Shown: positions 1-64,000 of the stretch, one piece after another | Numbering within the stretch: position 1 is the first letter of the stretch | Layout: each line of letters starts with the position of its first letter | IMG/VR virus record: IMGVR_UViG_3300036803_000072 | Location: 13,314-77,313 of that record | Direction: 5' to 3' (one strand) | From: a virus | Taxonomy: Duplodnaviria; Caudoviricetes | Length of the DNA: 64,000 nucleotides | Position numbers and translations under genes: made by a program | Notes under the pieces: model-generated | Databases searched by the model: none | Told to the model about the DNA's origin: nothing | What the model saw: the letters and a program-made list of their open reading frames with translations, nothing else

Positions 1-588
1 CGAGGCGCCGTCAGCGACAGCACCGAGGGTCATCCACAATGGCGCATTCACATGAGCGGCGTTGGTGTTGCTCGCGTAGCTCACCGTGCCATCGCCGTTG
101 TCGGTCACCATCCTGTGACCGGACAGCGCACCCCGGGCAGTCGAGCTCAGAATGACTCCCCGACCGTTTCCCACAGTAGTGGGTTTCCAGGTGGAGCCGT
201 CAAAGCCCAGGAACTGTCCCGCCGAAGCCCCGGCGGTAGTGACATCACTCAGCGAACCAAGGCTCATCCCCCCGGCTCCCGGCGAGGAGACGGGAACGAT
301 CAACCGATCTCGAAGTCGCTGTGTAGTCGGAGTATCAGCAACGGTGGCCGTGTATCTCGCCACCTCCAATTCCCGCACAACGTAGTATGTCGTGCCCTCA
401 TAGGCTGACTGGGGAGGCAGATCTACCTGCCAACGCCCATTCCCGTCCGTGGTACCCACCCAGAAGGCTCCCGGGGGGGATTCTCGGTCACCGCTGGCCG
501 ACCACAAACCAACTAGCTCGACAGTCACCCGGCCGCCAACCACCGGATCACCTGCGGCATTGACCAGGACATTGGTCAACGTAGGCAT
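1..588 (-). CDS. Probable virion structural protein (partial, runs off the left edge)
   Basis: Manual translation from ATG 588 is open to position 1 (MPTLTNVLVNAAGDPVVGGRVTVEL...TTDGNGRWQVDLP...GQFLGFDGSTWKP); GGTGAG upstream; follows the capsid genes. Missing from the ORF track because it has no stop in the window. Confidence 0.65.
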   Translation of the reverse strand, partial: MPTLTNVLVNAAGDPVVGGRVTVELVGLWSASGDRESPPGAFWVGTTDGNGRWQVDLPPQSAYEGTTYYVVRELEVARYTATVADTPTTQRLRDRLIVPVSSPGAGGMSLGSLSDVTTAGASAGQFLGFDGSTWKPTTVGNGRGVILSSTARGALSGHRMVTDNGDGTVSYASNTNAAHVNAPLWMTLGAVADGAS

Positions 589-605
589 GTCTCACCGATC
601 TGCGA

Positions 606-637
606 ACGCCCGGCGCGGAGGGTGTCGCGCCGGGCGT
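606..637. terminator. GC-rich hairpin between the decoration gene and the next gene
   Basis: 12-bp perfect inverted repeat ACGCCCGGCGCG / CGCGCCGGGCGT with an 8-nt loop; no clear U-tract. Confidence 0.45.
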
Positions 638-643
638 CGCCCG

Positions 644-1120
644 TTAGACGTATGTGTAAGCGCCAGTCGCGGTCACGTTGCCGGCGTCATCATTGACCAC
701 CACATCGACCACACCCGTGGCATGCGACGCCGTCACACCGGTGATCGTGGAATCGTTCACGACCTTAAACGTGGTCAACGCGCCACCGCCCACCGTGGCA
801 CCGGTCGCCCCGGCGAAGTGCGTGCCCTTGATCGTCACCGCCGTGCCGCCAGCAGCAGCACCCGTCGCCGGTGAGATCGAGGCGATCGTCGCCGTCGGGT
901 ACAGGAAGTCCAGCTGGGACTGGTCGACCACCTGACCGGCCGCGAACAACTTGCGCCGCTCACCCTCGAACGTCTTGAAATTGTCCCGGTAAGGGTCGTA
1001 ATTGTAGGCCTGATAGATGTCCTCATTGACGGTGACCTTCGTGCTGGGCACGGTGGTCACCTTCGCCTGCAAAGCCGACTTCGACAACTTCGTCGTCCCA
1101 TCGGCCGCGTAAATGGTCAT
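644..1120 (-). CDS. IPT/TIG (Ig-like) domain protein, probable head decoration protein
   Basis: C-terminal ISPATGAAAGGTAVTIKGTHF...VVNDSTIT...VDVVV IPT/TIG pattern; directly downstream of the capsid gene. Confidence 0.75.
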   Translation of the reverse strand: MTIYAADGTTKLSKSALQAKVTTVPSTKVTVNEDIYQAYNYDPYRDNFKTFEGERRKLFAAGQVVDQSQLDFLYPTATIASISPATGAAAGGTAVTIKGTHFAGATGATVGGGALTTFKVVNDSTITGVTASHATGVVDVVVNDDAGNVTATGAYTYV

Positions 1121-1151
1121 TCGATTATCCTCCTATCAAAGAATCGTTGGA

Positions 1152-2501
1152 TCAGGCACCGATAGCAGCGGCCAGGTTCACCTTCACCATGGAAGCCGGG
1201 CGGTACACCGCAAGACCGAGCCTCTCCTCGGCCAGGACCACGATCGCGTTGCGGATAAAGAAGTCACTGTGCTGGTCGGCCGTGCGAATGTTGGACTGCA
1301 TCCGGTCGAACACCTGCGCACCCAGACCGAAAGCACCCAACAGGGCGGTACCTTCCGGGCACGCTGGGGTCGCCACAACCGGCATCTGCCACAGCGTCTT
1401 CTGTGCACCGGAGATGACCGACCCGGACACCAGGTAACGGCCCTGGTTGTCCTTGGTCAGCTCCATCTTCTCCCAGTCGTACGGGTGCACGACGATGCCC
1501 GTGGGGTCGTACTGGGCGAGCATCACGCGGGTGGCCGCACGGCGGATCGCGTCGACATAGGACTCGAACGCGGGCGGGGTGTAGGCGCCGGAGGGGAACA
1601 GCTGAATACCGGGCGTGTTGAAAATGCCGAGCAGGTTCTGACCCGTGCCGTCACCGAGCAGGATCTGCTCGTCTTCGACCAGGCGCAGGCCGTACATCAG
1701 GCGGGTGTCGATGATGCCGCGCAGCTGCGGCTCGTCATCGAGCACGTTGCGCGACGCAGGCACCCAGTGCGCCAGGGTGCGGATCGGAGTGGTCTTGATG
1801 TCGAAACGGATGTTGGATTTCGGCTTCAGACCGAAGTTGTCGCTAGGTGGGGTGCCTTCTCGTTCGGGCACCATCGCCGCTGCATTGTCGGCCGGGTCGA
1901 CGAACCCCAACTCCTCAATGTATTCGATCATCACCGAGGAGGTGTTCATCTGCGGGAACAGGTCGCGCACCCGCCAGGTGAGCATCGGTGCGGTGACCAT
2001 CGGGGCCCGCTGCACAGTGCCGAAACCGGGGTGCGTCACTACCCCGATGGAGCCGGAGTGCACGTCCTTGTACTGGACGCCGGAGGTGATCTCCATGTCC
2101 TCGACGGTGAACGCCCGGTCCATGAAGCCGGAGTCGCGGTGGCCCTTGAACTCCTCGGACTCAATGAACCGCTGACCGAGGGACTTCTGCTGCATCTGCG
2201 CCGGCACCATTTGCGCCGCGCCGCCTTGAGCCATCGCTACCGGCGCGGTGGCCGGGGCGTCGAGCCACGCGTCGAGCTCGCCCTTGCGTTCGATGGCGGT
2301 GACGGTCTTAAAGACGGTCTCGGCCTGATCGAGCAGACCCTTGTACTGAGTGAACGCCTCGGGCTTGACGTGCATGTTGCCGTCTTTGTCGAGCCACCCG
2401 GACGCGGTGATCTCATCCATCTTGCTGTTCAGAGACTTGATCTCTGCTCGACCACGTGAGACTAGGTCTTTGTCTTCGCGGTCGAGGACTGGCGCTGTCA
2501 T
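1152..2501 (-). CDS. Major capsid protein, HK97 fold
   Basis: ATG 2501 with GAGGAG RBS; N-terminal helical delta-like domain; KSLGQRFIESEEFK, IRTLAHWVPAS, EDEQILLGDG, FIRNAIVVLAEERLGLAVYRP are typical of HK97-family capsids. Confidence 0.93.
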   Translation of the reverse strand: MTAPVLDREDKDLVSRGRAEIKSLNSKMDEITASGWLDKDGNMHVKPEAFTQYKGLLDQAETVFKTVTAIERKGELDAWLDAPATAPVAMAQGGAAQMVPAQMQQKSLGQRFIESEEFKGHRDSGFMDRAFTVEDMEITSGVQYKDVHSGSIGVVTHPGFGTVQRAPMVTAPMLTWRVRDLFPQMNTSSVMIEYIEELGFVDPADNAAAMVPEREGTPPSDNFGLKPKSNIRFDIKTTPIRTLAHWVPASRNVLDDEPQLRGIIDTRLMYGLRLVEDEQILLGDGTGQNLLGIFNTPGIQLFPSGAYTPPAFESYVDAIRRAATRVMLAQYDPTGIVVHPYDWEKMELTKDNQGRYLVSGSVISGAQKTLWQMPVVATPACPEGTALLGAFGLGAQVFDRMQSNIRTADQHSDFFIRNAIVVLAEERLGLAVYRPASMVKVNLAAAIGA

Positions 2502-2659
2502 GCGCTCTCCTCGTGCTCGGTGGGGGAGAGCACGGGGGCAGGCTGAGGCGAGCCCATCGTGCTCTGGACTCGCACCGGTCAGCACCAGGCGCGCGAGCAG
2601 GAGTAGATCACCGAAGGCGGAGATAGCGACGGCGACACGCCGGGCATTACCATGGGCCT

Positions 2660-2863
2660 ATGACAGTCAGGCGAATCGTTGCCGGTGTCGTACTGACAGC
2701 CGTGGCGGTGCTCGTTCCCGTGGCCACGGCGGTGCCGGCATCAGCAGCGTGCGGGGTCACCCCGGGGTTTTGTCCCAACTCGCCAGACACCAGCAACCCG
2801 GACACCGGTGACATCACTCGGGAGAGCTACCCGGCCTGGCACACCGAAGCCGACTGGAGCTAG
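2660..2863 (+). CDS. Small secreted peptide (signal peptide + Cys pair), opposite strand to the head genes
   Basis: MTVRRIVAGVVLTAVAVLVPVATAVPASA resembles a signal peptide ending in A-S-A; TACCAT -10 box 6 nt before the ATG (leaderless type). Confidence 0.6.
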   Translation: MTVRRIVAGVVLTAVAVLVPVATAVPASAACGVTPGFCPNSPDTSNPDTGDITRESYPAWHTEADWS

Positions 2864-3114
2864 TCCAGTACGACACCCAGCACCGGTCTGGTGACCGCGT
2901 CGGTTATCTCCACCCGAATCCCATAAATGGTGGCCGTTCGTACGTCGCTGCCGGGCCACGGTGGCGGGAAGTCCTCGGGCACGTACAGGCGCAGGCAAGT
3001 GGGGGCCAGGTCCCCGATGCCGCAGCCCATCCCCGCAGTGAGCCGCGCCAGCACCGAGAGCAAGGTCAGCGACAGCTGATGCCACTGCGGCGCCATCACC
3101 ATCGGCTCGGCCAT
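2860..3114 (-). CDS. Hypothetical protein
   Basis: 84-aa ORF with GGAG just upstream; same strand as the head genes. Confidence 0.5.
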   Translation of the reverse strand: MAEPMVMAPQWHQLSLTLLSVLARLTAGMGCGIGDLAPTCLRLYVPEDFPPPWPGSDVRTATIYGIRVEITDAVTRPVLGVVLD

Positions 3115-3223
3115 TCAGCTCCAAATCTTGGATCAACTTGGATGGATCTTGGACGTAAAGAGACGGCCCCCTTGGAGCGAGGGCCGTCGGGCCCGGGCTG
3201 CTCACTCGGGCGTGGTACGACTT

Positions 3224-3421
3224 CTACCTTAGCCGGTCCGGGATGAAAGCCAACCCGATCGAATGCTTCCCATCTTCGGGGATCGGTGAACAGCACGCCG
3301 GGCACGGCATGCCCGCTCCGCCGCAGTAACAGGCCGCCGCGCAATCATGAAGATCACCCCACGGCTTGTCGGGGTGGTTCTCGCACACGTGGGCCTGATC
3401 GTGACAGTTCTCGCAGTACAT
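3224..3421 (-). CDS. Small Cys/His-rich protein
   Basis: ATG overlaps the TGA of the giant ORF; MYCENC...CENH...CYCGGAGMPCPACC. Confidence 0.6.
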   Translation of the reverse strand: MYCENCHDQAHVCENHPDKPWGDLHDCAAACYCGGAGMPCPACCSPIPEDGKHSIGLAFIPDRLR

Positions 3422-6400
3422 CAGCCCACCGTCGCCGCTGTGGGCTGCATCTGATACCCGGTGGCGGCCGTAACCCCGCGCGGACCGGCTTTCGACCCGC
3501 ACGACGGGCACGCCGTGGCCTTGCTATCACTACCAACGGGGACCTGGACGTCGTTGCCGCAGGCCGCGCACGGCCACACCTTGTGCATCACTCCGGAAGC
3601 GTCCATGACGTACCGGATGTCGGCGGCCACCGTGTCCGCGTAGGCCTCCTCATCGGGGTCCGGCTTGTCTTCCGGGTCCGGGGTGTCGGACCCCGACGCG
3701 GTTCGGGCCTTGATCTCCACGCCGAGCCGGGCGGCGCGCGACAAATCGAATGCGTCGATCACCATGTCTTCGATGGTCTTCTCCTCGGGCACGAGGTGAC
3801 GCTTCCACACGGCGTCGATCGCCGCCTTGTCCGCCTCTTCTCCCTTGCGAGCCTCCGCCCGGCGGGCTTCCTGGCGCTTCTCCCGTTCGGTGTAGTTCAG
3901 CTTGTAGTCGGACGGGTCGTAGCTGTATCCGCTCCACCGTTGCTGAAGCTGACCACTCCCCGTGCCCCACGGCAGGTCCAGGGCCTGGAGGTCGGCGAGC
4001 AGCGCGGCCGGGTCATCCACTGTCCCGGTCATGCCGGCGGGGCGCACGCTGACCCCGTCGGTGGTCATGAACACCTTCAGGTCACTAGCGTCGCCCATCG
4101 CGCCGAGCGCCCCATCGGGCGACGCGTAGGCCTTCCCGGAGGCTTGCGGGTTGACGAACTTCTGCAACACCACCTTGCCGGCCTTGTTATAGGTGGAACG
4201 GCCCATGTTGCCCACCGCGCGGGCGGCCCTACTGCGGGCCGCTGACACGTTCTCGTCGGCCTGGGTTGCTACCGGCCCGGTCGGTGCGGCCGTGTTCACT
4301 CCGTCGGCTTGGAGTTTCGCCTCCAGCCGGGCCGACTCTGCCCGCGCGGCCTTCAGCTCATCGGTCTTCGGGAAGGCCATCCCCACGCGGGTCTTCATCT
4401 GCGCCACCTCTGAGCGCAGGTGCGCGGCCCGGTCGTGAAAGCGGTCGCGGCGGTTCTCGAAGCTGTGCAAGCTGTACTCGATCTTCGCGATGGTGCCGAC
4501 ACCCAGCTTATTGACGTCCTCTTGCGACATGCCGGTGATCACACCGGGCACGTCCTCAAAGTAGAGGTCGACGTGCATGCGCTGCTCGCGGCCCTGGTAG
4601 GGCTTCGCCATCAGCGTGTGGCCACCGATCTGGGCGACCTGCACCGGGCGGGGCGACCCGTAGGCGTACCGGGCCCGGTCGATGACGTCACCCAGCTTGG
4701 TCTTCAGCTCCGTGGCGGCGTCGGCGCGCTTAGTGACATCCACACCGGCGATGGTGGCCCGGAAGTGATCCCCGCCGATCTCCGTGCGCCTCTTGATCGC
4801 CGCATCCATCACTTTCGCGTCCGCGTCGGCCCCGGCGGCGTTAGCGGTGTAAGACACGATGTCTTTTTCGAGGTTGGTTTGGGTGCGCTTGTGCACCCGT
4901 TCCAATTTCGACAGCTTCGCCACCGACGAGTCGGCCTTCGCTTTGGCCATCAGGTCCATGTTGCCGGTGGCCAGGGCCTTGACCTCGTCATAGGACAGAG
5001 CGGTGTCGCCGACGTCCTCGATCTCCCGGGCGTCGAGGTTCCCGCGCATGATCTGCTCGATGAACTTTTGTTTACGGGCCAGGGTTTGCCACATGTAGGC
5101 GTCGAATGAGCCTTCGGTGACGTACCGGTAGATCCCCACCGTGGTATTGGTGTTGCCCTGGCGCATGATCCGGCCGTCGCGCTGTTCCACATCGGCGGGG
5201 CGCCACGGGGCGTCGAGATGGTGCAGGGCCACCGCACGGCGCTGCACGTTCGTGCCGACCCCCATCTTCTCCGAGGATCCGACGAGCACGGAGATCGAGC
5301 CATTGCGGGCAGCGGCGAACATCTCCGCTTTCTGCACGTCGTTTTTCGCCTCGTGAATGAACCGCACCGACTTAGGGTCCATGCCCCGGGCGGCCAATTC
5401 GTCCCGCAGTTTCGCGTACGCGTTCCACTGCTCGGGATTGCCCGGTGTGCCCATGTCCAGGAACACCAGTTGCATCCCGCCGGGTGGCGGGTCGTCACCG
5501 GCATCAGGATTGTCGAGGTCTTTCGGCACGGGACGGTTTTTGTTGACCAGGTAGATCGCGTGGATCTTGTCGGCCGCGTCCTCGATCTTGCCCGTGGTGT
5601 GCTCGCCACCGACCAGGGCCATGCTCAGCGCGGCCTTGCGGCCATCACCGGAGATCTTGAGCATGTTGTCTTCCTCGGGCAGCACGGTGCGGTTGCGGAC
5701 CGCCTCGGCCCGCTCGCCCAGCTGCGCCACGTAAGCCCGCAGCTCCTCCGAGGGCTGCACCGTGACGTTCTGCACCGCACCGGTCTCCAGGGCCGGGGTC
5801 GGCAGGTTCAGATCCTCAGCGGTCTTGATGTCGGCGAAGACGTGGAACAGGCGCAGCAGCTCAGGCACGTTGCGGAACTTCGCGAATCGCGACGTCTGCC
5901 GGAAACCGATCCCCTCGGGCTTGAGCTCCATCTCCTCGACCACTTGACCGAATGTGGCCGCCCACTGGTCGAACGAATGGATGCCGGCCTCCTCTAGGAG
6001 GTCGGGGCGCATGAACCGTTGCATCACATACATTTGAGTGATGCTGTTGCGGATCGGGGTGCCGGTCGCGAACGTCGCCACCTTGCCCGACTGACTGCTA
6101 GCCCGCAGGTACTCCAATTTCATGTGCAGGTCGGTGGCCCGATCACTGCCCTCGATGGCGGCGCCCTGAATGTTGGACAGGGTCCGCAGGTTCGAGTACA
6201 TGTGCGCCTCATCGACCATGACATGGTCGATGCCGGTCTGGTCGAAGCTGACCCCGACATCCTTCTGCTTGTCGAGCTTCTTTTTCATCGCCTCCTCGGC
6301 GCGGATAACGGCCTTCTCCATTTTCTTGACCGTATTGTCGTGCGCCTTGCCCGACGCTGAGGAGGACTGCATGGCGAGCAGCTGGGCTCGCATCGTGGCG

Positions 6401-9400
6401 AGCTCGCGGTCGATGTAGGCCTTCTGCTGGTCTTTCGACATCGGGATGGCCTCGAACGCGCCCTGGGTGAGGATCACACAGTCCCAGTCGCCGGTGGCGG
6501 CGCGGGCAACGAACTCCCGGCGCCGGTCACCGTCGAGGTCTTTGGTGCCGGCGGCCAGGATCTTCGCCTGCGGGTAGGCCTCCAGGTACTCGCGGGAGAA
6601 CTGTTCGAGCATGTGGTTGGGGACCACGATGCTGGGCTTGTTGGCCAGGCCGAGCCGTTTGAGCTCGGCGCACCCCATGGCCATCTCTAGCGTCTTGCCG
6701 GCGCCCACCACGTGACCGAGTAGCGCGGCCGGTTCGGACACGATCCGTTCCACGGCCGCCACCTGGTGCGGGCGCGGCACTTTGGCGTCCGACATGCCGG
6801 GGAAGGCGCGTTCGGTGCCGTCGTAGCTGCGCAGCACGATCGCATTGAACCGATCGTTGTAGACGCCCTGAAGGCGCCGGGCGCGTGCCGGGTCCTCCCA
6901 CAGCCACTCGCTGAAGCGTTCCTGGATCTCCTCGCCCTTCGCCTGGGCGGCCAGGGTGTCTTCGAGGTTCGGGTAGGACTTGCCATCGATGGTGTCAACG
7001 ACCTTGATAGGTCGCTGCTCCAGCATCGCTTGCACGAGCTCGCCGAAAGACTTGCGGTCCGTGCCCCACTGCTCGGTGGCCGCCTTACCGTAGGACGGGG
7101 CGTCCACCGTCCAGATGCCACCACCGGAGGTGGCCACGTTCACACCGGAGTAGCGATCACTCCCGACGCCCAGCATCTCCTCGATGAACGCTTTGATGTC
7201 GGTCGGGCCGATCCACGCCGCGCCGAGCCGGCCGTCGATCTCGGCCGCACCGAGGTCCTCGGGTACGACTTTCTCCAGGGCCTTGACGTTGGCCTCGAAG
7301 CGCGGGTCGTGCTCCGCTGCGGCTTTGGCGACAGCCAGCTTGCGGCGTACGTTGCCGGACAGGTAGGCCGCTGCCGGCTCCAGGGAACCAGCCTCTTGCA
7401 CAGACTCGCCGACGGTGGACAGGTCTACGTCACCGGCAGTGAGATGGGTGTCGACCAGCAGTCCGCGCGCTTCGGCGTCGGCGGCCACGGCGGCGTTGGT
7501 TTCGGCGTCCGACAGCGGCGGCTGCTCGAAGATCAGGTCACCGAGTTGCGTGCGAGCACCAGCCTCATCGGTGCCCAGCATTTTCGCGATCGCCGGTAGG
7601 TCCACCCGACCGTAGGTGTCCATCGACAGGGCCAGCGCGTCTTTCGGATTGTCCGCCGTGGTCGGGATGACCCTCGGTGCGACCGTCCGCTTAGTGAAGA
7701 TGCTGGTCTTGTGACCCTTGCCGGTCTCCGGGTCGTAGGTTTCCAGCGCGCGCACAGTCGCCGACATCGGGTCGCGGCGGAACCCACCCTGACCGGGGGT
7801 GTTGCGGGCCCCGATCTTGCTCAGGGTGTAGCGGTTGATCGGCCCGTAGCGTTTCGCGTACGCGTCGTACTGGGCATTGAGGTCGGCCCGGAGTTGCTTG
7901 ATCTCCGGTGTGTTCGACACCGACGCGGCCTCAGCGGCGAGCAGTGAGGCCAGGGTGTCGCGCATGCCCATCAGGCCGCGCAACTCCTCTTTCTGCTTCT
8001 CCGGCACCTCGAACGGGACGGCGGCGCCGCCGTTGGCCTGAGTGAAGTTGCCGTCGGCGTCGACCCCGATGTGCCCCTCGTGCCGGGAGGTGTCCGGGTC
8101 GACGAGTGCCCCGTCACCGGCCAGGCGCGGGCTGGACGTCAGGCCCTGTTCTTTCGCGGCGTCGGTGATCCGGGCCAGCGCGTCAGGCAGATCGGCCATG
8201 GACTTGTCACCGATCACCCGGATCTCGCCGGTGCCGTACTGGCCGGGCTCGGCGTGCAGCTCACCGAGGATCTGATCGGGGTGCTCGGTAAAGTAGTCGT
8301 TGACCGGGACTGTCTCGCCGTCGATCTCCCGCTCGCTGGAGTTGATCCAGCCTTGCGGGGTTTGTGGTTCCGCACCCGGCTCCCGGCGCCGGAAAATGAG
8401 AATGTCCTCGATGACCGACGTGCCCGACGCGCGCTGATGGCTACCGGTGGGCAGGCGCACCGCGCCGAGCAGGTCACCCTTCTCGGCCAGGCGCTTGCGC
8501 GCCGCGCTGCCCTTGGAGTCCAGGGTGTAGCGGGAGGTCAGGACGGCGACGATGCCGCCGGGTTTGGTCAGGTCCAGGGATTTGGCGATGAAATGGTTGT
8601 GGATCGAGTCACCGGCGCGGTTGTGCAGCCGGTCGGTGAGCTTGAAGTCCCCGAAGGGGACGTTGCCGATGGTGGCGTCGAAGTGGCCGGTGGGGATGCG
8701 GGTGTCGGCGAAGGACTCGTTGCGGATGGTGGCGTTGGGGTACAGGGCGTGGGCGATGGCGGCGGTGGTGGAGTCGAGCTCCACCCCGACCATGTCGACG
8801 TTGCTCGGTGCGAAGCCGATGAAGTTGCCCGACCCGCTGCCCGGCTCCAACACCCGACCCCCGTCACTGAGGCCGAGATCCTGCACTGCCTTCCACATGG
8901 CCTGTACGGCGGTGGCGTCGGTGTAGTGGGCATTGAGGGTGTTGCGCTTGGCCTCGTTCCACTCCGAGTCGGACAGCAGGCCGCGCAGCTTGTCGCGGTC
9001 GGCCGCGTACTCGGGCTTCAGATCGTCGAAGACCTCAGGCAGGCCACCCCATCCGGCCCACCGGGCGAGGATCGCCTGCTCCTCGGGCGTGGCGGGGCGC
9101 TTGTCTTTTTGCAGCTCCCGCAGGGTTTCCAGGGCGGCGAGGTTGGCGTCGAGCTTCGCTTTCTTACCGGCGGGCGCGAGATCATCCATGCCACCGGGCT
9201 GGAATGACTGGGCGGCGTCGGGGATGGCGTCGACCGCGCCCGGTGTGGCTTCAGGCTGGGCTAGGTCAGGTTCGCCGGCCGGGGCGGCACTACCGGCATC
9301 GCTTCCCGCTGGCTGGCCGTCTGTTCCTGTGTCGCTTGATCCATCAGGAGTTGGAAGTCGCTCAGGGCCTCGGTCAGTTCGTTGTCCTCCGGTGTCGGTT

Positions 9401-12400
9401 TCTGCGGGGGCATGCTCGGGTCCGGTGTCGCCACCGGCGGGTAGTCGCTGTCCGGCCAGTCCGGGGGCGGTGAGCTCATCAGCGTTTCCCGCATCACCAG
9501 TTCGGTCGCTGCCTGCTCCGCTGCTTTCAGGCGTCCCAGCTTCTGGCTGAACGTCTCGTCGGGCGGGTCGGTCCCCGCCAGCGCGTCGGCCACCTGCTGT
9601 ATCTCCTGCTGCGCCCGGTCGCCCAGCTGGCCGAAGTACGTCGCCTTGTCCGCGATCTTGTCGTAGATCTGTGGCAGGTACTGCTGGTACCACTGGGCTA
9701 CCCTCGTCGCCAGTGGCCCCATGGTGGGCGTCGTCATGGGCCGATTGTGCACCCTGATCGGCGAGTCGCCAGTTGGCTTCGCTGTCGCGTTTCGCATCGA
9801 CTTCTTTCAGGATCTCGTCTACGGCGTCGTCGTCATCAGCGGCGAGCAGTCGAGCCTCTAGGGCGTGACACTCTTCCGGGTCACCGTCGACCCCCATTTC
9901 TCGCAACGCTTTGCGCAGCTTCAGCCGGTGCCCGTCGCGCACGGCATCGATGGCATCGTGCCGTGCATCGAGGTAGCCGTCCTGAAGTGAGGGTCGCCCC
10001 GACTCGTCAATGACGCGGGCAACATCGACTTTCGGCGCCGTTCCGGTCGTACTGGGTAAGGCGATCAAACCGAGGCGCCGCGCTTCCGGCGCCGCTTCGA
10101 TCTCGGTAGCGCGCTCACGGGGATTGTCGTGGCCCATGGTTCGCAGGGCGCGCACGAGGGCGCCGTGGTCACCGGAGCGCGCGGCGGCTACAGCTGCGGC
10201 GTGGGCGTCTTGGATGGCGCTGTGCGCGTCGGCGGCTTCCCCGTTGGCCTGATCGCGGGCTGAAGCGTTGGCCTGCCGGGCGGTGCGGCGCTCGGTCGAG
10301 TCGGCGGGGGGGCCGGTCCGGTCGGCGGCGCCGGGCTTGACGGCGCCCATGCGGGCACGGTGCGCGTCGTAAGCGTCCGGCGCGGGCTTCACCTTGCCGG
10401 CGGTCTCCCGGCGGCGCAGCTCCGTCTCGACGGAGCCGAGCAGGGCCTTGATCCGATCCCGTTCGATGCGCTTAGCGACCCGACGCACTTTGGCGTTCGC
10501 GTTGCGCTTGACGCGGCGTTCCTCGCGCAACCCGCCAGCGGCGGCGAACAGCATGCCGGGCTTGAGCTCCCCGCGCGCGATGGCGCCGTGGATGTCGTCC
10601 CCGATGACCCTATGAAGGTCATTGAACGCTTTGCTGTCGGCCGGGACGCGGCGCAACAACTTCGCCAAACGGTCCGCCGCTGCCTTCACCGCAGCGGGGT
10701 CGGAGTCTTTCGTATTGAGCAGGTCACCGAGGTCTTCGGCGGCCCCGGCGACACCGGGGCGCAATTTCGGGCCGGTATCCTCACCCTGCCCGGCCGGGTC
10801 GGAAGTCGCCCCCGACCCCCCCGACCCGGCCGGGGCCTTCAGCGATGTACCGGCCTCGCGCTTGCGGGCGGTGTCGCGGCGAGCCAGCTCCGTCTGGAGA
10901 GCCAGTTCGTCGGTGAGATCTTTTTGGGTGGTGTGCAGCTGCGGCGTGGTCTGTCCGACTAGTGCCGCTTCGCCCGCTTGCAAGGCGGCTTCGACGCGGT
11001 CTTGCCGGGCGGCGACCTCCTCCGTAACCTCGATCGTGCCGTCGGGGTCTTCGCTGATACCCAACGCCTTATCCCGGACCTCGGCGGCGCGGTCTTGCAC
11101 GTCGGGTGGCACGGGCACCGCGTCGGTGGGGATCTCCGACGCGGGCCTGCCTTGCGGCTGCACAGCGGCGACGGCGGCGCGCTTGCGCTTCTCATCCCCG
11201 AAGATCTTCTCGGCCATCTTCGAGTCGGAATACTCAGTCGAGGTCTTCGGCAGATTGTTTCCCCGTGCACGGGCGTGCCGCGCTTCCGCTGCCGCGTGCT
11301 CGGCTTCGAGCTGGTCGTCGGTCAGCTTCTCCGGCGCATTCATGTTGCCGGTGGGCACGTACGGGCCATCAGCGCGGGTGCCGCCACCGGGCTTGCCGAC
11401 CTGCTCACGGGCGTGCTGCTCGACGGTGGCCTGATCATCGGGCTGCGGGGTGCCGGTAGTGATCCGGGAATGCGCCGCCTGGGCGGCCTGATCGGTCACC
11501 GGGACGGCGGCCGGTGCGTTCACCCCGGGCGGCGCGTTCGGCGGCGCACCGGGCTTACTGGGGGGCGGGGCGACACCGCCGGGCGCTTGCCCCGGCTTAC
11601 CCGCGCCAGCGGCGGGGTTCGCCGCGTTGGCGATCTTGTCGAGGCGTTGCTGCGCCACCTCGGTGGGCAGCACGAGCAGGGTGGCGGCAACGTCGTGCGG
11701 ATCCTGGTCTTTGCTCAAACCCATCCGGGTCAGGGCGTCGGCGAGCTCATCGCGGTTGCCGTCACTGATCGCGCCCTCGGCGTCGTACCGGGCCTGGGCG
11801 GCGTCCGCCGATGGCATGCCTTTCGGTGCCGGGGTCGCGCCCAGGGCGGTGCCGATCGTGGCGGCCTGGGAATGCTTGGTGATGATCGCGGTAACCGAGT
11901 CCTGGTCGGCCTTCCTCGCCGCCGGGTCCGCCCACCGCTTCTTACGGGCCGCCATGTCATCCCAGGGGATGCCGAGACCGGCGATCTCGGTCAGCGCAGC
12001 CTCGACCTGATCAGGCGGGGTGTCGGTCGGCAGCATCGGCAGGGGTGAGCCGTTGGCCGTGTCGACGATCACCCAGCCCTTGCCGTTGTTCACGGCCGCG
12101 ATCTGGGAGTCCGGGGAGGCGAGCACGTTGGCGCCGGGACGGGTGAACTGGGCGAGCATGTTGGCGCTGGCGATCGCGCCGACACTGGCGACACCGCCGG
12201 GGGTGGTGTCGACGGCCTTCAGCTCGGAGATCCGCTCACCGAGGTGCGCGATCGCAGTAGCGGAGGCGTCGGTCGCACCGGACGTGTGACCGGGCAGCGC
12301 GTGACCGCCTGGTCGGTCACCGGGCGGGGGTGGTGGGCCGGCGGCGTTCGCACCCGAAGGTCGCTGTCCGGTGACCGGATGGGTGAGTTTGTGGCTGTCC

Positions 12401-13200
12401 TGCGCCGCGACGGTGGTGTGACGGATCTCGTCGTCGGTGGCGGGTCGGTCCAGGCCATGGGGTTTCGTGCCGGGCCTGATCGGCGTGCCGATAGGCATGC
12501 CCCAGAACTTCGCGTCGCGAACAGTACGCACTTTGACTTCGATCCCCTCGACGGTGGCTAGACCGGAACGAGGGTCATCGTACCACGTGTCGCCGTCGGC
12601 GGTCTCCGTTTGGAGGGATTTCACTCCAGTCAGATGTGCGAGCCGATGCGCGCCGTGCAATACCTGAGAAAACTCATACACATCGTAGTCGCTGAGGTAG
12701 CGTTTCCCGCCGCGCATTTTCGCGCCGCCGGGCCGCACCTTATAGCCAATCGAGAATGACTGCTCGGGACCGTAGAACTTCGCGTTCTCATAGGCGTCCC
12801 GGCCCGCCGTAGTGGCCAAGTTGTAGCGGGCCTTAACGAGCAGTCCGCCAGCGTTGGCGGGCCACGGGGCACCGTCGGGGGTCGTCTTCGGTAGCCGATC
12901 GTCGCCAGGCATGAGCTCAACCGCCCATTCCGCGCGCGAGACCGGGACCTTCCAGTCGTGCGAGTCGACACCCTTAGGCTTCAGCCGCTTGACGGCCACA
13001 CCCAGGGAACCGGGCACGATGACGTCACCGACCTCATCGCCGACGCCGGACACCGCAACCAGCGCGGTGATGGTGCCCTCTTTGTCGTCATGGCCGATGA
13101 CCCCGGTCATCGGTGAGGACGTCTCGCCCGTCGGCAGCGCCTTCCACTCCAGCTGACCGATGTCAGCCGGGCACGTGTCGAGGTCTTCGGTGGTGGTCAC
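3421..13200 (-). CDS. Giant polyvalent protein: HK97-type prohead protease + low-complexity/repeat cargo region + N6-adenine DNA methyltransferase + SNF2-like helicase (DarB-like)
   Basis: Protease about 13110-12619 (SHD His, SFSIGY Ser); MTase VLEPGSGSGNF (about 8821-8853) and GNVPF (about 8652-8670); helicase GHVVGAGKT (about 6691-6718), VDEAH (about 6200), ATGTP, QRDGRIMRQGN (about 5152-5190); 3259 codons without a stop. Confidence 0.9.
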   Translation of the reverse strand: MTTTEDLDTCPADIGQLEWKALPTGETSSPMTGVIGHDDKEGTITALVAVSGVGDEVGDVIVPGSLGVAVKRLKPKGVDSHDWKVPVSRAEWAVELMPGDDRLPKTTPDGAPWPANAGGLLVKARYNLATTAGRDAYENAKFYGPEQSFSIGYKVRPGGAKMRGGKRYLSDYDVYEFSQVLHGAHRLAHLTGVKSLQTETADGDTWYDDPRSGLATVEGIEVKVRTVRDAKFWGMPIGTPIRPGTKPHGLDRPATDDEIRHTTVAAQDSHKLTHPVTGQRPSGANAAGPPPPPGDRPGGHALPGHTSGATDASATAIAHLGERISELKAVDTTPGGVASVGAIASANMLAQFTRPGANVLASPDSQIAAVNNGKGWVIVDTANGSPLPMLPTDTPPDQVEAALTEIAGLGIPWDDMAARKKRWADPAARKADQDSVTAIITKHSQAATIGTALGATPAPKGMPSADAAQARYDAEGAISDGNRDELADALTRMGLSKDQDPHDVAATLLVLPTEVAQQRLDKIANAANPAAGAGKPGQAPGGVAPPPSKPGAPPNAPPGVNAPAAVPVTDQAAQAAHSRITTGTPQPDDQATVEQHAREQVGKPGGGTRADGPYVPTGNMNAPEKLTDDQLEAEHAAAEARHARARGNNLPKTSTEYSDSKMAEKIFGDEKRKRAAVAAVQPQGRPASEIPTDAVPVPPDVQDRAAEVRDKALGISEDPDGTIEVTEEVAARQDRVEAALQAGEAALVGQTTPQLHTTQKDLTDELALQTELARRDTARKREAGTSLKAPAGSGGSGATSDPAGQGEDTGPKLRPGVAGAAEDLGDLLNTKDSDPAAVKAAADRLAKLLRRVPADSKAFNDLHRVIGDDIHGAIARGELKPGMLFAAAGGLREERRVKRNANAKVRRVAKRIERDRIKALLGSVETELRRRETAGKVKPAPDAYDAHRARMGAVKPGAADRTGPPADSTERRTARQANASARDQANGEAADAHSAIQDAHAAAVAAARSGDHGALVRALRTMGHDNPRERATEIEAAPEARRLGLIALPSTTGTAPKVDVARVIDESGRPSLQDGYLDARHDAIDAVRDGHRLKLRKALREMGVDGDPEECHALEARLLAADDDDAVDEILKEVDAKRDSEANWRLADQGAQSAHDDAHHGATGDEGSPVVPAVPATDLRQDRGQGDVLRPAGRPGAAGDTAGGRRAGGDRPARRDVQPEAGTPESSGAGSDRTGDAGNADELTAPGLAGQRLPAGGDTGPEHAPAETDTGGQRTDRGPERLPTPDGSSDTGTDGQPAGSDAGSAAPAGEPDLAQPEATPGAVDAIPDAAQSFQPGGMDDLAPAGKKAKLDANLAALETLRELQKDKRPATPEEQAILARWAGWGGLPEVFDDLKPEYAADRDKLRGLLSDSEWNEAKRNTLNAHYTDATAVQAMWKAVQDLGLSDGGRVLEPGSGSGNFIGFAPSNVDMVGVELDSTTAAIAHALYPNATIRNESFADTRIPTGHFDATIGNVPFGDFKLTDRLHNRAGDSIHNHFIAKSLDLTKPGGIVAVLTSRYTLDSKGSAARKRLAEKGDLLGAVRLPTGSHQRASGTSVIEDILIFRRREPGAEPQTPQGWINSSEREIDGETVPVNDYFTEHPDQILGELHAEPGQYGTGEIRVIGDKSMADLPDALARITDAAKEQGLTSSPRLAGDGALVDPDTSRHEGHIGVDADGNFTQANGGAAVPFEVPEKQKEELRGLMGMRDTLASLLAAEAASVSNTPEIKQLRADLNAQYDAYAKRYGPINRYTLSKIGARNTPGQGGFRRDPMSATVRALETYDPETGKGHKTSIFTKRTVAPRVIPTTADNPKDALALSMDTYGRVDLPAIAKMLGTDEAGARTQLGDLIFEQPPLSDAETNAAVAADAEARGLLVDTHLTAGDVDLSTVGESVQEAGSLEPAAAYLSGNVRRKLAVAKAAAEHDPRFEANVKALEKVVPEDLGAAEIDGRLGAAWIGPTDIKAFIEEMLGVGSDRYSGVNVATSGGGIWTVDAPSYGKAATEQWGTDRKSFGELVQAMLEQRPIKVVDTIDGKSYPNLEDTLAAQAKGEEIQERFSEWLWEDPARARRLQGVYNDRFNAIVLRSYDGTERAFPGMSDAKVPRPHQVAAVERIVSEPAALLGHVVGAGKTLEMAMGCAELKRLGLANKPSIVVPNHMLEQFSREYLEAYPQAKILAAGTKDLDGDRRREFVARAATGDWDCVILTQGAFEAIPMSKDQQKAYIDRELATMRAQLLAMQSSSASGKAHDNTVKKMEKAVIRAEEAMKKKLDKQKDVGVSFDQTGIDHVMVDEAHMYSNLRTLSNIQGAAIEGSDRATDLHMKLEYLRASSQSGKVATFATGTPIRNSITQMYVMQRFMRPDLLEEAGIHSFDQWAATFGQVVEEMELKPEGIGFRQTSRFAKFRNVPELLRLFHVFADIKTAEDLNLPTPALETGAVQNVTVQPSEELRAYVAQLGERAEAVRNRTVLPEEDNMLKISGDGRKAALSMALVGGEHTTGKIEDAADKIHAIYLVNKNRPVPKDLDNPDAGDDPPPGGMQLVFLDMGTPGNPEQWNAYAKLRDELAARGMDPKSVRFIHEAKNDVQKAEMFAAARNGSISVLVGSSEKMGVGTNVQRRAVALHHLDAPWRPADVEQRDGRIMRQGNTNTTVGIYRYVTEGSFDAYMWQTLARKQKFIEQIMRGNLDAREIEDVGDTALSYDEVKALATGNMDLMAKAKADSSVAKLSKLERVHKRTQTNLEKDIVSYTANAAGADADAKVMDAAIKRRTEIGGDHFRATIAGVDVTKRADAATELKTKLGDVIDRARYAYGSPRPVQVAQIGGHTLMAKPYQGREQRMHVDLYFEDVPGVITGMSQEDVNKLGVGTIAKIEYSLHSFENRRDRFHDRAAHLRSEVAQMKTRVGMAFPKTDELKAARAESARLEAKLQADGVNTAAPTGPVATQADENVSAARSRAARAVGNMGRSTYNKAGKVVLQKFVNPQASGKAYASPDGALGAMGDASDLKVFMTTDGVSVRPAGMTGTVDDPAALLADLQALDLPWGTGSGQLQQRWSGYSYDPSDYKLNYTEREKRQEARRAEARKGEEADKAAIDAVWKRHLVPEEKTIEDMVIDAFDLSRAARLGVEIKARTASGSDTPDPEDKPDPDEEAYADTVAADIRYVMDASGVMHKVWPCAACGNDVQVPVGSDSKATACPSCGSKAGPRGVTAATGYQMQPTAATVG
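9261..9737 (-). CDS. Nested TnpV-like protein overprinted in another frame of the giant gene
   Basis: This frame has strong GC3 bias while the giant-ORF frame is AT3-rich and R/G/P/A-biased here; WYQQYLPQIY...YFGQLGDRAQQEI...ETFSQKLGRLKAAEQAATELV resembles actinobacterial TnpV-like proteins; CACAAT 6 nt before ATG 9737. Confidence 0.72.
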   Translation of the reverse strand: MTTPTMGPLATRVAQWYQQYLPQIYDKIADKATYFGQLGDRAQQEIQQVADALAGTDPPDETFSQKLGRLKAAEQAATELVMRETLMSSPPPDWPDSDYPPVATPDPSMPPQKPTPEDNELTEALSDFQLLMDQATQEQTASQREAMPVVPPRPANLT

Positions 13201-14951
13201 CCGGTCACCGGCGCGTCGAACAGGTTCGGCTCCGCCATCTCCGCACCGTCCACTGTGGCCGTTCCGGAAACGTCCGCGACGTCCTCCATTGTGGATTCAG
13301 GCGCGGGGTCGGCGATCATTCGAGCCCCTAGGGCGGCGTGCTGGGCGGTGGCCAACAGGTCAGCCGTAGTGTCGTCGGCGTCACCCTGGGCGTCGTCAGG
13401 GATGTCGCCCAGCTGCTCCTCCAGGGCGGCGAGGTAGTCGGCCACGTAGGGCTCATCGAAGACCTGACCCCAGTCGTCGACCCCGGCGTGCAGCGCGGCG
13501 AGCTCGGCGTCGGTGTCATCTATCGCCATCGCCACGGCCTTGATCTCGACATCTTCGGGCCAGACCAGGGCCTTCGCACCCACTACGCGGCCCATGTTCA
13601 TCGACCGGCCGACGTTGCCGCGCGCGGTGTGCGCGTACTTACCGGGCCATTCACCCGTGGCCATCTTGTGAATGTTCGCGGTGAGTCCATTAAGAACGCG
13701 CGGGGAATGCACATACTTAGCCAGGTGCCGGCGCAGGCGCTTGAAATCCCCGCCGCTACCCGGACGCCATTTTGCGCGTCCTTTCCCGTAAGCCCAGTAA
13801 TTGCGCAGTTTCGCCGCACGCGGATCCGGTGAAGCGATCTTCACCTCGACGTCGTCTTCGAGAGACTTCTCGCCGGGCTTGTCGGGCTCGCCGGAGTCGT
13901 CGTCACCGTCGTGGTCGGGATCCAGGGCGTCGATACGGTCGTGGATGACCTGTGGGGCGTACAGCCGGTGCGCTTCGGACTTCAGGTGCGCCTTGAGCTT
14001 GTGCTTGTCCCCCGGTCGGGCGTCATGGAACTTATCGATCTCGTCTTTCAGGTCCTCGGAGTTCTGCACCGGGTGACGGTTGGTGCGCCCGTCTAAGGTG
14101 TGCCCGGTCTTGCGCAGCCCGTTGCGCTCGTGCCCGGACATGGCCCGCTTGACCTCGATGTCGTCGACATCATCGGCCTCGACGCTCTCGGCGCGTTTGG
14201 CTTCGATCTCACCCGCGCGGTCGCGCATGTCGCCGGCCCACGCGGCACCCACGTCCCCGCAATGTTCGGCCACCCAGTCCACGCCGCGCGAGTTAAGGGC
14301 CTTGCCCTCAGCGACCAGGGCGGCGACCGGGCCGGGCAGAATCGCGGCCACCTCGCACACCACCTGCGGCGGGGTGAAAGTGACCTCACCGGACTTCGTT
14401 TCGGTGATCACGGGTGCCTCCTGATTGCCGAGCGGTATGTCGAGCACGTCGCCGGCCAGGGCCAGGCGCAGCGTGCCGAAGCGAACGGGGCCGGTGTAGG
14501 TCTGCGCCGAGACTCCAGCTGCTGAGTCGTCGGGGTCCACGGCCACCGTGACGTGAGGCAGGAATGGTTCGTGTTGCGGTGGCGGGTCGGGGTAGTCGTC
14601 ATAGGTGCTGGTCGTCCAGCTCGCCCACGTGCGCAGCGCACCCAGTCCCGGTGCGTCGCTGACCATGAGCACGAGACAGGGGGTGCGGTCACCGTCGGGC
14701 CCGCCATCGGGATTGAACAGCGCGGGTCCGATGATCCGGGCGTCCACCGGATCGAGACTCGGTGCGGATGCGGTCACCAGCTGGCGGAGCCGGTCACCGG
14801 CACTGGCAGGCCAGGTGGTGACGTCATCACCGAGATAGAGCAGGGTCAGGTGCAGTTCGCTGGCCGGCTCGCCACCGTCCAGCGCCAGAACGGCAGGGTT
14901 GTCGGGGACCAGTGCAAGCATACCGCCGGTGTGCTGCGGGCTATCGACCAT
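13197..14951 (-). CDS. Multidomain head-associated protein: 2H phosphoesterase + DUF6582-like + conserved actinophage head-cargo domain
   Basis: Two HxT motifs (HLT aa34, HVT aa133); ERNGLRKTG...HPVQNSEDLKDEI DUF6582-like segment; LRNYWAYGKG.AKW..G..GDFKRL...NIHKMATGEWPG domain; stop overlaps the GTG of the giant gene. Confidence 0.78.
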   Translation of the reverse strand: MVDSPQHTGGMLALVPDNPAVLALDGGEPASELHLTLLYLGDDVTTWPASAGDRLRQLVTASAPSLDPVDARIIGPALFNPDGGPDGDRTPCLVLMVSDAPGLGALRTWASWTTSTYDDYPDPPPQHEPFLPHVTVAVDPDDSAAGVSAQTYTGPVRFGTLRLALAGDVLDIPLGNQEAPVITETKSGEVTFTPPQVVCEVAAILPGPVAALVAEGKALNSRGVDWVAEHCGDVGAAWAGDMRDRAGEIEAKRAESVEADDVDDIEVKRAMSGHERNGLRKTGHTLDGRTNRHPVQNSEDLKDEIDKFHDARPGDKHKLKAHLKSEAHRLYAPQVIHDRIDALDPDHDGDDDSGEPDKPGEKSLEDDVEVKIASPDPRAAKLRNYWAYGKGRAKWRPGSGGDFKRLRRHLAKYVHSPRVLNGLTANIHKMATGEWPGKYAHTARGNVGRSMNMGRVVGAKALVWPEDVEIKAVAMAIDDTDAELAALHAGVDDWGQVFDEPYVADYLAALEEQLGDIPDDAQGDADDTTADLLATAQHAALGARMIADPAPESTMEDVADVSGTATVDGAEMAEPNLFDAPVTG

Positions 14952-15450
14952 GGACGCTCGTCCCGCTCAGGTCGGGGCTGGCACACAGCGACCCGTCGGT
15001 GTGGACGCCTCGGAGGCTGTCGCCCATCCGGTGGCCCGCTTCGGGGCAGGAGTAGCAGCACAGTTCAGAGGGCGGTTCGCAGTTCCTGCCGTGTGAGTCG
15101 CAGCAACGCTCGCGGTTCACCACCGTGAGTGGCAGCACGGTGCGCACGTCGGCGTGGAACGCGCACACCGGGTCCAAGCTGTAGCGGCCCGGATCCGGGG
15201 CGTCGTCGTACCAGGGGTAGCCGGAGCAGATCGGCGGCCGGTCGTCATAAGCGGTGCACGTGCGGGCGTGCTGGTCGAACTTCGCGCAGCGCACCAGGTA
15301 CACGGTGGTGCCGTCTACGTCTTTCCCGAGGTGAGTCACCGTCCAGTGCTCTCGGGCGAATGGACCGGAGGGGCCTCGCATGTCGTCGGGGTGCCGCTTC
15401 AGGCGCACCGGATCGCAACAGGCCCCACAGCCGGGTGGGCATTCAGTCAC
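14941..15450 (-). CDS. YkgJ-family cysteine-cluster protein with an extra Cys-rich C-terminal extension
   Basis: CPPGCGACC...C..FD...CTAYDDRPPICSGYP motif; second Cys cluster CCDSHGRNC...CCYSC. Confidence 0.75.
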   Translation of the reverse strand: MTECPPGCGACCDPVRLKRHPDDMRGPSGPFAREHWTVTHLGKDVDGTTVYLVRCAKFDQHARTCTAYDDRPPICSGYPWYDDAPDPGRYSLDPVCAFHADVRTVLPLTVVNRERCCDSHGRNCEPPSELCCYSCPEAGHRMGDSLRGVHTDGSLCASPDLSGTSVHGR

Positions 15451-15679
15451 AGGCGTCCCCCAGCATGTGCCAGGTACCGGCCGCCATCCCCGCGTCGTAG
15501 GCGCACTCGTTGTGGTGACTGCCCGTAGGGGTGATGACGAAAAAGTTCCACATGGTGCCGCCCAGATGCTCCACAGCGATCGCGGGGCGACAGCGGGGCC
15601 GGTAGACCTGAGTGCCGTCGGCGAGGATCGGACTGCCGTGAGCCCGATAGTGCACCCAGTGACCGATGGCTAACAGCAC
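15443..15679 (-). CDS. Hypothetical protein
   Basis: 78-aa ORF whose stop overlaps the start of the YkgJ-like gene. Confidence 0.45.
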   Translation of the reverse strand: MLLAIGHWVHYRAHGSPILADGTQVYRPRCRPAIAVEHLGGTMWNFFVITPTGSHHNECAYDAGMAAGTWHMLGDACD

Positions 15680-15839
15680 GCAGGCATGGTGTCAGGCTCG
15701 ACGGCCAGGGTCCGCCATGGCGCGCCGCGACACCTGGAAACCGCATTCAGCGGGTGTTACACTCGCCCCTGTCACAGGTTGGGACAGTTGGAGTCGAGGG
15801 AAACCTCCTCTGGCATCTCCTCTGGTGGCCGGAACCGGG

Positions 15840-15874
15840 ACCGCCCGCTTCCCACTTCGGTGGGGGCGGGCGGT
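15840..15874. terminator. Hairpin downstream of rpf (possible bidirectional terminator)
   Basis: ACCGCCCGC / GCGGGCGGT outer stem; inner stem closed by a C(UUCG)G loop on the + strand. Confidence 0.5.
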
Positions 15875-15888
15875 TCGCGTTGTGGGGG

Positions 15889-16638
<750 letters not shown>

Positions 16639-16645
<7 letters not shown>

Positions 16646-17607
16646 AAACCCACCATGTCACGGACCAGCTGGAAAGCCCTGAGCTGTGCGGTGGCCAGGT
16701 TGCCGGAAGTCAGGGCCCGGCGGGCGCGAGCGACACCGAGGCTACCCTCAGTCCTTTTGATGCCCTGGTAGTGCTCCCCGAACTCCAGGATGGCCTGGTA
16801 GGCACCCCATGCGGTGTTCCTGATGGGTTCCTGAGTGGGTGAGGAGTAGATCTGCTGGAGCAGATCGATGCGCTTGTTGCTGCGGGTCTTCGCCGACTTC
16901 GAGTCACCGCCCAGCGGGTAGAGCCGTTCGACGATCTTGGTGAACTCGTCGGCGGTGACCTTGCGGGCGAGCATCTGTTCACCCTGGACGGCCATCTGAC
17001 GCATGCTGCCGACGGCGGCGGTGAGAACCTGCTCAGCTGCCGCTGTGCGCGCGGGAGCGGAGCTGGTGTGCCGGATGATCACCTTGAAATTGTCTTCGGC
17101 CATTACCTGCGGTTGCTGGTTGGCGCAGTAGAGGCGAGTGGCGGTGGGGGCGAGCACGTTGGAGGAGACCCCATGGGCCATGAAGGCGACGAGTCGGGCT
17201 TCGACCGGGTCGATACCGCCGATAGAGATCTTCTCCGGTAACAGCATGGCGATGTAGGCACGGGCACCGCCGATGCCGTAGGCGCGGACGTCCAGAGCTG
17301 CGGCGGACTCGAAGGTCGCGCCGGTGGCTGCGGCGACCGCGTCGAGGGTGTCGCAGACCTCCTCGTACTGCACGACGGTGAAGCCTTGCCCGACGGTGAT
17401 GTTAGGCAAGGGTTCGCCTTGCGCGTCTTCCAGTGCGTACTGGCCTTCGATGACCCGGCCTCGTTCAGTCATCAGGGGGACTTTGGTGACGTTCATGCCG
17501 GCGAGCTTGGAGTCGATCAGCGCCTGGCGCGCGCTGCCGGATCCGCTGACGTCAGTACCGAGAACGGTGTAGGCGTTGGCGTGGGGTGCTTCGATCGCTG
17601 TGGTCAT
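16639..17607 (-). CDS. DUF932-family phage/plasmid protein
   Basis: ATG 17607 with AGGAG; VG..FTVVQYEE, FESA, TATRLYCANQ, IRHTSSA and TAWGAYQA motifs. Confidence 0.8.
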
Positions 17608-17682
17608 GGGGATCTCCTGTGGTCGGAACGGCGCAGCTGGCCAATACTGAGGAGTGTAGCGTAGCCACGCAACTGTGTCACC

Positions 17683-17706
17683 TGCTACACTTAGCAGTGT
17701 TCCGGT
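17683..17706 (+). promoter_or_regulatory. Element-specific promoter motif driving the dnaE operon
   Basis: TGCTACACT-N6-TGTTCCGGT followed by GAGGAGG RBS and ATG 17725. Confidence 0.7.
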
Positions 17707-17724
17707 ACTGATCGAGGAGGCATC

Positions 17725-17898
17725 ATGCGCATCGAAACACTGTCCATGTTCGGTGGCCTGGGCGCGCTGGCCGCCCTCATGGTCATGGCTATCGTCGCCC
17801 TGCGCGTCGACGACGAGCCACCGCCGTTCGTCTACCTCGTCGGGCTCGTTCTCACTGTCGCCGCAATGGTCCTGTTCACGGGGGCGGGCATCCGATGA
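17725..17898 (+). CDS. Small two-TM membrane protein
   Basis: GAGGAGG RBS; 57 aa with two hydrophobic stretches; first gene of a coupled operon. Confidence 0.65.
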   Translation: MRIETLSMFGGLGALAALMVMAIVALRVDDEPPPFVYLVGLVLTVAAMVLFTGAGIR

Positions 17899-18059
17899 GG
17901 ACCTGCGCACGCGTAATCGATGACCAGTACTGCGGCCGATCATTCGACACGAGCCGCCGCATCACCGTCACAACCTCAGCGGTAGCCAGAGCGGACCTCG
18001 AATACGTGGTCGACCTGTGCTTGGAGCACGGCATCGAGTACGACCGGGACCACCTGTGA
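17895..18059 (+). CDS. Small hypothetical protein (54 aa)
   Basis: ATGA overlap with the previous gene and GTGA overlap with the next. Confidence 0.55.
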   Translation: MRTCARVIDDQYCGRSFDTSRRITVTTSAVARADLEYVVDLCLEHGIEYDRDHL

Positions 18060-18220
18060 CTTGCGGGGTCTGCCACCGGCTGCTCGATCAACCTGGAGTG
18101 CCTGAATCGCGAGACTGCGGCGGCGACTGCCGGGGCTGCATCCGTGCGGCTGAGGATCACGTCGAGGGCTGCCCAGACCCGTCTTGCTGTGGCGACTGCC
18201 AAGAAACGGAGAGCGAATGA
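18056..18220 (+). CDS. Small Cys-rich protein (54 aa)
   Basis: CGVC...CGGDCRGC...CPDPSCCGDC; coupled overlaps on both sides. Confidence 0.55.
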   Translation: MTCGVCHRLLDQPGVPESRDCGGDCRGCIRAAEDHVEGCPDPSCCGDCQETESE

Positions 18221-18438
18221 GCGACCCCGGCCCTGTCAACGGGCATCAGTTCCACTTCGCGGTCACCGTCCAGGGGTCCTATCAGATCGTCGGCGACCCG
18301 CAGCACTACGACTGCGAACCCGACCCGGAAGCCGACCCGTTCACCCTCACCGTGCGAGCCTGGTGTCTCGCCGACGCCTGCCGGATGGCCGCTGAAGTGC
18401 CGTTCGGTGACTGGACACATTCTGGTGATGCGGAATGA
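18217..18438 (+). CDS. Small hypothetical protein
   Basis: ATGA overlaps on both sides. Confidence 0.55.
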   Translation: MSDPGPVNGHQFHFAVTVQGSYQIVGDPQHYDCEPDPEADPFTLTVRAWCLADACRMAAEVPFGDWTHSGDAE

Positions 18439-18746
18439 AATACCATTCCGGCAACTACGTCGGCGCTGACGAGATCGGTGCGTGGCTTGGCCGCTCCGGT
18501 GCGTGGATTCGACTGCTGCGACAGCAAGACAGCAAATACGCAATTCCCTGCCCCGTGCCACTGCCCGAACCGGACATGCTCACCGAGAAGCGCCGCCGAC
18601 GCGGGGAAAGCATCGCGTTGTGGCGTCGTGATCGCCTGCCCGAGTTTGAGGAGTGGTTCCGGGCGCACGTCCGCACGCTGGCCGAGCAGGAGATCGCCAC
18701 CATGGAAGCCAACGTGGCCCGCATGAAGCAGACGGAGACATCGTGA
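18435..18746 (+). CDS. Putative HTH DNA-binding protein (AlpA/excisionase-like)
   Basis: YVGADEIGAWLGRSGAWIR...LPEPD...LWRRDRL.EFEEW pattern. Confidence 0.55.
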   Translation: MKYHSGNYVGADEIGAWLGRSGAWIRLLRQQDSKYAIPCPVPLPEPDMLTEKRRRRGESIALWRRDRLPEFEEWFRAHVRTLAEQEIATMEANVARMKQTETS

Positions 18747-21700
18747 CCAGCTCGTTTGTTCATTGCCACGTCCATTCGGACTGCTCCATGCTCGACGGCG
18801 CCGCCCGACTGCCCGACCTGATGACCGAAGCAGTCCGGCTCGGCATGCCCGCACTGGCCATCACCGACCACGGCAACGTCTTCGGCGCCTACGACTTCTG
18901 GAAAGCGGCCCGCGCCGCCGGCATCAACCCGATCATCGGCATGGAAGGCTACGTCGCCCCCGGCTCCCGGCACGAACGCACCCGCGCCACCCTGGACGGG
19001 ACGACGGTCGATGACTCGAACCCCGGCGAGATGTACACCCACATGACGTTGCTCGCCGAGACCACCGAGGGCATGGGCAACCTGTTTCGACTGTCGTCAC
19101 TGGCCAGCCTGGAAGGCTTCTACTACAAACCGCGCATGGACCGGGAGCTGCTCGAAACCTACTCGAAGGGGATCATCGCCACCACCGGATGCCCATCCGG
19201 GGAGGTCAACCGCCTCTTGCAGCGCGGCGACTATAAAGCCGCATGCCAGGCCGCCAGCGACTACCGCGACATCTTCGGGGCCGAGAACTACTACTGCGAG
19301 CTCATGGATCACGGCATCGATGTCGAGCGCGGCGTCAAGCGAGACCTGATGCGACTCGCCCATGATCTGAACCTGCCGCTGCTGGCGACCAACGACCTGC
19401 ACTACGTGCGCGCACAGGACGCGAAGCCACACGACGCACTGCTGTGTGTCCAGACTAAGAAGACCATCGCCGACCAGAACAGGTTCCGTTTCGAGGGGCA
19501 GGAGTTCTACCTAAAGTCCGCCGAACAGATGCGGGCACTGTTCGATGACGGCGACTTCCCGGGGGCGTGCGACAACACGCTCGCCATCGCGGCCCGCTGC
19601 CACGTCGAGTTCGACGAGGGCGCCGACCTCATGCCCCGGTTCCCGGTACCTGATGGCGAGACCGAGGCCAGCTGGCTTCTCAAGGAAGTTAACCTCGGTC
19701 TCGCCCGTCGCCTTCCCCGCGACGTCCCCGCAGAATACCGCGCCCGGCTCGATGCCGAGCTCGACCTGATTCTGCGCATGGGCTACTCCGGTTACTTCCT
19801 GGTCACCGCCGACTTGATCCGTCACGCGAAGTCCATCGGCATCCGCGTCGGACCCGGTCGTGGCTCTGTCGTCGGCTCCCTGGTCGCCTACGCCCTGGGC
19901 ATCACCGAACTGGACCCGATCGTTCACCGTCTGCTGTTCGAGCGGTTCCTGAACCCGGAGCGACCCTCGACGCCCGACATCGACCTCGACTTCGACGAAC
20001 GCCGCCGAGGCGAAGTGATCGACTATGTTACCGGCAAATACGGTGCCGACCGGGTCGCCCAGATCGTCACCTACTCCACGATCAAAGCCCGCGCGGCGGT
20101 GAAAGACGCAGCGAAAGTCCTGCACGGGGCAGCCGGTTTCGCCCTCGCCGACCGGATCAGCAAGGCCATGCCCCCGCCGATCATGGGCAAGGACATCCCG
20201 TTGACCGGCATCTTCGACCCCGACCACAAGCGGTACGGCGAGTCGGCCGCCGTGCGCGCCCTGTACGACAACGACGCGCAGGTCAAAGAGGTCATCGACA
20301 CGGCGCGCGGACTGGAGGGCCTGAAGCGGCAGTGGGGAGTGCACGCCGCTGGTGTCATCGTTTCCCGCCTCCCCCTGCTCGATGTTGTCCCCATCCACCG
20401 GCGCCCAGCCGACGGGGCGATCATCACTCAGTTCGACATGTGGGCGTGCGAAGCCCTCGGTCTGGTCAAAATGGACTTCCTGGGTTTACGGAACCTGACG
20501 ATCATTGACGATTGCCTGGCGGGGATCGCAGCCAGCGGCAAACCCGTCCCCCTACTGGAGACCTTGCCGCTGGATGACCCCGGCGTCTACCAGCTGCTCG
20601 CGCGCGGCGACACCCTGGGCGTCTTCCAGCTCGACAGCGGCCCCATCCGTGACCTACTGCGCAAGATGGGGCCAACCCACTTCGGGGACATCTCCGCCTG
20701 CAACGCCCTGTACCGGCCCGGGCCGATGGCGGCCAACGCGCACAACGACTACGCCGACCGGAAAAATCACCGACAGCCGGTCAAACCCATCCACCCGGAG
20801 CTCGCCGAGCCACTGGCCGACATCCTCGACGAAACCTATGGCCTGATTGTCTACCAGGAGCAGGTACTGGCCATCGCCCAACGGGTCGCCGGGTACTCCC
20901 TGGGGCGGGCGGATCTGCTGCGCAAGGCGATGGGTAAAAAGATCCGGGCGGTGCTCGACCGAGAATACGGGCCCTTCGCTGACGGCATGGCGGCCTCCGG
21001 CTACTCCCCAGGCGCTGTCAAGGCGCTGTGGGACATCCTGATCCCGTTCTCCGACTACGCGTTCAACCGAGCCCATACCGCAGCCTACGGGCTGATCGGC
21101 TACTGGACGGCGTACCTGAAAGTGCATCACCCTGTGGAATACATGGCGGCCCTGCTCACCAGTGTCGGTGACGACAAAGACCGCAGCGCGATCTACCTGG
21201 CGGAGTGCCGCCACATGGGCATCACCGTGCTGGTGCCCGATGTGAACGCCTCGGGTGCGCACTTCACTGCCGACGGCGTCGACATCCGCTTCGGCCTCTC
21301 GGCGGTGCGCAACGTCGGGGCGGGCGCGGTCGAAGCGATCATCGCCGGTCGAGTCGACGGCCCGTACACCAGCATCGCCGACTTCCTGCGCCGAGTACCC
21401 GCTTCGGCGTGCAACAAGGGCGCGGTCGAGTCCCTGATCAAAGCGGGCGCGTTCGACTCCCTGGGATACGCACGCTGCGGCCTGCACGGTGCGTGCGCGG
21501 CGGTGATCGCAGCCGCGCGACCGAAAGGCAAACGGGCCGGGCAGGGTGACCTGTTCGCCGAAGGCGCGTTCGACGTCGACATTCCCACCGCACAGTGGGA
21601 CACCCCGGTCCAGCTCGCCCACGAGCGCGACATGCTCGGCCTCTACGTCTCCGCCCACCCCCTCGACAGCGTTGCCCCGATGCTGGCGACACAAGGGGGC

Positions 21701-22222
21701 ACGCCCATCACCGCGATCCTCGACGGCACCGTGCCCGGCGGCGGGGAAGCGGTCGTGACCGGCATGCTCACCGACGTCAAGCGCGGGGTGACCAGGGGCA
21801 AGGGCGAACCGTGGGCGAAAGCGCGACTGGAGGACCTGGCGGCCGGCATTGAGGTGCTGTTCTTCCCGAAAACCTATGCGGTGGTCGGTGAGCACGTGAC
21901 CGATGACGCGATTGTGGTGCTCAAGGTGAAGGTGTCGACGAAAGATGATCGGATCGCTCTGTTCGTCACCGACCTGATCGTGCCGGAACTACCGACGTCG
22001 AGCGCAGTGCCGCCGCTGGAGTTGGGGATCGCCGCCGGTGACTGCACACCGAAACTGTTGGCGCAGCTTACGACAGCACTGGCGGCCAACCCAGGGAATA
22101 GTGAGGTGTGGCTGCGGCTGGCCGGACCGGGCGGAGTTCACCGGCTGCGCCTGCCGGGGGGGCTGCGGGTCGATCCGTCGGTGGCCCGGAATATAGGTCA
22201 CCTTCCTGTATCAATCGGATGA
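18743..22222 (+). CDS. dnaE: DNA polymerase III alpha subunit
   Basis: PHP domain HCHVHSD/AITDHG; GPGRGS; RFLNPER..PDIDLDF; KMDFLGLRNL; YAFNRAH; OB-fold region. GTG start overlaps the upstream TGA and has GGAG. Confidence 0.96.
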   Translation: MTSSFVHCHVHSDCSMLDGAARLPDLMTEAVRLGMPALAITDHGNVFGAYDFWKAARAAGINPIIGMEGYVAPGSRHERTRATLDGTTVDDSNPGEMYTHMTLLAETTEGMGNLFRLSSLASLEGFYYKPRMDRELLETYSKGIIATTGCPSGEVNRLLQRGDYKAACQAASDYRDIFGAENYYCELMDHGIDVERGVKRDLMRLAHDLNLPLLATNDLHYVRAQDAKPHDALLCVQTKKTIADQNRFRFEGQEFYLKSAEQMRALFDDGDFPGACDNTLAIAARCHVEFDEGADLMPRFPVPDGETEASWLLKEVNLGLARRLPRDVPAEYRARLDAELDLILRMGYSGYFLVTADLIRHAKSIGIRVGPGRGSVVGSLVAYALGITELDPIVHRLLFERFLNPERPSTPDIDLDFDERRRGEVIDYVTGKYGADRVAQIVTYSTIKARAAVKDAAKVLHGAAGFALADRISKAMPPPIMGKDIPLTGIFDPDHKRYGESAAVRALYDNDAQVKEVIDTARGLEGLKRQWGVHAAGVIVSRLPLLDVVPIHRRPADGAIITQFDMWACEALGLVKMDFLGLRNLTIIDDCLAGIAASGKPVPLLETLPLDDPGVYQLLARGDTLGVFQLDSGPIRDLLRKMGPTHFGDISACNALYRPGPMAANAHNDYADRKNHRQPVKPIHPELAEPLADILDETYGLIVYQEQVLAIAQRVAGYSLGRADLLRKAMGKKIRAVLDREYGPFADGMAASGYSPGAVKALWDILIPFSDYAFNRAHTAAYGLIGYWTAYLKVHHPVEYMAALLTSVGDDKDRSAIYLAECRHMGITVLVPDVNASGAHFTADGVDIRFGLSAVRNVGAGAVEAIIAGRVDGPYTSIADFLRRVPASACNKGAVESLIKAGAFDSLGYARCGLHGACAAVIAAARPKGKRAGQGDLFAEGAFDVDIPTAQWDTPVQLAHERDMLGLYVSAHPLDSVAPMLATQGGTPITAILDGTVPGGGEAVVTGMLTDVKRGVTRGKGEPWAKARLEDLAAGIEVLFFPKTYAVVGEHVTDDAIVVLKVKVSTKDDRIALFVTDLIVPELPTSSAVPPLELGIAAGDCTPKLLAQLTTALAANPGNSEVWLRLAGPGGVHRLRLPGGLRVDPSVARNIGHLPVSIG

Positions 22223-22388
22223 GCTGCGGCATCAGGATAGTGTCGACCATCCGAGCGAAATGCCATTCCTCGCACCATCTTTGCGCGCTCCTGACCATCA
22301 TCGGCCCGTTGGGAGCCTTCAGCCAGACCTCCTCACTGGGCGGAAGGTCATGGAAGGGGCACTCCTGTGCCTCGTCAGACGTGGTCAT
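22068..22388 (-). CDS. Possible small protein coupled to the MuF gene
   Basis: ATG overlaps the MuF stop (ATGA); first 65 aa look protein-like; the 3' end overlaps dnaE on the other strand. Confidence 0.35.
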   Translation of the reverse strand: MTTSDEAQECPFHDLPPSEEVWLKAPNGPMMVRSAQRWCEEWHFARMVDTILMPQLIRLIQEGDLYSGPPTDRPAAPPAGAAGELRPVRPAAATPHYSLGWPPVLS

Positions 22389-24712
22389 GCTGCCAGGGTA
22401 GGCGCCACCACAGGCTGCGCCACCACCTGACCGGCGCTGACCGAGGCGACAGCCAGGGTCACTCCGGCTGTCAAGATCACCGCGCCGCCCAGCACACCGA
22501 CGGCCATGCCGGCAGGGATCGCCACGGCCAACACGGTCGCCCCCGCGACGGCCGGGGGTGCCAGGGCCAGGGCCAGGGCGCCCGGCCAGGACAGCTGTTG
22601 ACCGGGCTCCACCGGGACGGAATCCATGCGTCGGTAGGCGACCACAGGGGCGGGCACGGTCACCTGCGGTGCCGCTGCCGCGTGCAACTCCGGCGCCCCC
22701 TCGGTCCAGCCGTCCTGGCGCTGGGCCAGGAGTTGCCGTGCGGCAGCCGGCGTGCCGGCCTTCACCAGGGCCAGGGCCTTGCGTTTGTCCACCGACGGCG
22801 GCGCGAAGATCAGAGAGCATCGGCAGTTGCGTGATACTATGCCCTCTGCTAAGTAAACCCCTGTTCCGGTCTGGAGGGTATAAACGTGGCCACTGAACGC
22901 GCTCCGGTGAATCTCGATCACCTCATCGAGCTCTACCGATCCGGCCAGAGTCCGGCAAGCATCGGCGAGCAGCTCGGCATACCGGGCCCCACCGTCCGAG
23001 GTCAACTGGTCCGCGCTGGCGAACCCTTGCGTGGTCGTGGAAGCGCGTGGCGTCATCGCAAGGGTTTCCAGGTGCTCGATGCCGAGAAGTTGGCCGCTCG
23101 CTATCTCGCAGGCGAGTCGGAGCAGGCGATCGCTCACAGCCTCGGCATCTCTCGCGGAGTCGTCCGACGCCACCTCCTCGGAGCCGGTATCCAGCCGCGC
23201 GGTCGAGGTGACGCAATGCGTGTCCGCTGGTCTGGCCTGGATGATGCTGGGCGCACTGCCTTGGTGGCTGATGCCCACGCCGCTACTCGCGGCATCCCGC
23301 AGTCCGAGCTGCATCGCAGCAGAATCGCCACCGGACGTAGAGACCTCGAATGCTTCACTTCGCCATGGGAGACCGCTCTGGGAATCATGCTGGCGGAACG
23401 AGGCATGGCGACCGAACCGCAGCGGGCGGTCGGTCGCTACAACATCGACCTCGCCTGTTGGCCGGTCGCCGTAGAAGTCCACCGCCACACGGCCTATCCG
23501 CCGTGCTGGCAGGCCAGCGCCGATCGCATCATGCACCTTCTCGATCAGGGCTGGCGAACCCTCTACGTGTGGATCAGTCCCCGCCGAGACGTTCTGACCC
23601 CGGCGTGCGCCGACCACATAGTCACCCTCGTGCAACTCGCCCAGTCCAACCCAGCCTCGTTCGGTGAGTATCGGGTGATTCGGAGTACCGGTGAGGATGC
23701 GACCCGACGTAGTGCAGATAGTGACAACGTCGCCGACATAGGGAGCCCGGAATGATCCCTCGACATCCGGCGCGCTCACCTCAGTTCCGGCGATAAAGCA
23801 GTTCGCCACCTCCCGGATACCTTCCGGGAGCACGGCGGGGTCGGCGGGGAACCGCAGCCGGAACGCCCCGACCTGAAACTTCCCGTCCACCGGACGGACC
23901 TGTCCATCGGCCGTGCGATGGGTCTCCCGGACCCTGGGATCACGCTTGGACAGCCACTGGGTGTGGGTGACGCCCATGGCACGGGCAGCAGCCAGAGCAG
24001 CGTCACCGGCCAGCGCGGTCGCTAGAGTGCGGCCATACATCAGCAACCAGTTCCCGCCGCGCCGCTGCGCCTCCAAGATTCGATCTATGACCTGATCGAG
24101 GCTCTCCGCACTGGAGTCTGCCGCCAGAATCTCTCGGCGGATATCTCTGGCGTGACGTTCTGCGACATCCGCCATGGCAGCTACGGCCGAGTCCACCGCC
24201 GCTTCGACAGTCGCCCGGTCGAACGCAGCGAGCCCAACGTTGGGGCGACCGAGGGACTTCGCGACTCCGCCAGCAGCGTCGGCGACGATACGCAAGCCGA
24301 CGGGGCGGACCGCCTTACCGATCTCGTCGACAGTCCGCTCGGGCAGGATGTAGGTAGCGTCAAGGGTTTTGTACTCCAGCCCGGCCCCCTGTCCTGTAAG
24401 AGAGTCCAGCCCACCCCCTTGAGATACTTCGACCCCGACTTTCACCTGATCAGACCAGAATCTGGTGTGCTTGCGTGCCTTGGGGCCACGCAGGCGCGCC
24501 TCCACTACACCGGCCACACGCTCGTTGTAGGACTTAATAACTGATTCCATCAGTTCCACAGCCCGGTCGACCCGGGCGGCGCCATCGTCAGCCAGCTTGT
24601 CCCGGATCTCCCCATGCGGCGGGTCCGGCAGCGCCTCGTGCACCATCGCGGTAGCTAGCGGGAGGGCGGGCAGCTCATCGGCGCCCAGAGGGTCGCGCGC
24701 GGCCCTGCTCAC
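22385..24712 (-). CDS. Minor head protein (MuF / SPP1 gp7-like) with an intein and a degenerate ART-like C-terminus
   Basis: TQWLSKRDPRVRETHRTADGQ...F.VG...LRFPADP...EVAN/CRC MuF motif split by the intein; downstream of the portal gene; exact start uncertain. Confidence 0.85.
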   Translation of the reverse strand: MSRAARDPLGADELPALPLATAMVHEALPDPPHGEIRDKLADDGAARVDRAVELMESVIKSYNERVAGVVEARLRGPKARKHTRFWSDQVKVGVEVSQGGGLDSLTGQGAGLEYKTLDATYILPERTVDEIGKAVRPVGLRIVADAAGGVAKSLGRPNVGLAAFDRATVEAAVDSAVAAMADVAERHARDIRREILAADSSAESLDQVIDRILEAQRRGGNWLLMYGRTLATALAGDAALAAARAMGVTHTQWLSKRDPRVRETHRTADGQVRPVDGKFQVGAFRLRFPADPAVLPEGIREVANCFIAGTEVSAPDVEGSFRAPYVGDVVTICTTSGRILTGTPNHPILTERGWVGLGELHEGDYVVGARRGQNVSAGTDPHVEGSPALIEKVHDAIGAGLPARRIGRVAVDFYGDRPTGEVDVVATDRPLRFGRHASFRQHDSQSGLPWRSEAFEVSTSGGDSAAMQLGLRDAASSGVGISHQGSAPSIIQARPADTHCVTSTARLDTGSEEVASDDSARDAEAVSDRLLRLACEIASGQLLGIEHLETLAMTPRASTTTQGFASADQLTSDGGARYAELLADACRTLAGSVELDEVIEIHRSAFSGHVYTLQTGTGVYLAEGIVSRNCRCSLIFAPPSVDKRKALALVKAGTPAAARQLLAQRQDGWTEGAPELHAAAAPQVTVPAPVVAYRRMDSVPVEPGQQLSWPGALALALAPPAVAGATVLAVAIPAGMAVGVLGGAVILTAGVTLAVASVSAGQVVAQPVVAPTLAA
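22832..22878 (+). promoter_or_regulatory. Antisense promoter and RBS inside the intein C-terminal coding region
   Basis: TGATACTAT (22832-40), TGCTAAGTA-N6-TGTTCCGGT (22847-70) and GGAGGG (22873-78) before GTG 22886. Confidence 0.7.
22886..23755 (+). CDS. HTH-repeat + Vsr/DUF559-like endonuclease encoded antisense within the intein
   Basis: Two HTH repeats (LIELYRSGQSPASIGEQLGI, LAARYLAGESEQAIAHSLGI); EPQRAVGRYNIDLA..PVAVEV...LLDQGWRTLYVW nuclease pattern; strong RBS and promoter. Confidence 0.82.
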   Translation: MATERAPVNLDHLIELYRSGQSPASIGEQLGIPGPTVRGQLVRAGEPLRGRGSAWRHRKGFQVLDAEKLAARYLAGESEQAIAHSLGISRGVVRRHLLGAGIQPRGRGDAMRVRWSGLDDAGRTALVADAHAATRGIPQSELHRSRIATGRRDLECFTSPWETALGIMLAERGMATEPQRAVGRYNIDLACWPVAVEVHRHTAYPPCWQASADRIMHLLDQGWRTLYVWISPRRDVLTPACADHIVTLVQLAQSNPASFGEYRVIRSTGEDATRRSADSDNVADIGSPE

Positions 24713-26405
24713 CCTCCAGCTCTAGGACTTTGGTTTGCGCCCCGGCCAGTTGCCCGCCGCCGCGATCGGCTTGCACGAGCGCCCGCTGGCCACCGGCACT
24801 GCCGTCGGCCGGGTCGGCGTTGGGGTCGCCATCGGACGGAATGTCCTGCCCGGAGCCCATGAGATCAGCGGACGGGTCGACCCCGAAACCGGGCGGTAGG
24901 GAGTTGGGCACCCCGACCCCGCCGGGTAGCGAACCGGCGGCCGGCGGCGCGGGTGGCTGGCCACCCATGGGGGCTTTGCCCGCAGCATCGGCGTCCCCAT
25001 CGTGGGCGGGCTGATCGTCGGCGATGGCCAGGCGACCGGCCGGGATCCACAGCACACGGGAACCGGGAACGTCCCACGGGTCGAGCTCTTTGACTTCCCG
25101 GTACTCATCGATGGTGATGGCGCCACGGTCTAGGTCGGCAGCGGCCCGGTCCTCTCGCGCGCGCTTGTAGCGGCCGAGCACCCACACGTCGGATACGTCG
25201 TGGGCGAGATAGGAGTCATCATCGAACCCACCGGGGGTGATGACGTCGAGCTGGGCATCGAGTAGCCGGAACAGGGGGAGCATGCCGTGCTCCCACGCTT
25301 TGGCGTAGTCGGCGTCGGCGTTATCGAAGGTCTGGCCTGATGAATCGGAGACGACGGACTCGGGGAGGCCGAACGCGACGCAGATCTCGCGTTTCGTCCG
25401 GTCCATGGTGTCGCCCCACTGGGTGTCCCGTGGGTGGCCGGAGGTGTCGATCCAGGAGACTTCGTCGGCTTCGATGACGACGGTGCGGGCGCCGGAAACG
25501 TCGGGGCCCCCGTTGAAACGGTGCTCCAGCATGTCCGCGTAGGCGTCTTCGATGGGGCCCTTGACGGCGGCGATACCGCCGGGGCGGCCGTCTTCCATCA
25601 TGAAACGGCGGTTGTAGAGCCGAGCGTACTTATCGAGGTCCGCGCTCAGCCCGGCGGCCTCCATGGGCGACATGCCGCGCTCGAAGATCGTGGGATGGGG
25701 GGAGCGCACCCACACGATGCCGCTGGGTTGGTCTTCAGGTGTGGCGTCCGGGTCGAACGGGGGGCGCCATTGCCACATCGGGGAGCCGTCGGCTACGGCG
25801 GTGGTGATGCGAAACGATTCGATGGGGGTGACGACGCCGCGCTCGTTCGGATCACTGGGGTTGATCTTGCGGCGACCGGGCACCGGCAGTACTCGATCGG
25901 GGTCCAAGAGGTACACCGAATGGATGCCGCCACCGCGCGATCGGACGGCTTCGACGAACACGCCCCGGCTCGACAGCATGAACTGGGCGATCAGCCGGTG
26001 CCGGAAGATCTGGGCAACTTCCCATTCGTTGGCGCGCCGATTCAGCCTGCGCAGTAACCGGACCTGGTCGCGACTGAGCTGCCCCGGCTCAATGATCGGG
26101 CCGGTGTCAGGATCCTCCCGGCGCAGCACGATACGTCGAGCCCGTTCGTTGGCCGCGACAAACTCGACGCACCGGAAAATGTAGGGGTTGAGGGTGTACC
26201 CCTCGGTGACCGCACGGTCGGTGTTCCACTCGGTCTGGTAGGGCTGACCGGGAACGATGTAGCCGCGCGGGCCGGACACGATGCGGGAATCCAGGCCGCC
26301 CTGGGACGTAGCGCCGGTGGCGAATCGCTGACGCAGGGCGGGGAACCACTTCGCGCTGCGGGCCACGCTCACCTCCGTAAAGATCGGGCGAGCCAATCTA
26401 GCCAC
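24675..26405 (-). CDS. Portal protein, HK97 family
   Basis: GY..NPYIFRCV, LYNRRFM.EDGRPGG, D.QW....RTKREICVAFGLPES...TFDNA motifs; upstream of MuF. Confidence 0.88.
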   Translation of the reverse strand: MARLARPIFTEVSVARSAKWFPALRQRFATGATSQGGLDSRIVSGPRGYIVPGQPYQTEWNTDRAVTEGYTLNPYIFRCVEFVAANERARRIVLRREDPDTGPIIEPGQLSRDQVRLLRRLNRRANEWEVAQIFRHRLIAQFMLSSRGVFVEAVRSRGGGIHSVYLLDPDRVLPVPGRRKINPSDPNERGVVTPIESFRITTAVADGSPMWQWRPPFDPDATPEDQPSGIVWVRSPHPTIFERGMSPMEAAGLSADLDKYARLYNRRFMMEDGRPGGIAAVKGPIEDAYADMLEHRFNGGPDVSGARTVVIEADEVSWIDTSGHPRDTQWGDTMDRTKREICVAFGLPESVVSDSSGQTFDNADADYAKAWEHGMLPLFRLLDAQLDVITPGGFDDDSYLAHDVSDVWVLGRYKRAREDRAAADLDRGAITIDEYREVKELDPWDVPGSRVLWIPAGRLAIADDQPAHDGDADAAGKAPMGGQPPAPPAAGSLPGGVGVPNSLPPGFGVDPSADLMGSGQDIPSDGDPNADPADGSAGGQRALVQADRGGGQLAGAQTKVLELEGEQGRARPSGRR

Positions 26406-26511
26406 GGACAGTGTCGTGAAATGGGGCGACGCGCCGGGCGGGGGATGCCCGGCGCGTCGAGGGGTGATTGCGGTGGAGCCATCGGCAGTGGTGTGACCGA
26501 TACGACCGATC

Positions 26512-26832
26512 TTAGCCCTTACCGTCTAGCGATGCGTCCCAGTAGCCGAGAACGCGGGCGAGGTAGCCGGAAAACACGGCGACGAGCAGGCCCACCGCCG
26601 GTATCCCTCCGAGTGTCCATAGTGACCAGACGGCCACAGCGACGGCGACTACGGTCAGGAGGACCGCCCCCAGTTCTCTAGCTAACGGGCGAAGACTTCG
26701 ATCTGTCGGGGCCGCCGCTGGTTGCGGGGTGGGATCGGTCTGGCGACTAACGCGGCCACCATCATCAACAACTCTGGGCGCAGCGGTAGGTGCACCGTGC
26801 CATGCCACGTGGTCAGTCTCAGTACTCCGCAC
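26512..26832 (-). CDS. Small membrane protein upstream of the portal gene
   Basis: Two hydrophobic helices in the C-terminal half; start uncertain. Confidence 0.5.
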   Translation of the reverse strand: MRSTETDHVAWHGAPTAAPRVVDDGGRVSRQTDPTPQPAAAPTDRSLRPLARELGAVLLTVVAVAVAVWSLWTLGGIPAVGLLVAVFSGYLARVLGYWDASLDGKG

Positions 26833-26942
26833 TTCGCGCCTCTCAAAGCGTGGTGCCTACCTGATCTCGTCGTCTCTCGTGCCACTTGCTTCCGTGCCCT
26901 TCCAGTCGTGTGCCCCCGACGGTCGGACCCGCAACACCGAGA

Positions 26943-26967
26943 AGCCCCAACCTTAGAGGCTGGGGCT
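26943..26967 (-). terminator. Probable terminator after the sigma-factor operon
   Basis: AGCCCCAGCC-TCTAA-GGTTGGGGCT stem with a G-U pair on the minus strand. Confidence 0.5.
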
Positions 26968-27029
26968 GCCGGCTAGATTAGCTACGGGCATCGAGCCAGT
27001 GAACCACGCGAGTGCAAGTGCGAACGAGA

Positions 27030-27296
27030 TTACGCGGGGCGCGTCTCGTCGCGGGCCGCAGTCAGCCTCTCGGCGTGGAGCAGTGCGACCACCTCGTTGA
27101 GGGACTTCTCCACGGCGCGAGCTTGATCAGCCATCTGACGGAGTACGCGGGCGGCGACGGTCAGTGTTTCGGCGTGCTGCGCCAGGGCCACGGCGGCGTC
27201 ATCGAGGTCGTTGGCGCGTGCGTACAGCGTGGCCATCTCTCGCAGGGTGCTGACTTGCGCTGCCCGTACGAGGTCGCGCGCGAGGCTACTATCCAT
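27030..27296 (-). CDS. Hypothetical helical protein
   Basis: 88-aa ORF with GGAG upstream; coupled to the previous ORF. Confidence 0.55.
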   Translation of the reverse strand: MDSSLARDLVRAAQVSTLREMATLYARANDLDDAAVALAQHAETLTVAARVLRQMADQARAVEKSLNEVVALLHAERLTAARDETRPA

Positions 27297-27450
27297 CCTG
27301 GTCTCCCTCTAGTTGTTCCATCAGGGCGTCGCGCTCCGTTTGAAGGGCGCGGCGAGCCTGGTCGGTTTGGGCGTCGGCGTAGTCCAGCGCCCGTAGGCCG
27401 GCTTTGATCTGATCGAGGCGCTGCGGCATGGTCAGCACGGCGGTACTCAT
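27289..27450 (-). CDS. Small coiled-coil protein (53 aa)
   Basis: Manual translation MSTAVLTMPQRLDQIKAGL...; ATG overlaps the sigma-factor stop. Confidence 0.5.
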   Translation of the reverse strand: MSTAVLTMPQRLDQIKAGLRALDYADAQTDQARRALQTERDALMEQLEGDQDG

Positions 27451-28067
27451 CGGATCGCCTCGGGCACTCGCCTACGCATGGCCAGCATCGCCCGATGCTG
27501 GAGGGCCTTGATGCGGCCGGTGTCGCCGCCCATGATCTCCCGGGTCTCCTCGATGGAAAGATCGCGGAAGTGGCGCAGGATCATCACCTCGCGCTGCTGC
27601 TCGCTGAGCGTGTCCAGAGCCTCGATCACCTGAGCGACACCTTCTTTTTGGATTGTTCGATGCTCGGGATCGTAGAACGGTTCCGAGTATTCGTCGTGCA
27701 CGCCGAGCATGTCCGAGCAGCAGATCTCGTTAACGGTGGACGACTTCTTGAAATAATCGAGCATGATGTTGCGAGCGATGGTGATGAACCACGCGCCGAC
27801 TGTCTTGCCGATGTTGTGCAGGGAATGGATATTTTTCAGTCCCCGCAGGAACGTCTCGGAGGCGAGGTCTTCCACTACCACGTTATCGTTTTGCATACGG
27901 AACCGTAGATAAAGGCGTACTGAGGTGTGGTAGCGGGACCACAGGTCGCCGTACGCGTCCGTGTCGCCGCTCTGCGCCCGGTAGACCAGCACCCAGGATT
28001 CGCGCTCGAAATCGGGGTCGAGCTCTCGCTGGGCGGGCTCGGGCCGGTTAATGGCCGGGGCGCTCAT
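27447..28067 (-). CDS. ECF RNA polymerase sigma factor, BldN/AdsA-like
   Basis: LVYRAQSGDTDAYGDLW, EDLASETFLRGL, GAWFITIARNIMLDYFK (region 2); LDTLSEQQREVMILRHF.DLSIEET..IMG...IKALQHRA (region 4); ATGA overlap at 28067. Confidence 0.88.
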   Translation of the reverse strand: MSAPAINRPEPAQRELDPDFERESWVLVYRAQSGDTDAYGDLWSRYHTSVRLYLRFRMQNDNVVVEDLASETFLRGLKNIHSLHNIGKTVGAWFITIARNIMLDYFKKSSTVNEICCSDMLGVHDEYSEPFYDPEHRTIQKEGVAQVIEALDTLSEQQREVMILRHFRDLSIEETREIMGGDTGRIKALQHRAMLAMRRRVPEAIR

Positions 28068-28357
28068 CGGATCGTCCCGGCGGCAACCCACTCGCCGGAG
28101 TCGCACAGCGCGGGCTGACCGCCGTCGATCTCGCACTGCTCGAAAGCCCGCGCATTGGTGTGGAAGTTGCGGCAGGTGGGGCACCAGCAGTCGGAGCAGA
28201 CGTGGTCGCCGTCGTCGGTAAGCCCGTCGTAGCCGCGCGGGTCGCAGGTGGCCAGGCGACCCTCGAAACGGTCACTGATCACTGCCGTGACGCTGTTGGC
28301 GCAGCCGACGCACGGTGCAAGGGAGCACACGAGGCGGTCAGCGGGGATGGTTGACAC
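28064..28357 (-). CDS. Cys-rich hypothetical protein
   Basis: GTG 28357 with AGGAGG RBS after a promoter motif; several CxxC pairs. Confidence 0.6.
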   Translation of the reverse strand: MSTIPADRLVCSLAPCVGCANSVTAVISDRFEGRLATCDPRGYDGLTDDGDHVCSDCWCPTCRNFHTNARAFEQCEIDGGQPALCDSGEWVAAGTIR

Positions 28358-28379
28358 AGGAGCCTCCTCTAGGAGATCG

Positions 28380-28403
28380 ACCGGAACGCTGTCCACCGTA
28401 CCA
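28380..28403 (-). promoter_or_regulatory. Element-specific promoter motif for the sigma-factor operon
   Basis: TGGTACGGT-N6-CGTTCCGGT. Confidence 0.68.
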
Positions 28404-28428
28404 CACTCCTCATGGCTGTCCAGCTATC

Positions 28429-28443
28429 CGTACAGGTTGTACG
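28429..28443. promoter_or_regulatory. Palindrome, candidate GntR operator overlapping a -10 box
   Basis: CGTACA-GGT-TGTACG; TACGCT 7 nt before ATG 28453. Confidence 0.45.
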
Positions 28444-28452
28444 CTGCCGGTC

Positions 28453-28701
28453 ATGGCAATCACTGTGACCCGTTCATGGACCGACGATCTGCAAGACGCG
28501 CGAGAGCGCATGAGAGAGGCGCGCAAAGCCCTAGAGGATTTGTCCGCTCACCTGGATGCACTAGCGGGGAACCCGACGCGAGGGCACGCCTACCAGGTCT
28601 CCCGCACCGCGATCCTCGCAAAGACCCTGGTTAAGGAGACCTGCGAACACGGGCATCGGGCCGTCGCCGACTACCTGGGAAACCCCGCCAACCACGACTA
28701 G
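28453..28701 (+). CDS. Small helical hypothetical protein
   Basis: 82 aa from ATG 28453; leaderless-type -10 box. Confidence 0.55.
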   Translation: MAITVTRSWTDDLQDARERMREARKALEDLSAHLDALAGNPTRGHAYQVSRTAILAKTLVKETCEHGHRAVADYLGNPANHD

Positions 28702-28828
28702 GCTGCCCGCGTGGATGGGACCTGCCCGCGCTGTCATCGCCCGCGCTACGTGGTGTGTTCGCCCTACGTTGGCGCGATGGGCTGGTGCCCCTGCCGTCCA
28801 GACGGAGCGCAGCTATGGCCGGAGCTAG

Positions 28829-29662
28829 TCAGAGCTCAGTCTCATACAGCAACGAATAAGACGCGGCCTCGACCACGGTGACAGAGAACTCCACCGCCCG
28901 CTGCCCGGCATAGAACACCCGCTCCACCTCCAGAACGCCGCTGGTGGTCTCAATACCCAGCGCGCGGCGCTCTAGCGGAGTCGGCGCCCGCCAACGGGCC
29001 TCCTCCCGCACGCGGGTGACCTCTTGCCCGATGCTGTAGAGCTCGGCGATAGTCCCACCGGGCCACGGCTGGCGCTTCGGATCAGCCACCGGAGTGTTCT
29101 CCACCAGCGGTAGCGGGATCACCGAAGTCTGTAGCTGCACCGTCACGCCATGCACACGCTTGACCAGCTGCCTGCGCAGCACCCACCAACTGGTACCCGT
29201 CGTCGGCCCCAGTTCGAGCCGGTTCGCTTCCTTCGGCGAGGCGAGAACCTCCTCATACGCGGTGCCCACCCCGTAGGCCGACCAGTCGACACCGTGATCC
29301 TCGGTGAATGCCGAGGAGTCCGGATGTACACCGCCGTTGGCCCGGATCTTCTCCAGGGCCTCGGCGTAGCGGCTCGTGGTCATCCGACGCACCTGCCGTT
29401 GCGCGGCTACTCGCGCGGGACGCCCGGTGCGCTTAACGAGTAGGCCTTCAGCGACCAGGGTGGACAGCGCGTGGCGCACGGTGTTGCGGTGCAGCCCGGA
29501 TGCCTCAGCGAGATCAGCCTCGGCCGGTAGCGCCTCGTGCGGACCCAGGTCGCCGGACGCGATGGCGTCCCGCAGCACCGTCGCGAGCTGCTGATACAGC
29601 GCCCCGCCGGTTTCGTCGTACGGGTTTACCCGCGCCCGCACTGTCTCTAGGTCCAATGGCAC
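28829..29662 (-). CDS. GntR-family (HTH + UTRA) repressor, KorSA/TraR-like
   Basis: LYQQLATVLRDAI.SG.L...LPAEADLA...HRNTVRHAL..LVAEGLL HTH; UTRA-like C-terminus (RVREE, LEVERVFY...AVEFS); divergent from the tra operon; TATGAT 6 nt before GTG. Confidence 0.88.
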   Translation of the reverse strand: MPLDLETVRARVNPYDETGGALYQQLATVLRDAIASGDLGPHEALPAEADLAEASGLHRNTVRHALSTLVAEGLLVKRTGRPARVAAQRQVRRMTTSRYAEALEKIRANGGVHPDSSAFTEDHGVDWSAYGVGTAYEEVLASPKEANRLELGPTTGTSWWVLRRQLVKRVHGVTVQLQTSVIPLPLVENTPVADPKRQPWPGGTIAELYSIGQEVTRVREEARWRAPTPLERRALGIETTSGVLEVERVFYAGQRAVEFSVTVVEAASYSLLYETEL

Positions 29663-29703
29663 GGGTGCATCATAGCGCAGCTGTGCAGCTATCCACCTAT
29701 ACC

Positions 29704-29717
29704 GCTGTACGTACAGC
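29704..29717. promoter_or_regulatory. Perfect 14-bp palindrome, candidate Kor operator
   Basis: GCTGTACGTACAGC between the divergent GntR and tra promoters. Confidence 0.65.
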
Positions 29718-29807
29718 AGGGTGTACTCTGATCAAACCGCGCCTGCCGGGCGGGTGAACTGGCTTCCGCGCCTGGCAGGCGCCACCAACGAGAGAGAGGA
29801 GACGCCG

Positions 29808-30704
29808 ATGGGCGCGCATCAGTCCGTCAGCCACGCGACTGATGCGCGCCTACTCGATCGTTGGACCCGCACCGGTGTCGCCGTCGCGGTCGCTCCCCTG
29901 TTGCCGTGGGGCGCGGTGCACGTCTTCCTACTCGCCGCCGCGTGCGGCATCCCCTCGTGGGTGGCTTGGATTCCCGCTCTGTCGACCACGGGCGTGATGA
30001 TCGCCTCGACCCGGCTGGCGCTCCAGCACAAGCTCGACCGCCACACCCGCGCGCTGGCCAAATACCTCTCCTGGTTCGCGATCACCCTCGACGCCCTGGT
30101 GTCGGGCATCTACCACGTGCTGCCCGTCCACCTCACGCCGAGCGCAGTCGTGATCTTCACCGTCGCCATCCTCCCCGCGATCATGGGCGGACTGCTGTGG
30201 CACATCCGGTCACTAGCCGGGGCGCAGGAATCCCGCGCAGCCGCCGAGGCAGCAGAGGCGGCCATCGCTGCGCAGACCGCTACGGCCGAGCTCGATGCGC
30301 AACGTCAAGCCCTCGCCCTCCAGGCCAGCGCCGACGAACAGCGCCGTCTCGACGAACTCAATCACGCGCAACAGATCGCAGACATCCGCAAGCAAGCGGC
30401 GCACGCCGCCGAACGTGAGCAGGCCGCCCGCAAGCGAGTCGCCGACGCGGTCACCGCGCCGAGCAAGCCACACCTCGTGCCCGACCCTCCGGCCGGGCCG
30501 GTGGACGCGCTGGGGCGCCCGGCGAAGGCGTCTCCGAAGCGGGACAAGGCCCTGCGCTACCTGATTGCCCAGGCAGGACGCCTCGACGAGGTCACCGCCG
30601 CTGAGGTCGATCGACACATCGAGTCCAAGGGCTACGCCCGTAAGTACCTGACCGAATGGAAGGCCGGCGTGCGGACGCACGTCACGAACAAGGGTGCCGC
30701 GTGA
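29808..30704 (+). CDS. Membrane protein, Spd/DUF2637-like spread protein
   Basis: GAGGAG RBS; four N-terminal TM helices, a coiled coil and a C-terminal helical domain; first gene of the operon containing TraB. Confidence 0.65.
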   Translation: MGAHQSVSHATDARLLDRWTRTGVAVAVAPLLPWGAVHVFLLAAACGIPSWVAWIPALSTTGVMIASTRLALQHKLDRHTRALAKYLSWFAITLDALVSGIYHVLPVHLTPSAVVIFTVAILPAIMGGLLWHIRSLAGAQESRAAAEAAEAAIAAQTATAELDAQRQALALQASADEQRRLDELNHAQQIADIRKQAAHAAEREQAARKRVADAVTAPSKPHLVPDPPAGPVDALGRPAKASPKRDKALRYLIAQAGRLDEVTAAEVDRHIESKGYARKYLTEWKAGVRTHVTNKGAA

Positions 30705-31849
30705 TGGCCACAAAGACAGATACCTCACTGGAGAAGGCCCTAGCTGCCGCGCTGAAGGCGGCCGGGGTCAAGTCCACCGGAAGCAAGACCAAGCGCAAGC
30801 CGTTCGGCAAGGGCCGGGTAGGGCGACTGTGGCGCAAAGAGCGGGAGGGCTGGAAGGAACGCAAGGCGGCCCGCAAAGGCAACCGCGAACCGAAGATCAA
30901 GACGCGTCGGGCGCGGTTCGCCGAACGTTTCAAGGCCCGCGTCGAACGCCTGCGGTACGGCAGCGCGCACTGCGGCAACTGCGGGGCCCGCATGTCCGGC
31001 AAAGACGCCGCCGGGCACGCCTGCGGGGGCAAGTCCAGCCCCGAGAAGTTCACCAAGATGAAGGCCCAGCTGCGTGACGTCGCCCGCAAGGAAGTCAAGC
31101 GCCAGGGCACCAACCGAGAGGCGAGGCGCGACCACCGCCAGGCCCGCAAAGACACCATGACCCGACCGGCACGGGTCGCGGACACGGTGATCCGACGTAC
31201 CGCGCTGGTCGCCGGTTTCGCGGGCCGGTGCACCGAGTGCAACTCGATCATCCGCAACCACGAGGCGACCACCCACAAATGCTGGTCGGCCGAGCGCACG
31301 GCGGGCACCGACAGCCGGGCTGACAACACCACCCAGCCGGGCGGCAAGAGGCTCGGCACCGACAACGCAACCCAGCCCAACCCGGCTCCGGCAACCAGCA
31401 ACGGCGCGACACCACCGGCGACACAACCCAACAGGAAGGCAGGACCAGCTATGACCAGTCCCAACGGCAAGGGTGGTGGCGGTGGCCCGTCCGGGCACGC
31501 CCAGGCCATCGCCCAGGCCATGCACAACTGGGCGCAGAACGTGCCCGGTACGCACTCCGAGATGGAAGCCGACATGCGCTCCATGCAGTGGCTGTTCGCC
31601 TCGGCCATGCCCTCCGCCATTCAGGCACGCGGGCAGGCGATGCTCGCGAAGCAGTTCCACCCGGAGTGCATCCGTCCCCTGATCGGGGTGGAAACCAACT
31701 GCGCCCAGGCCGGCGCCGGCTTCATGGAGTGCTACATGGCGATCACCACCATGTACAAGGCGCTGCTGGAGCACTACGCGGCCGGAACCCCCGACCCCGG
31801 CCGCACCTACCTGTCCGACGGCCGTGTCCCGGCCGGCGCGACCGCGTAA
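30701..31849 (+). CDS. Tra accessory protein: basic N-terminus with two Zn-knuckle-like motifs; probable second in-frame start at 31451
   Basis: CGNC...HAC and CTEC...HKC; GTGA overlap with the upstream gene; AGGAAGG RBS before internal ATG 31451. Confidence 0.6.
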   Translation: MMATKTDTSLEKALAAALKAAGVKSTGSKTKRKPFGKGRVGRLWRKEREGWKERKAARKGNREPKIKTRRARFAERFKARVERLRYGSAHCGNCGARMSGKDAAGHACGGKSSPEKFTKMKAQLRDVARKEVKRQGTNREARRDHRQARKDTMTRPARVADTVIRRTALVAGFAGRCTECNSIIRNHEATTHKCWSAERTAGTDSRADNTTQPGGKRLGTDNATQPNPAPATSNGATPPATQPNRKAGPAMTSPNGKGGGGGPSGHAQAIAQAMHNWAQNVPGTHSEMEADMRSMQWLFASAMPSAIQARGQAMLAKQFHPECIRPLIGVETNCAQAGAGFMECYMAITTMYKALLEHYAAGTPDPGRTYLSDGRVPAGATA

Positions 31850-31870
31850 GAAAGGAAAGGCAAGACCACC

Positions 31871-34000
31871 ATGACTAAGCGCGTCGGTCACGCCCCGGCG
31901 ATCACCTCGGAGCAGAGCTGGGGTGATTGGTATAACGCCAATCGTCTCCTGCTCAACCCGCTCGTTACGGGGACGGTCGTCGGGCTGGCCGGCGTGGTCA
32001 ACGCGCTGATCCTGCCGTTGTGGCCGCACACCGTCCTGTGGGTGGGGATCGGGCTACTCGTCGCCCTGTTCACGACGGTGAATCTGAAGGACCGGGGGCA
32101 GCGCGCGTTCTATCGGGCGTTCTTTGTGGCTACCGCCGCATGGTTTTTCGCGCTCGAAACGTCACTAGCGGCCAACCACTGGCGGGCGTTCGTTGTGGGC
32201 TGGTTGTGCGCCACCCTGGTCGGCTGCGGCGGGTATTGGACCGACCAGCGGGTGCGCTCAAAGATCCGACTGTCGGATGATGAGGCGGCATGGCCGGACC
32301 TGGCGGCGAGCATCGGCATCCCGAAAGCATGGATCACTCCGAAGAAAACGACCGAGTCGGGCTACTCCCGGCGTTTGTCGTGGCCCCGGGGTACCTACCA
32401 GATCTCGCGCATCAAGGGCCTCTCCGAGGCACTGGAGAACGCGCTCGGTATCCCGCACGGGCAGATGCGTCTCATGCCGGTGAAGGACAAAGACGAGAAT
32501 ATCGACTCGGGCTCCATCGATATTGTGGTGAACACCAACGCCGCATCCCGTAAGGCACCGGTGCCGTTCACCGTGCCCACCATGCGCCACATCACCGACC
32601 CGATGAACGTCGGCCCCTATGAGGACGGCGAGGACTGTGAGGTCTGCTGGTACACAAAGGGCTACGGCGGTATTCACACTCTGGCGGCCGGCATCACCCG
32701 CTCCGGCAAGTCCGGCCTGTATCACCTGATGCTCGCCGAAACTGCGGCGTGCACGGATGTGGTGCGTCTCGGTATCGACGCTAAAGGCGGCATGGCGCTG
32801 CGCCCGTGGGCGCCGATGTTCGAGTGGCTGGTCTGTGGCCGCAACTCCAAGGCTCAAGAGGAGCAGGCGGCGATGCTGGAATGGCTCGACGCCGAAATGA
32901 TGGAGCGAGAGACCTACGCGGCCGAGAAAGGCTGGGACGTGTGGCGGGTGTCCAGGAAACACCCGTTGATCATCCTCTATATCGATGAGGTCAAAGAAGT
33001 CCTCGGCATGAAGCTGGAGAACTTCACCGCCCTAGAACTGGTGGGGAAGATCGGCACGATGGGTACCGGTGTCGGTGTCCTGTTGTGCCTAGCCACCCAG
33101 CACCCAACGTTGGAGGCGTTGGCGTCGAGCCAGATCCAGGCCAACATCGGTCGGCGGTTCTGTTTCCGGGTAGAGCGGGTGGCACACCAGTACGTGATCC
33201 TGCCTAAGGGCACCGACATTGACGCCACGTTCCCGGACAAGCCGTCAGGCGATAAGGGCGCGGGGCACTGCTTCCTCAATGACGGCGGTTCGATGAAGCC
33301 GATGTCACTGCGTGTTCGCCACGTCAACCGGGGCAAGATCCGGGGCATCGTGGAGGAGTACTGGGAGTCGAAGTGCCCGATGCGGCCACTGAACACGAAG
33401 GTGCGGGTAGACGCGTGGGATGACCGCAAGCGTTGGACGCTAGCGGATCTGCCCCGGCCGGAAGACGAGGACGCGGATGAGATCTGGGAGGACGAGGGGC
33501 CCGAGATCGTGCCCGAGGATGACGACGTGCCGGGCACGGCGGGACTGTTCGATGAGACTGTGACCGTGACTCAACCGGGTCCGGGAAAGGTGACTGAGAC
33601 CGTGACTGTGGACGGGAATGAGAGGGTGACTGAGATGGTGACTGAGACGAACGAGCAGGTACCGGCGGGTGTGGATATCGACTTCGAGACGCTGCTGACG
33701 CCGCGCACACCGGAGGACGCGAGGATCCTGGCGAAGGCCCAGGCCGACTTCGCGGAGGAGATGGCGGAGTGGCCGACGGAGAAGGCACGGACCGAGTTCT
33801 GGCGCGTGTTCGGTTTGGCGGGCTCGGACGGGATCCGGGTGGGCAAGCTCGCGGAACTGTGCCACCGGTCCACGTCGTGGGCCAGTGAGGAGCTGCGGGT
33901 GGCTCGTGAGGCGGGCCTGTTGGTGCCGGCAGCGACGAAGGGCTACTACCGGATCGCCCCCGGTGCGGAGATTCCCACCGCCCGCGCTCACGCTGAGTAG
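31871..34000 (+). CDS. traB: FtsK/SpoIIIE-family DNA translocase, TraB-like (TM + ATPase + winged HTH)
   Basis: Four N-terminal TM segments; Walker A GITRSGKS; Walker B ILYIDE; LATQHP; QANIGRRFCFRV; C-terminal wHTH (GIRVGKLAELCHRSTSWASEEL...GYYRI); context of GntR and membrane genes. Confidence 0.85.
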   Translation: MTKRVGHAPAITSEQSWGDWYNANRLLLNPLVTGTVVGLAGVVNALILPLWPHTVLWVGIGLLVALFTTVNLKDRGQRAFYRAFFVATAAWFFALETSLAANHWRAFVVGWLCATLVGCGGYWTDQRVRSKIRLSDDEAAWPDLAASIGIPKAWITPKKTTESGYSRRLSWPRGTYQISRIKGLSEALENALGIPHGQMRLMPVKDKDENIDSGSIDIVVNTNAASRKAPVPFTVPTMRHITDPMNVGPYEDGEDCEVCWYTKGYGGIHTLAAGITRSGKSGLYHLMLAETAACTDVVRLGIDAKGGMALRPWAPMFEWLVCGRNSKAQEEQAAMLEWLDAEMMERETYAAEKGWDVWRVSRKHPLIILYIDEVKEVLGMKLENFTALELVGKIGTMGTGVGVLLCLATQHPTLEALASSQIQANIGRRFCFRVERVAHQYVILPKGTDIDATFPDKPSGDKGAGHCFLNDGGSMKPMSLRVRHVNRGKIRGIVEEYWESKCPMRPLNTKVRVDAWDDRKRWTLADLPRPEDEDADEIWEDEGPEIVPEDDDVPGTAGLFDETVTVTQPGPGKVTETVTVDGNERVTEMVTETNEQVPAGVDIDFETLLTPRTPEDARILAKAQADFAEEMAEWPTEKARTEFWRVFGLAGSDGIRVGKLAELCHRSTSWASEELRVAREAGLLVPAATKGYYRIAPGAEIPTARAHAE
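33560..33648 (+). repeat. GTGACT(GAGA) repeats inside traB
   Basis: GTGAC(T) at 33560, 33566, 33590, 33602, 33626 and 33638, encoding VT/VTE repeats. Confidence 0.6.
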
Positions 34001-34008
34001 TGGTGCCT

Positions 34009-34161
34009 ACTGGCGAGTCGAACTCGCCAGTGGACGCCAGACCTCGCCAGTCGGGCACCCCGCGCAGCTCCCACCTTAGGGATACTTCGCGGGGTGCCCA
34101 GAGGTCGCCAGGAGGCACCAGACCTCACCAACCCTCACCAGAGGTCGCCAGGAGGCACCAG
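34009..34161 (+). repeat. 10-bp-periodic repeat array downstream of traB (clt/iteron candidate)
   Basis: Three 10-mers ending CGCCAG (34021-50); seven consecutive 10-mers ending CCA (34091-34160), including an exact 20-bp duplication; inverted repeats 34009-18/34022-31 and 34053-64/34088-99. Confidence 0.7.
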
Positions 34162-34194
34162 CGACCCGCTACCCACTGAGACGAGTGGTTACAG

Positions 34195-34503
34195 ATGGTT
34201 ACCATGCAGGCGGTTGCCGAGCAGAGCTCCGGCGGCGGCACAGGCGGGCTGATCCTGCTCGCCCTCGGTGCCCTGCTGTGGTGGTTCGTCAAAGTGCAGC
34301 GCGACCCGTTGCGGCTGTGCCAGAAGTGCAAGGGCAAGCCACCGGGGGACGGACGGGGCAACTTCCACCACTGCCGCCGCTGCGGTGGCAACGCCCGGGT
34401 ACTCAAACCGTCGGCGTGGGCACTGATGAAGGCAGGCGTCCCGGTGCCGCGTGCACGGAGCTCGAAGCAGCATCCGTTCCGCGTGCCTAAGGACGGCGAG
34501 TAG
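34195..34503 (+). CDS. Membrane-anchored DnaJ-type zinc-finger protein
   Basis: TM helix followed by CQKCKG...CRRCGG. Confidence 0.65.
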   Translation: MVTMQAVAEQSSGGGTGGLILLALGALLWWFVKVQRDPLRLCQKCKGKPPGDGRGNFHHCRRCGGNARVLKPSAWALMKAGVPVPRARSSKQHPFRVPKDGE

Positions 34504-34632
34504 ACGCGAGTCCGGTTCCCAAAGGTGACTGTGCCCCACCTCCAGACGCGGGGGGTGGGGCACAGTCCTGGGTGGTTCAGTCACGCTCACAGTCACTCCA
34601 CGATCTCTACGGGCACGCCTGGGTGGTGCTGT

Positions 34633-34806
34633 TCAGTCCCTGTCGGCGGCGCGCTGATTCTGGTCACCGTAGTAGTGGTAGTAGTCGGCGTGGTCGGTGT
34701 TGCCGGCAGCTTCCGCCTGATCGCCGGCTGCATTCCAGTAGTCCGCCCAGTCCTGACGGGAAGAGATTCCTAGCCGGGCGGCGTAGTCACCAGAGTTGCT
34801 TTTCAT
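34633..34806 (-). CDS. Small acidic/aromatic peptide (57 aa)
   Basis: AAGGAG RBS; MKSNSGDYAARLG...DWADYWN...DHADYYHYYG. Confidence 0.55.
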   Translation of the reverse strand: MKSNSGDYAARLGISSRQDWADYWNAAGDQAEAAGNTDHADYYHYYGDQNQRAADRD

Positions 34807-34852
34807 GGTCGGTCTCCTTATAGGTCGAATGGATAGCGTTCTTAATTACGGG

Positions 34853-35251
34853 TCACCACGGGTCGTAGTCCCCGAACTCGGCCACCAACTCATCCCAGCT
34901 GACCATGCACCCCCCGACCTCGATCCCGGTAGGTGCACCGGTGCCGTTGTCGTAGGTCATGTGGTACAGCAGGTGATAGGCGTACTCCAGGGTGTACCCC
35001 TCAGCCGCGTCGCTGGTCATGGGTTCGCGGTACCGCTTGTAATGCAGGACCACCAGTACCCGTGGGTAGGACAGGTGCTTTTCCAGCGCGACGAGTCGCA
35101 TTCTCCACTGGTCGATCTGCTTATGACAGAGGTCGATCTGTTGCGTCAGGTCGAAGTTGGGGTCTTTGAGTTGCTCTGCCACGATCACAGCATGGGTGTA
35201 GGCCATCCAGTCGGTTTCGCCGATGGGGGAAGTCGTGGCCACGTCAGTCAC
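34853..35251 (-). CDS. Hypothetical protein
   Basis: 132-aa ORF with a GTGA overlap. Confidence 0.55.
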   Translation of the reverse strand: MTDVATTSPIGETDWMAYTHAVIVAEQLKDPNFDLTQQIDLCHKQIDQWRMRLVALEKHLSYPRVLVVLHYKRYREPMTSDAAEGYTLEYAYHLLYHMTYDNGTGAPTGIEVGGCMVSWDELVAEFGDYDPW

Positions 35252-35406
35252 TTACCGGGTAAAGGTTGGCGAGCTCCCAACGCGTCATCTCCAAGCGTTC
35301 GGCCATAACGGCGTCGGATTCGTATCCGCCTCCGGTGTCTGGGTTCCACCAGGAGTGGTCGCCTACGGGGACGGCGTTGTCTGCGGGTTTGTCGCCTCTG
35401 GTCATG
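35248..35406 (-). CDS. Small hypothetical protein (52 aa)
   Basis: Manual translation; GGAG RBS; coupled to the next ORF. Confidence 0.45.
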   Translation of the reverse strand, partial: HDQRRQTRRQRRPRRRPLLVEPRHRRRIRIRRRYGRTLGDDALGARQPLPGK

Positions 35407-35436
35407 GTCAGTCTCCCGAGGATCGAGGGGTAGCGG

Positions 35437-35994
35437 TCATTCGGCAGCGCGGATCGCGGCGATGATGGCCGGGAGGGCTTTCTCGATGGCGGTCATGCTC
35501 AGGTCGAGGTGGTGGTCGTCTTCGGTTTTCGCGAAAGCGTCGGAGAGGTCCCAGGCGATCATCTTGGCGTCGGCGCCTTCGGGGAGTGCGTCTGCTTTGG
35601 CGGGAATGTAGTCAACGGCCTCAAACCAGCGCATGCCGGCGCCGTGAAGATTGATCGCCCAATTGGCGGCATCATCACTATCGGCGAAGACGCAGACGGC
35701 TCTGGTGTCCCGGCCGGGTTCATCGAGGAGTGCGACGTAGAGCTTAGGTGTGGGGTACATCTGTTCGAGGCAGTGTTCGATGTTCTCGCCGCACTCGATG
35801 GTCAAGTCGAGAAGACGTGGAGCGTCGACGGTGCCGAGGAGTTTGGCAGCAACACGGAGGAACGTGTCGCTCACTTCACCGTAGGCGCCGCCGGACTGAT
35901 AGGCGAAATCCTGGGTGTGGGCAGCGTTGCAGGCCATCAGCGCGTCGCGAAGGGACTGGAGGACGGCGATGTCGGCGGGGTCGATGCGGGTCAT
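35437..35994 (-). CDS. Hypothetical protein
   Basis: GAGGAG RBS; directly after a promoter motif. Confidence 0.65.
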   Translation of the reverse strand: MTRIDPADIAVLQSLRDALMACNAAHTQDFAYQSGGAYGEVSDTFLRVAAKLLGTVDAPRLLDLTIECGENIEHCLEQMYPTPKLYVALLDEPGRDTRAVCVFADSDDAANWAINLHGAGMRWFEAVDYIPAKADALPEGADAKMIAWDLSDAFAKTEDDHHLDLSMTAIEKALPAIIAAIRAAE

Positions 35995-36016
35995 GGCGGG
36001 GTCTCCTCTTCAGTGG

Positions 36017-36040
36017 ACCGGAACACCCCAGACGCTACCA
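36017..36040 (-). promoter_or_regulatory. Element-specific promoter motif
   Basis: TGGTAGCGT-N6-TGTTCCGGT. Confidence 0.7.
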
Positions 36041-36061
36041 GGTACCGCGTAGGTGCGCAAC

Positions 36062-36562
36062 TCACACCTTGACGGCGCTCGCCGGGGCACTCCCATCCCG
36101 CACCAAACGCGCCGCATGCACCTCGATCAGCTTCCATCTCGGGGTGAGCAGCTGTTGCGCCCGAGATCGCGCCATTGCCAGCGAGATCGGCGGTCGCCGG
36201 CCCCCGTAGTCCCGGAACATCTTCATATCCCCGGTCGCGCCCGCTTCCGCGTCACCCATGGCTTTGTCGAAACCGTCCCCCTTATAGAGGACGTGCCACA
36301 TGGCCTCACCGACCTGCCCACCGACGCATGCGATGAGCCAGCCCGGCATCATCTCCGGCGAGATCTTCTCCATCTCGCATTTCGTGACCCCGGCGACGCC
36401 CTCACCGACCATCCATACGTGCGTCTCGCCGGGTTGGAATCCGGCGAGCACGTCGAGAACCGCGTGGGACGCCTCGTGCACACCACCCCTGGTGAGCTGA
36501 TGGGCGCGTAGGACGCCGTCGAAGTACTCGAAGCCGGGCAGGCCGGACCAGTGCTCACTCAT
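36062..36562 (-). CDS. Stand-alone M41 (FtsH)-like zinc metallopeptidase domain
   Basis: VHEASHAV (HExxH), later GG..GE and GATGD motifs; no ATPase domain. Confidence 0.6.
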   Translation of the reverse strand: MSEHWSGLPGFEYFDGVLRAHQLTRGGVHEASHAVLDVLAGFQPGETHVWMVGEGVAGVTKCEMEKISPEMMPGWLIACVGGQVGEAMWHVLYKGDGFDKAMGDAEAGATGDMKMFRDYGGRRPPISLAMARSRAQQLLTPRWKLIEVHAARLVRDGSAPASAVKV

Positions 36563-36744
36563 GTCTGCCTGTCCAGTGGCTGGATCAAGGTCATGCAGTG
36601 ATTGGTGACGTCCTCGCCTTTCACGTTGCGCATACAGTCCCCCTCATGGATGTGCGTGCGAAGGCGGTGGTGGTACCAGTGTTCGCCGGTTATCGGCTCG
36701 TGGCAGCCGCCGCAGAGTGGGAGTGGGCGTTCAGTGTTCGTCAT
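36559..36744 (-). CDS. Small Zn-ribbon-like protein
   Basis: CGGC...HEGDC; ATGA overlaps. Confidence 0.5.
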   Translation of the reverse strand: MTNTERPLPLCGGCHEPITGEHWYHHRLRTHIHEGDCMRNVKGEDVTNHCMTLIQPLDRQT

Positions 36745-37295
36745 TCCCTTGACCCTCCTGTAGTCAGTTCGTTGAGTCGCGACATCATGGCCTCCTCGGT
36801 CTTGCAGGTGGCATCAGCGAACGTAGGCGACTCCTCGGCACGGGGCTGCTCACCGGGGTGCACGCAGGAGACGACGAGGTAGCGGCCGTCGGTGCGCTGG
36901 TAGTGGTTGAAAGCCATGCCGTAGGCCTGCCGGGGCCCGTGGGCGTGCCAGCGGCCGGAGTAGCACTGCCCGTTGCCTATGAACATGCCGCACACCGTCC
37001 ATAGGCTGGCTTCGGGGTAGCGGCGGATCTCCTCGGCCTCGTCGACTTCCTGGTCGGCGTAGTCCAGACGAGGCGCGCGGGTGATGTCGTGCCCGTGGTG
37101 CATGGTGCAGAGCAGGACATCAGTGGTGAACTGGCCGATGGCCAGGCCCTCCCGGTCGACCTGGAGCTCGACGAACTCTTGCGCCACGGCGGCGTCGAGC
37201 TCGGCGAGCTCCACCTGATAGAACGCGGTCTGCCAGGCCTGCCACTCTCTGGTGAGGTCGGCGAGCAGGCAGCACAGGGTCACGGGGTAACTCAT
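36741..37295 (-). CDS. Hypothetical protein
   Basis: 184-aa ORF with coupled overlaps. Confidence 0.55.
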   Translation of the reverse strand: MSYPVTLCCLLADLTREWQAWQTAFYQVELAELDAAVAQEFVELQVDREGLAIGQFTTDVLLCTMHHGHDITRAPRLDYADQEVDEAEEIRRYPEASLWTVCGMFIGNGQCYSGRWHAHGPRQAYGMAFNHYQRTDGRYLVVSCVHPGEQPRAEESPTFADATCKTEEAMMSRLNELTTGGSRE

Positions 37296-38092
37296 CGCCG
37301 GCCGCCGCTAGAACCGCCGGAGCGACCACTGCTACCGCTACTGCCACCTGAGCGACCACTGCTCGATCCGGAACTGGATCCGGTGTAGGACTTGCTTCCC
37401 CCGGTGTAGGTCTTATCAATACCGGGACTGGTATTGCTGTTCTTGGTCTTCGGGGTGGTCGTGCCGGGCTTGCTGGTCGGTGCGTCGCCGGCCGCCGAAC
37501 CAGGCGTGACGTTGGTGCCCTTGAATGCGGACTTAGGTGCGGTGGCGCCGGTGTAGGTCTTGCCACTGGCGGTCTTGTAGCCGCCGGTCTTCGGGTTGGC
37601 CGCTGCCGCCTTCTCTTGTGCCGCGTATTTAGTATTGGTGGGCTGCACAACGGTGGTGTGATAGTTGTTCACGGTCGTGATCCGGGTGACCGGTGCGTGG
37701 CCGTACCCGTAGTAGGTGCCGGGGTAGCGCGACCACGCGGGCCCGATATGCCGGTAGTAGTAGCCGTCGCTGTAGTAGTAGTCCGAGTGACCCAGGCCGA
37801 AGCGGAACATGGCACCGAGGGCGAACCAGTCCGCGTCGCTCATGCCCGTTTGGCGTACTGGCTGGGTGGTGGGCATGGCGAAGTCGCAGGCCCGCAGGCC
37901 CGACCCGTCGGTCTCGTGCGGGTTGTTCACCCAGGGGGCGCACTTCTCACCGGTGGTGGGGTTGGTGAACGCGGTGGGCGCGATGGTCTGGTCATCGTTG
38001 GTGGCGGAGTCGCATGCGGCGGCCGAGGGGGCGATGACGGCGACGGCGATCAGGGCTAGTAGGAGGGCTTTGAGTCGGGCGGGAATGTTCAT
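37292..38092 (-). CDS. Putative lipoprotein with Tyr-rich middle and Gly/Ser-rich tail
   Basis: Hydrophobic leader ending SAAA-C; YYYSDGYYY; terminal GSSSGRSGGSS repeats. Confidence 0.65.
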   Translation of the reverse strand: MNIPARLKALLLALIAVAVIAPSAAACDSATNDDQTIAPTAFTNPTTGEKCAPWVNNPHETDGSGLRACDFAMPTTQPVRQTGMSDADWFALGAMFRFGLGHSDYYYSDGYYYRHIGPAWSRYPGTYYGYGHAPVTRITTVNNYHTTVVQPTNTKYAAQEKAAAANPKTGGYKTASGKTYTGATAPKSAFKGTNVTPGSAAGDAPTSKPGTTTPKTKNSNTSPGIDKTYTGGSKSYTGSSSGSSSGRSGGSSGSSGRSGGSSGGRR

Positions 38093-38400
38093 GGCAGATC
38101 CTTCGGGGTGTGCTGGGTGACGAGGGTCTGGAGCCACTCGGGCAGCGAATCACCGACACCACCGGGCCAGTAGGTGTTCTCACATCGACCTAGTCCGTCG
38201 GTACCGTCTTTCCACCGTCGGGGGCCGAAGATCGCGACCTGCTCGGCGGACCAGTCGCCCGCGTCGAATCGGTATTCGATGCAGATAGCGTCGGGCCGGA
38301 ACATGGCCAATCCGTAGAGCCTGTGAACAGGTGGCGCGTCGACGAGGTCGGCGGTGAGCTCCCGCTTATAGCGAGGGTTGGTGAGCGTGACGTCGGGCAT
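38089..38400 (-). CDS. Hypothetical protein
   Basis: GAGGAG RBS after a promoter motif. Confidence 0.6.
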   Translation of the reverse strand: MPDVTLTNPRYKRELTADLVDAPPVHRLYGLAMFRPDAICIEYRFDAGDWSAEQVAIFGPRRWKDGTDGLGRCENTYWPGGVGDSLPEWLQTLVTQHTPKDLP

Positions 38401-38424
38401 GGCAGAAGTCTCCTCACATCATGG

Positions 38425-38448
38425 ACCGGAACACAAGCCAGGCTACCA
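38425..38448 (-). promoter_or_regulatory. Element-specific promoter motif
   Basis: TGGTAGCCT-N6-TGTTCCGGT. Confidence 0.7.
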
Positions 38449-38474
38449 CTGTCGTGGCTGATGGTACAGCGGAA

Positions 38475-38765
38475 TTAGCGCAGGGCGATCCAAATCCCCA
38501 GGACGCCGCCCAGAGCGCCCGCCAGCACCAGCAGGACGGCGATCAGGATGGCCAACCACGGGCTCGGCTGAGACGCTTCCTGGTTCGCGGCGACGTCGAG
38601 CAGTGCGGGGTGCGGTACGGCGTCGATCTCAGCGCGCCAGCCGGCGAGCAGAGTGGCCAACTCGTCGCGCCCGGCGTGCGCAGCCGGGTCGTCGAGCAGG
38701 GCGTCGTCGGAGATGAGGGGGTCGAGCCGGTCGCGCAGGGCCCGATCGGTGATGTCGTCGGTCAT
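38475..38765 (-). CDS. Protein with a C-terminal TM anchor
   Basis: ATGA overlap; hydrophobic C-terminus. Confidence 0.55.
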   Translation of the reverse strand: MTDDITDRALRDRLDPLISDDALLDDPAAHAGRDELATLLAGWRAEIDAVPHPALLDVAANQEASQPSPWLAILIAVLLVLAGALGGVLGIWIALR

Positions 38766-38893
38766 GACCGGGCCACCTTGACCAGTGCGACAGCGACAGC
38801 GATGAGGACCAGCGGCACGACCAGCATGCCGAGGAAGACTAGGGCAGCGGCCACAGCCATTGCCGTCAACAGGCCGTTGAGCAGGTAGATCAT
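38762..38893 (-). CDS. Tiny membrane protein (43 aa)
   Basis: AGGAGG RBS after a promoter motif; almost entirely hydrophobic. Confidence 0.55.
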   Translation of the reverse strand: MIYLLNGLLTAMAVAAALVFLGMLVVPLVLIAVAVALVKVARS

Positions 38894-38911
38894 GAACTCC
38901 TCCTAGAGTTG

Positions 38912-38931
38912 ACCGGAACACTAGGAGTATC
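38912..38931 (-). promoter_or_regulatory. Element-specific promoter motif (variant)
   Basis: GATACT-N5-TGTTCCGGT. Confidence 0.55.
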
Positions 38932-38949
38932 GCCGCTGGTCGCGGGCTG

Positions 38950-39192
38950 TTACCGGTCGCCGCCATCGAAAAAGCGGCGTACGTAACCAGCCTCTACGGC
39001 TGGAGCCGTGTGTCGATCACACACGCCGAATGGTGTATCACCCACGAAGATGTAACCGCTGACTGCCCCCTCGTGAGGTCGCCCACAGACGCAGCGATAC
39101 TCCATGGCCTCACCGAGGCAGGCTTCGCGGAGCTGGTCTGCGGTCAGCTGCTGGGCTTGCTCAATAGCAGCGATAAATTCGTCTGGTGTCAC
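38950..39192 (-). CDS. Small Cys-containing hypothetical protein
   Basis: CVCGRPH...VCDRH. Confidence 0.5.
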   Translation of the reverse strand: MTPDEFIAAIEQAQQLTADQLREACLGEAMEYRCVCGRPHEGAVSGYIFVGDTPFGVCDRHTAPAVEAGYVRRFFDGGDR

Positions 39193-39205
39193 GCGGGGAC
39201 ACCTG

Positions 39206-39793
39206 TTACCGGGTCGCCTTGTGGCGGTCCTGGCAGGTTTGGCACATGTCGCCCAGGACGGTGAAGGGGAACTCAGGGGCCACGGCGTAGTCGCCCACGG
39301 AGCATTCCGACTCGCGGACCCGGGCCTCGATCGTGCCCGATAGCTCGTGCCGGCAGTCGCTGTAGCGGTGCAGCCGGAACTCTGGAGTGCGGAAGCGGTA
39401 GTCGTGCCACAGGGTCACGACCGCTTCCGGGTCTGCTTGTGTTTCGCCGTACCGCCGGTCGGCGCACGCTACGCAGTACTCCTCCGAGTCGCGCAGCTCG
39501 GCCAGCACTTCGGCCTTCGCTGACTCATGCGCGTCACTCCGGTCGCCGTCCTCTCGGATCGCTTCCTGATGCTGGAGCAGCGTGTCGCGGTAGTCGTCGA
39601 GCAGCGTTGCCACGGTGTCGTAGTCGTAGAGGGCTTGACTGCCCAGTGGAGGCGCTTCCACGGTCCAGTCGTGCACACCTCGGTGGTCGGCCAGGGTGCG
39701 GCGCCAGCGACCGCTCAAGGCGGGGCAGTAGATGTAGACCCCGGAGTGCTCACCTTCGGGTACCCAGCGGACTGCGGGCGGGTCGGTGCTCAC
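39206..39793 (-). CDS. Hypothetical protein
   Basis: 195-aa ORF with a GTGA overlap and CxxC pairs. Confidence 0.55.
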   Translation of the reverse strand: MSTDPPAVRWVPEGEHSGVYIYCPALSGRWRRTLADHRGVHDWTVEAPPLGSQALYDYDTVATLLDDYRDTLLQHQEAIREDGDRSDAHESAKAEVLAELRDSEEYCVACADRRYGETQADPEAVVTLWHDYRFRTPEFRLHRYSDCRHELSGTIEARVRESECSVGDYAVAPEFPFTVLGDMCQTCQDRHKATR

Positions 39794-40320
39794 AGCGTCA
39801 CCGTCGCTTCGGGGTCAAAGGTGCCCCATCCGTGTCCGGCGCCCTTGTGCTCGCGTAGCGCAGCGGCGATGCGGCGTCCGACGTCGGTGAGGGCGTAGGT
39901 GGCGCGGGTCATCAGCTCGGCTTCGACTAGTCCGGTGATCAAGGTGCCTGCGGGTGGCTGCGGCATGGTGACGGTGACCAACCCTTCGGCGATCATGTCG
40001 TCGAGGCAGTCGTAGTCGTCGTGGTGTTCGGCTTCACCGTCCCTGAGGCGGGTGGGGTAGGCGCGGCCATCCCCACAGCCGAAAATGTTGGCGCGGCGTT
40101 TGGCGAGCAGCATGGCCGGGTGGCGATCACCGTGGCAGCGCATGTGGTCGTGGCTGAGCTTGCCGTGGTGGTCGACGATGCGGACCTCCAGGTAGGCCAG
40201 CGTCGACCAGTGGTCCTTCCCCCAACGCTCCATGGGGATACGTTCGCCGGTCGGGACGTACTCGGCAGGACCGTTGGACAGGCCATAGGCGGCCAGGATG
40301 TCGAGAACGGGGTTACTCAT
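39790..40320 (-). CDS. Hypothetical phage protein
   Basis: 176 aa; WGKDHWSTLAYLE, YPTRL and HDDYDCLDDM look like conserved motifs. Confidence 0.6.
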   Translation of the reverse strand: MSNPVLDILAAYGLSNGPAEYVPTGERIPMERWGKDHWSTLAYLEVRIVDHHGKLSHDHMRCHGDRHPAMLLAKRRANIFGCGDGRAYPTRLRDGEAEHHDDYDCLDDMIAEGLVTVTMPQPPAGTLITGLVEAELMTRATYALTDVGRRIAAALREHKGAGHGWGTFDPEATVTL

Positions 40321-40655
40321 AGCGTCACCTCTTTCGGCAGGTCGTGGACGGTGAGGTCAGAGCTGTGAGCCGCAGGGGCGTGGCGTTCGCAGATGCCGTA
40401 GTGGCTGCCGCGACAGGTGTAGTAGCCGATGACCGGATCGGTGCAGTTGCGGTACCAGCGGCACGGACTGTTGACGATGCTCATGAAGCGGTCGCGTTCC
40501 TTGAGTAGGTCAGCGAGCACGTATGCCTGAGTGGTCAGCGCGCGACGCTCACCGGGGAGCATGGTGGCGATGATCTCCCGGGCGGTGTCGATATCGCCCT
40601 CGATCACAGCGAGCAGGGCGTTGGCCTCAGTGAAATTGGTCGGGTAGCGGCTCAT
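40317..40655 (-). CDS. Hypothetical protein with a C-terminal Zn-finger-like motif
   Basis: ATGA overlaps; C.W..C...C..H. Confidence 0.55.
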   Translation of the reverse strand: MSRYPTNFTEANALLAVIEGDIDTAREIIATMLPGERRALTTQAYVLADLLKERDRFMSIVNSPCRWYRNCTDPVIGYYTCRGSHYGICERHAPAAHSSDLTVHDLPKEVTL

Positions 40656-40993
40656 GCCCATCTCACCCACTCTGGTGGGTGGAAGTGGCAGTCCTCATCG
40701 CCTTCAACATCGGTGTAGAACAGTTCGCTGGTGATGTAGTCGCGGGTGGCGGTGCCGGGCCAGGTGGTGCCGTCGCCGTAGTCGCAGTAGATGGTGACCG
40801 GCTCACCGCTGCCGGGGGCGACGTCGTCGGGGAGGCTCCAGTGGTCGGAACGGTTGCCGGAAGCGTTGTCCGCGTCCCAGGGTTCTGTCATGGTGGCGAA
40901 CAGCCGGGGCAGGAGGCGGTCACTGCTGCCGATGTAAAGGCCGTACCGGATGGTGCCGTCAGGGAAAAGGACGGCGACGGATGCTCGGGCCAT
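40652..40993 (-). CDS. Hypothetical protein
   Basis: ATG 40993 with GAGGAG. Confidence 0.6.
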   Translation of the reverse strand: MARASVAVLFPDGTIRYGLYIGSSDRLLPRLFATMTEPWDADNASGNRSDHWSLPDDVAPGSGEPVTIYCDYGDGTTWPGTATRDYITSELFYTDVEGDEDCHFHPPEWVRWA

Positions 40994-41220
40994 TATCGTC
41001 TCCTCGGGACGCGGGCCAACCGGCGTGCACCGCGCCGCAGCTGCCGGTGTTCGAGGTAGGCCCAGGCGGCGCAGACCACGGCAGCGTAAGTGAACGCGGT
41101 CGACGGATAGCCGAAAATAAAGAACACCACGAACAGCACGAATGCGGGCAAAGTCAGCACGACAGCAACCCACACGGCGATCGCGATGGGCAGGGCAAAG
41201 ATCCGGGCGAGGATTCTCAT
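40993..41220 (-). CDS. Small membrane protein
   Basis: MRILARIFALP... with 2-3 TM segments. Confidence 0.55.
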   Translation of the reverse strand: MRILARIFALPIAIAVWVAVVLTLPAFVLFVVFFIFGYPSTAFTYAAVVCAAWAYLEHRQLRRGARRLARVPRRR

Positions 41221-41939
41221 GCTTCCCAGCTCTCGGTTCCCCGGACGAAGTGCACGATCCGGGCCAGGCCGCCGGTGACGGCATTGGCGGCCTGAGCGAT
41301 AAGAACGACGGCGATCAGCCAGCACACGAGGGCGACACCGAGAGTGACGAGGTCGTGTGCCCGGAAGTTCAGGTGACCGGCGGGATCGTAGGTGGCGTGG
41401 CCCAGGACATCGCGGAACCACAGGTAGATGACGAACACCAGGAAGGTGAGTAGGGCAGCGAGGGTGGCCATGCTGAAGGCGACGTCGGCGGGGCGCCAGT
41501 CGCGGGGCATGGTGTCCTGCGCCCACTCGGTTCCGCAGGTGGGGCAGAAGTACCACTGGGCGGGGGCGTAGTCGCGGCCTTCGAGGCCAGCCTCGGCGCG
41601 GCATTCGGGGCAGCCCGCGATAACGATGTCGTCGGAGATCTGTGCTTCGACGCGCTGCGCGTGGAACTCGCAGAGCCATTCGTCGCCGACCTCGCGGGCG
41701 CCGGGGGCGCGGCAGCCGTAGGAGTGTCCAGCGGTGTCATTCCAGCCCTGGTCGCAGCGGTAGGTGCCGGGTGCCCAATTCCAGCCGTGGGCGAGCTCGG
41801 GACGGGAGATGAGGGGCGTGGCGGTGGGCGTGTATGCGGCTACGTAAGTCATGGCCGGGTTTCCTTCGAGGTCGGTGGGGATCATGATGGGCCGGAACGT
41901 GGTGTGAACACCGAGGCGGGCGAACTGTTCGTCATTCAT
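41217..41939 (-). CDS. Zn-ribbon plus membrane-anchor protein
   Basis: CDQ...C...CEFH, CPEC...CPTC, two C-terminal TM segments; start uncertain. Confidence 0.55.
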   Translation of the reverse strand: MNDEQFARLGVHTTFRPIMIPTDLEGNPAMTYVAAYTPTATPLISRPELAHGWNWAPGTYRCDQGWNDTAGHSYGCRAPGAREVGDEWLCEFHAQRVEAQISDDIVIAGCPECRAEAGLEGRDYAPAQWYFCPTCGTEWAQDTMPRDWRPADVAFSMATLAALLTFLVFVIYLWFRDVLGHATYDPAGHLNFRAHDLVTLGVALVCWLIAVVLIAQAANAVTGGLARIVHFVRGTESWEA

Positions 41940-41944
41940 GGCGG

Positions 41945-42262
41945 TCACCAGTCGAAACAAGTGATGTGGTTGCACTTGCTGTTCGGGTCCGCGAAGTGTG
42001 CCTTCATCTCGCGAGAGAGCCGGGCGTCTTTCTCCGCCCGGCTCTGGCCGAAACCCTCGCGGGGTGCGTCGCCGTCGTCGAGCTCGATGCAGCGAGGGCA
42101 GTCGGTGACGCGGCGGAAGCCGAACGGACCGGCGTGGTTGTGCTGGGTGCGGCCTTCGGCGTTGAGCTCGTCGCGGCGTTGATCGCAGCGGGGACAGTCG
42201 CCGGGGGCCTCTAGGGCGCCGAAGTCATTGTTGGGGTGATTATGTCGCAGTTTGGCGGCCAT
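41945..42262 (-). CDS. Cys/His-rich hypothetical protein with an internal CPRC repeat
   Basis: CPRCD...CPRCIE; first gene after a promoter motif. Confidence 0.6.
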   Translation of the reverse strand: MAAKLRHNHPNNDFGALEAPGDCPRCDQRRDELNAEGRTQHNHAGPFGFRRVTDCPRCIELDDGDAPREGFGQSRAEKDARLSREMKAHFADPNSKCNHITCFDW

Positions 42263-42272
42263 GATGGGCCTC

Positions 42273-42530
42273 TCACTCGGATACCGGAACATCGCCCACG
42301 GTACCAGGCATCATGTCGGGTGTCCAGCGCCACGACGGCAACAGGCTCCACAGGCTCGACACGTCCCCGTCGGCGATGCGCGCCGCCGCCCGGTACGCGG
42401 CGGCCTCCACCATGAGGATCGTCCGTGCCTCGGCCATCGGGCCCGTCTCGGGCAGGCGGTCGGCGTACTCCTCGCGGCCGGCGGCGACCGCTCGCAGGAT
42501 CGCCACCACATCGAGCGGGCCCTCGGTCAC
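42273..42530 (-). CDS. Hypothetical protein, related to the central part of 48913-49536
   Basis: AILRAVAAGREEY...EAAAYRAAARIADGDVSSLWSLLPSWRW matches LLRIIADGREEY...EAAAFRSAAIIVEGDTSGLWRLLPTWRL. Confidence 0.6.
   Translation of the reverse strand: MTEGPLDVVAILRAVAAGREEYADRLPETGPMAEARTILMVEAAAYRAAARIADGDVSSLWSLLPSWRWTPDMMPGTVGDVPVSE
42283..42306 (-). promoter_or_regulatory. Element-specific promoter motif
   Basis: TGGTACCGT-N6-TGTTCCGGT. Confidence 0.7.
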
Positions 42531-42856
42531 AGCGCAACCCCAGGAGTGAACAGGGTTACGCCGACCGGCTCACCGAGAGCCAGCAGCTCCGACAGCTCAC
42601 CAGGGAAAGTAGCGAGCACGTCCGGGGTCGCGTACAGCGCCACTTTCCGCAGCGCCCGGGACGGTGTGTAGGGCTCGCGGCGCTGGAGGATCAACTGCCG
42701 AAGCTCGCCCATCAGTCGCTCAATCTCCCGCACGCCCACAGCGGTACGGGAGGCGATGCGACTGCACGGCGCGGCAGGCTCACCGACGAGGTGCAGGCAC
42801 CACAGCACCGTGGTCTCCGCTTCGACTTCAGCGCGGATCTGCTCGAAACCGGTCAC
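42527..42856 (-). CDS. Hypothetical protein
   Basis: GTGA overlaps. Confidence 0.5.
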   Translation of the reverse strand: MTGFEQIRAEVEAETTVLWCLHLVGEPAAPCSRIASRTAVGVREIERLMGELRQLILQRREPYTPSRALRKVALYATPDVLATFPGELSELLALGEPVGVTLFTPGVAL

Positions 42857-43143
42857 AGTGCACCGTCCCGGCAGGCCACGCAAAAGGCGTCCGGTGTGCA
42901 ACGCACGGCGACCCGCAGTGCCCGCAGAGTGAGGTAGTCCGGTGACCCCTCCCAGCGCAACAGCACCAGGCCGATGACCTCCCCCGCCTTGCCAGGGATC
43001 CTCGCGAGCAGAGCGAGCCACCAGGCGGCCCGGTGTTGATTGCGGTGGGCGCTGTACCATGCAAGGTCAGTGGGGGACTTGAGGTGCATGATGAGCCCGC
43101 AGCACCGGATGCGGAGCTGGAGTGCTCTCACTGTGTAGAACAT
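42853..43143 (-). CDS. Hypothetical protein
   Basis: ATG 43143; CC and CxxC. Confidence 0.45.
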   Translation of the reverse strand: MFYTVRALQLRIRCCGLIMHLKSPTDLAWYSAHRNQHRAAWWLALLARIPGKAGEVIGLVLLRWEGSPDYLTLRALRVAVRCTPDAFCVACRDGAL

Positions 43144-43154
43144 TGCCTCGCCTT

Positions 43155-43697
43155 TCAGAGGATCACGGTCACGATGGCCGCGACGAACAGCCAGAAGATG
43201 TGCCACCACTGATCAAGCACGTAGGCACCGGTGCCTAGGGACGGATTGTCCCAGGACACTGGGGCCGTCTCCGCGTCGACAGCGAGCCGCAACTGCACCG
43301 ACTCCCGGCCGTGAGTATCGGTGAATCTCGCTGCCCGCACCGGGCGCGGCATACCGAGCCGGTAGAAGCTGCCCTTGCCGAGCCGATCGCAGAATCGGGC
43401 CAAAGTGAACCGCCGATCGGCCCAGTAGTGGGTTACCCCGCTGACTGCCTGCCCGGCGAGCACGCCGGCCACCGTCAACTGGAGACCGCAGACCGCGCTG
43501 ATCGCGAGCAGGAACGCGGCGGCGGTCATGATGTAGACCCCGACGTGCGTCCCGCACGCGGCGGCGCCTAAGCGTCCGGGCTTGCCTTTCGTGGCGGCCT
43601 GGTAGTCGGTTTGCAGCCAGTGGTCGGCGAGCCCGTGCGCGACATAGAGGGCGATGAACACGACGGCGAAGGCGCCAGGATCTGCGGGTACGAACAT
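43155..43697 (-). CDS. DUF3307-family membrane protein
   Basis: AHGLADHWLQT...HVGVY...HYWAD...LDQWWH. Confidence 0.75.
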   Translation of the reverse strand: MFVPADPGAFAVVFIALYVAHGLADHWLQTDYQAATKGKPGRLGAAACGTHVGVYIMTAAAFLLAISAVCGLQLTVAGVLAGQAVSGVTHYWADRRFTLARFCDRLGKGSFYRLGMPRPVRAARFTDTHGRESVQLRLAVDAETAPVSWDNPSLGTGAYVLDQWWHIFWLFVAAIVTVIL

Positions 43698-43706
43698 CGG
43701 GCGCTC

Positions 43707-43937
43707 CTAGAGCGGGTTGAGCCAGCTCAACGGAATGTACGGCCCCCAGTCGGGGCCACCGAACTGGAAACCGATCAGGTGGTAGACGGAGACCGTGACA
43801 ATGCTGATCGCCTGCCCGCCAGCGGGATACCGGTACTGCCCACTGATGTGGAGCGTCAGCGCGGCGGCGATGATCCCCACCGCCAGGGCAACCCATCCGG
43901 CCTTCGATCCTCGGACGGGTGGTCGTTTCGATGTCAT
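43707..43937 (-). CDS. Small membrane protein
   Basis: Hydrophobic segments. Confidence 0.5.
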   Translation of the reverse strand: MTSKRPPVRGSKAGWVALAVGIIAAALTLHISGQYRYPAGGQAISIVTVSVYHLIGFQFGGPDWGPYIPLSWLNPL

Positions 43938-43946
43938 GGCTGGTCC

Positions 43947-44120
43947 TTACCTTCCTGGATTGGTGTTCAGGGCAAGAGCGATAGCGGACAGAACGATTGC
44001 GCTGACCAGGCAACGGGCAGCGAGATTGTGCATGCCGTTGTCACTGAGCACGAGGGCGATGAATATGCAGGTGGGTAGGCCGATGGCGGCGAACCGGGCG
44101 AGTGGGCTCCAAGGGTTCAT
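43947..44120 (-). CDS. Small membrane protein
   Basis: MNPWSPLARF..., two TM segments, ATGA overlap. Confidence 0.5.
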   Translation of the reverse strand: MNPWSPLARFAAIGLPTCIFIALVLSDNGMHNLAARCLVSAIVLSAIALALNTNPGR

Positions 44121-44800
44121 GCGGCCATCTCCAAGGACTCGGCCCGACGCCGATGGATCGAGGTGGCGATACCGGCGAGCACGAGCGCGGTGGCGGCGAG
44201 GTTCATCGAGAAGTGCCACCAGACGCGGTAGCTGGCGGCAACCCAGTCGGGCATCAGGTAGGGGGCGAAACCGAACAGGGTGGACACGCCGACCGGATGG
44301 TGCCAGATCAGCATGGTCGCGGTGAGGCACACGTGCTCGACCATGTGGAAGGCCTGAAGCTGGAAGGCCCAGCGGATCCAGCGGTTGTCGGTGCGCTGGT
44401 ACCAGGCGCACACCCCTAGGAAGAAGATCCAGTTGCCGACGAAGTGGGTGAGCTCCATGCCGACGGCCATGTCGCCGGAGTGCCCGGTGATGGCGGCGAA
44501 CCCGTGATCGGAGAACTGAAACAGCCACGACATCCACGGTGCGGCGTGCGGGTTGGCCCACCAGGCTTTGACCTGCTCCCAGTGTTCGTAGAGGTGGTAC
44601 AGCTGGAAGATGGTCGCGGCCCAGGCCAGCCAGCGCAGTAGGTCCACGGAGTGCTCGGTGATGTGCGGGTGGAAGCTGCCCCAGCGGTCCAGGAAGTAGG
44701 CGTAGCCGAACCACACGGTGATCGCGATCAAAACGAAGATCATCATGAAGGCGCCGATGCCGGAAACGAAGTCATACAGCGCCGAGGTGACCATGTTCAT
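44117..44800 (-). CDS. Polytopic membrane protein with conserved His motifs
   Basis: 5-6 TM segments; YHLYEH, THF and FHMVEH motifs suggest metal or haem binding. Confidence 0.6.
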   Translation of the reverse strand: MNMVTSALYDFVSGIGAFMMIFVLIAITVWFGYAYFLDRWGSFHPHITEHSVDLLRWLAWAATIFQLYHLYEHWEQVKAWWANPHAAPWMSWLFQFSDHGFAAITGHSGDMAVGMELTHFVGNWIFFLGVCAWYQRTDNRWIRWAFQLQAFHMVEHVCLTATMLIWHHPVGVSTLFGFAPYLMPDWVAASYRVWWHFSMNLAATALVLAGIATSIHRRRAESLEMAA

Positions 44801-45156
44801 GACCGCACGTCCCTACGGGCGTGCGCGCGCTGAAGATGCCGGTGCGCGCGCTTCAAGCGCCCAGTGGCACCGAGACCGCAGACGGCCAGTCCGGCGCTGA
44901 ACCACGTGATCACGTCGAGCACCGAGGCCCAGCGGCCGAACCATTGCTGCTGGATCTGTTCGACGTACATGGCGATGCCGAACAGGTGGTAGATCAGGAT
45001 CGCGATGATGGCGGCCGGAGTGAGTACATAGAGGGCGGCGATGTAGTTCTCTGGGTTGGCCCGGGGATTCCATGCCGAGGGTTCCGGGTACTGCTCGACC
45101 GGGTCGGGTGCCAGGGTCAGCGGGGATGGATGGTCGACGGGGTCTGGTGTGGGCAT
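44797..45156 (-). CDS. Membrane protein
   Basis: Two TM segments; first gene after a promoter motif. Confidence 0.55.
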   Translation of the reverse strand: MPTPDPVDHPSPLTLAPDPVEQYPEPSAWNPRANPENYIAALYVLTPAAIIAILIYHLFGIAMYVEQIQQQWFGRWASVLDVITWFSAGLAVCGLGATGRLKRAHRHLQRAHARRDVRS

Positions 45157-45181
45157 GGATGTCTCGTCTCATCGAAGGGTG

Positions 45182-45205
45182 ACCGGAACAGGTCTTAGAC
45201 TATCA
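45182..45205 (-). promoter_or_regulatory. Element-specific promoter motif
   Basis: TGATAGTCT-N6-TGTTCCGGT. Confidence 0.7.
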
Positions 45206-46198
45206 CGTGCCGCGTAGTCTGCGGAGCTGCCTTTTGCCGAGCTCCGTCAACCGCACACGGCGCCTGCGCCAGCGACCCCCGCGATCAATCTTGACCCAGC
45301 CACGCGCGATCGCCGTGTTCAGCGCCGCGCTGTAGTCGAGGTCGCGCTCCAGGGGTTGAGTCTCGACGTTAGCAAGAACCTGGTGCAGGGTGGCCGGTCC
45401 GAAGTCCGGGACCGCCTCGTCGAGCCATGCCAGCTGGTCGCCGCTGTCAGGTGACGGCACATTCTCGATGCCCCGCCACGTCGGCTGTGACCACGCGTGC
45501 GTGCTCCACACGGCGGCCTGCTCAGCTGCCGCTCTCGTCTCGACTGCCGCTCTCATCTCATCCGAATACAAACGGACCACGAACTGCTCATTGGCCGGCA
45601 AAGTAAAGACATCTTCGGACTCGTCAACGGGTACTTCGCCGGACCGGGGTGGGCGGAAGCGGGCCTGGAAGTTCCGGATGCTCTCATCGAGCTGGGCCAG
45701 CCAGTCCTGGACCTGGTCGGATCCACCCGGTTCCGACGTGACCCGCCACCCCAACGAGGACTCGGCAGGCACGCCGTAGGCGTCGGTGATTCGCTGACTG
45801 ATCAGTTCGCGCTGCGCTTCGATGTCGCGACGGAATATCCGAGCCGGATATTGGAGGGGGAAAGTCGGACAATAATCGTCACGGGGCACTGTGCGGCACC
45901 CGTACTCGTCGGGGAAGCCGGCGGCCTGCGCCTGGGCGAACGTCCGATATTTCGGGGTCGGGAGATGGTCGAGGCTCTCGTCGAGGTAGTCCTGGGCGGC
46001 GAACTCCGATGAGCAGTCGATCAGCGGGGCGCCGATACCGAGCACAGCGGACCAAGCGGCGGGCGCGGCGTCGGGGCGCCGGCAGATCCAGCCGTCCGGT
46101 ACGCGGCGCCACAGGTCGAGGTCGCGGTCGCGTACGGCGGTGATCTCGGGGCCGGGTTCGGGGTCACCGGTGGTGAAGGTGCGGCACTGGTCGGTCAT
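45203..46198 (-). CDS. Hypothetical multidomain protein with a C-terminal wHTH-like segment
   Basis: ATGA overlap; C-terminal AIARGWVKI...VRLTELGKRQL. Confidence 0.55.
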   Translation of the reverse strand: MTDQCRTFTTGDPEPGPEITAVRDRDLDLWRRVPDGWICRRPDAAPAAWSAVLGIGAPLIDCSSEFAAQDYLDESLDHLPTPKYRTFAQAQAAGFPDEYGCRTVPRDDYCPTFPLQYPARIFRRDIEAQRELISQRITDAYGVPAESSLGWRVTSEPGGSDQVQDWLAQLDESIRNFQARFRPPRSGEVPVDESEDVFTLPANEQFVVRLYSDEMRAAVETRAAAEQAAVWSTHAWSQPTWRGIENVPSPDSGDQLAWLDEAVPDFGPATLHQVLANVETQPLERDLDYSAALNTAIARGWVKIDRGGRWRRRRVRLTELGKRQLRRLRGT

Positions 46199-46443
46199 GA
46201 CTTCTCTCCGTGCATCCGTGAGTACGCATAGGCGTGCCAACGATCTTTATTGGAGCCGTCGATCGGTGGCCCGTCATCGGGTGGTCCGGTAGTCGTCTCG
46301 ACCCCGGTGCACTCGAAGCACGTCTCGCCCTCGTCGACTTTCGCCAGTGCGAGCTCGGCGAGCTGTTCGTAGGTCGCATCATGCGGTGCTTCGATCACGA
46401 CCGTCACCTCCAGCTCTTGCCGCAGGGTCACTTTGTGTCGCAT
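46195..46443 (-). CDS. Hypothetical protein
   Basis: ATG 46443 with GGAGG. Confidence 0.5.
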   Translation of the reverse strand: MRHKVTLRQELEVTVVIEAPHDATYEQLAELALAKVDEGETCFECTGVETTTGPPDDGPPIDGSNKDRWHAYAYSRMHGEKS

Positions 46444-46814
46444 GACGGCCTCCGATGCTTCGCTTCGGCCTTGCACAGGCGGTCCAGGCGCCGCGCCGCT
46501 GCACCCAGCTCGGTCAACGCTTCCGGGGTGAGGCCACCCAGGTACTGCTGGGCGCGGGTCTTGTCGGTGGTCGCGTCGAACGCGTCAACGAACGCGTCGA
46601 GGATCTCCTCAGGTAGCCGCAGTTCGGTGTCGTCGTCATCCGAGTCAACGATCAGGTCCAGGATCGCAGTGTCGGGCACGATGGTGTCGCATGCCCAGTC
46701 CAGGACTGTGTAGACCGATACGGCGCTGGTGCCGTGCCGACTTTCGGTCAGAGTGAGGGCGTGCAGCTTGTCGCGCATGGCCTGGATCTCAGTAGGCGCT
46801 CGCATCCCGGTCAT
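46428..46814 (-). CDS. Hypothetical protein
   Basis: ATG overlaps the upstream stop. Confidence 0.5.
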   Translation of the reverse strand: MTGMRAPTEIQAMRDKLHALTLTESRHGTSAVSVYTVLDWACDTIVPDTAILDLIVDSDDDDTELRLPEEILDAFVDAFDATTDKTRAQQYLGGLTPEALTELGAAARRLDRLCKAEAKHRRPSCDTK

Positions 46815-47155
46815 CAGTGCATCTCGACTTCCCAGGGGGCGCGGTGGGCGTCCACTTTTTCTAAATCCACCTGAGCCTGCTCGATGGCTTTGCCCAGCGC
46901 GGTGTGCAGTTCGCGGGCAGTGTGCAGGTCGAAACGCAGACTGCGGGTGGTTAGCCAGTCGCCAGCCTTGCTGTATCCCTTGATCCACACACGGGCGTAG
47001 GTGCCGCGCACCGAAGTACCGCCGACACCGCCTTCCACAGTGTGCGGACGCAGGTTGTGGTCGAAAAACACGTCTTGATCACCTTTGCCGAACAACCACC
47101 GCACTCGGCGGGGCAGCGCGGCGACAGTCTTAGGATCGAGGTCCATGAGTCGCAT
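46814..47155 (-). CDS. Hypothetical protein
   Basis: 113-aa ORF. Confidence 0.5.
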   Translation of the reverse strand: MRLMDLDPKTVAALPRRVRWLFGKGDQDVFFDHNLRPHTVEGGVGGTSVRGTYARVWIKGYSKAGDWLTTRSLRFDLHTARELHTALGKAIEQAQVDLEKVDAHRAPWEVEMH

Positions 47156-47172
47156 TAGTTAGTCCATTCCCT

Positions 47173-48165
47173 CTAGTGCGGTTCGCATTCCGTGCAGTCG
47201 TCGGGGTCGCAGATCCCAGCCTCGTGAGCGGAGGACGCAGGACGTGGCCCCTCCTCGGGGCGCAGCTCGCGCCACTCAACCCCGCTTTTCGCGAACCACA
47301 ACGGCGGCAAACTCAAGCTGCCGTTGTCATGGATCCGGCACCACTCCTGGTAGACGAACTGAAGATGGATCTCCTCATCCTCCGAAAGGGGGTGCCGGAC
47401 AACGATCTCCCGATCACTGGGCGCCGATTCCATCGGCCGCCAGGTCAACGGCGACTCACCCCATGGCGTTGTCCAGCGCACGAGGGCACGAACCAGCGGC
47501 TGGTCTTCCAGCCATTCGACGTCCGGCGTGTCCCACTGCCGCTCGCATTCAGCCTCGAACGCGTCGCGGGCCATGTCTCCGCTCGGGCCAGAGGTAGACG
47601 CGTACGACCAGTCCTCCCGCAGCTTCAACTGCTCCGCCCGACGGCGCAGGAAGTCGAGCAAAGCCAGGCGGTGCGAGTGGGTCATGTCGGCGAGTCGGAT
47701 CGGCTCGGTTGCGGGATTATCGGACTGGATCCGGGCGCGCCACCAGTGCGACTGCTTAAGCAGGTCCGATATGCCGACCCGCGCCGGTGGCGGGCCGAGC
47801 TCGTCAACCTGGTCGACCTGGTCGTCGTCATAGAAGCTGGCCTCGAACGCCCAACGCCGGGCGGCCACGATCTCGGCGCGTTCGGCGACCTCCTGCGCTT
47901 CCAGCGGTGTCCAGGTGGTGCGAATGTCGAAGTACGCACCCTCGACAGCGTCGCCGTCGACCTCCCGGTGCACGTTGGCGCCGTTGACCAGGCCCTGGGA
48001 GTCGCGCAGATAGTCAGTGTTGCGTTTGACGCTCCACCCTTCGGTGACTTTCGCAACAGCGTCGGCGATCATTGCCCGGCGGGAGTCGGTCTTGGCATTC
48101 AGGGCGTCGCCGAGCGCCGCACTGAGTTCGGTGCGGAATTGGTCAATCGGCTTGGAGCGTTTCAT
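47173..48165 (-). CDS. Hypothetical protein
   Basis: 330-aa ORF with an ATGA overlap. Confidence 0.6.
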   Translation of the reverse strand: MKRSKPIDQFRTELSAALGDALNAKTDSRRAMIADAVAKVTEGWSVKRNTDYLRDSQGLVNGANVHREVDGDAVEGAYFDIRTTWTPLEAQEVAERAEIVAARRWAFEASFYDDDQVDQVDELGPPPARVGISDLLKQSHWWRARIQSDNPATEPIRLADMTHSHRLALLDFLRRRAEQLKLREDWSYASTSGPSGDMARDAFEAECERQWDTPDVEWLEDQPLVRALVRWTTPWGESPLTWRPMESAPSDREIVVRHPLSEDEEIHLQFVYQEWCRIHDNGSLSLPPLWFAKSGVEWRELRPEEGPRPASSAHEAGICDPDDCTECEPH

Positions 48166-48686
48166 GATTCGTCCCTCGCTTTCAGCGCGGCGGCGATGAT
48201 CTCTTGGAAAACGCCCCGGTTCAACACCAGTGCGAAGCCCTCGTGATTGGCAGCGACACGCAGCGCGGCAGTGACCATGTCAGGGGTCACTGCCGGCTCG
48301 GTCGGCTCAACGTGAACACTGAGGAACACGCCCTGGTGGATTTGGCCGATGTGATTGACCACTCTCGGGTTGTCACCGTTCAGCGGCATCATGATCACCA
48401 CTAGATCGCCCCCGACCTCAGGCATGGCGTAAGTGGCGTGCAGGTGATCGAGCCCGGCACTGACCAGAGCCCTCACACGCGGGCCGGTGACCGGTCCAAG
48501 ACGACGGGAACTGGACGGGGCCATGTCGAGCCGGCCCAGCTGGCGCCACGCGTCGGTCGCGGATGTGGCGAACACGATCAGAGAGCCTTGCTTGACGTGC
48601 GGTGGCCGTCCTAAGGCGGCGAGCACGTCGCGGGGCAGGAACGCGTTGCCGGGGTCGCGGTAACCGTAGGCGGTGATCTTTTTCAT
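48162..48686 (-). CDS. Hypothetical protein
   Basis: ATG 48686 overlaps the upstream stop. Confidence 0.55.
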   Translation of the reverse strand: MKKITAYGYRDPGNAFLPRDVLAALGRPPHVKQGSLIVFATSATDAWRQLGRLDMAPSSSRRLGPVTGPRVRALVSAGLDHLHATYAMPEVGGDLVVIMMPLNGDNPRVVNHIGQIHQGVFLSVHVEPTEPAVTPDMVTAALRVAANHEGFALVLNRGVFQEIIAAALKARDES

Positions 48687-48916
48687 GACCCGTTCGACTT
48701 TCTGATCGCGGGGATGATGTCGCAGATGAAGGCGTAGCCGACGACGAATCCGCAGAAGGCCGCCGACCATGGCTTGCCGGTGGTGGCGGCGATGGCACCG
48801 AGAACGATGAAGATCAGAATGCCGATGCCGACGAACCAGGGGGACGCGGGCTTGCGCAGCCAGACGAGCAGTCCGCGTCCCGCGTCCTTGAGAGATTGAC
48901 GGCCGGACATGGTCAC
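48683..48916 (-). CDS. Small two-TM membrane protein
   Basis: Hydrophobic profile; coupled overlaps. Confidence 0.55.
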   Translation of the reverse strand: MTMSGRQSLKDAGRGLLVWLRKPASPWFVGIGILIFIVLGAIAATTGKPWSAAFCGFVVGYAFICDIIPAIRKSNGS

Positions 48917-49536
48917 CCTTCCTGAGCTTCGAGAGCGGCCCTGATGGCGTCGCGCAGGGTGGTGAGGATGTCTGGCCCGTCACCGGCTTGGCGCCATGAT
49001 TCGTACGCCTGCTGATAGACAGCGTGGGCGGCTTCGACCATGGCGTCGGTGACTTCGAGCTCGGGCTCGGACTTGCCGTCCAGGCGGTCGCACAGCTGGG
49101 CTAGCTGTTCGGCCTCGGCGTCGAGTCGCCAGGTGGGCAGTAGGCGCCACAGCCCGGACGTGTCGCCCTCGACGATGATGGCGGCGGAGCGGAACGCGGC
49201 GGCCTCGGTGCGCAGAATGTCGCGTTGCGCGTCGGGGGTATTGCTGGTGATGTACTCCTCGCGGCCGTCGGCGATGATGCGCAGTAGGCAAGCAAGATCG
49301 TCGCGCGTGCCCCCTCCTGAGTCGGGGATCGTTTCGATCCTGGTGACGTGCCCGTATTCGCGCTGCGCCTGTTCGCGGGCGGCGGCCTCGTCGTTGGCCA
49401 TGGCGAGGTAGGTGTGGTGCTCGCCGGTGACGTCGGTGCACTGCACTTCCGGGGCGAGCGGGCAGGCCCCGGTGACTTTGGCACGCGGATTGTGGGCGGG
49501 GTTGCGGGGCAGTTTGACGGTGACGAGGAAGAACAT
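48913..49536 (-). CDS. Hypothetical modular protein
   Basis: Shares a module with 42273-42530 and a VTxxMVxAA module with 48162-48686. Confidence 0.55.
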   Translation of the reverse strand: MFFLVTVKLPRNPAHNPRAKVTGACPLAPEVQCTDVTGEHHTYLAMANDEAAAREQAQREYGHVTRIETIPDSGGGTRDDLACLLRIIADGREEYITSNTPDAQRDILRTEAAAFRSAAIIVEGDTSGLWRLLPTWRLDAEAEQLAQLCDRLDGKSEPELEVTDAMVEAAHAVYQQAYESWRQAGDGPDILTTLRDAIRAALEAQEG

Positions 49537-49538
49537 GG

Positions 49539-49706
49539 TCACCAGTCCTCGCCGCACTCGATGATGCTGGCCAGGACGGCGGCGGAGCGGACGGCGCTAC
49601 GGCCGCGACGCTGGCCACGGTGCGAGCCGGCGGCGGAAGACCGACGGCGCTCCTGGACCTCGACGACGGGACGGGGGACGGGGCGGGTTGCGAGTGCGCT
49701 AGACAC
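49539..49706 (-). CDS. Small basic protein (55 aa)
   Basis: AGGAG RBS after a promoter motif; Arg-rich. Confidence 0.5.
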   Translation of the reverse strand: MSSALATRPVPRPVVEVQERRRSSAAGSHRGQRRGRSAVRSAAVLASIIECGEDW

Positions 49707-49733
49707 GGGGGACTCTCCTAAACTCGGTATCGG

Positions 49734-49757
49734 ACCGGAACAAGGCAGAGCCTACCA
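49734..49757 (-). promoter_or_regulatory. Element-specific promoter motif
   Basis: TGGTAGGCT-N6-TGTTCCGGT. Confidence 0.7.
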
Positions 49758-49848
49758 CGTACCCCGGGTGTGGCGTCAAGCATCGGGTTCGCCACGCCGA
49801 CGCGACAACGCCCGGCCCCTTGCGGGTACCGGGCGCTACGCTGCGCGG

Positions 49849-50004
49849 ATGATCGGACTCGTCATCGTGCTATTGGTGCTCTGGGCTGCGTTGGCCATCA
49901 TCGGCCTCACGGTCAAAGCCCTGTTCTGGCTGTTCATCGTGGGCGCGGTGCTGTTCGTGCTCACGATCCTCGGTGGCGCGGTCGGACACTCCCGCAAGGG
50001 CTAG
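49849..50004 (+). CDS. Small two-TM membrane protein
   Basis: MIGLVIVLLVLW...; TACGCT -10 box shortly upstream. Confidence 0.55.
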   Translation: MIGLVIVLLVLWAALAIIGLTVKALFWLFIVGAVLFVLTILGGAVGHSRKG

Positions 50005-50232
50005 AGGACACCCCGCTACGGCTTCTCAGCCTTCCTTACGATGCCGCTGAGGTGCTCAGGGATCAGGTTGTCCAGGGCGAGATGCGCCCGTACGTCGCTG
50101 GCGACGGCGTTGGCGTTGTGCCCGGTGCCGTACTCGGCGTCCCAGCCGGCGACGTCGACCTCGACGGTGCCTCCTACGCGGATCCGGATTCCATTGCCCT
50201 GTCCTTGTCTGTGGTCGGGATGAAAAGTACGG

Positions 50233-50457
50233 TCAGAATCTCTTGTATCGACGGTGCTGAGAGTTCTCATAGAGAATGAATGCCACCCAAATCGCCAGTG
50301 TCGCCCCGATAACACAGAGCTCCGCAATGGAGCCGCCCAGTCCCCACAACACGACCTCTCCCGCAAGCACTAGAGCGGCCAGAATTGTGAGGTCGCGCTG
50401 AGCTCTACGATGGATCTTGTCGAGGTTGCGGTGATAGCGGACGTCATAATCTTTCAT
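50233..50457 (-). CDS. Small membrane protein
   Basis: MKDYDVRY..., two TM segments. Confidence 0.5.
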   Translation of the reverse strand: MKDYDVRYHRNLDKIHRRAQRDLTILAALVLAGEVVLWGLGGSIAELCVIGATLAIWVAFILYENSQHRRYKRF

Positions 50458-50479
50458 GGCGACCCTTCGAGAAAGTGAG

Positions 50480-50692
50480 TTAGCGGATCGGGTCGGGGTC
50501 GCCGTCGAGGAGACCGTCGTCAACCGTCTCGGTCTCCGGCAGGATCACCAGGTAGTCGGTCAACTCGCGGCAGGTCCCCATCAGCGGGTCATCCCAGCGC
50601 ACGCGGCAGGCCTTCGGGCCGTACGTGCCGACGATCAGGCCGGTGACGCTGGCGTAGCCCTGGTAGTGGGTGCGGTGCCCGATGAGGCTCAT
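50480..50692 (-). CDS. Small SH3-like beta protein (hypothetical)
   Basis: GLIVGTYGPKACRVRWDD pattern; first gene after a promoter motif. Confidence 0.5.
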   Translation of the reverse strand: MSLIGHRTHYQGYASVTGLIVGTYGPKACRVRWDDPLMGTCRELTDYLVILPETETVDDGLLDGDPDPIR

Positions 50693-50714
50693 AGCGATCT
50701 CCGTAGCTCGTAGT

Positions 50715-50735
50715 ACCGGAACACCACAGACGTTA
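50715..50735 (-). promoter_or_regulatory. Element-specific promoter motif
   Basis: TAACGT-N6-TGTTCCGGT. Confidence 0.65.
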
Positions 50736-50782
50736 CCGGGCATTGGCGGGCCGCGCAACCGCAACCCGCCAGCCCGTGAACG

Positions 50783-51454
50783 TCACTCACTGGCGGTGAG
50801 CAGCCTCAGGTTCTGGCTACCCAGCTCGTAAGCCACACCGAGCATCACCACGGCGACCAGCACAGCGGCCAGACCCTCCCAGGCCGTCGAGCCCGTCACC
50901 AACCGCAGCACGACACCCGCAGCAGCGAGCACGCAGCCCAGAATGTCCGCACCGTCCTCGGCCACCACGGTCTTCGCCGTGGTGTTGGTGGTCGTGCGCC
51001 AGTAGGTCAGCCACGGCACACCGTTGCGGGACGCCGCCAGCTCACCCAGTGCCTTGCGGCACGAGGTGGACTCCAGTGCGGCGGAGACGGCGAGCACGAC
51101 CAGCGCGGTCCATGCGGCGCCCTTGACGGCCTCCGGGCTCAGGATCGAGCTCACGCCCTCCCAGGCGGCGTACATGCCGCCAGCGGCGAACATGTAGATG
51201 CTGGCGCACAGCGCCCAGAAGTAGCGGGCCCGGTCACGGCGCCGGCCGTGCCACACACCGATACCGAGCAAGACCTCGGTGGCGATGTCGGCGTAGGAGT
51301 GCAGGGCCTCGGCCATCATGGCGGCCGAGCCGGTGGCCACGGCGACGCCGGTCTTAGCGACCGCGATAGTGGCATTGACGGTGAATGCCCATGCCACGGT
51401 GCCCGCGCTGTCGGTGTCCTCGGTGAGGGCGTCGGTGGCGAGCGCGGTTGTCAC
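50783..51454 (-). CDS. Cation diffusion facilitator (CDF) transporter, TM domain only
   Basis: VNATIAVAK..VA..TGSAAMMAEALHSYAD (TM2 HxxxD), EDGAD (TM5); no cytoplasmic C-terminal domain. Confidence 0.8.
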   Translation of the reverse strand: MTTALATDALTEDTDSAGTVAWAFTVNATIAVAKTGVAVATGSAAMMAEALHSYADIATEVLLGIGVWHGRRRDRARYFWALCASIYMFAAGGMYAAWEGVSSILSPEAVKGAAWTALVVLAVSAALESTSCRKALGELAASRNGVPWLTYWRTTTNTTAKTVVAEDGADILGCVLAAAGVVLRLVTGSTAWEGLAAVLVAVVMLGVAYELGSQNLRLLTASE

Positions 51455-51478
51455 TGGGGTCTCCCTGGGCGGTGTGTG

Positions 51479-51523
51479 GTCGGAACACTCCGTATATCGA
51501 CCGGAACACCACCGACGTTACCA
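51479..51523 (-). promoter_or_regulatory. Promoter motif with a tandem second TGTTCCGAC copy
   Basis: TGGTAACGT-N6-TGTTCCGGT (51500-23) and TGTTCCGAC (51479-87). Confidence 0.7.
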
Positions 51524-51526
51524 GGG

Positions 51527-52489
51527 TTAGCGGGCTAGTCGGTTCACCTTCGGCCCATCCTTGATCGGCAACCGCTCATCACCCGGCCACCAGTAACCCC
51601 GCGTCGTACGCCACTCCTGATGGCGATCCGCGCCCGAACCGATCCAGTAGCGCCGCCGCACCCCCGGAATCCACTGCCGGTACGACGGCGACGTGCCCGA
51701 ACCAGGGAACCGCACCGGCTGCGACTGCCGGCGCAGCGTGATCACCGTGACCTCGGTGGACAGCTTGCGTCGAGCCATCCGCCGGCCCATCGCCCGGTCC
51801 GCGTGCTCCACAGTGTGCGTCGACAGGGTCTCGTTCAACATCTCCCACAAGGCGAGCACATCGCGGCGCACGTTGTGCGTCATGAACGCCGAATCACCAT
51901 CCTCGGCAACCCGACGCAGATCCTCCTCGGTCGGTTCGAGAGTGACCGGACCGATCCGCATGCCGCGCGGCAGCCAGTAGGTGGAGATACCGTGCCAGCG
52001 CCCCAGCGCGCGAGTGGACATCAGTCGTTTGTCGATCATTTCGGCGATCTGGTCGGGCTCCCGGAACAGGTCGTTGAACGTTTGCACCAGCCAGCCCGGC
52101 CGCTGATCCTGGTCAAGACCTGGTCCCCACGCGATGACGTGCACGATCTGCTGGCGGCCCCGCAGCTCGCTGTAGCGCAGCGGGTTCTCGAATACGACGA
52201 ACCCGCACGGGCGCGGTGGTGCACAGTCGTCTTCGACCTGGGTGATACCGGGCATGGTCGCAGCCCGCGATTCGATGACGGGGGTCATGTTCCCGGTAAC
52301 CCAGTAGGGTCGAGCGTTGCCCAGGTTGCGGGCGAGGATGGGCGCGACCGCAGACTTGCCGACGACGAGACCGTCCATTTGGGCGACAGCGTCGAGGTAG
52401 CGAGCCACCGGGGTGGACGTGCCGTCGCCCAGCATCTCGACGAGATCGAGGTATTGGGCGAGGACGTCGCGAGGTCGAAGCTGGATCAC
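51527..52489 (-). CDS. Hypothetical phage protein
   Basis: AAAGGAGG RBS before GTG 52489; C-terminal RQWIPGVRRRYWIGSG...GYWWPGD motif. Confidence 0.65.
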   Translation of the reverse strand: MIQLRPRDVLAQYLDLVEMLGDGTSTPVARYLDAVAQMDGLVVGKSAVAPILARNLGNARPYWVTGNMTPVIESRAATMPGITQVEDDCAPPRPCGFVVFENPLRYSELRGRQQIVHVIAWGPGLDQDQRPGWLVQTFNDLFREPDQIAEMIDKRLMSTRALGRWHGISTYWLPRGMRIGPVTLEPTEEDLRRVAEDGDSAFMTHNVRRDVLALWEMLNETLSTHTVEHADRAMGRRMARRKLSTEVTVITLRRQSQPVRFPGSGTSPSYRQWIPGVRRRYWIGSGADRHQEWRTTRGYWWPGDERLPIKDGPKVNRLAR

Positions 52490-52554
52490 ACTGCACCTCC
52501 TTTCTTCCCGCGTGGTGTGCGCAGGTGTGCACACCTGTCGTCAACACTGCAAAG

Positions 52555-52770
52555 ATGCTGCGCCTACCCCAGACACCCATCCCCGTGGAATGGTGGCGCC
52601 GCTTCCACGCCACCATGACCGGCGTCTGGGGTCTGCTGATCATCCCCACCGTGCTGTGGTGGCACGACTCCGTGCTCTGGATCGGGCTTATCAGCTGCTA
52701 CGCCAATTCGGTCGGGCACTTCAGCGCCTACCAGGGTTCCCGCGCCGAAGCCAGCAACGGCAGCGACTAA
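52555..52770 (+). CDS. Small membrane protein
   Basis: WRRFHATMT.VW.LLIIPTVLWW.DSVLWI...YAN..GHFSAYQ.SRAE, W-rich TM pattern. Confidence 0.6.
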   Translation: MLRLPQTPIPVEWWRRFHATMTGVWGLLIIPTVLWWHDSVLWIGLISCYANSVGHFSAYQGSRAEASNGSD

Positions 52771-52940
52771 AGCCGGTCCAGTCGCCACGCGTCGCGCACC
52801 ATCCAGCCCACCAGTACTGCCGCCGGAATCATCAGCACCCAGTTGCCGAACACCGCGAAGAAAGCCGCCACCGCGACGAACGCGAACACCAGCAAGGCGA
52901 AACACGCCCACACGATGACGGCCATCCTGCGCATGATCAC
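52767..52940 (-). CDS. Small two-TM membrane protein
   Basis: Manual translation; GTGA overlap. Confidence 0.5.
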   Translation of the reverse strand: MIMRRMAVIVWACFALLVFAFVAVAAFFAVFGNWVLMIPAAVLVGWMVRDAWRLDRL

Positions 52941-53257
52941 GAGCCGGGCCGGGTGATCCCCATCGGCACGCCCAGGATGGTCCGCTCATACCGCGACGGG
53001 GCCAGTCCGAGCGCCAGGGAGATACCCGACCGGCCGGCGGCGCGGCGCAGTTTCACCACCTCGTACACCGCGCCTTTAGTCAGCCCGGTGCGCTCCCGGA
53101 TGTCGGACTGCTCACACCCGCAGTCCAGGAGTAGCCATACGGCCAGTCGGCTCTCGGCCACGGTCGCCGGGCGCGGGCCGGGGCCCTTGCGGTTCATCAG
53201 TCGCCATGCCACCGCCCAGTCGGCGGTCTCCTCGGTGATCACTGGTGCGGCGGTCAT
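52937..53257 (-). CDS. Putative HTH protein
   Basis: EQSDIRERTGLTKGAVYEVV; GGAGG RBS. Confidence 0.55.
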   Translation of the reverse strand: MTAAPVITEETADWAVAWRLMNRKGPGPRPATVAESRLAVWLLLDCGCEQSDIRERTGLTKGAVYEVVKLRRAAGRSGISLALGLAPSRYERTILGVPMGITRPGS

Positions 53258-53298
53258 CGCCAGCACCTCCCTTCACAGTTGGTTGACCGGAACAGGTC

Positions 53299-53375
53299 TT
53301 GCGCTCCCGCACCCGGAGTCGAACCGGGTCCTGCTAGGCCTTAGCTTCGCTGTGCGCCGTCACACCGCTTGGGAC
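53299..53375 (-). ncRNA. tRNA-like element (canonical T-arm, non-canonical remainder)
   Basis: CCCGG-TTCGACT-CCGGG T-arm; GTGTG-ACGG-CGCAC hairpin; imperfect acceptor pairing; intergenic. Confidence 0.35.
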
Positions 53376-53379
53376 TGGA

Positions 53380-53625
53380 TTACTGCTGAACTACGTCTGC
53401 CGGATGCTGCCCTTTCACCGTGGCCACGAATCGGCCGCCCGTGTTGAGCGTCACCGCACCGTGCTTGCGCACCAAAGTCGGTGACGCCAACGGTGCGGTG
53501 ACGAACGCCTGGCGGGCCGCCGCGCTGGCCACCATCTCCTCCAGGGTCGCCCCAGAGTCGACCGGCCACCACTGACCCTGCCACAGTGACCACACGCGGG
53601 CTGGCGGCTCAGGTGGCTTCCTCAT
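53380..53625 (-). CDS. Hypothetical protein
   Basis: ATG 53625; Trp-rich N-terminus. Confidence 0.45.
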   Translation of the reverse strand: MRKPPEPPARVWSLWQGQWWPVDSGATLEEMVASAAARQAFVTAPLASPTLVRKHGAVTLNTGGRFVATVKGQHPADVVQQ

Positions 53626-53791
53626 CCCTAACCGCCTCCCCCGTCTTGATCTTGTCGAGTAGTCCTTTGACGAGATGCGCCGGCAGCACAGTCCAGCCGC
53701 CACCGACGGTGTTCATCTCGGCGACCAACTGGTAGCGAACCCGGAACTCCCGCGTCCCGTAGCGGTACTTCCCGGCGGCCGGCTGGCTCAC
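53609..53791 (-). CDS. Hypothetical protein
   Basis: GTGA overlap at 53791. Confidence 0.45.
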   Translation of the reverse strand: MSQPAAGKYRYGTREFRVRYQLVAEMNTVGGGWTVLPAHLVKGLLDKIKTGEAVRDEEAT

Positions 53792-53994
53792 AGCTGCCTC
53801 CCCAGTCGATCGGCGAGCTCGCGGGCGGTGCGACGCCACTCGGTGCGCCGCTTGAAAGTCTGCCGCGACATTCCGCGCGCCATCCCGTACTCGTGCCATT
53901 CCCGCGCGACCGCCATGAGCGCCTCGACGTCGAGGCAACCATCGCGCACGTAGGGGTCGACCCCGCGACCCTCGATCACCAGCGGATCAAGCAT
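53788..53994 (-). CDS. Hypothetical protein
   Basis: 68-aa ORF with coupled overlaps. Confidence 0.5.
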   Translation of the reverse strand: MLDPLVIEGRGVDPYVRDGCLDVEALMAVAREWHEYGMARGMSRQTFKRRTEWRRTARELADRLGRQL

Positions 53995-54391
53995 GGGCCA
54001 CCGCTATGACCTGGTAAGTATCACCGTCGACCGCGACATGATGGCCGTCGTCGTGCTCAACCCGGTGGCACTGGTGGTCACCCAACGGGTACGTGCACTG
54101 GGCTTCGTCTGGAGCGACAACGCGGACGCGGGCAGTGTCGTCGCCGACCTTCAGGCCAGCGTAAATCTCATTCGCTGCCTCGTCGTGCGCAGCCAGGGCC
54201 AAGGTGAGGTTGGCCTGTAGACGCCGGATCGCCGCCCGGCCACTGCGACTACCGGGATCGAAGGCCACCAGGCACGCGTAGCCCTCGATGGTGATGCACT
54301 CGGGTGCCTCGTTCGCCCAGGTCTCGATGTTCACGGTGTAGGTGTTGCCGTCGGGTGTGGTGATGGGCTCACCGATCTGTCGATTCGTCAT
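53987..54391 (-). CDS. Hypothetical protein
   Basis: First gene after a promoter motif; C-terminal C...HQC...H.DGHH motif. Confidence 0.55.
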   Translation of the reverse strand: MTNRQIGEPITTPDGNTYTVNIETWANEAPECITIEGYACLVAFDPGSRSGRAAIRRLQANLTLALAAHDEAANEIYAGLKVGDDTARVRVVAPDEAQCTYPLGDHQCHRVEHDDGHHVAVDGDTYQVIAVAHA

Positions 54392-54403
54392 GATCGTCTC
54401 GTC

Positions 54404-54697
54404 TCACTCGTAATGGACCGGAACAGGGGCCAGCGTACCATGCCACCATTGTCCGGTGTCAATCCCATCCACTACCGACGGATGACGCACCCGACCCCGC
54501 TCATCGCGGTACTCCGGACGCTCATCAGTGAGCAGGCCCAGCATGTCCAACAGCGCCGTCGCATCGGGCGAATCAGTCGCCCGACGCTTCACCGTGATCC
54601 GGGCCCGCTGATGCGCCACCGCTAGCTGATCGGCGGAGACGTTGGGGGTTCGCTGAGAGGAGACGACGTGGGACTCGTAGAGGTCTCTGCGCGGCAT
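54404..54697 (-). CDS. Hypothetical protein
   Basis: ATG 54697; start uncertain. Confidence 0.4.
   Translation of the reverse strand: MPRRDLYESHVVSSQRTPNVSADQLAVAHQRARITVKRRATDSPDATALLDMLGLLTDERPEYRDERGRVRHPSVVDGIDTGQWWHGTLAPVPVHYE
54417..54440 (-). promoter_or_regulatory. Element-specific promoter motif
   Basis: TGGTACGCT-N6-TGTTCCGGT. Confidence 0.7.
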
Positions 54698-55038
54698 GCC
54701 GCTAGTTTCGCGCGCAGCGCCTCCGGCCACTCGTCATGGTCACCCGACAGGCCGGCGATCTCCGCCAGCTCGGCGAGCAAAGCGCGATCAAAGATGGCAA
54801 AGGCGCGTAGGTCGTGCACGCCACGGTGACCGAGTGGATACTCGATGCCGTAGGCACGTAGTTCGTCGTTGACTTTGGCCAGTGAGCACGCTGGGCAGAA
54901 GTAGCCCGTGCGGCACTGGGGGATGACGCTGCACCCGATCCACACCGGCTTGAAACCTTGACCAGTGACCTCGTCAGCCAGGTAATCGAGCACGGCCACG
55001 CTGCCGAGGCCACGACACAGCCAGCAGGGCTCACTCAC
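54622..55038 (-). CDS. Cys-rich hypothetical protein
   Basis: GTGA overlap with the S2P stop; CWLC, C...C, CPAC. Confidence 0.5.
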   Translation of the reverse strand: MSEPCWLCRGLGSVAVLDYLADEVTGQGFKPVWIGCSVIPQCRTGYFCPACSLAKVNDELRAYGIEYPLGHRGVHDLRAFAIFDRALLAELAEIAGLSGDHDEWPEALRAKLAACRAETSTSPTSSPLSEPPTSPPIS

Positions 55039-55793
55039 GACACTGCCCGGCCAATCAGCCACCACATGTCGGAGCCCAGCACATACAGCACGAGCGCGGC
55101 GGACAGAGCGCCGGTGACACCACTGAACCAACGAGTGGCTTCACTACCGCCCCGACTGTCCAGGGCGGCCTCGATGACGTGCCCACCGTCGAAAGGCAGC
55201 ATCGGCAGCATGTTCAGCAACCCCAGGCCGATCGAGGCGAGACCGGCCAGCAGGATCGCCGTGGTCAGCGAATTTGACTGTAGGCCGGTGACCAGACCCA
55301 CCGGGCCCTCCGGCTGACCTAGCGTGCTGGTCAGCGACCACGCAGTGAGCGCAAGCACCGGCAAACCCAGTACGGGGATCCCGTAGGAACAAAATGGGCG
55401 TCGCGCCACCCACAGGACCACACCAACAGCGGCGGTGACAGCACTGGACAGCCAGTGACCATCCAACGCAGCCACCAGGGCCAGTGCGGCGGTACCGATG
55501 ACCAGGTTGACCAGCACACCAGCGCCGGAATACCACGCCCGGTCCCGGTAGGGCAGGGCTGCGATCGCCTCAGCGTCGTCAGGGTCGGGCATGACGTAGG
55601 CGCCGAGCAGGATCGGCGAGAGCACCACCCGGAACGGCAAGCGCCCGGAGTCGATCTTTAGCCGGGGTCCGATCGGGATGCCGACGCCGACCTCGATAAT
55701 GCGGAAGCCGAGCCGGCGCAGGGCCAGCGCGTGCGCTGCCTCGTGCGCGGCCACGGAAGCGATCAATAGCAGGATGGCGATAGCGGTCCACAT
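55035..55793 (-). CDS. M50 site-2 intramembrane metalloprotease (RseP-like, no PDZ)
   Basis: AHEAAH (HExxH), EVGVGIP, GAYVMP, GVLVNL, NMLPMLPFDGGH; GAGGAG RBS. Confidence 0.88.
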   Translation of the reverse strand: MWTAIAILLLIASVAAHEAAHALALRRLGFRIIEVGVGIPIGPRLKIDSGRLPFRVVLSPILLGAYVMPDPDDAEAIAALPYRDRAWYSGAGVLVNLVIGTAALALVAALDGHWLSSAVTAAVGVVLWVARRPFCSYGIPVLGLPVLALTAWSLTSTLGQPEGPVGLVTGLQSNSLTTAILLAGLASIGLGLLNMLPMLPFDGGHVIEAALDSRGGSEATRWFSGVTGALSAALVLYVLGSDMWWLIGRAVS

Positions 55794-55961
55794 GGCGACT
55801 CCTCTACAGGGCGAACTGAACCACGAGCGCGACAAACGCGATCAGGCCCAGTGCAGGAAAAAGATCAATCCCGTGGTCGGCGAGCAGGCCGATCACCGCA
55901 CTGGCGATCCCGTTGACCAGGTCAATGAGCGCGTAAATGGTGCTCGACACGAAGTCGCCCA

Positions 55962-56291
55962 TCACGACCACTCCGGCCCGTTGGCCAGCGCGTCGGCCAC
56001 GGTGTACTGATTAACAGTCAAACCGGGGGCGCGCTCGCGAGCGATCTGAAGCGCGCGGGGCAGCGGGAAACGGAAACGGGTCAGGAAGTCGTCTTCACGG
56101 TTCGAAGGACTGGGCTCGTATTCTTCGGCCCCGTTCTCGCCATAGCAGTATCCGTCACGGCACACCGCCCACAGGTCATCACCCCGGTACTGCACCGTGA
56201 GGGTGAAGTACCGCCGCGCCTTCCAGCCGAAAGGTAGGCAGCACACCTCATATGTCGTGGCCTGAACGTTGGCCTCAGGAATACCACTCAT
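55962..56291 (-). CDS. Hypothetical phage protein
   Basis: ATG 56291 after a promoter motif; WAV...YEPSPSNREDDFL.RFRF. Confidence 0.6.
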   Translation of the reverse strand: MSGIPEANVQATTYEVCCLPFGWKARRYFTLTVQYRGDDLWAVCRDGYCYGENGAEEYEPSPSNREDDFLTRFRFPLPRALQIARERAPGLTVNQYTVADALANGPEWS

Positions 56292-56312
56292 GATCGTCTC
56301 CACTCGGTCGGT

Positions 56313-56336
56313 ACCGGAACAGCACCGACCCTACCA
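56313..56336 (-). promoter_or_regulatory. Element-specific promoter motif
   Basis: TGGTAGGGT-N6-TGTTCCGGT. Confidence 0.7.
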
Positions 56337-56337
56337 C

Positions 56338-56637
56338 CTAGGAGCGCACTGGGCAACGCGGGCAGTCCGGGTCGTGCGACCCCTCGATCACATGCTGGGC
56401 GTGATTAGCCTCAACGATCGAACCGCCGGGAGTAGTCGGAGCCCGCTGCGCCCCCCGCAACTGATGGAACGCCCCCAGATGAGCAACACCGGCCGCCGTC
56501 GCCCGCTCAGCGCCCTCCCAGTGCCGCCCCGCGCCCGGCTGGCCAGGCCGGGCGCAGAGCATGCACATCCAGAACCCGTGATGGATGGCGATCACCTCAC
56601 CCAGAGGCAACTCCACCCACCGGACCGGGTCAGACAT
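56338..56637 (-). CDS. Small Zn-binding hypothetical protein
   Basis: CMLC...H...H, CPRC. Confidence 0.45.
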   Translation of the reverse strand: MSDPVRWVELPLGEVIAIHHGFWMCMLCARPGQPGAGRHWEGAERATAAGVAHLGAFHQLRGAQRAPTTPGGSIVEANHAQHVIEGSHDPDCPRCPVRS

Positions 56638-57199
56638 GCCCGGTCGGAGTGGTCCGGCCATCCCACGCATCCCAGCTACCGGTGAGCTCATCGAACTCCG
56701 GCCGAGCCGGCGCGGCCTCGACCGCAGACAGCCCCCCAGGGCTCGAATCGTCGTCGTCGGGTGCATCGAGGGCAGCGCCGTCCAACCGATCCTGGGCGAC
56801 GGCCAGGGCGTCGCGAAACCGCAGCGCGAGCAAGACAATCACCGCGACCAGGCCGATCGCCAGGCCGGTCGTGAACATGTTGCCCACCGCCACCGACGTC
56901 ACCGCGTATGCGCCCACGCACAACAGGCCGGCGATCATCGCGAACAGCGTGTAGCGGGCCACCACGAGCCCCGTAGTAAAATGATCATCGAAAGTGCGCA
57001 CCGTGTGATCGAACTCCGGCTCGGCGACCTCGACCGGCGTCACAGGCGCCGGCTCGGCCACCACAGGCTCGGCCACCGGCGCCGGCAACGGTGTCCAGCC
57101 AGGGAACACATCCCCCGGACTGTCATAACTCGGAATAACGATGACCTCCGGCGGTACCGCCGGAGCGGCCACCGCCTCGCGCTCGTTCCTAGTGTCCAC
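56630..57199 (-). CDS. Membrane protein with Pro-rich N-terminus
   Basis: PVAEP repeats followed by 2-3 TM segments. Confidence 0.55.
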   Translation of the reverse strand: MDTRNEREAVAAPAVPPEVIVIPSYDSPGDVFPGWTPLPAPVAEPVVAEPAPVTPVEVAEPEFDHTVRTFDDHFTTGLVVARYTLFAMIAGLLCVGAYAVTSVAVGNMFTTGLAIGLVAVIVLLALRFRDALAVAQDRLDGAALDAPDDDDSSPGGLSAVEAAPARPEFDELTGSWDAWDGRTTPTGHV

Positions 57200-57977
57200 T
57201 GCTCACACTCACTTTCTCCGCAATACCGATATCAACCAGTGCCCGTCGTAAGGGCGCCCCGTATTCCCACAGCGCGCGCTGAATGATGATCGCCCGCGCC
57301 ACGTCCGGCGCCGCCCGATGCTGCCCGCGCAAACCGCTCAGCCACGCCGAGGGCACGTCATCGCCGTAAGCGTACTGCGAACCCGAGGCCAGTTCGATCC
57401 TCGCGCGCTCCACCCCGAACTCCCGAATGAACCAGGCGATCACCGCCTCCTCGGCGTTGTTACCCAGCAGCGCGGTCTGGGTGACCGAGACGTCCACGGT
57501 GCGGTAGTGCGTCGGACCCGTCTCACCCTGGCGGGCGACCACACCGGGGCAGTGCTCCCGCAACAGTGGGTGATCGAACTGGGCGACACCGCAGCCCGCG
57601 ACGTGCACTTTCTCCCCAGGGGTGGTGGCGTCGGCGAGATCGTCGAGCAGGAGCCGCTCCAGCTGGTCACCGTTGAGCAGACGCTGACCGGGTGGGCAGC
57701 GCAGCCACGCGTCGTACAGGCCGGACGTCTCGGCCATGCGCATCGCGGTCTCGTCACGCCGAAACGGGCGGTCATCGGCCCAGACCGGGAAGTTGGTGTC
57801 GCTGCGCTTCAGCGGCAGCACCGTGTAGCCCATCGACGAGGTGATCTCGGCGAACCGGGACCGCAGCGGCAGGCGCTGCTCACCGTTAAGAGCGCACACA
57901 GTCCAGGCCACTTCTAATAAAGTATCGTCTTTAGTCAGGCCCGTGGTCTCGCAGTCGAATACCAGTAGCGCCGTCAC
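57189..57977 (-). CDS. DEDDh 3'-5' exonuclease (oligoribonuclease / DnaQ-like)
   Basis: FDCETTGL (ExoI), AQFDHPLL (ExoII), HRAAPD (ExoIII). Confidence 0.8.
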   Translation of the reverse strand: MTALLVFDCETTGLTKDDTLLEVAWTVCALNGEQRLPLRSRFAEITSSMGYTVLPLKRSDTNFPVWADDRPFRRDETAMRMAETSGLYDAWLRCPPGQRLLNGDQLERLLLDDLADATTPGEKVHVAGCGVAQFDHPLLREHCPGVVARQGETGPTHYRTVDVSVTQTALLGNNAEEAVIAWFIREFGVERARIELASGSQYAYGDDVPSAWLSGLRGQHRAAPDVARAIIIQRALWEYGAPLRRALVDIGIAEKVSVSSGH

Positions 57978-57980
57978 CCG

Positions 57981-58280
57981 TTACCACCAGTCCAGATCAG
58001 TAGTGCGATCGAGTTTGCTTTCTTCGCGGTCGATATACCGGTTAACGATGAACACCGTCACGCAATACAGCGCCACCAGCACCGCGCAAAACGTGCCAGC
58101 TATCCAGTCGGAAACACTGAAATTGTAGGCCCCGAAAGAAGTGAGGATCGCCGCCATCACGAGCGTGAGATTGCGCCCATTACGCGCATCCCGCAGATCG
58201 CCCGGCCCCTTGCGCAGAAGCTGGACGAAAGAGTAGCCATTGATGATCAGTGTGATCGCGCAACCGAGAATCTCGATCAT
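57981..58280 (-). CDS. Small membrane protein
   Basis: Three TM segments. Confidence 0.55.
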   Translation of the reverse strand: MIEILGCAITLIINGYSFVQLLRKGPGDLRDARNGRNLTLVMAAILTSFGAYNFSVSDWIAGTFCAVLVALYCVTVFIVNRYIDREESKLDRTTDLDWW

Positions 58281-58651
58281 GACGCGTCTCCGTTCGCCCG
58301 GGCCGCCGGAGCTCGGGGGATGGGCTGAGCCGGTGGCGGTGGCCGGGTCAGGGCGAACGGCAGCACGGTGGCTGTCGAAGACGGCTCGGCCTGCTCACCG
58401 GGACCGTCGGGCGGCCCCAGGCGATCGACGGCGGCACCCCACTCCTGGGCACGCTGGCGGGCCTGCATGTACTTCACGAACGCGAAGAACGCGAGGTAGA
58501 CGACGAGGATCGCCACCGTACCCATATCGACAACCCACGGTGGCGGAGTACCGAGTAGCCAGTTCGAGGCATAGACGTGCCCCGACCAGATCAGGAACAC
58601 CGACAGAACCAGGAAGCCGACCGCAATCAAGGATCCGAGAGCCTTAGGCAT
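58277..58651 (-). CDS. Membrane protein
   Basis: Two TM segments and a Pro-rich tail. Confidence 0.5.
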   Translation of the reverse strand: MPKALGSLIAVGFLVLSVFLIWSGHVYASNWLLGTPPPWVVDMGTVAILVVYLAFFAFVKYMQARQRAQEWGAAVDRLGPPDGPGEQAEPSSTATVLPFALTRPPPPAQPIPRAPAARANGDAS

Positions 58652-59000
58652 CGACGGCCTCCCTGGGCAGCACCTGACGGTGCCGGCCGTAACCGAGCGC
58701 GGGTGCCTTGTGCTCGTCAAGGAACCACACCAGTCGCCGGCAAGCATTGATGCGGGTCTGCGCCCGTCCAGCGATCACCAGGGCAGCTGGCACGACGTCG
58801 GAGGGGCAGCCGTCGGTCTCATGACCTTCGCGCCCGTCGCCCCGGTAGGCGCCCGGCCAGCTCTCCCACACCCAGCGGGACCGATCGAGGTAGACGACGC
58901 CCAGGGTGCGGCCAGTGGTCTCCAGGCGCACCCAGTAGCCGCCGGATTCGCGTGCGCAGAGGCGCAGCTTCCGGTCTTCGATAGTCAGGCGGTGGCTCAT
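58644..59000 (-). CDS. Hypothetical protein
   Basis: ATGA overlap at 59000. Confidence 0.5.
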   Translation of the reverse strand: MSHRLTIEDRKLRLCARESGGYWVRLETTGRTLGVVYLDRSRWVWESWPGAYRGDGREGHETDGCPSDVVPAALVIAGRAQTRINACRRLVWFLDEHKAPALGYGRHRQVLPREAVDA

Positions 59001-59206
59001 GCCGTCTCCTCTTGGCGTGCTTCGCGGAAGTAGCGGCGCAGCATCCACACCGACCACGGCCAAACGGCCACGGTGACGGCGAGCAGTATCGCCGGGTGCA
59101 GCTCCCCTTCGGCGCGGTGGCGATTGGTGTAGGTCAGGATCCAGACGGCGACCGCTAGGCCGGCGATGAGGTACGCGATACCGATAATGGCCAGAACTGT
59201 GATCAT
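58997..59206 (-). CDS. Small membrane protein
   Basis: AAAGGA RBS after a promoter motif; ...AVWPW. Confidence 0.6.
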   Translation of the reverse strand: MITVLAIIGIAYLIAGLAVAVWILTYTNRHRAEGELHPAILLAVTVAVWPWSVWMLRRYFREARQEETA

Positions 59207-59230
59207 GGTTTCATTCCTTTGCCTTGGTTG

Positions 59231-59254
59231 GTCGGAACAGTGGCCACCCTACCA
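59231..59254 (-). promoter_or_regulatory. Element-specific promoter motif
   Basis: TGGTAGGGT-N6-TGTTCCGAC. Confidence 0.68.
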
Positions 59255-59316
59255 TGACATAGAGTGAGGGGGCCAGCGCCTTAGCACCGACCCCCTCGCG
59301 GGTCAACCCCTCCCAG

Positions 59317-59469
59317 TTAGATGACCATGAGCGCCAGCACTGCGACCACCGTGGCCACGACCATCAAAACGGTGGCCATCACGGCTACCAGGTAGTCGCT
59401 CCGAGCCCGGCCGCTGACCATGTCCAGCGCGAGTGCCTGAGCTGCTTCGCGGGCGGTGGTGGTGCTCAT
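59317..59469 (-). CDS. Tiny membrane protein (50 aa)
   Basis: Manual translation; C-terminal TM segment. Confidence 0.45.
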   Translation of the reverse strand: MSTTTAREAAQALALDMVSGRARSDYLVAVMATVLMVVATVVAVLALMVI

Positions 59470-59899
59470 GTTCTGTATCCGTTCTGTTCGATGTGTGCCT
59501 TACACCCGGTATATCGCCAGCCGGAACCCGAGTGTTACGCAGCCACGCAATACTCACCGGTGGTGGCAGATCAAGACCGACCGCACGGCGAAGCACTGGA
59601 TCTCGGGATGGTGCACCAGCTCCCACACCAGTACGCAGCCCAGCGCGATCACGACCAGCAGCACCAGGACGAACCCAACGTCGGATCTACTTCAGGGACT
59701 ACCGGGCTCGGTGAACCGACCGTCGGGGCCGATAGTCGACGTGCAGTTGTTGGCGTTCCCACCGCACGAGCTCTGCATCGGCCCGTAGGGGCCACCGGGG
59801 TTGTTCCCGCACCCCGCTGGCTCACACGACGACAGTTGTACGGGCACGACACCAGCGAACAGGTCCGCGATTCGTAAGGTCATACCAGCAGCTAACCGG

Positions 59900-60232
59900 C
59901 TAACCCCGGCCATGTCTAACACTGAATCGGGGCCGCAGGACCAGCTCCGTCGACGGCAGGAAACCATCCACCGGGCCGCGTCGCCCCGACAGCGCCCACC
60001 GGTGCGCCATCACCCCACGCCACAAAAACCACCACGAGGCATCCGAGTAACCGCACGTCGCCGACTCGACCACCCAACGATGTGAGCGCACCGCCAGCAG
60101 CCACCGCGCGGTATCCACCAACTCCCGAGTGCGCTCCCACGTGCTCCAGTGCGTGTACGGATTGTCCCGAATCAAAATCAGCACGGGCACGCTGGCGATC
60201 TCCCAGTCACCACGCCAGTCCAAGACGGTCAC
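59900..60232 (-). CDS. Trp-rich hypothetical protein
   Basis: GTGA overlap with the upstream ORF. Confidence 0.4.
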   Translation of the reverse strand: MTVLDWRGDWEIASVPVLILIRDNPYTHWSTWERTRELVDTARWLLAVRSHRWVVESATCGYSDASWWFLWRGVMAHRWALSGRRGPVDGFLPSTELVLRPRFSVRHGRG

Positions 60233-60741
60233 GAGCTCGCCCGATTCGCGAGCAGGCCCTCGTGGCAACGGGTGATCAGGACGCCGGTGTCGTCTTCGGA
60301 CATCGCCCAGTCACACCCGTGACCGTATCGTGAGCAGTGATAACTCCACGAGTACCAACGGTTGTAAACGATCTCCGCCGAACATTTCGGGCACGGGACA
60401 CCGGTGCGGTAACCCTTCGGCCAGCTATCGGCGGCGACCATCGGCGCCGGCTCGGCGTCGTCGAGGACGGATTTCAGTTCCATGGCCACCTCGTGCAACG
60501 CCGTTTCCATGCCTGCGAGGAACGCGTCACCACTCGCGGGACGGGAACGCTGCTCCCACTCGATGGCCAGCGACCTGATCTTCTCGATCTTCGCCGCGTC
60601 CGAGACCGGCCGGTGTGCCGGCCGGTAAGGCTCATAGTCCGCAGGTGAGGCTGACCCGTCGATCTGCCACAGACCGATGTAGCGTCCCGGTCGCTCGTTA
60701 GCGACGCGGGCCCGAAGGTTGAAGCGATCCTCAATGGTCAC
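60229..60741 (-). CDS. Hypothetical protein with a C-terminal Zn ribbon
   Basis: CPKC...YHCSRYGHGCDW; GTGA overlap. Confidence 0.55.
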   Translation of the reverse strand: MTIEDRFNLRARVANERPGRYIGLWQIDGSASPADYEPYRPAHRPVSDAAKIEKIRSLAIEWEQRSRPASGDAFLAGMETALHEVAMELKSVLDDAEPAPMVAADSWPKGYRTGVPCPKCSAEIVYNRWYSWSYHCSRYGHGCDWAMSEDDTGVLITRCHEGLLANRASS

Positions 60742-61055
60742 GGGATATCCAGTCTCGTGATGTCGAGCCCGTAGAGGCGCGCGGCGGCTGCCGCGCTGGT
60801 CTCGGCCAGCGCCTCGGAGAACTCGCCGACACTGACGTAGGCCAGCGCGGAAATCACCCGGTCACCCTGAACGAGGGACACGGAGTAGGTGTCGCAGCTG
60901 CGGCTGTACATGACGCGCACGGTGCGCCGGCCAGCGAGCAGGGCAGTGACCGGCGCGGCCATCTCTGTCCTTGTGGCCGCGAGCACGGAGGGGGCGGCGA
61001 GCTCCCACGGCAGGTCGTTGAACGTGGCGCGGGCGGCGATCGAAGCGAAACTCAT
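60738..61055 (-). CDS. Hypothetical protein
   Basis: GAGGAG RBS after a promoter motif. Confidence 0.6.
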   Translation of the reverse strand: MSFASIAARATFNDLPWELAAPSVLAATRTEMAAPVTALLAGRRTVRVMYSRSCDTYSVSLVQGDRVISALAYVSVGEFSEALAETSAAAAARLYGLDITRLDIP

Positions 61056-61075
61056 GACTGTCTCCTCACTCGGCT

Positions 61076-61099
61076 ACCGGAACGTAGCAGAGTCTACCA
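61076..61099 (-). promoter_or_regulatory. Element-specific promoter motif
   Basis: TGGTAGACT-N6-CGTTCCGGT. Confidence 0.7.
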
Positions 61100-61103
61100 C
61101 GGG

Positions 61104-61673
61104 TCAGGCGCGGGAGACGAGATCCTCCGCCGCCAACACGGCGGCCTGCGCGAGACGTTTCGTGTCCGGCTCATCCCAGTCCAGACCGACCTTCTCACAC
61201 AGCGCCTGAGCCAACGCCGCCATCCGCTGACCCTGAGTTTTGATCGCATCAGCGGCCCGGACTTCCAGCTGAAGGCGCACCGACAGCGCCAGGAGATCCT
61301 TCAGCCGGTCCCGCTCCTCCGATTCCAGCCGGGCCAGCGCAGTGATCTCCTGAGAGGCCACTTCGACTTCCTGGGTGCCGGGGTTGTACATCAGCTTGTC
61401 GTAGACGAACGCCGTATCGGAGTCGGTGGCGTACGCCTGAGCCAGCTGGGCGGACAGCACCCGTAGGCGTTGCACCGACAGCGCCATCAGTCGCGCGTAG
61501 ACGTTGGAGAGCTGGTCGCCGTCTAAGGGCATGACGGTGTCGAAGCTGCCCAGGTCATCAGCGCCGGTTATGCCGGTCCAGGACTGCGCCTGGGCGACCA
61601 GCGCGGCTTGCCGGGCACGGGAGGCGTCGAACTGCCGGGCGACAACCGCGTAGGCGTCGCTCTCCGCTGCCAT
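61104..61673 (-). CDS. Helical protein resembling the C-terminal region of actinophage small-terminase-like proteins
   Basis: EITALARLESEERDRL..LLALSVRLQLE.RAADAIKTQGQRMA...LCEKVGL pattern; start could be at 61748. Confidence 0.4.
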   Translation of the reverse strand: MAAESDAYAVVARQFDASRARQAALVAQAQSWTGITGADDLGSFDTVMPLDGDQLSNVYARLMALSVQRLRVLSAQLAQAYATDSDTAFVYDKLMYNPGTQEVEVASQEITALARLESEERDRLKDLLALSVRLQLEVRAADAIKTQGQRMAALAQALCEKVGLDWDEPDTKRLAQAAVLAAEDLVSRA

Positions 61674-61836
61674 GACCGCAGAGTAGCTGCCGGCATAACG
61701 ATAGCGAGCTACCCGCGCCGAGGACTGAATCTCCCTATAGGCGACCACACCATCCGGGAGGTAGGTCCAAAGTATCGATGCACTCTCAGTTTCGGGTTGA
61801 TACCTATCTATCGGGTCCGACCAACATTTCCAGACC

Positions 61837-61948
61837 CGTTTCAGGTCGTATCCAGAGCTACGGTTGCGGATAGGTCTGTCCCCTAACTGGCATGCTAGTT
61901 GGCGTTCGGACCTATCCGCAACCGTAGCTCTGGATACGACCTGAAACG
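61837..61948. repeat. Perfect 40-bp inverted repeat with a 32-nt spacer
   Basis: CGTTTCAGGTCGTATCCAGAGCTACGGTTGCGGATAGGTC (61837-76) and its exact reverse complement (61909-48); spacer contains the near-palindrome AACTGGCATGCTAGTT. Confidence 0.9.
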
Positions 61949-61981
61949 CCCTCGGAGACGAAGGTCCGCAGCATAATTGAT

Positions 61982-62187
61982 GGTCTGCATCGATATACTA
62001 GATCTAGCTAATGGATCGTACGTAGATCCCGGTAGGTCTGCATCGTTCCGACCGGCTGGCCAGAACCGGACAAACAGGGCGCGCAGCAATATAGCTAGGT
62101 CGCCCGCGTTCCTGAGGACCCATCGTGCTACGCTCCCGGCGTTCCGTGCACACCACCACCAGACCGATCTCAAACTAGGTCTGCATC
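61982..62187 (+). repeat. Three GGTCTGCATC direct repeats in a lower-GC intergenic region
   Basis: Copies at 61982-91, 62035-44 and 62178-87. Confidence 0.7.
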
Positions 62188-62225
62188 AACGTATACGAAA
62201 CAGAATTGGATTAGGAGACCCTAAC

Positions 62226-63503
62226 ATGGCCAAGATCAACGATCTTGAGAAGATCAAACTCAGCAAAAGCGCACTGGACGCGACCCTGACGGCGCTGCTG
62301 GGCACCACCCCCGTGTACGCCGCTCGCAGTGGGCTACTCACGTTGAGCCACGGTGCGGCCGAGTACGCGGGACCGCTCATCGACGACGCCGTGGCCCCCC
62401 TGTGCGCCGAATTGGGTGTCACCGGGCTCGACGGTCTGATGGGCTACCTGGCCGGCGTGACCGGCCGCCCCCCGCGTGCCCTGACCCGCGCGCTGCGATC
62501 CCGGTCCATCGTTGACGCGCTGGCGCGGGTTTATGACGAGATCGGGCTCTACGATCGGGCCGATCAGGTGCGTACGTGGTTGGTCGATGATCTGCGATCG
62601 AGCGATCTGATCATCGCCGAGGGCACGGCGCGCGCTGATCGGGCGGCGTTGGCTGGTGATCTGCTTACCCGTGCGGCGGAGTTGCTGGCCGGGTGGCGGG
62701 CGGATAGTCCGAAGTTCAGTGCTCGGGGTGTCCCGTCGCTGGATGGTCGGGTGTTGGTGGCGGCTGCTCGGGCGTGGCAGGTGCGGGAGTTGTCCCCGGC
62801 GACGGCTACCTCGGCTCCGTCGGCGCCGTCGGCGAAGTATGCGAACCGTTTGGGTCGTACGGCGGCTGCGGTGGCGGCGTCGCGGTTGGGTAACGCGTGG
62901 CGGTCACCGGTGTGGGTGCCGGCGTTGGCGATCGAGGAGTCGTTGGCTTTGTTGATCGCGGTGGCTGAGGCGGTGTCGGTGCCGGGGTCGTTGGCGCAGG
63001 TTCGTCGGGGTGACCCGGAGTTTTCGGTCCGGCTGGGGGAGTCGACGGACACGGAGTTGGCTCGGTCGCAGTCGGCGTGGTGGCCGATTCTGGATTCGTG
63101 GGGCTCGACGTCGCGGTCGGTGGCGGGGTCGATTCCGACGGCGTGGCGGTTGACGGATGTTCAGGGCGATGTGGTGGTGTGGGCACTGTGCAGCGCGGCG
63201 TGCCGGTTGGCGGTGGCGGCGTCGGTTCCGACTCCGCAACGCGAGGGCGGCGAGCCGGTGGATCCTGTGTTGTCGTGGGAGCGGCATTTGGCGGCGCATC
63301 TGCCGAGGTGGGAGTCGGGGGCGGAGTCGGTGTGGTCACTGTTGAACCAGGGCCGTTTGGCGGGGGCGCGTAGTTCGTGGCCGGGTGCGGTGGTGCCGGT
63401 CTTGGATGATCCGGCGTCGTGGCCGTGGCGCCCGTTCCCGAACTACGACGAACCGTCGACTGATACACTGGCCATCGTTCCGGTTGCGGTTGAGGAGGCC
63501 TGA
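62226..63503 (+). CDS. Hypothetical protein (425 aa)
   Basis: AGGAG RBS before ATG 62226; no recognisable motif. Confidence 0.6.
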   Translation: MAKINDLEKIKLSKSALDATLTALLGTTPVYAARSGLLTLSHGAAEYAGPLIDDAVAPLCAELGVTGLDGLMGYLAGVTGRPPRALTRALRSRSIVDALARVYDEIGLYDRADQVRTWLVDDLRSSDLIIAEGTARADRAALAGDLLTRAAELLAGWRADSPKFSARGVPSLDGRVLVAAARAWQVRELSPATATSAPSAPSAKYANRLGRTAAAVAASRLGNAWRSPVWVPALAIEESLALLIAVAEAVSVPGSLAQVRRGDPEFSVRLGESTDTELARSQSAWWPILDSWGSTSRSVAGSIPTAWRLTDVQGDVVVWALCSAACRLAVAASVPTPQREGGEPVDPVLSWERHLAAHLPRWESGAESVWSLLNQGRLAGARSSWPGAVVPVLDDPASWPWRPFPNYDEPSTDTLAIVPVAVEEA

Positions 63504-63787
63504 TGGTGGCGAAGTGCGGGTGCAAGCGTGGCGCCGTGGTCAGGGAGTTGCGGGCTCAGTCACGTGGCGCGGAGGACTACCAGGCGAAGCTGCTGCGTGA
63601 AGCGGGCCAGCTCATAGAGGACGAGCACGCTAGCTACCTGGAGATGTGCGAGCGCTATCAGGAGTTACGCGACGCGCTGCGTCTGAGCAAGCGACTACAT
63701 CCCCAGGCGCACTGGGATCATCATCTGGCCCTGAAGCAGGCTTTTGTTCTGGCTCACCCTGTTCCGGCGACTACTGAGGAGATCTGA
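63503..63787 (+). CDS. Hypothetical protein
   Basis: TGATG overlaps on both sides. Confidence 0.55.
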   Translation: MVAKCGCKRGAVVRELRAQSRGAEDYQAKLLREAGQLIEDEHASYLEMCERYQELRDALRLSKRLHPQAHWDHHLALKQAFVLAHPVPATTEEI

Positions 63788-64000
63788 TGGGTGCACCGAG
63801 AATGTGCTGGGTACCACTTGAGCGGTGTGCGGACACTGAGGCGCTGGGTGGGGCGGTGTTCGCCTACCTGGATGGCCGGTGGGTGAATATCGAGACGTCG
63901 GAGGCGTGGGAGGGGGATCCGCTGGTCGATTTCGCCGGCACGGTGGAGTTGGCCCCGAAGTCCGCTGACTGTCTCTCGACTGACGCTGAGATCAACAATG
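63787..64000 (+). CDS. Hypothetical protein (partial, runs off the right edge)
   Basis: TGATG overlap; frame is open to the window end. Confidence 0.5.
   Translation, partial: MGAPRMCWVPLERCADTEALGGAVFAYLDGRWVNIETSEAWEGDPLVDFAGTVELAPKSADCLSTDAEINN

What the first reader, a model, noticed from the sequence alone, without database searches (positions are those of the whole stretch)
9261..9737. TnpV-like gene overprinted inside the giant ORF: trace of a read-through fusion
Seen: across 9737-9261 an alternative minus-strand frame has strongly GC-ending codons and a folded-looking sequence. The giant-protein frame here uses AT-ending codons and reads as R/G/P/A-rich linker. A CACAAT hexamer sits 6 nt before the ATG, the same spacing as other apparently leaderless genes in this window. 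The DarB-like MTase begins right after the nested stop and has no obvious start of its own. From recollection, TnpV-like genes often precede MTase-SNF2 genes in mobile elements. Inference: a two-gene plasmid cassette was captured into a head-cargo gene by reading through the small gene in another frame, and both proteins may still be made.
Basis: partly seen in the sequence, partly recalled or inferred. Interest (0 to 1): 0.8.

Follow-up and report, generated by a model that had tools for sequence, protein, structure and literature searches.

The report
TnpV-like gene nested in giant gene
A real small gene (TnpV-like) is written one base out of step inside a 3,259-codon phage head-protein gene, and the same gene-within-a-gene layout is kept by selection in about 30 actinobacterial plasmids, conjugative elements and phages, so it is an old, shared design rather than a recent phage accident.

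Summary
Between 9737 and 9261 (minus strand) GC3 of the giant ORF's frame falls to 0.39-0.55, while the +1 frame rises to 0.80-0.94.

The +1 frame encodes a 153-158 aa protein with these properties:
- 324 homologues, mostly free-standing small proteins.
- A confident helical model (pLDDT 88.9).
- dN/dS of 0.2-0.4.

It is TnpV-like only below threshold. The window's copy does not hit PF14198. Relatives score 14-25 bits against a cut-off of 27. PGAP names the plasmid homologues "TnpV protein".

The giant frame reads the same DNA as a Gly/Ala/Asp/Pro-rich linker. That linker joins an HK97-type prohead protease module to a DarB-like methylase-helicase that has no start codon of its own.

In 29 of 30 intact loci the large gene is in the -1 frame and has no stop across the small gene (about 43 expected over 23 loci). 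These loci are plasmids, ICEs and phage contigs. In plasmids and ICEs the large gene already starts 80-100 nt upstream of the small gene. One Streptomyces plasmid shows the truly unfused form.

A complex prediction supports binding of the small protein to the large one (0.73; best control 0.18).

Other agents of this scan had already noted the same nesting in Firmicutes. I found no paper describing it.

The parts
3421..13200 (-). Giant polyvalent gene (3259 aa, GTG start overlapping the stop of the upstream gene as GTGA): prohead protease module, variable middle, overprinted linker, DarB-like methylase-helicase.
   Evidence: ORF list. GC3 of 0.8-0.95 outside the overlap. phrog_10089 'DarB-like antirestriction' E=0 on the C-terminal 1945 aa. 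Homologous giant ORFs of 3580-3660 aa in L002/L003. Start context.
12421..13200 (-). N-terminal HK97-family prohead protease-like module. It is the probable route into the capsid.
   Evidence: Homologues at 42-55% identity carry PF04586, and one is named 'HK97 family phage prohead protease'. ESM Atlas neighbours are Peptidase_S78 clusters, score 0.92. There is no direct Pfam hit. The gene lies between portal/MuF/protease-like genes and the major head protein gene.
9261..9737 (-). Nested TnpV-like gene in the +1 frame of the giant gene. The first ATG is at 9737, the homology-supported ATG at 9722, and the TAG at 9263-9261. The product is 158 or 153 aa.
   Evidence: GC3 of 0.80-0.94. 324 homologues at E<=1e-3, aligning from residue 6. 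Family alignment with invariant P17/E56. AF2 pLDDT 88.9, five helices. dN/dS 0.33-0.39 overall and 0.21-0.24 in the first 90 codons.
9262..9738 (-). The same DNA read in the giant frame (giant residues about 1155-1314): a low-complexity G/A/D/P/R/T-rich linker.
   Evidence: Translation and composition. Apparent dN/dS of 1.3-1.9 in this frame. No stops here or in any related phage-type locus, against 1.9-4.4 expected per locus. T-ending codons of the nested gene are 0.7%, against 7.4% in the flanking gene.
9742..9753 (-). Conserved DNA block GGTGCACAATCG (CACAAT at 9749-9744), where homology among phage-type relatives begins. It is a candidate -10 element of an internal promoter. In the window it sits 6 nt before ATG 9737, which would give a leaderless mRNA.
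   Evidence: Alignment of the window, L002 and L003. Also conserved in L028 and L006, where the transcript would carry a short leader with a Shine-Dalgarno motif. The exact pattern is unique in the window. A sigma-70 scan finds nothing. Function is inferred only.
9130..9207 (-). First conserved motif of the DarB-like part (SFQPGGMDDLAPAGKKAKLDANLAAL). It starts about 18 codons after the nested stop and has no usable start codon in front of it.
   Evidence: The motif is conserved in all plasmid, ICE and phage relatives.
5155..8721 (-). N6-adenine methylase (about 8721-8479) and SNF2/ResIII/Helicase_C helicase core (about 6780-5155) of the DarB-like part.
   Evidence: Pfam hits at or just below threshold: Eco57I, ResIII, SNF2-rel_dom and Helicase_C. 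PHROG hits for DNA methyltransferase and helicase.
7684..7836 (-). Region of the large protein (residues 475-525 after the nested stop) predicted to contact the conserved face (residues 38-69) of the nested protein.
   Evidence: complex prediction score 0.73 against best control 0.18. The runs agree in at least 44% of contacts, and the partner's pLDDT is at least 58. The region holds invariant residues F493, R494, P497, A504, L505, K517, I520 and F521.

Best explanation
The stretch is a true dual-coding segment.

Frame 1 belongs to the giant gene, translated from GTG 13200. It uses these 460-480 bases as a disordered linker. The linker ties an HK97-type prohead protease module, and so a place inside the capsid, to a DarB-like methylase/SNF2-helicase. 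That part has no start codon of its own.

Frame 2 is shifted by +1 and is a complete gene for a small helical TnpV-like protein. It is started independently inside the big gene. In the window the likely route is a leaderless transcript from the conserved CACAAT element, starting at ATG 9737 or ATG 9722. In relatives there is a short leader with a Shine-Dalgarno motif.

The small protein most likely works as a partner subunit that binds the large protein between its methylase and helicase parts.

The nesting is inherited from the plasmid/ICE cassette, where the large gene also begins upstream of the small gene. Lineages differ only in the N-terminal module placed in front: a short QLSLxDL peptide, a DnaG-primase domain, or the phage prohead protease.

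Shown: both frames are intact, the nested protein is under purifying selection, and stops in the host frame are selected against across the family. Inferred: actual translation of both frames, the promoter, the binding, and virion packaging.
For: Nested gene is real:
- GC3 switches between frames.
- 324 homologues, mostly free small proteins, and a coherent family alignment.
- pLDDT 88.9.
- dN/dS of 0.21-0.39 in the nested frame, against 1.3-1.9 in the host frame over the same bases.

Host frame is kept open by selection:
- 29 of 30 intact loci have no stop in the -1 frame across the small gene, while the +1 frame has 1-11 stops.
- Using each locus's own codon usage, 42.9 stops are expected over 23 loci and none is seen.
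- The one unfused control, L033, has 4 stops against 2.1 expected.
- T-ending codons are depleted in the nested gene.

Host frame is coding on both sides of the small gene:
- Protease homologues at the N-terminus.
- A DnaG core at E 3e-10 in the N-extension of L008.
- A conserved N-peptide with a TCC<->AGC serine codon switch and a Shine-Dalgarno motif.
- In-frame indels upstream of the small gene between close relatives.
- No start codon before the conserved DarB-like motif.

Other support:
- Independent assemblies and runs agree.
- Predicted binding scores 0.73 against a best control of 0.18. That mark was reached by 58 of 80 solved complexes and 2 of 110 mismatched pairs.
- Identities of the small and large proteins co-vary (Spearman 0.60 over 190 non-independent pairs).
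Against: - No expression data exist for either frame.
- The window's copy has no Shine-Dalgarno motif before either ATG, and the simple promoter scan finds nothing.
- The nested frame's dS (0.35, 0.16) is only slightly below flanking dS (0.38, 0.21). Apart from stop avoidance there is no extra constraint from the host frame.
- The loci are not phylogenetically independent, so the combined probability is overstated.
- A GTG in the giant frame inside the overlap (about 9690) could allow a shorter DarB-like product.
- PF14198 does not match the window's protein.
- The complex score is a model's confidence, not a measurement.
Confidence: 0.75

Rival explanations
1. One reading: an unfused two-gene plasmid cassette (tnpV-like gene, then helicase gene) was captured by a phage. 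Only then was it fused to a head gene by reading through the small gene.
For: An unfused form exists. In L033 (Streptomyces plasmid) the host frame has 4 stops and the large gene has its own ATG overlapping the small gene's stop. The codon-usage contrast shows the nested frame is the dominant, presumably older, reading. RefSeq usually annotates two separate genes.
Against: In 22 plasmid, ICE and genomic loci the host frame is open through the small gene. It carries a conserved start, peptide or primase domain upstream of the small gene. Annotated starts cut off the conserved N-terminal motif in L022, L023 and L027, and the called start does so in L009. So the read-through predates the phage.
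Confidence: 0.1
2. The long frame is open only because of G+C-rich codon usage, so the giant ORF is a compositional accident. The protease-module gene, the small gene and the DarB-like gene would then be three separate genes.
For: In high-GC3 genes the -1 frame is often open. For some loci the chance of no stop is 0.5-0.8.
Against: The upstream module has no stop codon, so a ribosome must continue into the linker. There is no start codon for the DarB-like part. For phage-type loci the chance of no stop is 0.00-0.14 each, and about 43 stops are expected across the family with none seen. Indels upstream are all in frame.
Confidence: 0.06
3. Programmed -1 ribosomal frameshifting at the end of the small ORF fuses the TnpV-like domain to the methylase-helicase. 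The small ORF would then be the true N-terminus of the large protein.
For: The large gene is in the -1 frame relative to the small gene in all loci with an assignable large gene except the frameshifted L011. A few database proteins join the two in frame, such as P0270.
Against: No X XXY YYZ slippery heptamer occurs in the last 60 codons of any of 16 loci. P0270 ends in frameshifted sequence, which is typical of indel errors. Frameshifting would not require the host frame to be open through the whole small gene, nor a conserved peptide upstream of it.
Confidence: 0.04
4. The segment is a selfish insertion that the host gene reads through, like the ShiLan element with its hidden out-of-frame HNH endonuclease in actinophage methylase genes (PMC11855218).
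For: Homology among phage-type relatives starts sharply at GGTGCACAATCG. The nested stop is followed by CC (TAA/TAG-CC) in most loci, which recalls the TAAC end of ShiLan. The host frame reads through as a loop or linker.
Against: The nested protein is not a nuclease. It sits at the same site in 29 of 30 loci, co-diverges with the large protein and is predicted to bind it. In L033 it is an ordinary upstream gene.
Confidence: 0.04

Closest known systems
Rz/Rz1 spanin genes of phage lambda (Rz1 wholly embedded in the +1 frame of Rz); from my own knowledge, not tested here
   Same: A complete small gene lies entirely inside a larger gene on the same strand in the +1 frame. Both products are made and they bind each other.
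   Different: Here the overlap is much longer (about 460 nt). The host frame over the overlap is only a disordered linker. The host is a 3259-aa polyvalent enzyme. The pair is shared by plasmids, ICEs and phages. Binding is only predicted.
ShiLan domain: out-of-frame HNH endonuclease hidden in an actinophage DNA methylase gene (PMC11855218)
   Same: It occurs in an actinophage methylase-type gene. The host frame reads through an inserted segment without stops. A complete gene sits in another frame with no obvious ribosome-binding site, and leaderless initiation is proposed.
   Different: ShiLan is a sporadic homing element that encodes a nuclease. The TnpV-like gene is near-universal in its family, co-diverges with the host gene and is predicted to be its partner.
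TnpV of Tn4451/Tn4453 (Pfam PF14198)
   Same: A small helical protein of mobile elements. Relatives of the window's protein have PF14198 as their best Pfam hit, collinear over profile positions 18-111. PGAP names the plasmid homologues 'TnpV protein'.
   Different: All scores are below the family cut-off (14-25 bits against 27). The window's own copy gives no hit. This is a divergent actinobacterial branch. No function is known for TnpV itself.
P1 DarB and the methylase-helicase dyad of polyvalent proteins (Iyer et al. 2017, PMC5512222)
   Same: An adenine methylase fused to an SF2/SNF2 helicase behind a conserved N-terminal domain, within a multidomain protein of phages and conjugative elements. 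The gene lies among head genes. phrog_10089 matches at E=0.
   Different: The paper does not mention TnpV, overlapping genes or frameshifts. The carrier module here is a prohead protease. Packaging and anti-restriction activity are untested.
comS inside srfAB of Bacillus subtilis (own knowledge, not tested here)
   Same: A small out-of-frame gene is nested in a giant multidomain gene.
   Different: comS is 46 codons and lineage-specific. Its product does not act on the host protein.

Membership tests
TnpV (Pfam PF14198) | Match to the family HMM at or above the gathering score (27 bits) | tested here: not met
   The window's ORF gives no hit at E<=10. Relatives score 14.3-25.4 bits with E from 1.5e-5 to 0.04, all below 27. 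12 of 44 family members hit at E<=1.
TnpV (Pfam PF14198) | Small (about 110-160 aa) all-helical protein encoded on plasmids, transposons or ICEs | tested here: met
   The product is 153-158 aa and the model has five helices. Homologues lie on 55 actinobacterial plasmids and on ICEs with T4SS genes.
Same-strand nested (embedded) overlapping gene pair | Both reading frames intact over the whole overlap, in this sequence and in diverged relatives | tested here: met
   Intact in 29 of 30 loci.
Same-strand nested (embedded) overlapping gene pair | Purifying selection on the embedded frame | tested here: met
   dN/dS of 0.33-0.39, or 0.21-0.24 in the conserved 90 codons. The family's invariant residues are retained.
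Same-strand nested (embedded) overlapping gene pair | Host frame kept open more than composition explains | tested here: met
   42.9 stops expected and none observed over 23 loci. The unfused control L033 has 4. T-ending codons are depleted.
Same-strand nested (embedded) overlapping gene pair | Both products detected in cells | not testable with these tools
   No RNA or proteome data could be examined.
DarB-like methylase-helicase dyad / polyvalent protein | N6-adenine methylase fused to an SF2 (SNF2-type) helicase in one polypeptide | tested here: met
   phrog_10089 E=0 and phrog_11801 E=1e-197. Pfam Eco57I, ResIII, SNF2-rel_dom and Helicase_C score at or just below their cut-offs.
DarB-like methylase-helicase dyad / polyvalent protein | Encoded among late/head genes and delivered with the DNA (virion protein) | tested here: inconclusive
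   The gene sits between portal/MuF/protease-like genes and the major head protein gene, and carries a prohead protease module. Packaging itself cannot be tested here.
HK97-family prohead protease (Peptidase_S78, PF04586) | HMM match or clear homology to family members | tested here: inconclusive
   No direct PF04586 hit. However, homologues at E 1e-31 to 1e-45 carry PF04586, and one is named as a prohead protease. Atlas neighbours score 0.92.
Programmed -1 ribosomal frameshift site | Slippery heptamer X XXY YYZ near the end of the upstream ORF | tested here: not met
   None found in the last 60 codons of 16 loci.
ShiLan-type read-through insertion with a hidden homing endonuclease | Embedded gene encodes a nuclease, and the element is sporadically present among close relatives | tested here: not met
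   No nuclease family is hit. The segment is present at the same site in all intact relatives.

The most novel reading that the evidence does not exclude
Across plasmids, ICEs and phages of Actinobacteria (and, by other agents' notes, Firmicutes), the methylase-helicase anti-restriction gene and its small TnpV-like partner are deliberately encoded in one stretch of DNA. The partner's coding sequence doubles as the flexible tether through which interchangeable delivery modules are attached to the enzyme. Those modules are a clamp-binding-like peptide, a primase, or a prohead protease. The partner then binds the enzyme it is nested in. Recombination therefore can never separate the two.
Probability: 0.45. 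Interest if true: 0.8.

Novelty: new variant of a known kind. Interest (0 to 1): 0.66.

Why it matters
Long, fully nested same-strand gene pairs with evidence of selection on both frames are rare in bacteria and phages. This one is conserved across a whole family of mobile-element anti-restriction genes.

It shows that public annotation of these genes is systematically wrong. Either the small gene is dropped, or the large gene is started too late and loses a conserved motif and its N-terminal module.

It gives TnpV, a protein with no known function since the 1990s, a concrete and testable role as a partner of the methylase-helicase.

It also shows how a disordered overprinted linker lets different delivery modules be bolted onto the same enzyme, including a prohead protease that would carry it into a capsid.

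Tried and rejected
- **Direct family scans.** Pfam, PHROG and NCBIfam scans of the nested protein gave nothing useful. PF14198 and PF04586 searched over the whole virus record gave no match.
- **Phage collections.** blastn and tblastn of the region and of the nested protein against cultured phages found no match. A viral-contig scan with the nested protein alone found none.
- **Fold search.** Foldseek of the model against the PDB gave no match at E<=0.001.
- **Promoter scan.** The sigma-70 scan found no site.
- **Leaderless-gene pattern.** CACAAT-N6-RTG as a shared signature occurs only once in the window.
- **Frameshifting.** No slippery heptamers were found.
- **In-frame fusions.** In-frame TnpV-helicase proteins such as P0270 look like indel artefacts and were not used.
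- **Sequencing runs.** No RNA holder was listed for this stretch, so nothing can be said about expression.
- **Conservative null.** A synonymous shuffle that keeps each gene's own codons gave P(no stop) of 0.16-0.90 per locus. It is weak because T-ending codons are already depleted, so a null based on the flanking gene's codon usage replaced it.
- **Disrupted loci.** L014, L018 and L019 are frameshifted or truncated copies and were left out of the tallies. L036 had too short a reference for the null.
- **Literature.** Searches for TnpV with helicase and overlapping genes found no description of this layout.

Full report
**1. What is in the sequence**

The window is part of a 77-kb IMG/VR virus record with 66% G+C. 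The largest ORF runs from GTG 13200 to 3421 on the minus strand and encodes 3259 aa.

A sliding GC3 plot shows its frame at 0.8-0.95 everywhere except about 9780-9261. There it falls to 0.39-0.55 and the +1 frame rises to 0.80-0.94.

That +1 frame is open from 9797. It has ATGs at 9737 and 9722 and ends at TAG 9263-9261. Over the same bases the giant frame reads a peptide that is 86% G/A/D/P/R/T/S/E and 7.5% hydrophobic.

**2. The nested frame is a real gene**

- phmmer against 1.8 billion representatives finds 324 proteins at E<=1e-3. Nearly all are free-standing proteins of 90-190 aa, and they align from query residue 6, which is ATG 9722.
- The family alignment has a clear signature: LP..Y..I.D...FF..LG.......I..L...LAG.D.PGE.YL.K.GRL..A...AEE.V.
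- AlphaFold2 with this alignment gives pLDDT 88.9 and five helices. No solved structure resembles the model.
- Within the phage lineage the nested frame has dN/dS of 0.33-0.39, and 0.21-0.24 in its first 90 codons. The giant frame over the same bases gives 1.3-1.9, and the flanking methylase gives 0.07-0.14.

**3. Is it TnpV?**

The window's protein does not hit PF14198, even at E<=10. Relatives do have TnpV as their best Pfam hit, collinear over profile positions 18-111. Their scores are 14-25 bits, below the 27-bit cut-off.

PGAP names many plasmid homologues 'TnpV protein'. I therefore call it TnpV-like and do not file it as a Pfam member.

**4. The giant gene is a head-module polyvalent gene**

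PHROG hits place it among head genes:
- portal, 24675-26405
- MuF-like head morphogenesis, 22385-24712
- a protease-like/2H gene, 13197-14951
- major head protein, 1152-2585

Its last 1945 aa match phrog_10089 'DarB-like antirestriction' at E=0, along with methylase and SNF2/ResIII/Helicase_C families.

Its first 260 aa have homologues at 42-55% identity that carry PF04586. One is named an HK97-family prohead protease. ESM Atlas neighbours agree at 0.92. The HMM itself does not match.

This fits the polyvalent proteins of Iyer et al. 2017 (PMC5512222). That paper does not mention TnpV or overlapping genes.

**5. It is not an assembly artefact**

- Three IMG/VR contigs (L002-L004) carry giant ORFs of 3580-3660 aa with the same nested ORF ending at the same place. 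L002 and L003 are about 120 kb; L004 is a 19.6-kb contig with the same sequence as L003 from a different sample.
- Short contigs L005-L007 and L028-L030 show the same layout.
- Contigs of independent soil runs bridge both junctions without a net frameshift.

**6. The giant frame is kept open by selection**

Upstream of the conserved block GGTGCACAATCG the relatives differ strongly. Even the closest relative, L028, differs by an in-frame indel of about 100 aa. Yet every junction stays in frame and free of stops.

No ATG, GTG or TTG precedes the first conserved motif of the DarB-like part.

T-ending codons make up 0.7% of the nested gene against 7.4% of the flanking gene. Given the flanking codon usage, the chance of no stop in the giant frame is 0.00-0.14 for each phage-type locus.

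**7. The nesting is not a phage invention**

Homologues of the small gene sit on actinobacterial ICEs beside T4SS genes, in genomes and MAGs, and on 55 plasmids.

In every intact locus but one, the large helicase gene is in the -1 frame relative to the small gene, and that frame has no stop across it. The +1 frame has 1-11 stops.

Over 23 distinct loci, 42.9 stops are expected from each locus's own codon usage, and none is seen. The loci are related, so the combined probability is overstated. Several lower-GC lineages alone expect 3-6 stops each.

In ICE and plasmid loci the large frame has a start codon with a Shine-Dalgarno-like motif 80-100 nt upstream of the small gene. It is followed by a conserved peptide, M-A-RRRR-x-(I/V)EGQLS(L/F)(D/E)D(L/F). 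The serine in that peptide is coded by TCC, TCG or AGC in different loci, which points to protein-level selection.

In Micromonospora plasmids the same frame instead carries a DnaG-primase core in front of the small gene (PF08275, E 3e-10).

RefSeq is inconsistent about these genes:
- NZ_CP108881 annotates one 2502-aa 'helicase' reading through the small gene.
- pA58H2 annotates 'TnpV protein' plus 'helicase-related protein'.
- In L022, L023 and L027 (and in the automatic call for L009) the annotated start lies after the conserved F.P..Q.DLAPS..ANLAAL motif.

The one exception, L033 (Streptomyces sp. NBC_00015), has 4 stops in the -1 frame. Its large gene has its own ATG overlapping the small gene's stop. 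This is the truly unfused form. It also serves as a control showing that the frame is not open automatically.

**8. How the small gene is started**

Relatives L002, L003, L006, L007 and all ICE loci have a Shine-Dalgarno motif 6-10 nt before the start.

The window and L028 have none. In them ATG 9737 lies exactly 6 nt after CACAAT. This hexamer is conserved in five phage-type lineages at the point where homology begins. The geometry fits a leaderless transcript in the window and a short leader in the others.

This is inference. The simple promoter scan finds nothing, and the exact pattern is unique in the window.

**9. What the small protein may do**

Folding the nested protein together with the first 600 aa after its stop gives ipSAE 0.73 (three runs: 0.70-0.73) against a best control of 0.18. 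That mark was reached by 58 of 80 solved complexes and 2 of 110 mismatched pairs. The runs share at least 44% of contacts, and the partner's pLDDT is at least 58.

The interface joins the most conserved part of the small protein (residues 38-69) to a block of invariant residues at 475-525 of the large one. Identities of the small and large proteins co-vary (Spearman 0.60).

I read the small protein as a partner subunit of the methylase-helicase. This is supported by the model but not shown.

**10. Rivals**

- **Chance open frame.** The missing stop, the missing start and the family-wide stop avoidance argue against it.
- **-1 frameshifting.** It has no slippery site and would not need the whole frame open. 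The few in-frame fusions look like indel errors.
- **A ShiLan-like read-through insertion (PMC11855218).** This is the nearest published analogue. However, the nested gene is not a nuclease, sits at the same site in 29 of 30 loci, and co-diverges with its host gene.

**11. Relation to earlier notes of this scan**

After I reached these conclusions, I looked up the scan's notes. Other agents report tnpV nested in the +1 frame of polyvalent methylase-helicase genes in at least 28 Firmicute genomes. I did not test those reports.

If they hold, the layout spans two phyla. This window adds three things: the actinobacterial branch, the unfused control, and a phage version whose N-terminal module is a prohead protease. 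Another first-reader note on the protease fusion agrees.

**12. Verdict**

The proposed history is wrong, because the nesting is ancestral to the cassette.

Apart from the ShiLan analogue, I found no paper describing this layout.

Noticed in passing
L009:9904-10000, L010:9898-10000, L012:1018-1108, L017:3922-4000, L023:2368-2452, L035 (about 1390-1485): The large gene of ICE and plasmid loci begins with a conserved peptide, M-A-RRRR-x-(I/V)EGQLS(L/F)(D/E)D(L/F). From memory, QLSLxxL/F resembles the beta-sliding-clamp binding motif, which Hda carries at its N-terminus. The phage giant protein lacks it.
   Followed up: partly
L008:8680-9999; L020:5713-7000; L024:1162-2467: Micromonospora plasmids carry an N-terminal extension in the large frame before the nested gene. 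In L008 it is about 440 aa and contains a DnaG-primase catalytic core (PF08275, E 3e-10), which would give a primase-linker-methylase-helicase protein; the L020 and L024 extensions were not scanned. PGAP annotates it as one 2502-aa helicase in L020 but leaves 1.2 kb unannotated in L008.
   Followed up: partly
L033:1495-3372 (NZ_CP108308.1 204316-234710): In Streptomyces sp. NBC_00015 the tnpV-like gene is not nested. The other frame has 4 stops. It is followed, with the ATG overlapping its stop, by a 29.9-kb CDS annotated 'UvrD-helicase domain-containing protein'.
   Followed up: partly
L022:7387, L023:2965, L027:3010, L009:10480: Annotated or called start codons of the large gene fall after its conserved F.P..Q.DLAPS..ANLAAL motif. 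These public gene models are therefore probably truncated at the 5' end.
   Followed up: yes
window 9780-10080 (-) compared with L028:1-225: The closest relative (84% identical nested protein) lacks about 100 codons that the window has just upstream of the nested gene. The indel is in frame and the flanks are homologous.
   Followed up: partly
window 9347-9374: A contig of run X4 (depth about 4.6) differs from the window by two compensated +1/-1 indel pairs, each 4 nt apart, inside the nested gene. Both frames are restored within one or two codons.
   Followed up: no
window 13197-14951 (-): The gene upstream of the giant ORF overlaps its GTG start as GTGA. It hits the PHROGs 'head maturation protease' (profile positions 397-611 of 861) and 'RNA ligase'. 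Another first-reader note reads it as a 2H phosphoesterase head cargo.
   Followed up: no
window 18653-22222 (+) and 31850-34000 (+): A family-A-type DNA polymerase gene (phrog_405, E=0) sits on the opposite strand inside the head-gene block. An FtsK/SpoIIIE-like (TraB-type) gene lies further on.
   Followed up: no

Follow-up and report, generated by a model that had tools for sequence, protein, structure and literature searches.

A TraB-like translocase cassette with a clt-like repeat array in the core genome of a clade of actinobacterial phages

The window that we analyzed, a stretch of 64,000 nucleotides from a viral contig, contains a cassette at positions 28829-34567 in which a regulator gene is divergent from a translationally coupled operon. 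The operon encodes a membrane protein (OrfA), a basic protein (OrfB), a TraB-like translocase of the FtsK/SpoIIIE superfamily, and a small protein (OrfD). The original prediction was of a Streptomyces TraB-type module: a GntR regulator, a divergent operon for a membrane protein, an accessory protein, and a translocase, and then a repeat array. We found each of these parts in its place, including the membrane partner and a clt-like array.

The regulator (28829..29662, minus strand) is of the HutC type within the GntR family (Pfam GntR, E = 6e-16; UTRA, E = 2e-11) and, by analogy, would be the counterpart of TraR or KorA. It is 65% identical to its equivalent in the related locus L002 and 28% identical to GntR genes of pZL12 and of an S. 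globisporus plasmid. The divergent promoter and putative operator region (29663..29807) contains a perfect 14-bp palindrome, GCTGTACGTACAGC, at 29704-29717, and related palindromes are seen in L005 and L002. In locus L004, an HTH_31/DUF5753 protein and a DUF397 protein take the place of the GntR regulator, and the palindromes differ too. Reading of the ORFs also gave a small conserved ORF of 82 amino acids at the left edge (28453..28701, plus strand), whose first position is the start coordinate of the original prediction; homologs (34-37% identity) lie at the equivalent position in L039-L041. The ORF is preceded by another palindrome, CGTACAGGTTGTACG (28429-28443), which is a candidate second GntR operator. 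At the right edge, a perfect 17-bp GC-rich hairpin (34527..34567) lies between convergent genes. Its folding energy has a z-score of -3.5, none of 200 shuffled sequences folded as well, and it is probably the terminator that closes the cassette.

OrfA (29808..30704, plus strand) has a membrane domain of 3-4 hydrophobic helices (a four-helix layout), an Ala/Gln-rich coiled coil, and a conserved C-terminal domain of ~60 amino acids. It had been described as Spd-like. A direct Pfam scan and hhalign comparisons to SpdB and DUF2637 proteins were negative, but in a profile search (77 representatives), 15 of the 53 distant matches carried DUF2637 (best E = 1.7e-26). Any homology of OrfA to Spd proteins is thus indirect, and by its sequence OrfA is a putative remote member of the DUF2637 superfamily and a candidate spread protein. 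The start codon of OrfB (30704..31849, plus strand) overlaps the stop codon of OrfA by 1 nt, which implies translational coupling, as in published Spd operons (PMC4447253). Besides one or two CxxC...HxC ribbons and a disordered linker, OrfB has a conserved three-helix bundle at its C terminus; it has no transmembrane helix and no family match. Relatives share 39-51% identity with this C-terminal domain, and the distant L006 lineage shares 26%. OrfD (34195..34503, plus strand; 102 amino acids) is the last gene of the operon and has one transmembrane helix and a Cys4 ribbon. It is 46-62% identical in L002 and L004 and is also found in L037, L040, and L041. For OrfB and OrfD, we did not detect relatives of known kind, plasmid counterparts included.

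The ATPase (31871..34000, plus strand; 709 amino acids) comprises N-terminal transmembrane helices, a motor domain, an acidic linker, and a C-terminal winged helix, in that order. The motor has a Walker A motif (GITRSGKS, residues 274-281) and a Walker B motif (LIILYIDE, residues 366-373). The protein aligns end to end (residues 77-698) with the NCBIfam model plasmid_TraB (E = 1.1e-23), although the score of 83.7 bits is far below the equivalog cutoff of 800 bits; FtsK and EccC models gave just 15.5 and 16.1 bits. Identity to plasmid TraB proteins is 24-31%. In profile comparisons of the motor domain, TraB-type proteins of plasmids and AICEs scored 55-73 bits, as compared to 36 bits for chromosomal FtsK and 12-29 bits for EccC. 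We identified 19 full-length homologs (46-84% identity), and in a phylogenetic tree the family lies inside a cluster of translocases from actinomycete plasmids, AICEs, and phages and outside of FtsK and EccC, with long branches and moderate support for the deep nodes (SH-aLRT of 83-84). The TraB assignment therefore held up when it was set against chromosomal FtsK and EccC. In the AF2 model (pLDDT of 74), the C terminus has winged-helix topology, and the closest folds according to Foldseek are the FtsK motor bound to dsDNA (2e-15) and the conjugative coupling protein TcpA (8e-15). Chromosomal FtsK and SpoIIIE share this motor fold and also use a C-terminal winged helix for short DNA words (KOPS or SRS), but their sequence scores are weak and they fall outside the ATPase's clade.

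The contig is a 77-kb fragment from IMG/VR that is 64% complete according to CheckV, and its left end truncates the tape-measure gene. Pfam scans identified genes for the portal, an intein-bearing MuF protein, and the capsid, and tail sheath and neck genes are also present. A protease gene had been predicted as well, but Peptidase_S78 is absent from the contig and the Pfam scans show no protease domain. There are cargo-like genes for cation efflux, an M50 peptidase, and a sortase. We searched the 77 kb for integrase, resolvase, ParA, ParB, and TerL and found none. Because the contig is incomplete and the tape-measure gene is cut, the earlier statement that no Rep or integrase flanks the module is limited to roughly two thirds of the genome.

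The operon is on the opposite strand from nearly all of its neighbors, and this, together with the incomplete contig, might be expected if the assembly were chimeric or if a fragment of an AICE or plasmid had been inserted into a phage. However, base composition is unremarkable, no integrase, Rep gene, or att-type site flanks the cassette, and its position relative to the portal and MuF genes is kept across many independent assemblies. These come from JGI, ENA, Logan, and IMG/VR, and some of them are complete genomes with terminal repeats. The shared synteny effectively refutes an artifact or a passenger element, and the two caveats of the original prediction, an independent AICE and a chimera, are thereby ruled out. 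The cassette lies beside the packaging and head genes and adjoins the portal gene. Among viral contigs with a portal that is at least 45% identical, the ATPase is within 10 kb of the portal in 12 of 13; it is near the portal in none of 17 contigs with more distant portals. The cassette is a core function that is retained by a clade of uncultured contractile-tailed phages, with genomes of roughly 100-120 kb, that infect filamentous actinobacteria, which are likewise uncultured.

The clt-like array (34010..34161) follows the ATPase stop codon and is built of C(G/A)CCAG-type words. One inverted word and three direct words are followed by a central hairpin or conserved element (34053-34099) and then by six to seven more words, which sit at 10-bp phase. 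C(G/A)CCAG occurs 9 times within 170 bp; none of 200 shuffles gave more than 5 copies, and the next-best locus has 4. Across the 77 kb there are five exact same-strand pairs at +10 spacing, all of them inside the array (the mean for shuffles is 0.14). Unlike the words of chromosomal FtsK, these are clustered in a single array, and we found no KOPS-like skew of the word across the contig. A lineage-specific repeat word follows the ATPase gene in all 17 related loci, and in seven of these the position of the array is kept almost to the nucleotide. Across lineages, the word varies with the type of recognition helix in the ATPase, although this covariation is confounded by the shared ancestry of the loci. 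For example, L002 and L037 have a common helix, VHE(Q/R)MH, and a common word prefix, CTCC. One sub-prediction did not hold: in L040 and L041, most of the words are GTCCAG rather than those of L004.

OrfB, OrfD, or the regulator, rather than the ATPase, could bind the array. If so, the array might be a centromere-like or operator site, with two iteron blocks around a promoter-like core, and the ATPase might serve phage DNA within one cell, by anchoring it to the membrane, by segregating it, or by resolving replicating or concatemeric genomes. The two blocks do bracket a conserved element directly upstream of OrfD, in a layout that we take to resemble iteron-type centromere or operator sites such as parC of plasmid R1. 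Also, OrfB, a very basic protein with zinc ribbons, is a plausible DNA binder, and the packaging and head genes are adjacent. But the similarity to TraB is full-length and includes the membrane anchor and the winged helix, the DUF2637-type partner and the plasmid-like logic of the operon suggest transport across the envelope, and the translocase itself is the only partition-type NTPase present. Overall, a role within a single cell seems unlikely.

The cassette resembles the transfer regions of Streptomyces plasmids (pSVH1 and pIJ101) and AICEs. These have a translationally coupled operon with a divergent GntR repressor (in pIJ101, KorA is divergent from tra-spdA-spdB), a four-helix membrane partner, and a membrane-anchored FtsK-like translocase of ~650-770 amino acids with a C-terminal winged helix, to which the ATPase is tied by the TraB alignment and the tree. 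In these regions too, a cis site with repeats coincides with, or closely follows, the 3' end of the translocase gene: published clt loci overlap or adjoin the 3' end of tra, and the translocase binds the direct and inverted repeats of which they consist (PMC3583192). In contrast, the replicon here is a contractile-tailed phage genome of ~120 kb without a plasmid Rep, the partner genes are upstream instead of downstream of the translocase, and the array is strictly 10-bp phased and in two blocks.

Our preferred reading, at a probability of roughly 50%, is that the phage clade has its own form of the actinomycete TraB/clt apparatus and uses it to spread phage DNA through the mycelium. A cassette with its own putative loading site suggests that phage DNA can be moved, virion-free, between hyphal compartments or cells. 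The GntR regulator would keep the operon off via GTAC-containing palindromic operators. Once expressed, the ATPase would enter the membrane by its N-terminal helices and assemble into an FtsK-like hexameric ring. Its C-terminal winged helices would read the 10-bp-phased words just downstream of its own gene, and these words would load the motor on the double-stranded phage genome. ATP hydrolysis would then drive the DNA across the membrane or septal cross-wall into a neighboring compartment or an adjoining hypha, with OrfA (the DUF2637-like membrane protein), OrfB, and OrfD as putative partners. During infection, replicating phage genomes could spread in this way through a compartmentalized mycelium.

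For classical conjugation, a viable donor must carry the genome, either as a plasmid or as a prophage. The original prediction was of dual spread, as virions and by TraB-mediated transfer, and a precedent is the Streptomyces plasmid-phage pZL12 (phage ZL12; GQ919031), which was reportedly described by Zhong et al. in 2010 (J Bacteriol 192:3747). Like the phage studied here, pZL12 encodes a capsid and has, near its head genes, a GntR-controlled operon that includes a membrane protein and ends in an FtsK-like tra. According to PMC3583192, which cites that work, conjugal transfer of pZL12 was demonstrated experimentally and requires tra and two adjacent genes. An extrachromosomal plasmid-prophage that makes virions and also sends its whole genome from living donor mycelium would fit with this precedent, and a tight dedicated repressor and cargo-like genes would suit long-term carriage. 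Furthermore, seven Streptomyces plasmids of 125-132 kb encode relatives of the portal (33-35% identity); two of these also match the ATPase, and one is linear with toxin-antitoxin genes. However, pZL12 is 90 kb with other head and tail genes, its translocase is just 21% identical over 190 amino acids, and it has ParA/ParB and an integrase/recombinase. In three complete relatives of our phage (direct terminal repeats; CheckV 100%) and in two others that are 91-92% complete, we found no tyrosine integrase, serine recombinase, ParA, or ParB, while portal and TerL, which served as positive controls, were detected. Also, among 185,579 species-representative genomes, we found no close relative except one contig of an Actinophytocola MAG, at 29% identity. 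An unrecognized plasmid state may exist despite the lack of canonical lysogeny genes, and distant relatives are indeed located on Streptomyces plasmids. Nevertheless, the absence of these genes from complete genomes weakens the idea of a conjugating plasmid-prophage, which we consider rather unlikely, and favors spread within an infection. Spread within the mycelium matches the data at least as well as conjugation does. Of the dual lifestyle, the phage-borne TraB-type module is in place, and the lifestyle as a whole is possible but unproven.

The cassette might instead act on the host, by interfering with septation, chromosome segregation, or sporulation, by loading prespores, or by blocking incoming plasmids or phages. 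The proteins that replace the regulator in L004 are presumably WhiJ/BldB-like developmental regulators of Streptomyces, and another relative has a weak match to SsgA. Phage FtsK-like and WhiB-like genes have been tied to host development (PMC13587820). But a conserved, co-varying array beside the ATPase gene on the phage's own genome implies that phage DNA is the substrate, and the lack of genome-wide skew in the word also argues against a host target. We view host manipulation as quite improbable. Loading of prespores overlaps with spread through the mycelium, because it too would be a translocation of phage DNA directed by the array.

The dual-lifestyle concept is not new, because pZL12 provides an experimental precedent for it, and FtsK-like genes are also annotated in cultured Streptomyces phages. 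In these phages (Gilgamesh gp10, Wofford gp108, Tomas, Naboo, and others), the "FtsK-like DNA translocase" is 23-25% identical to the ATPase and lies in the same broad cluster of the tree. In contrast to our clade, these genes are unlinked to the portal gene, they have neither a GntR regulator nor an OrfA/B/D set beside them according to the annotations, and a crude scan for exact 6-mers found no phased repeat array nearby. In Gilgamesh, gp10 is followed by a gene for a membrane protein.

The cassette occupies positions 28829-34567 of the window and is flanked by phage genes, with a sigma factor and the portal on one side and small phage ORFs on the other. A GntR regulator with a UTRA domain (28829-29662, minus strand, identified by Pfam) is divergent from a plus-strand operon. 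The first gene of the operon, OrfA (29808-30704), encodes a protein with a membrane domain of four helices, a coiled coil, and a C-terminal domain that is conserved. OrfB (30704-31849, plus strand) starts 1 nt inside the stop codon of OrfA; the protein is very basic and has CxxC...HxC ribbons. Its three-helix bundle at the C terminus is conserved, and its predicted fold is of low confidence (pLDDT 59). These are followed by an ATPase of 709 amino acids (31871-34000, plus strand) and by OrfD (34195-34503, plus strand), which has one transmembrane helix and a Cys4 ribbon. The 194-nt gap between the ATPase and OrfD houses a repeat array, and the cassette ends in a perfect 17-bp hairpin between convergent genes. 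GC3 frame analysis backs the ORFs that we name. The original prediction, a TraB-type conjugation module within a capsid-encoding genome, is borne out in its parts: the regulator, membrane protein, FtsK-like translocase, and repeat array are all present, well above chance.

The divergent promoter region contains a perfect 14-bp palindrome, GCTGTACGTACAGC, which is a candidate operator, and a small conserved ORF at 28453 is preceded by a related palindrome. (Three copies of the 9-mer CAGCTATCC are present in the window, at 28421, 29686, and 58097; the first two are just upstream of the cassette's two GTAC palindromes.) The cassette showed no promoter of the sigma-70 consensus, which is the expected outcome in actinobacterial DNA of high GC content.

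At its N terminus, the ATPase has hydrophobic helices; these are followed by the Walker A and B motifs, a disordered acidic linker, and, at the C terminus, a domain of three helices and a beta-hairpin. The hydrophobic helices lie within approximately residues 26-130 and are predicted to form a transmembrane anchor; in the AlphaFold (AF2) model (pLDDT 74), the N-terminal helices span residues 30-47, 52-71, 75-95, and 104-148. There is a single FtsK/SpoIIIE-type motor (Walker A, GITRSGKS, 274-281; Walker B, LIILYIDE, 366-373). The C-terminal domain has the topology of a winged helix in the model (helices 636-653, 657-663, and 668-680 plus the beta-hairpin), and R666, S667, and W670 within it are invariant among relatives. 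The protein matches the NCBIfam model plasmid_TraB (NF041214) over model positions 61-635 of 639 with 83.7 bits (E = 1.1e-23), which is far under the curated equivalog cut-off of 800 bits, so by this profile it is a homologue and not an equivalog of plasmid_TraB. FtsK and EccC models reached only E of about 1e-3 (3.6e-3 for EccC), and the match to Pfam's FtsK_SpoIIIE was sub-threshold. By structure, the best Foldseek matches are FtsK motor domains bound to double-stranded DNA (E = 2e-15), followed by the conjugative coupling protein TcpA, with weaker matches to EccC/EssC and HerA; profile matches in the PDB are to TcpA and FtsK.

To place the ATPase among translocases, we used a profile of its family's motor domain and a maximum likelihood tree rooted on EccC. 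The profile gave 55-73 bits for TraB-type proteins of plasmids and AICEs and 55-64 bits for FtsK-like proteins of Streptomyces phages, versus 36 bits for one chromosomal actinobacterial FtsK and 12-29 bits for EccC domains. In the tree, the ATPase family clusters with pIJ101 Tra, AICE Tra, plasmid TraB-like proteins, pZL12 Tra, and the phage proteins Gilgamesh gp10 and Wofford gp108, while chromosomal FtsK and a Firmicutes group fall outside this cluster of mobile-element translocases. Support was moderate for the cluster (SH-aLRT 83-84) and higher for the family's own clade (95); the branches are long and the deep order is uncertain. On the scores and the tree, we reject EccC and chromosomal FtsK as the identity of the ATPase, either of which would have contradicted the original prediction. 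A type VII EccC/EssC identity was also rejected because the protein has one motor in 709 amino acids and not two or three tandem domains in about 1300. We found 19 full-length homologues with 46-84% identity, all unnamed, and a further group with 32-36% identity; a DNA-level search of the module against phage records gave no match. One homologue is 1158 amino acids long and carries a LAGLIDADG-type intein/homing-endonuclease insertion.

OrfA is an integral membrane protein of about four helices in an operon with a translocase, as are the Spd spread proteins (SpdB2/DUF2637). Translational coupling is a feature of Spd operons, and the membrane protein SpdB2 has four helices and forms pores (PMC4447253). 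Pfam gave no match of OrfA to DUF2637 or SpdB, eight homologues of OrfA scanned against Pfam at permissive settings returned nothing but noise, and hhalign comparisons to a plasmid DUF2637 protein (5% probability) and to pIJ101 SpdB (0.2%) were not significant. DUF2637 was found on 15 of 53 distant matches to the OrfA profile (best E = 1.7e-26), and a language model pointed to SpdB_N, HTH_SpdB_C, and DUF2637 clusters, with scores below 0.9 for SpdB_N and HTH_SpdB_C. A pooled profile of 74 OrfA sequences and pairwise phmmer comparisons were dominated by composition bias. Overall, the case from sequence comparison for a relationship between OrfA and the Spd proteins is indirect.

The repeat array (34010-34161) begins directly after the stop codon of the ATPase. 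Its first block has one inverted and three direct copies of a C(G/A)CCAG-type word with 10-bp spacing, and beyond this there is a central hairpin and conserved element and then six or seven more words, also at 10-bp spacing. Nine copies of the word occur within 170 bp, as compared to four at the next-best locus and a maximum of five in 200 shuffles. All five same-strand pairs of words exactly 10 bp apart in the 77 kb are in the array (shuffle mean, 0.14). Published clt loci are found at the 3' end of tra or adjacent to it, and they are made up of direct and inverted repeats to which the translocase binds through its winged helix (PMC3583192). Given its short direct and inverted repeats adjoining the 3' end of the ATPase gene, the array is a candidate clt.

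We inspected 17 related loci, and each has lineage-specific word repeats after the ATPase gene (on thinner evidence in two, L044 and L046); in seven of the 17, the word positions are kept almost to the nucleotide. The words are CGCCAG/CACCAG, GCCCAG, CTCCAG, CTCCGG, GGCCAG/GACCAG, GTCCAG, CTGGCGCC, GTCCGG, and CGTCCA, and the recognition-helix residues after R666, S667, and W670 fall into types that roughly track them. For example, L002 and L037 share the helix VHE(Q/R)MH and the word prefix CTCC. The L002-type array has the word CTCCAG, and the L008-type array has CTGGCGCC. A prediction of words from helices, made beforehand, held in part: L037 has the CTCC prefix of L002, and L039 has the words of L004. 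It failed for L040 and L041, whose words are mostly GTCCAG. Because the loci share ancestry, this covariation is not independent proof. A crude scan for exact 6-mers identified no phased array around the translocase genes in Gilgamesh, Wofford, the 11x1 plasmid, or pZL12 and is not conclusive. The word shows no genome-wide, KOPS-like skew in the 77-kb contig. Another reading, which we consider quite unlikely, is that the ATPase handles DNA inside the cell and that the array is a centromere or an operator.

The arrangement of the cassette resembles several known transfer systems. In pIJ101, KorA (of the GntR family) is divergent from tra-spdA-spdB-kilB, just as the cassette's regulator is divergent from its operon. 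In two Streptomyces plasmids, a GntR gene is divergent from small ORFs and a TraB-like gene of about 705-711 amino acids, with a DUF2637 protein downstream. In the plasmid-phage pZL12 (90 kb), a GntR gene is divergent from genes that end in a membrane protein, a 766-amino-acid protein, and an FtsK-like Tra as one operon; this operon adjoins head genes, so that virion genes and a tra module share a replicon, as in the contig studied here. Transfer of pZL12 requires tra and two adjacent genes (PMC3583192). pZL12 Tra is only marginally similar to the ATPase, and pZL12 also has ParAB and an integrase, neither of which was detected in our clade. In an AICE, an integrase/excisionase, Rep, and att sites flank tra and spd, whereas the cassette has phage genes on both sides and no PF00589 match.

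The cassette is a conserved part of these genomes. Independent contigs (JGI, Logan, and IMG/VR) carry the regulator, OrfA, OrfB, the ATPase, and OrfD 2.5-6 kb from the portal and MuF genes, in divergent orientation, and OrfA, OrfB, and OrfD are conserved among the cassette-bearing contigs. We also ran a census that started from the portal instead of the ATPase, among viral contigs with at least 8 kb of flank. If the portal was at least 45% identical, the ATPase was within 10 kb in 12 of 13 contigs; at 32-44% identity, it was within 10 kb in 0 of 17. (Scans of viral contigs with single ATPase or portal sequences gave zero or few loci; alignment queries were needed.) In a more distant lineage, two ORFs, each of about 300 amino acids, precede the ATPase, which is followed by a YdjM protein. 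On the synteny across contigs, we reject an AICE insertion and a chimeric assembly; the phage flanks and the absence of a PF00589 match also speak against an AICE. An artefact is extremely improbable.

The regulator is less constant. In a 114-kb relative (L004, 6593-7634), HTH_31/DUF5753 and DUF397 genes stand in place of GntR, and the operator-like palindromes differ as well. We take this pair to be WhiJ/BldB-like and typical of Streptomyces developmental loci, and its presence is a hint as to the host group and to control by development. Host manipulation or the loading of spores would be another use for the cassette, and we view this as very unlikely.

The original prediction called for a search of the replicon for Rep, ParAB, integrase, and TerL. 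The cassette lies on a single IMG/VR virus contig of 77,313 bp, and the window covers the rightmost 64 kb of it. Neither a terminal repeat nor a circular overlap is present in the contig; its left end truncates the tape-measure gene, and its completeness is 64% by CheckV's estimate. No integrase, ParB, or TerL was found in it. The absence of TerL is explained by the contig being a fragment: TerL is about 55 kb from the portal in the complete relatives G003 and G004 (the records behind L040 and L041). (In G005, a complete relative and the record behind L045, the two genes are about 75 kb apart, or about 27 kb if a circle is followed in the opposite direction; such separation is unusual for packaging genes.) Three relatives are complete (101, 120.2, and 121.5 kb, the last two from IMG/VR, with direct terminal repeats and 100% by CheckV), and two more are 91-92% complete. 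Across these five, there was no match to Phage_integrase, Resolvase, ParB_N, or the ParA-type AAA_31. As positive controls, the portal family was identified in five of five records tested and Terminase_6N in five of five relatives. Canonical lysogeny and partition functions thus appear to be absent from the clade; unconventional ones are possible.

These results bear on the claim that the genome spreads both as virions and by TraB-mediated transfer. The TraB-type module in a phage genome stands, while the canonical genes for a lysogenic or partitioned state were not found. The most economical reading, to which we assign a probability of roughly 0.5, is that the ATPase is a TraB-type, array-directed pump for double-stranded DNA that would act on the phage's own genome, that phages of filamentous actinobacteria may have kept it as a core function, and that, in the course of infection, it would spread phage DNA that is being replicated from one hyphal compartment to another or between hyphae that adjoin. 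We favor such spread over classical conjugation from a plasmid-prophage donor because lysogeny and partition genes were missing from the complete relatives, with positive controls. Conjugation of this kind is unlikely, yet distant relatives of the portal (33-35% identity) do reside on plasmids: seven from Streptomyces (125-132 kb; NZ_CP122459.1, CP108533.1, and five others) and one from Thermobispora. The ATPase is also matched on two of the portal-bearing plasmids. One of these is linear, has the portal and then a helicase ORF of 6289 amino acids, and carries MazE/Doc. Its FtsK-like protein pairs with Gilgamesh gp10 (MN234216; SH-aLRT 99%), which suggests that the portal-bearing Streptomyces plasmids are Gilgamesh-like plasmid-prophages or carried phage genomes. 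A bolder idea, that a clade of actinophages that are virulent, or at least do not integrate and lack ParAB, pumps replicating genomes over septal cross-walls or hyphal contacts with a TraB/clt/DUF2637 apparatus, is less likely than not. Under it, a bacterial virus would spread from cell to cell without an extracellular virion stage, having evolved to do so in multicellular hosts.

FtsK-like genes have often been noted in cultured Streptomyces phages, with no function shown, and the sole experimental precedent for a capsid-encoding genome using a Tra translocase is pZL12. With these and plasmid TraB/clt as precedents, what makes the cassette of interest is that it is core to the clade, that its cis site co-varies, and that a plasmid or lysogenic state seems to be lacking. 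Thoma et al. (2015) speculated that actinophage DNA might spread through the mycelium in the fashion of a plasmid; a phage clade with a full TraB-type cassette as a syntenic core feature, and apparently without lysogeny or partition genes, makes that concretely testable. If the speculation is correct, this would change the view of phage burst, plaque formation, and defence in multicellular bacteria, and it would provide an extra route for horizontal transfer of 100-kb DNA.

The rest of the contig is that of a contractile-tailed phage, with genes for a tail sheath, a tail assembly chaperone, a neck protein, an HK97-type capsid, a portal, and MuF. MuF (protein P0009, 22385-24712, minus strand) is interrupted by an intein. 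Between MuF and the capsid is a minus-strand ORF of 3259 amino acids (3421-13200) whose weak Pfam matches indicate an Eco57I-type methylase and an SNF2/ResIII helicase; it resembles DarB-type anti-restriction proteins, and the 6289-amino-acid helicase ORF occupies the equivalent position in the portal-bearing 131-kb Streptomyces plasmid. The original prediction also listed a protease gene, which we could not confirm: a search with Peptidase_S78 identified no prohead-protease domain in the 3259-amino-acid ORF or elsewhere in the contig.

The contig also encodes a sigma-70-like factor, a DUF932 protein, and an Rpf-like transglycosylase with a LysM domain. The gene for a full-length Pol III alpha of the DnaE type (18653-22222, with PHP, polymerase, fingers, HhH, and OB domains) lies between those for the DUF932 protein and MuF; it is on the plus strand, inside the structural region of the minus strand. 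A cation-efflux (CDF) protein and an M50 site-2-protease-like membrane protein (50783-51454 and 55035-55835, both minus strand) lie among small early genes; they look like cargo and are unusual for a strictly lytic phage. Two GGTCTGCATCG repeats and a near-perfect 112-bp palindrome (61837-61948), whose 56-nt arms are 89% complementary, lie in a strand-switch intergenic region; this is a candidate origin of replication or a candidate regulatory site. In the part of the contig that precedes the window, genes for a YdjM-family membrane protein and for a sortase (6520-7749 and 8861-9481 of the contig, L001) sit amid tail and neck genes. Because YdjM directly follows the TraB-like ATPase in the distant lineage of 104-157 kb, it may belong functionally to the cassette.
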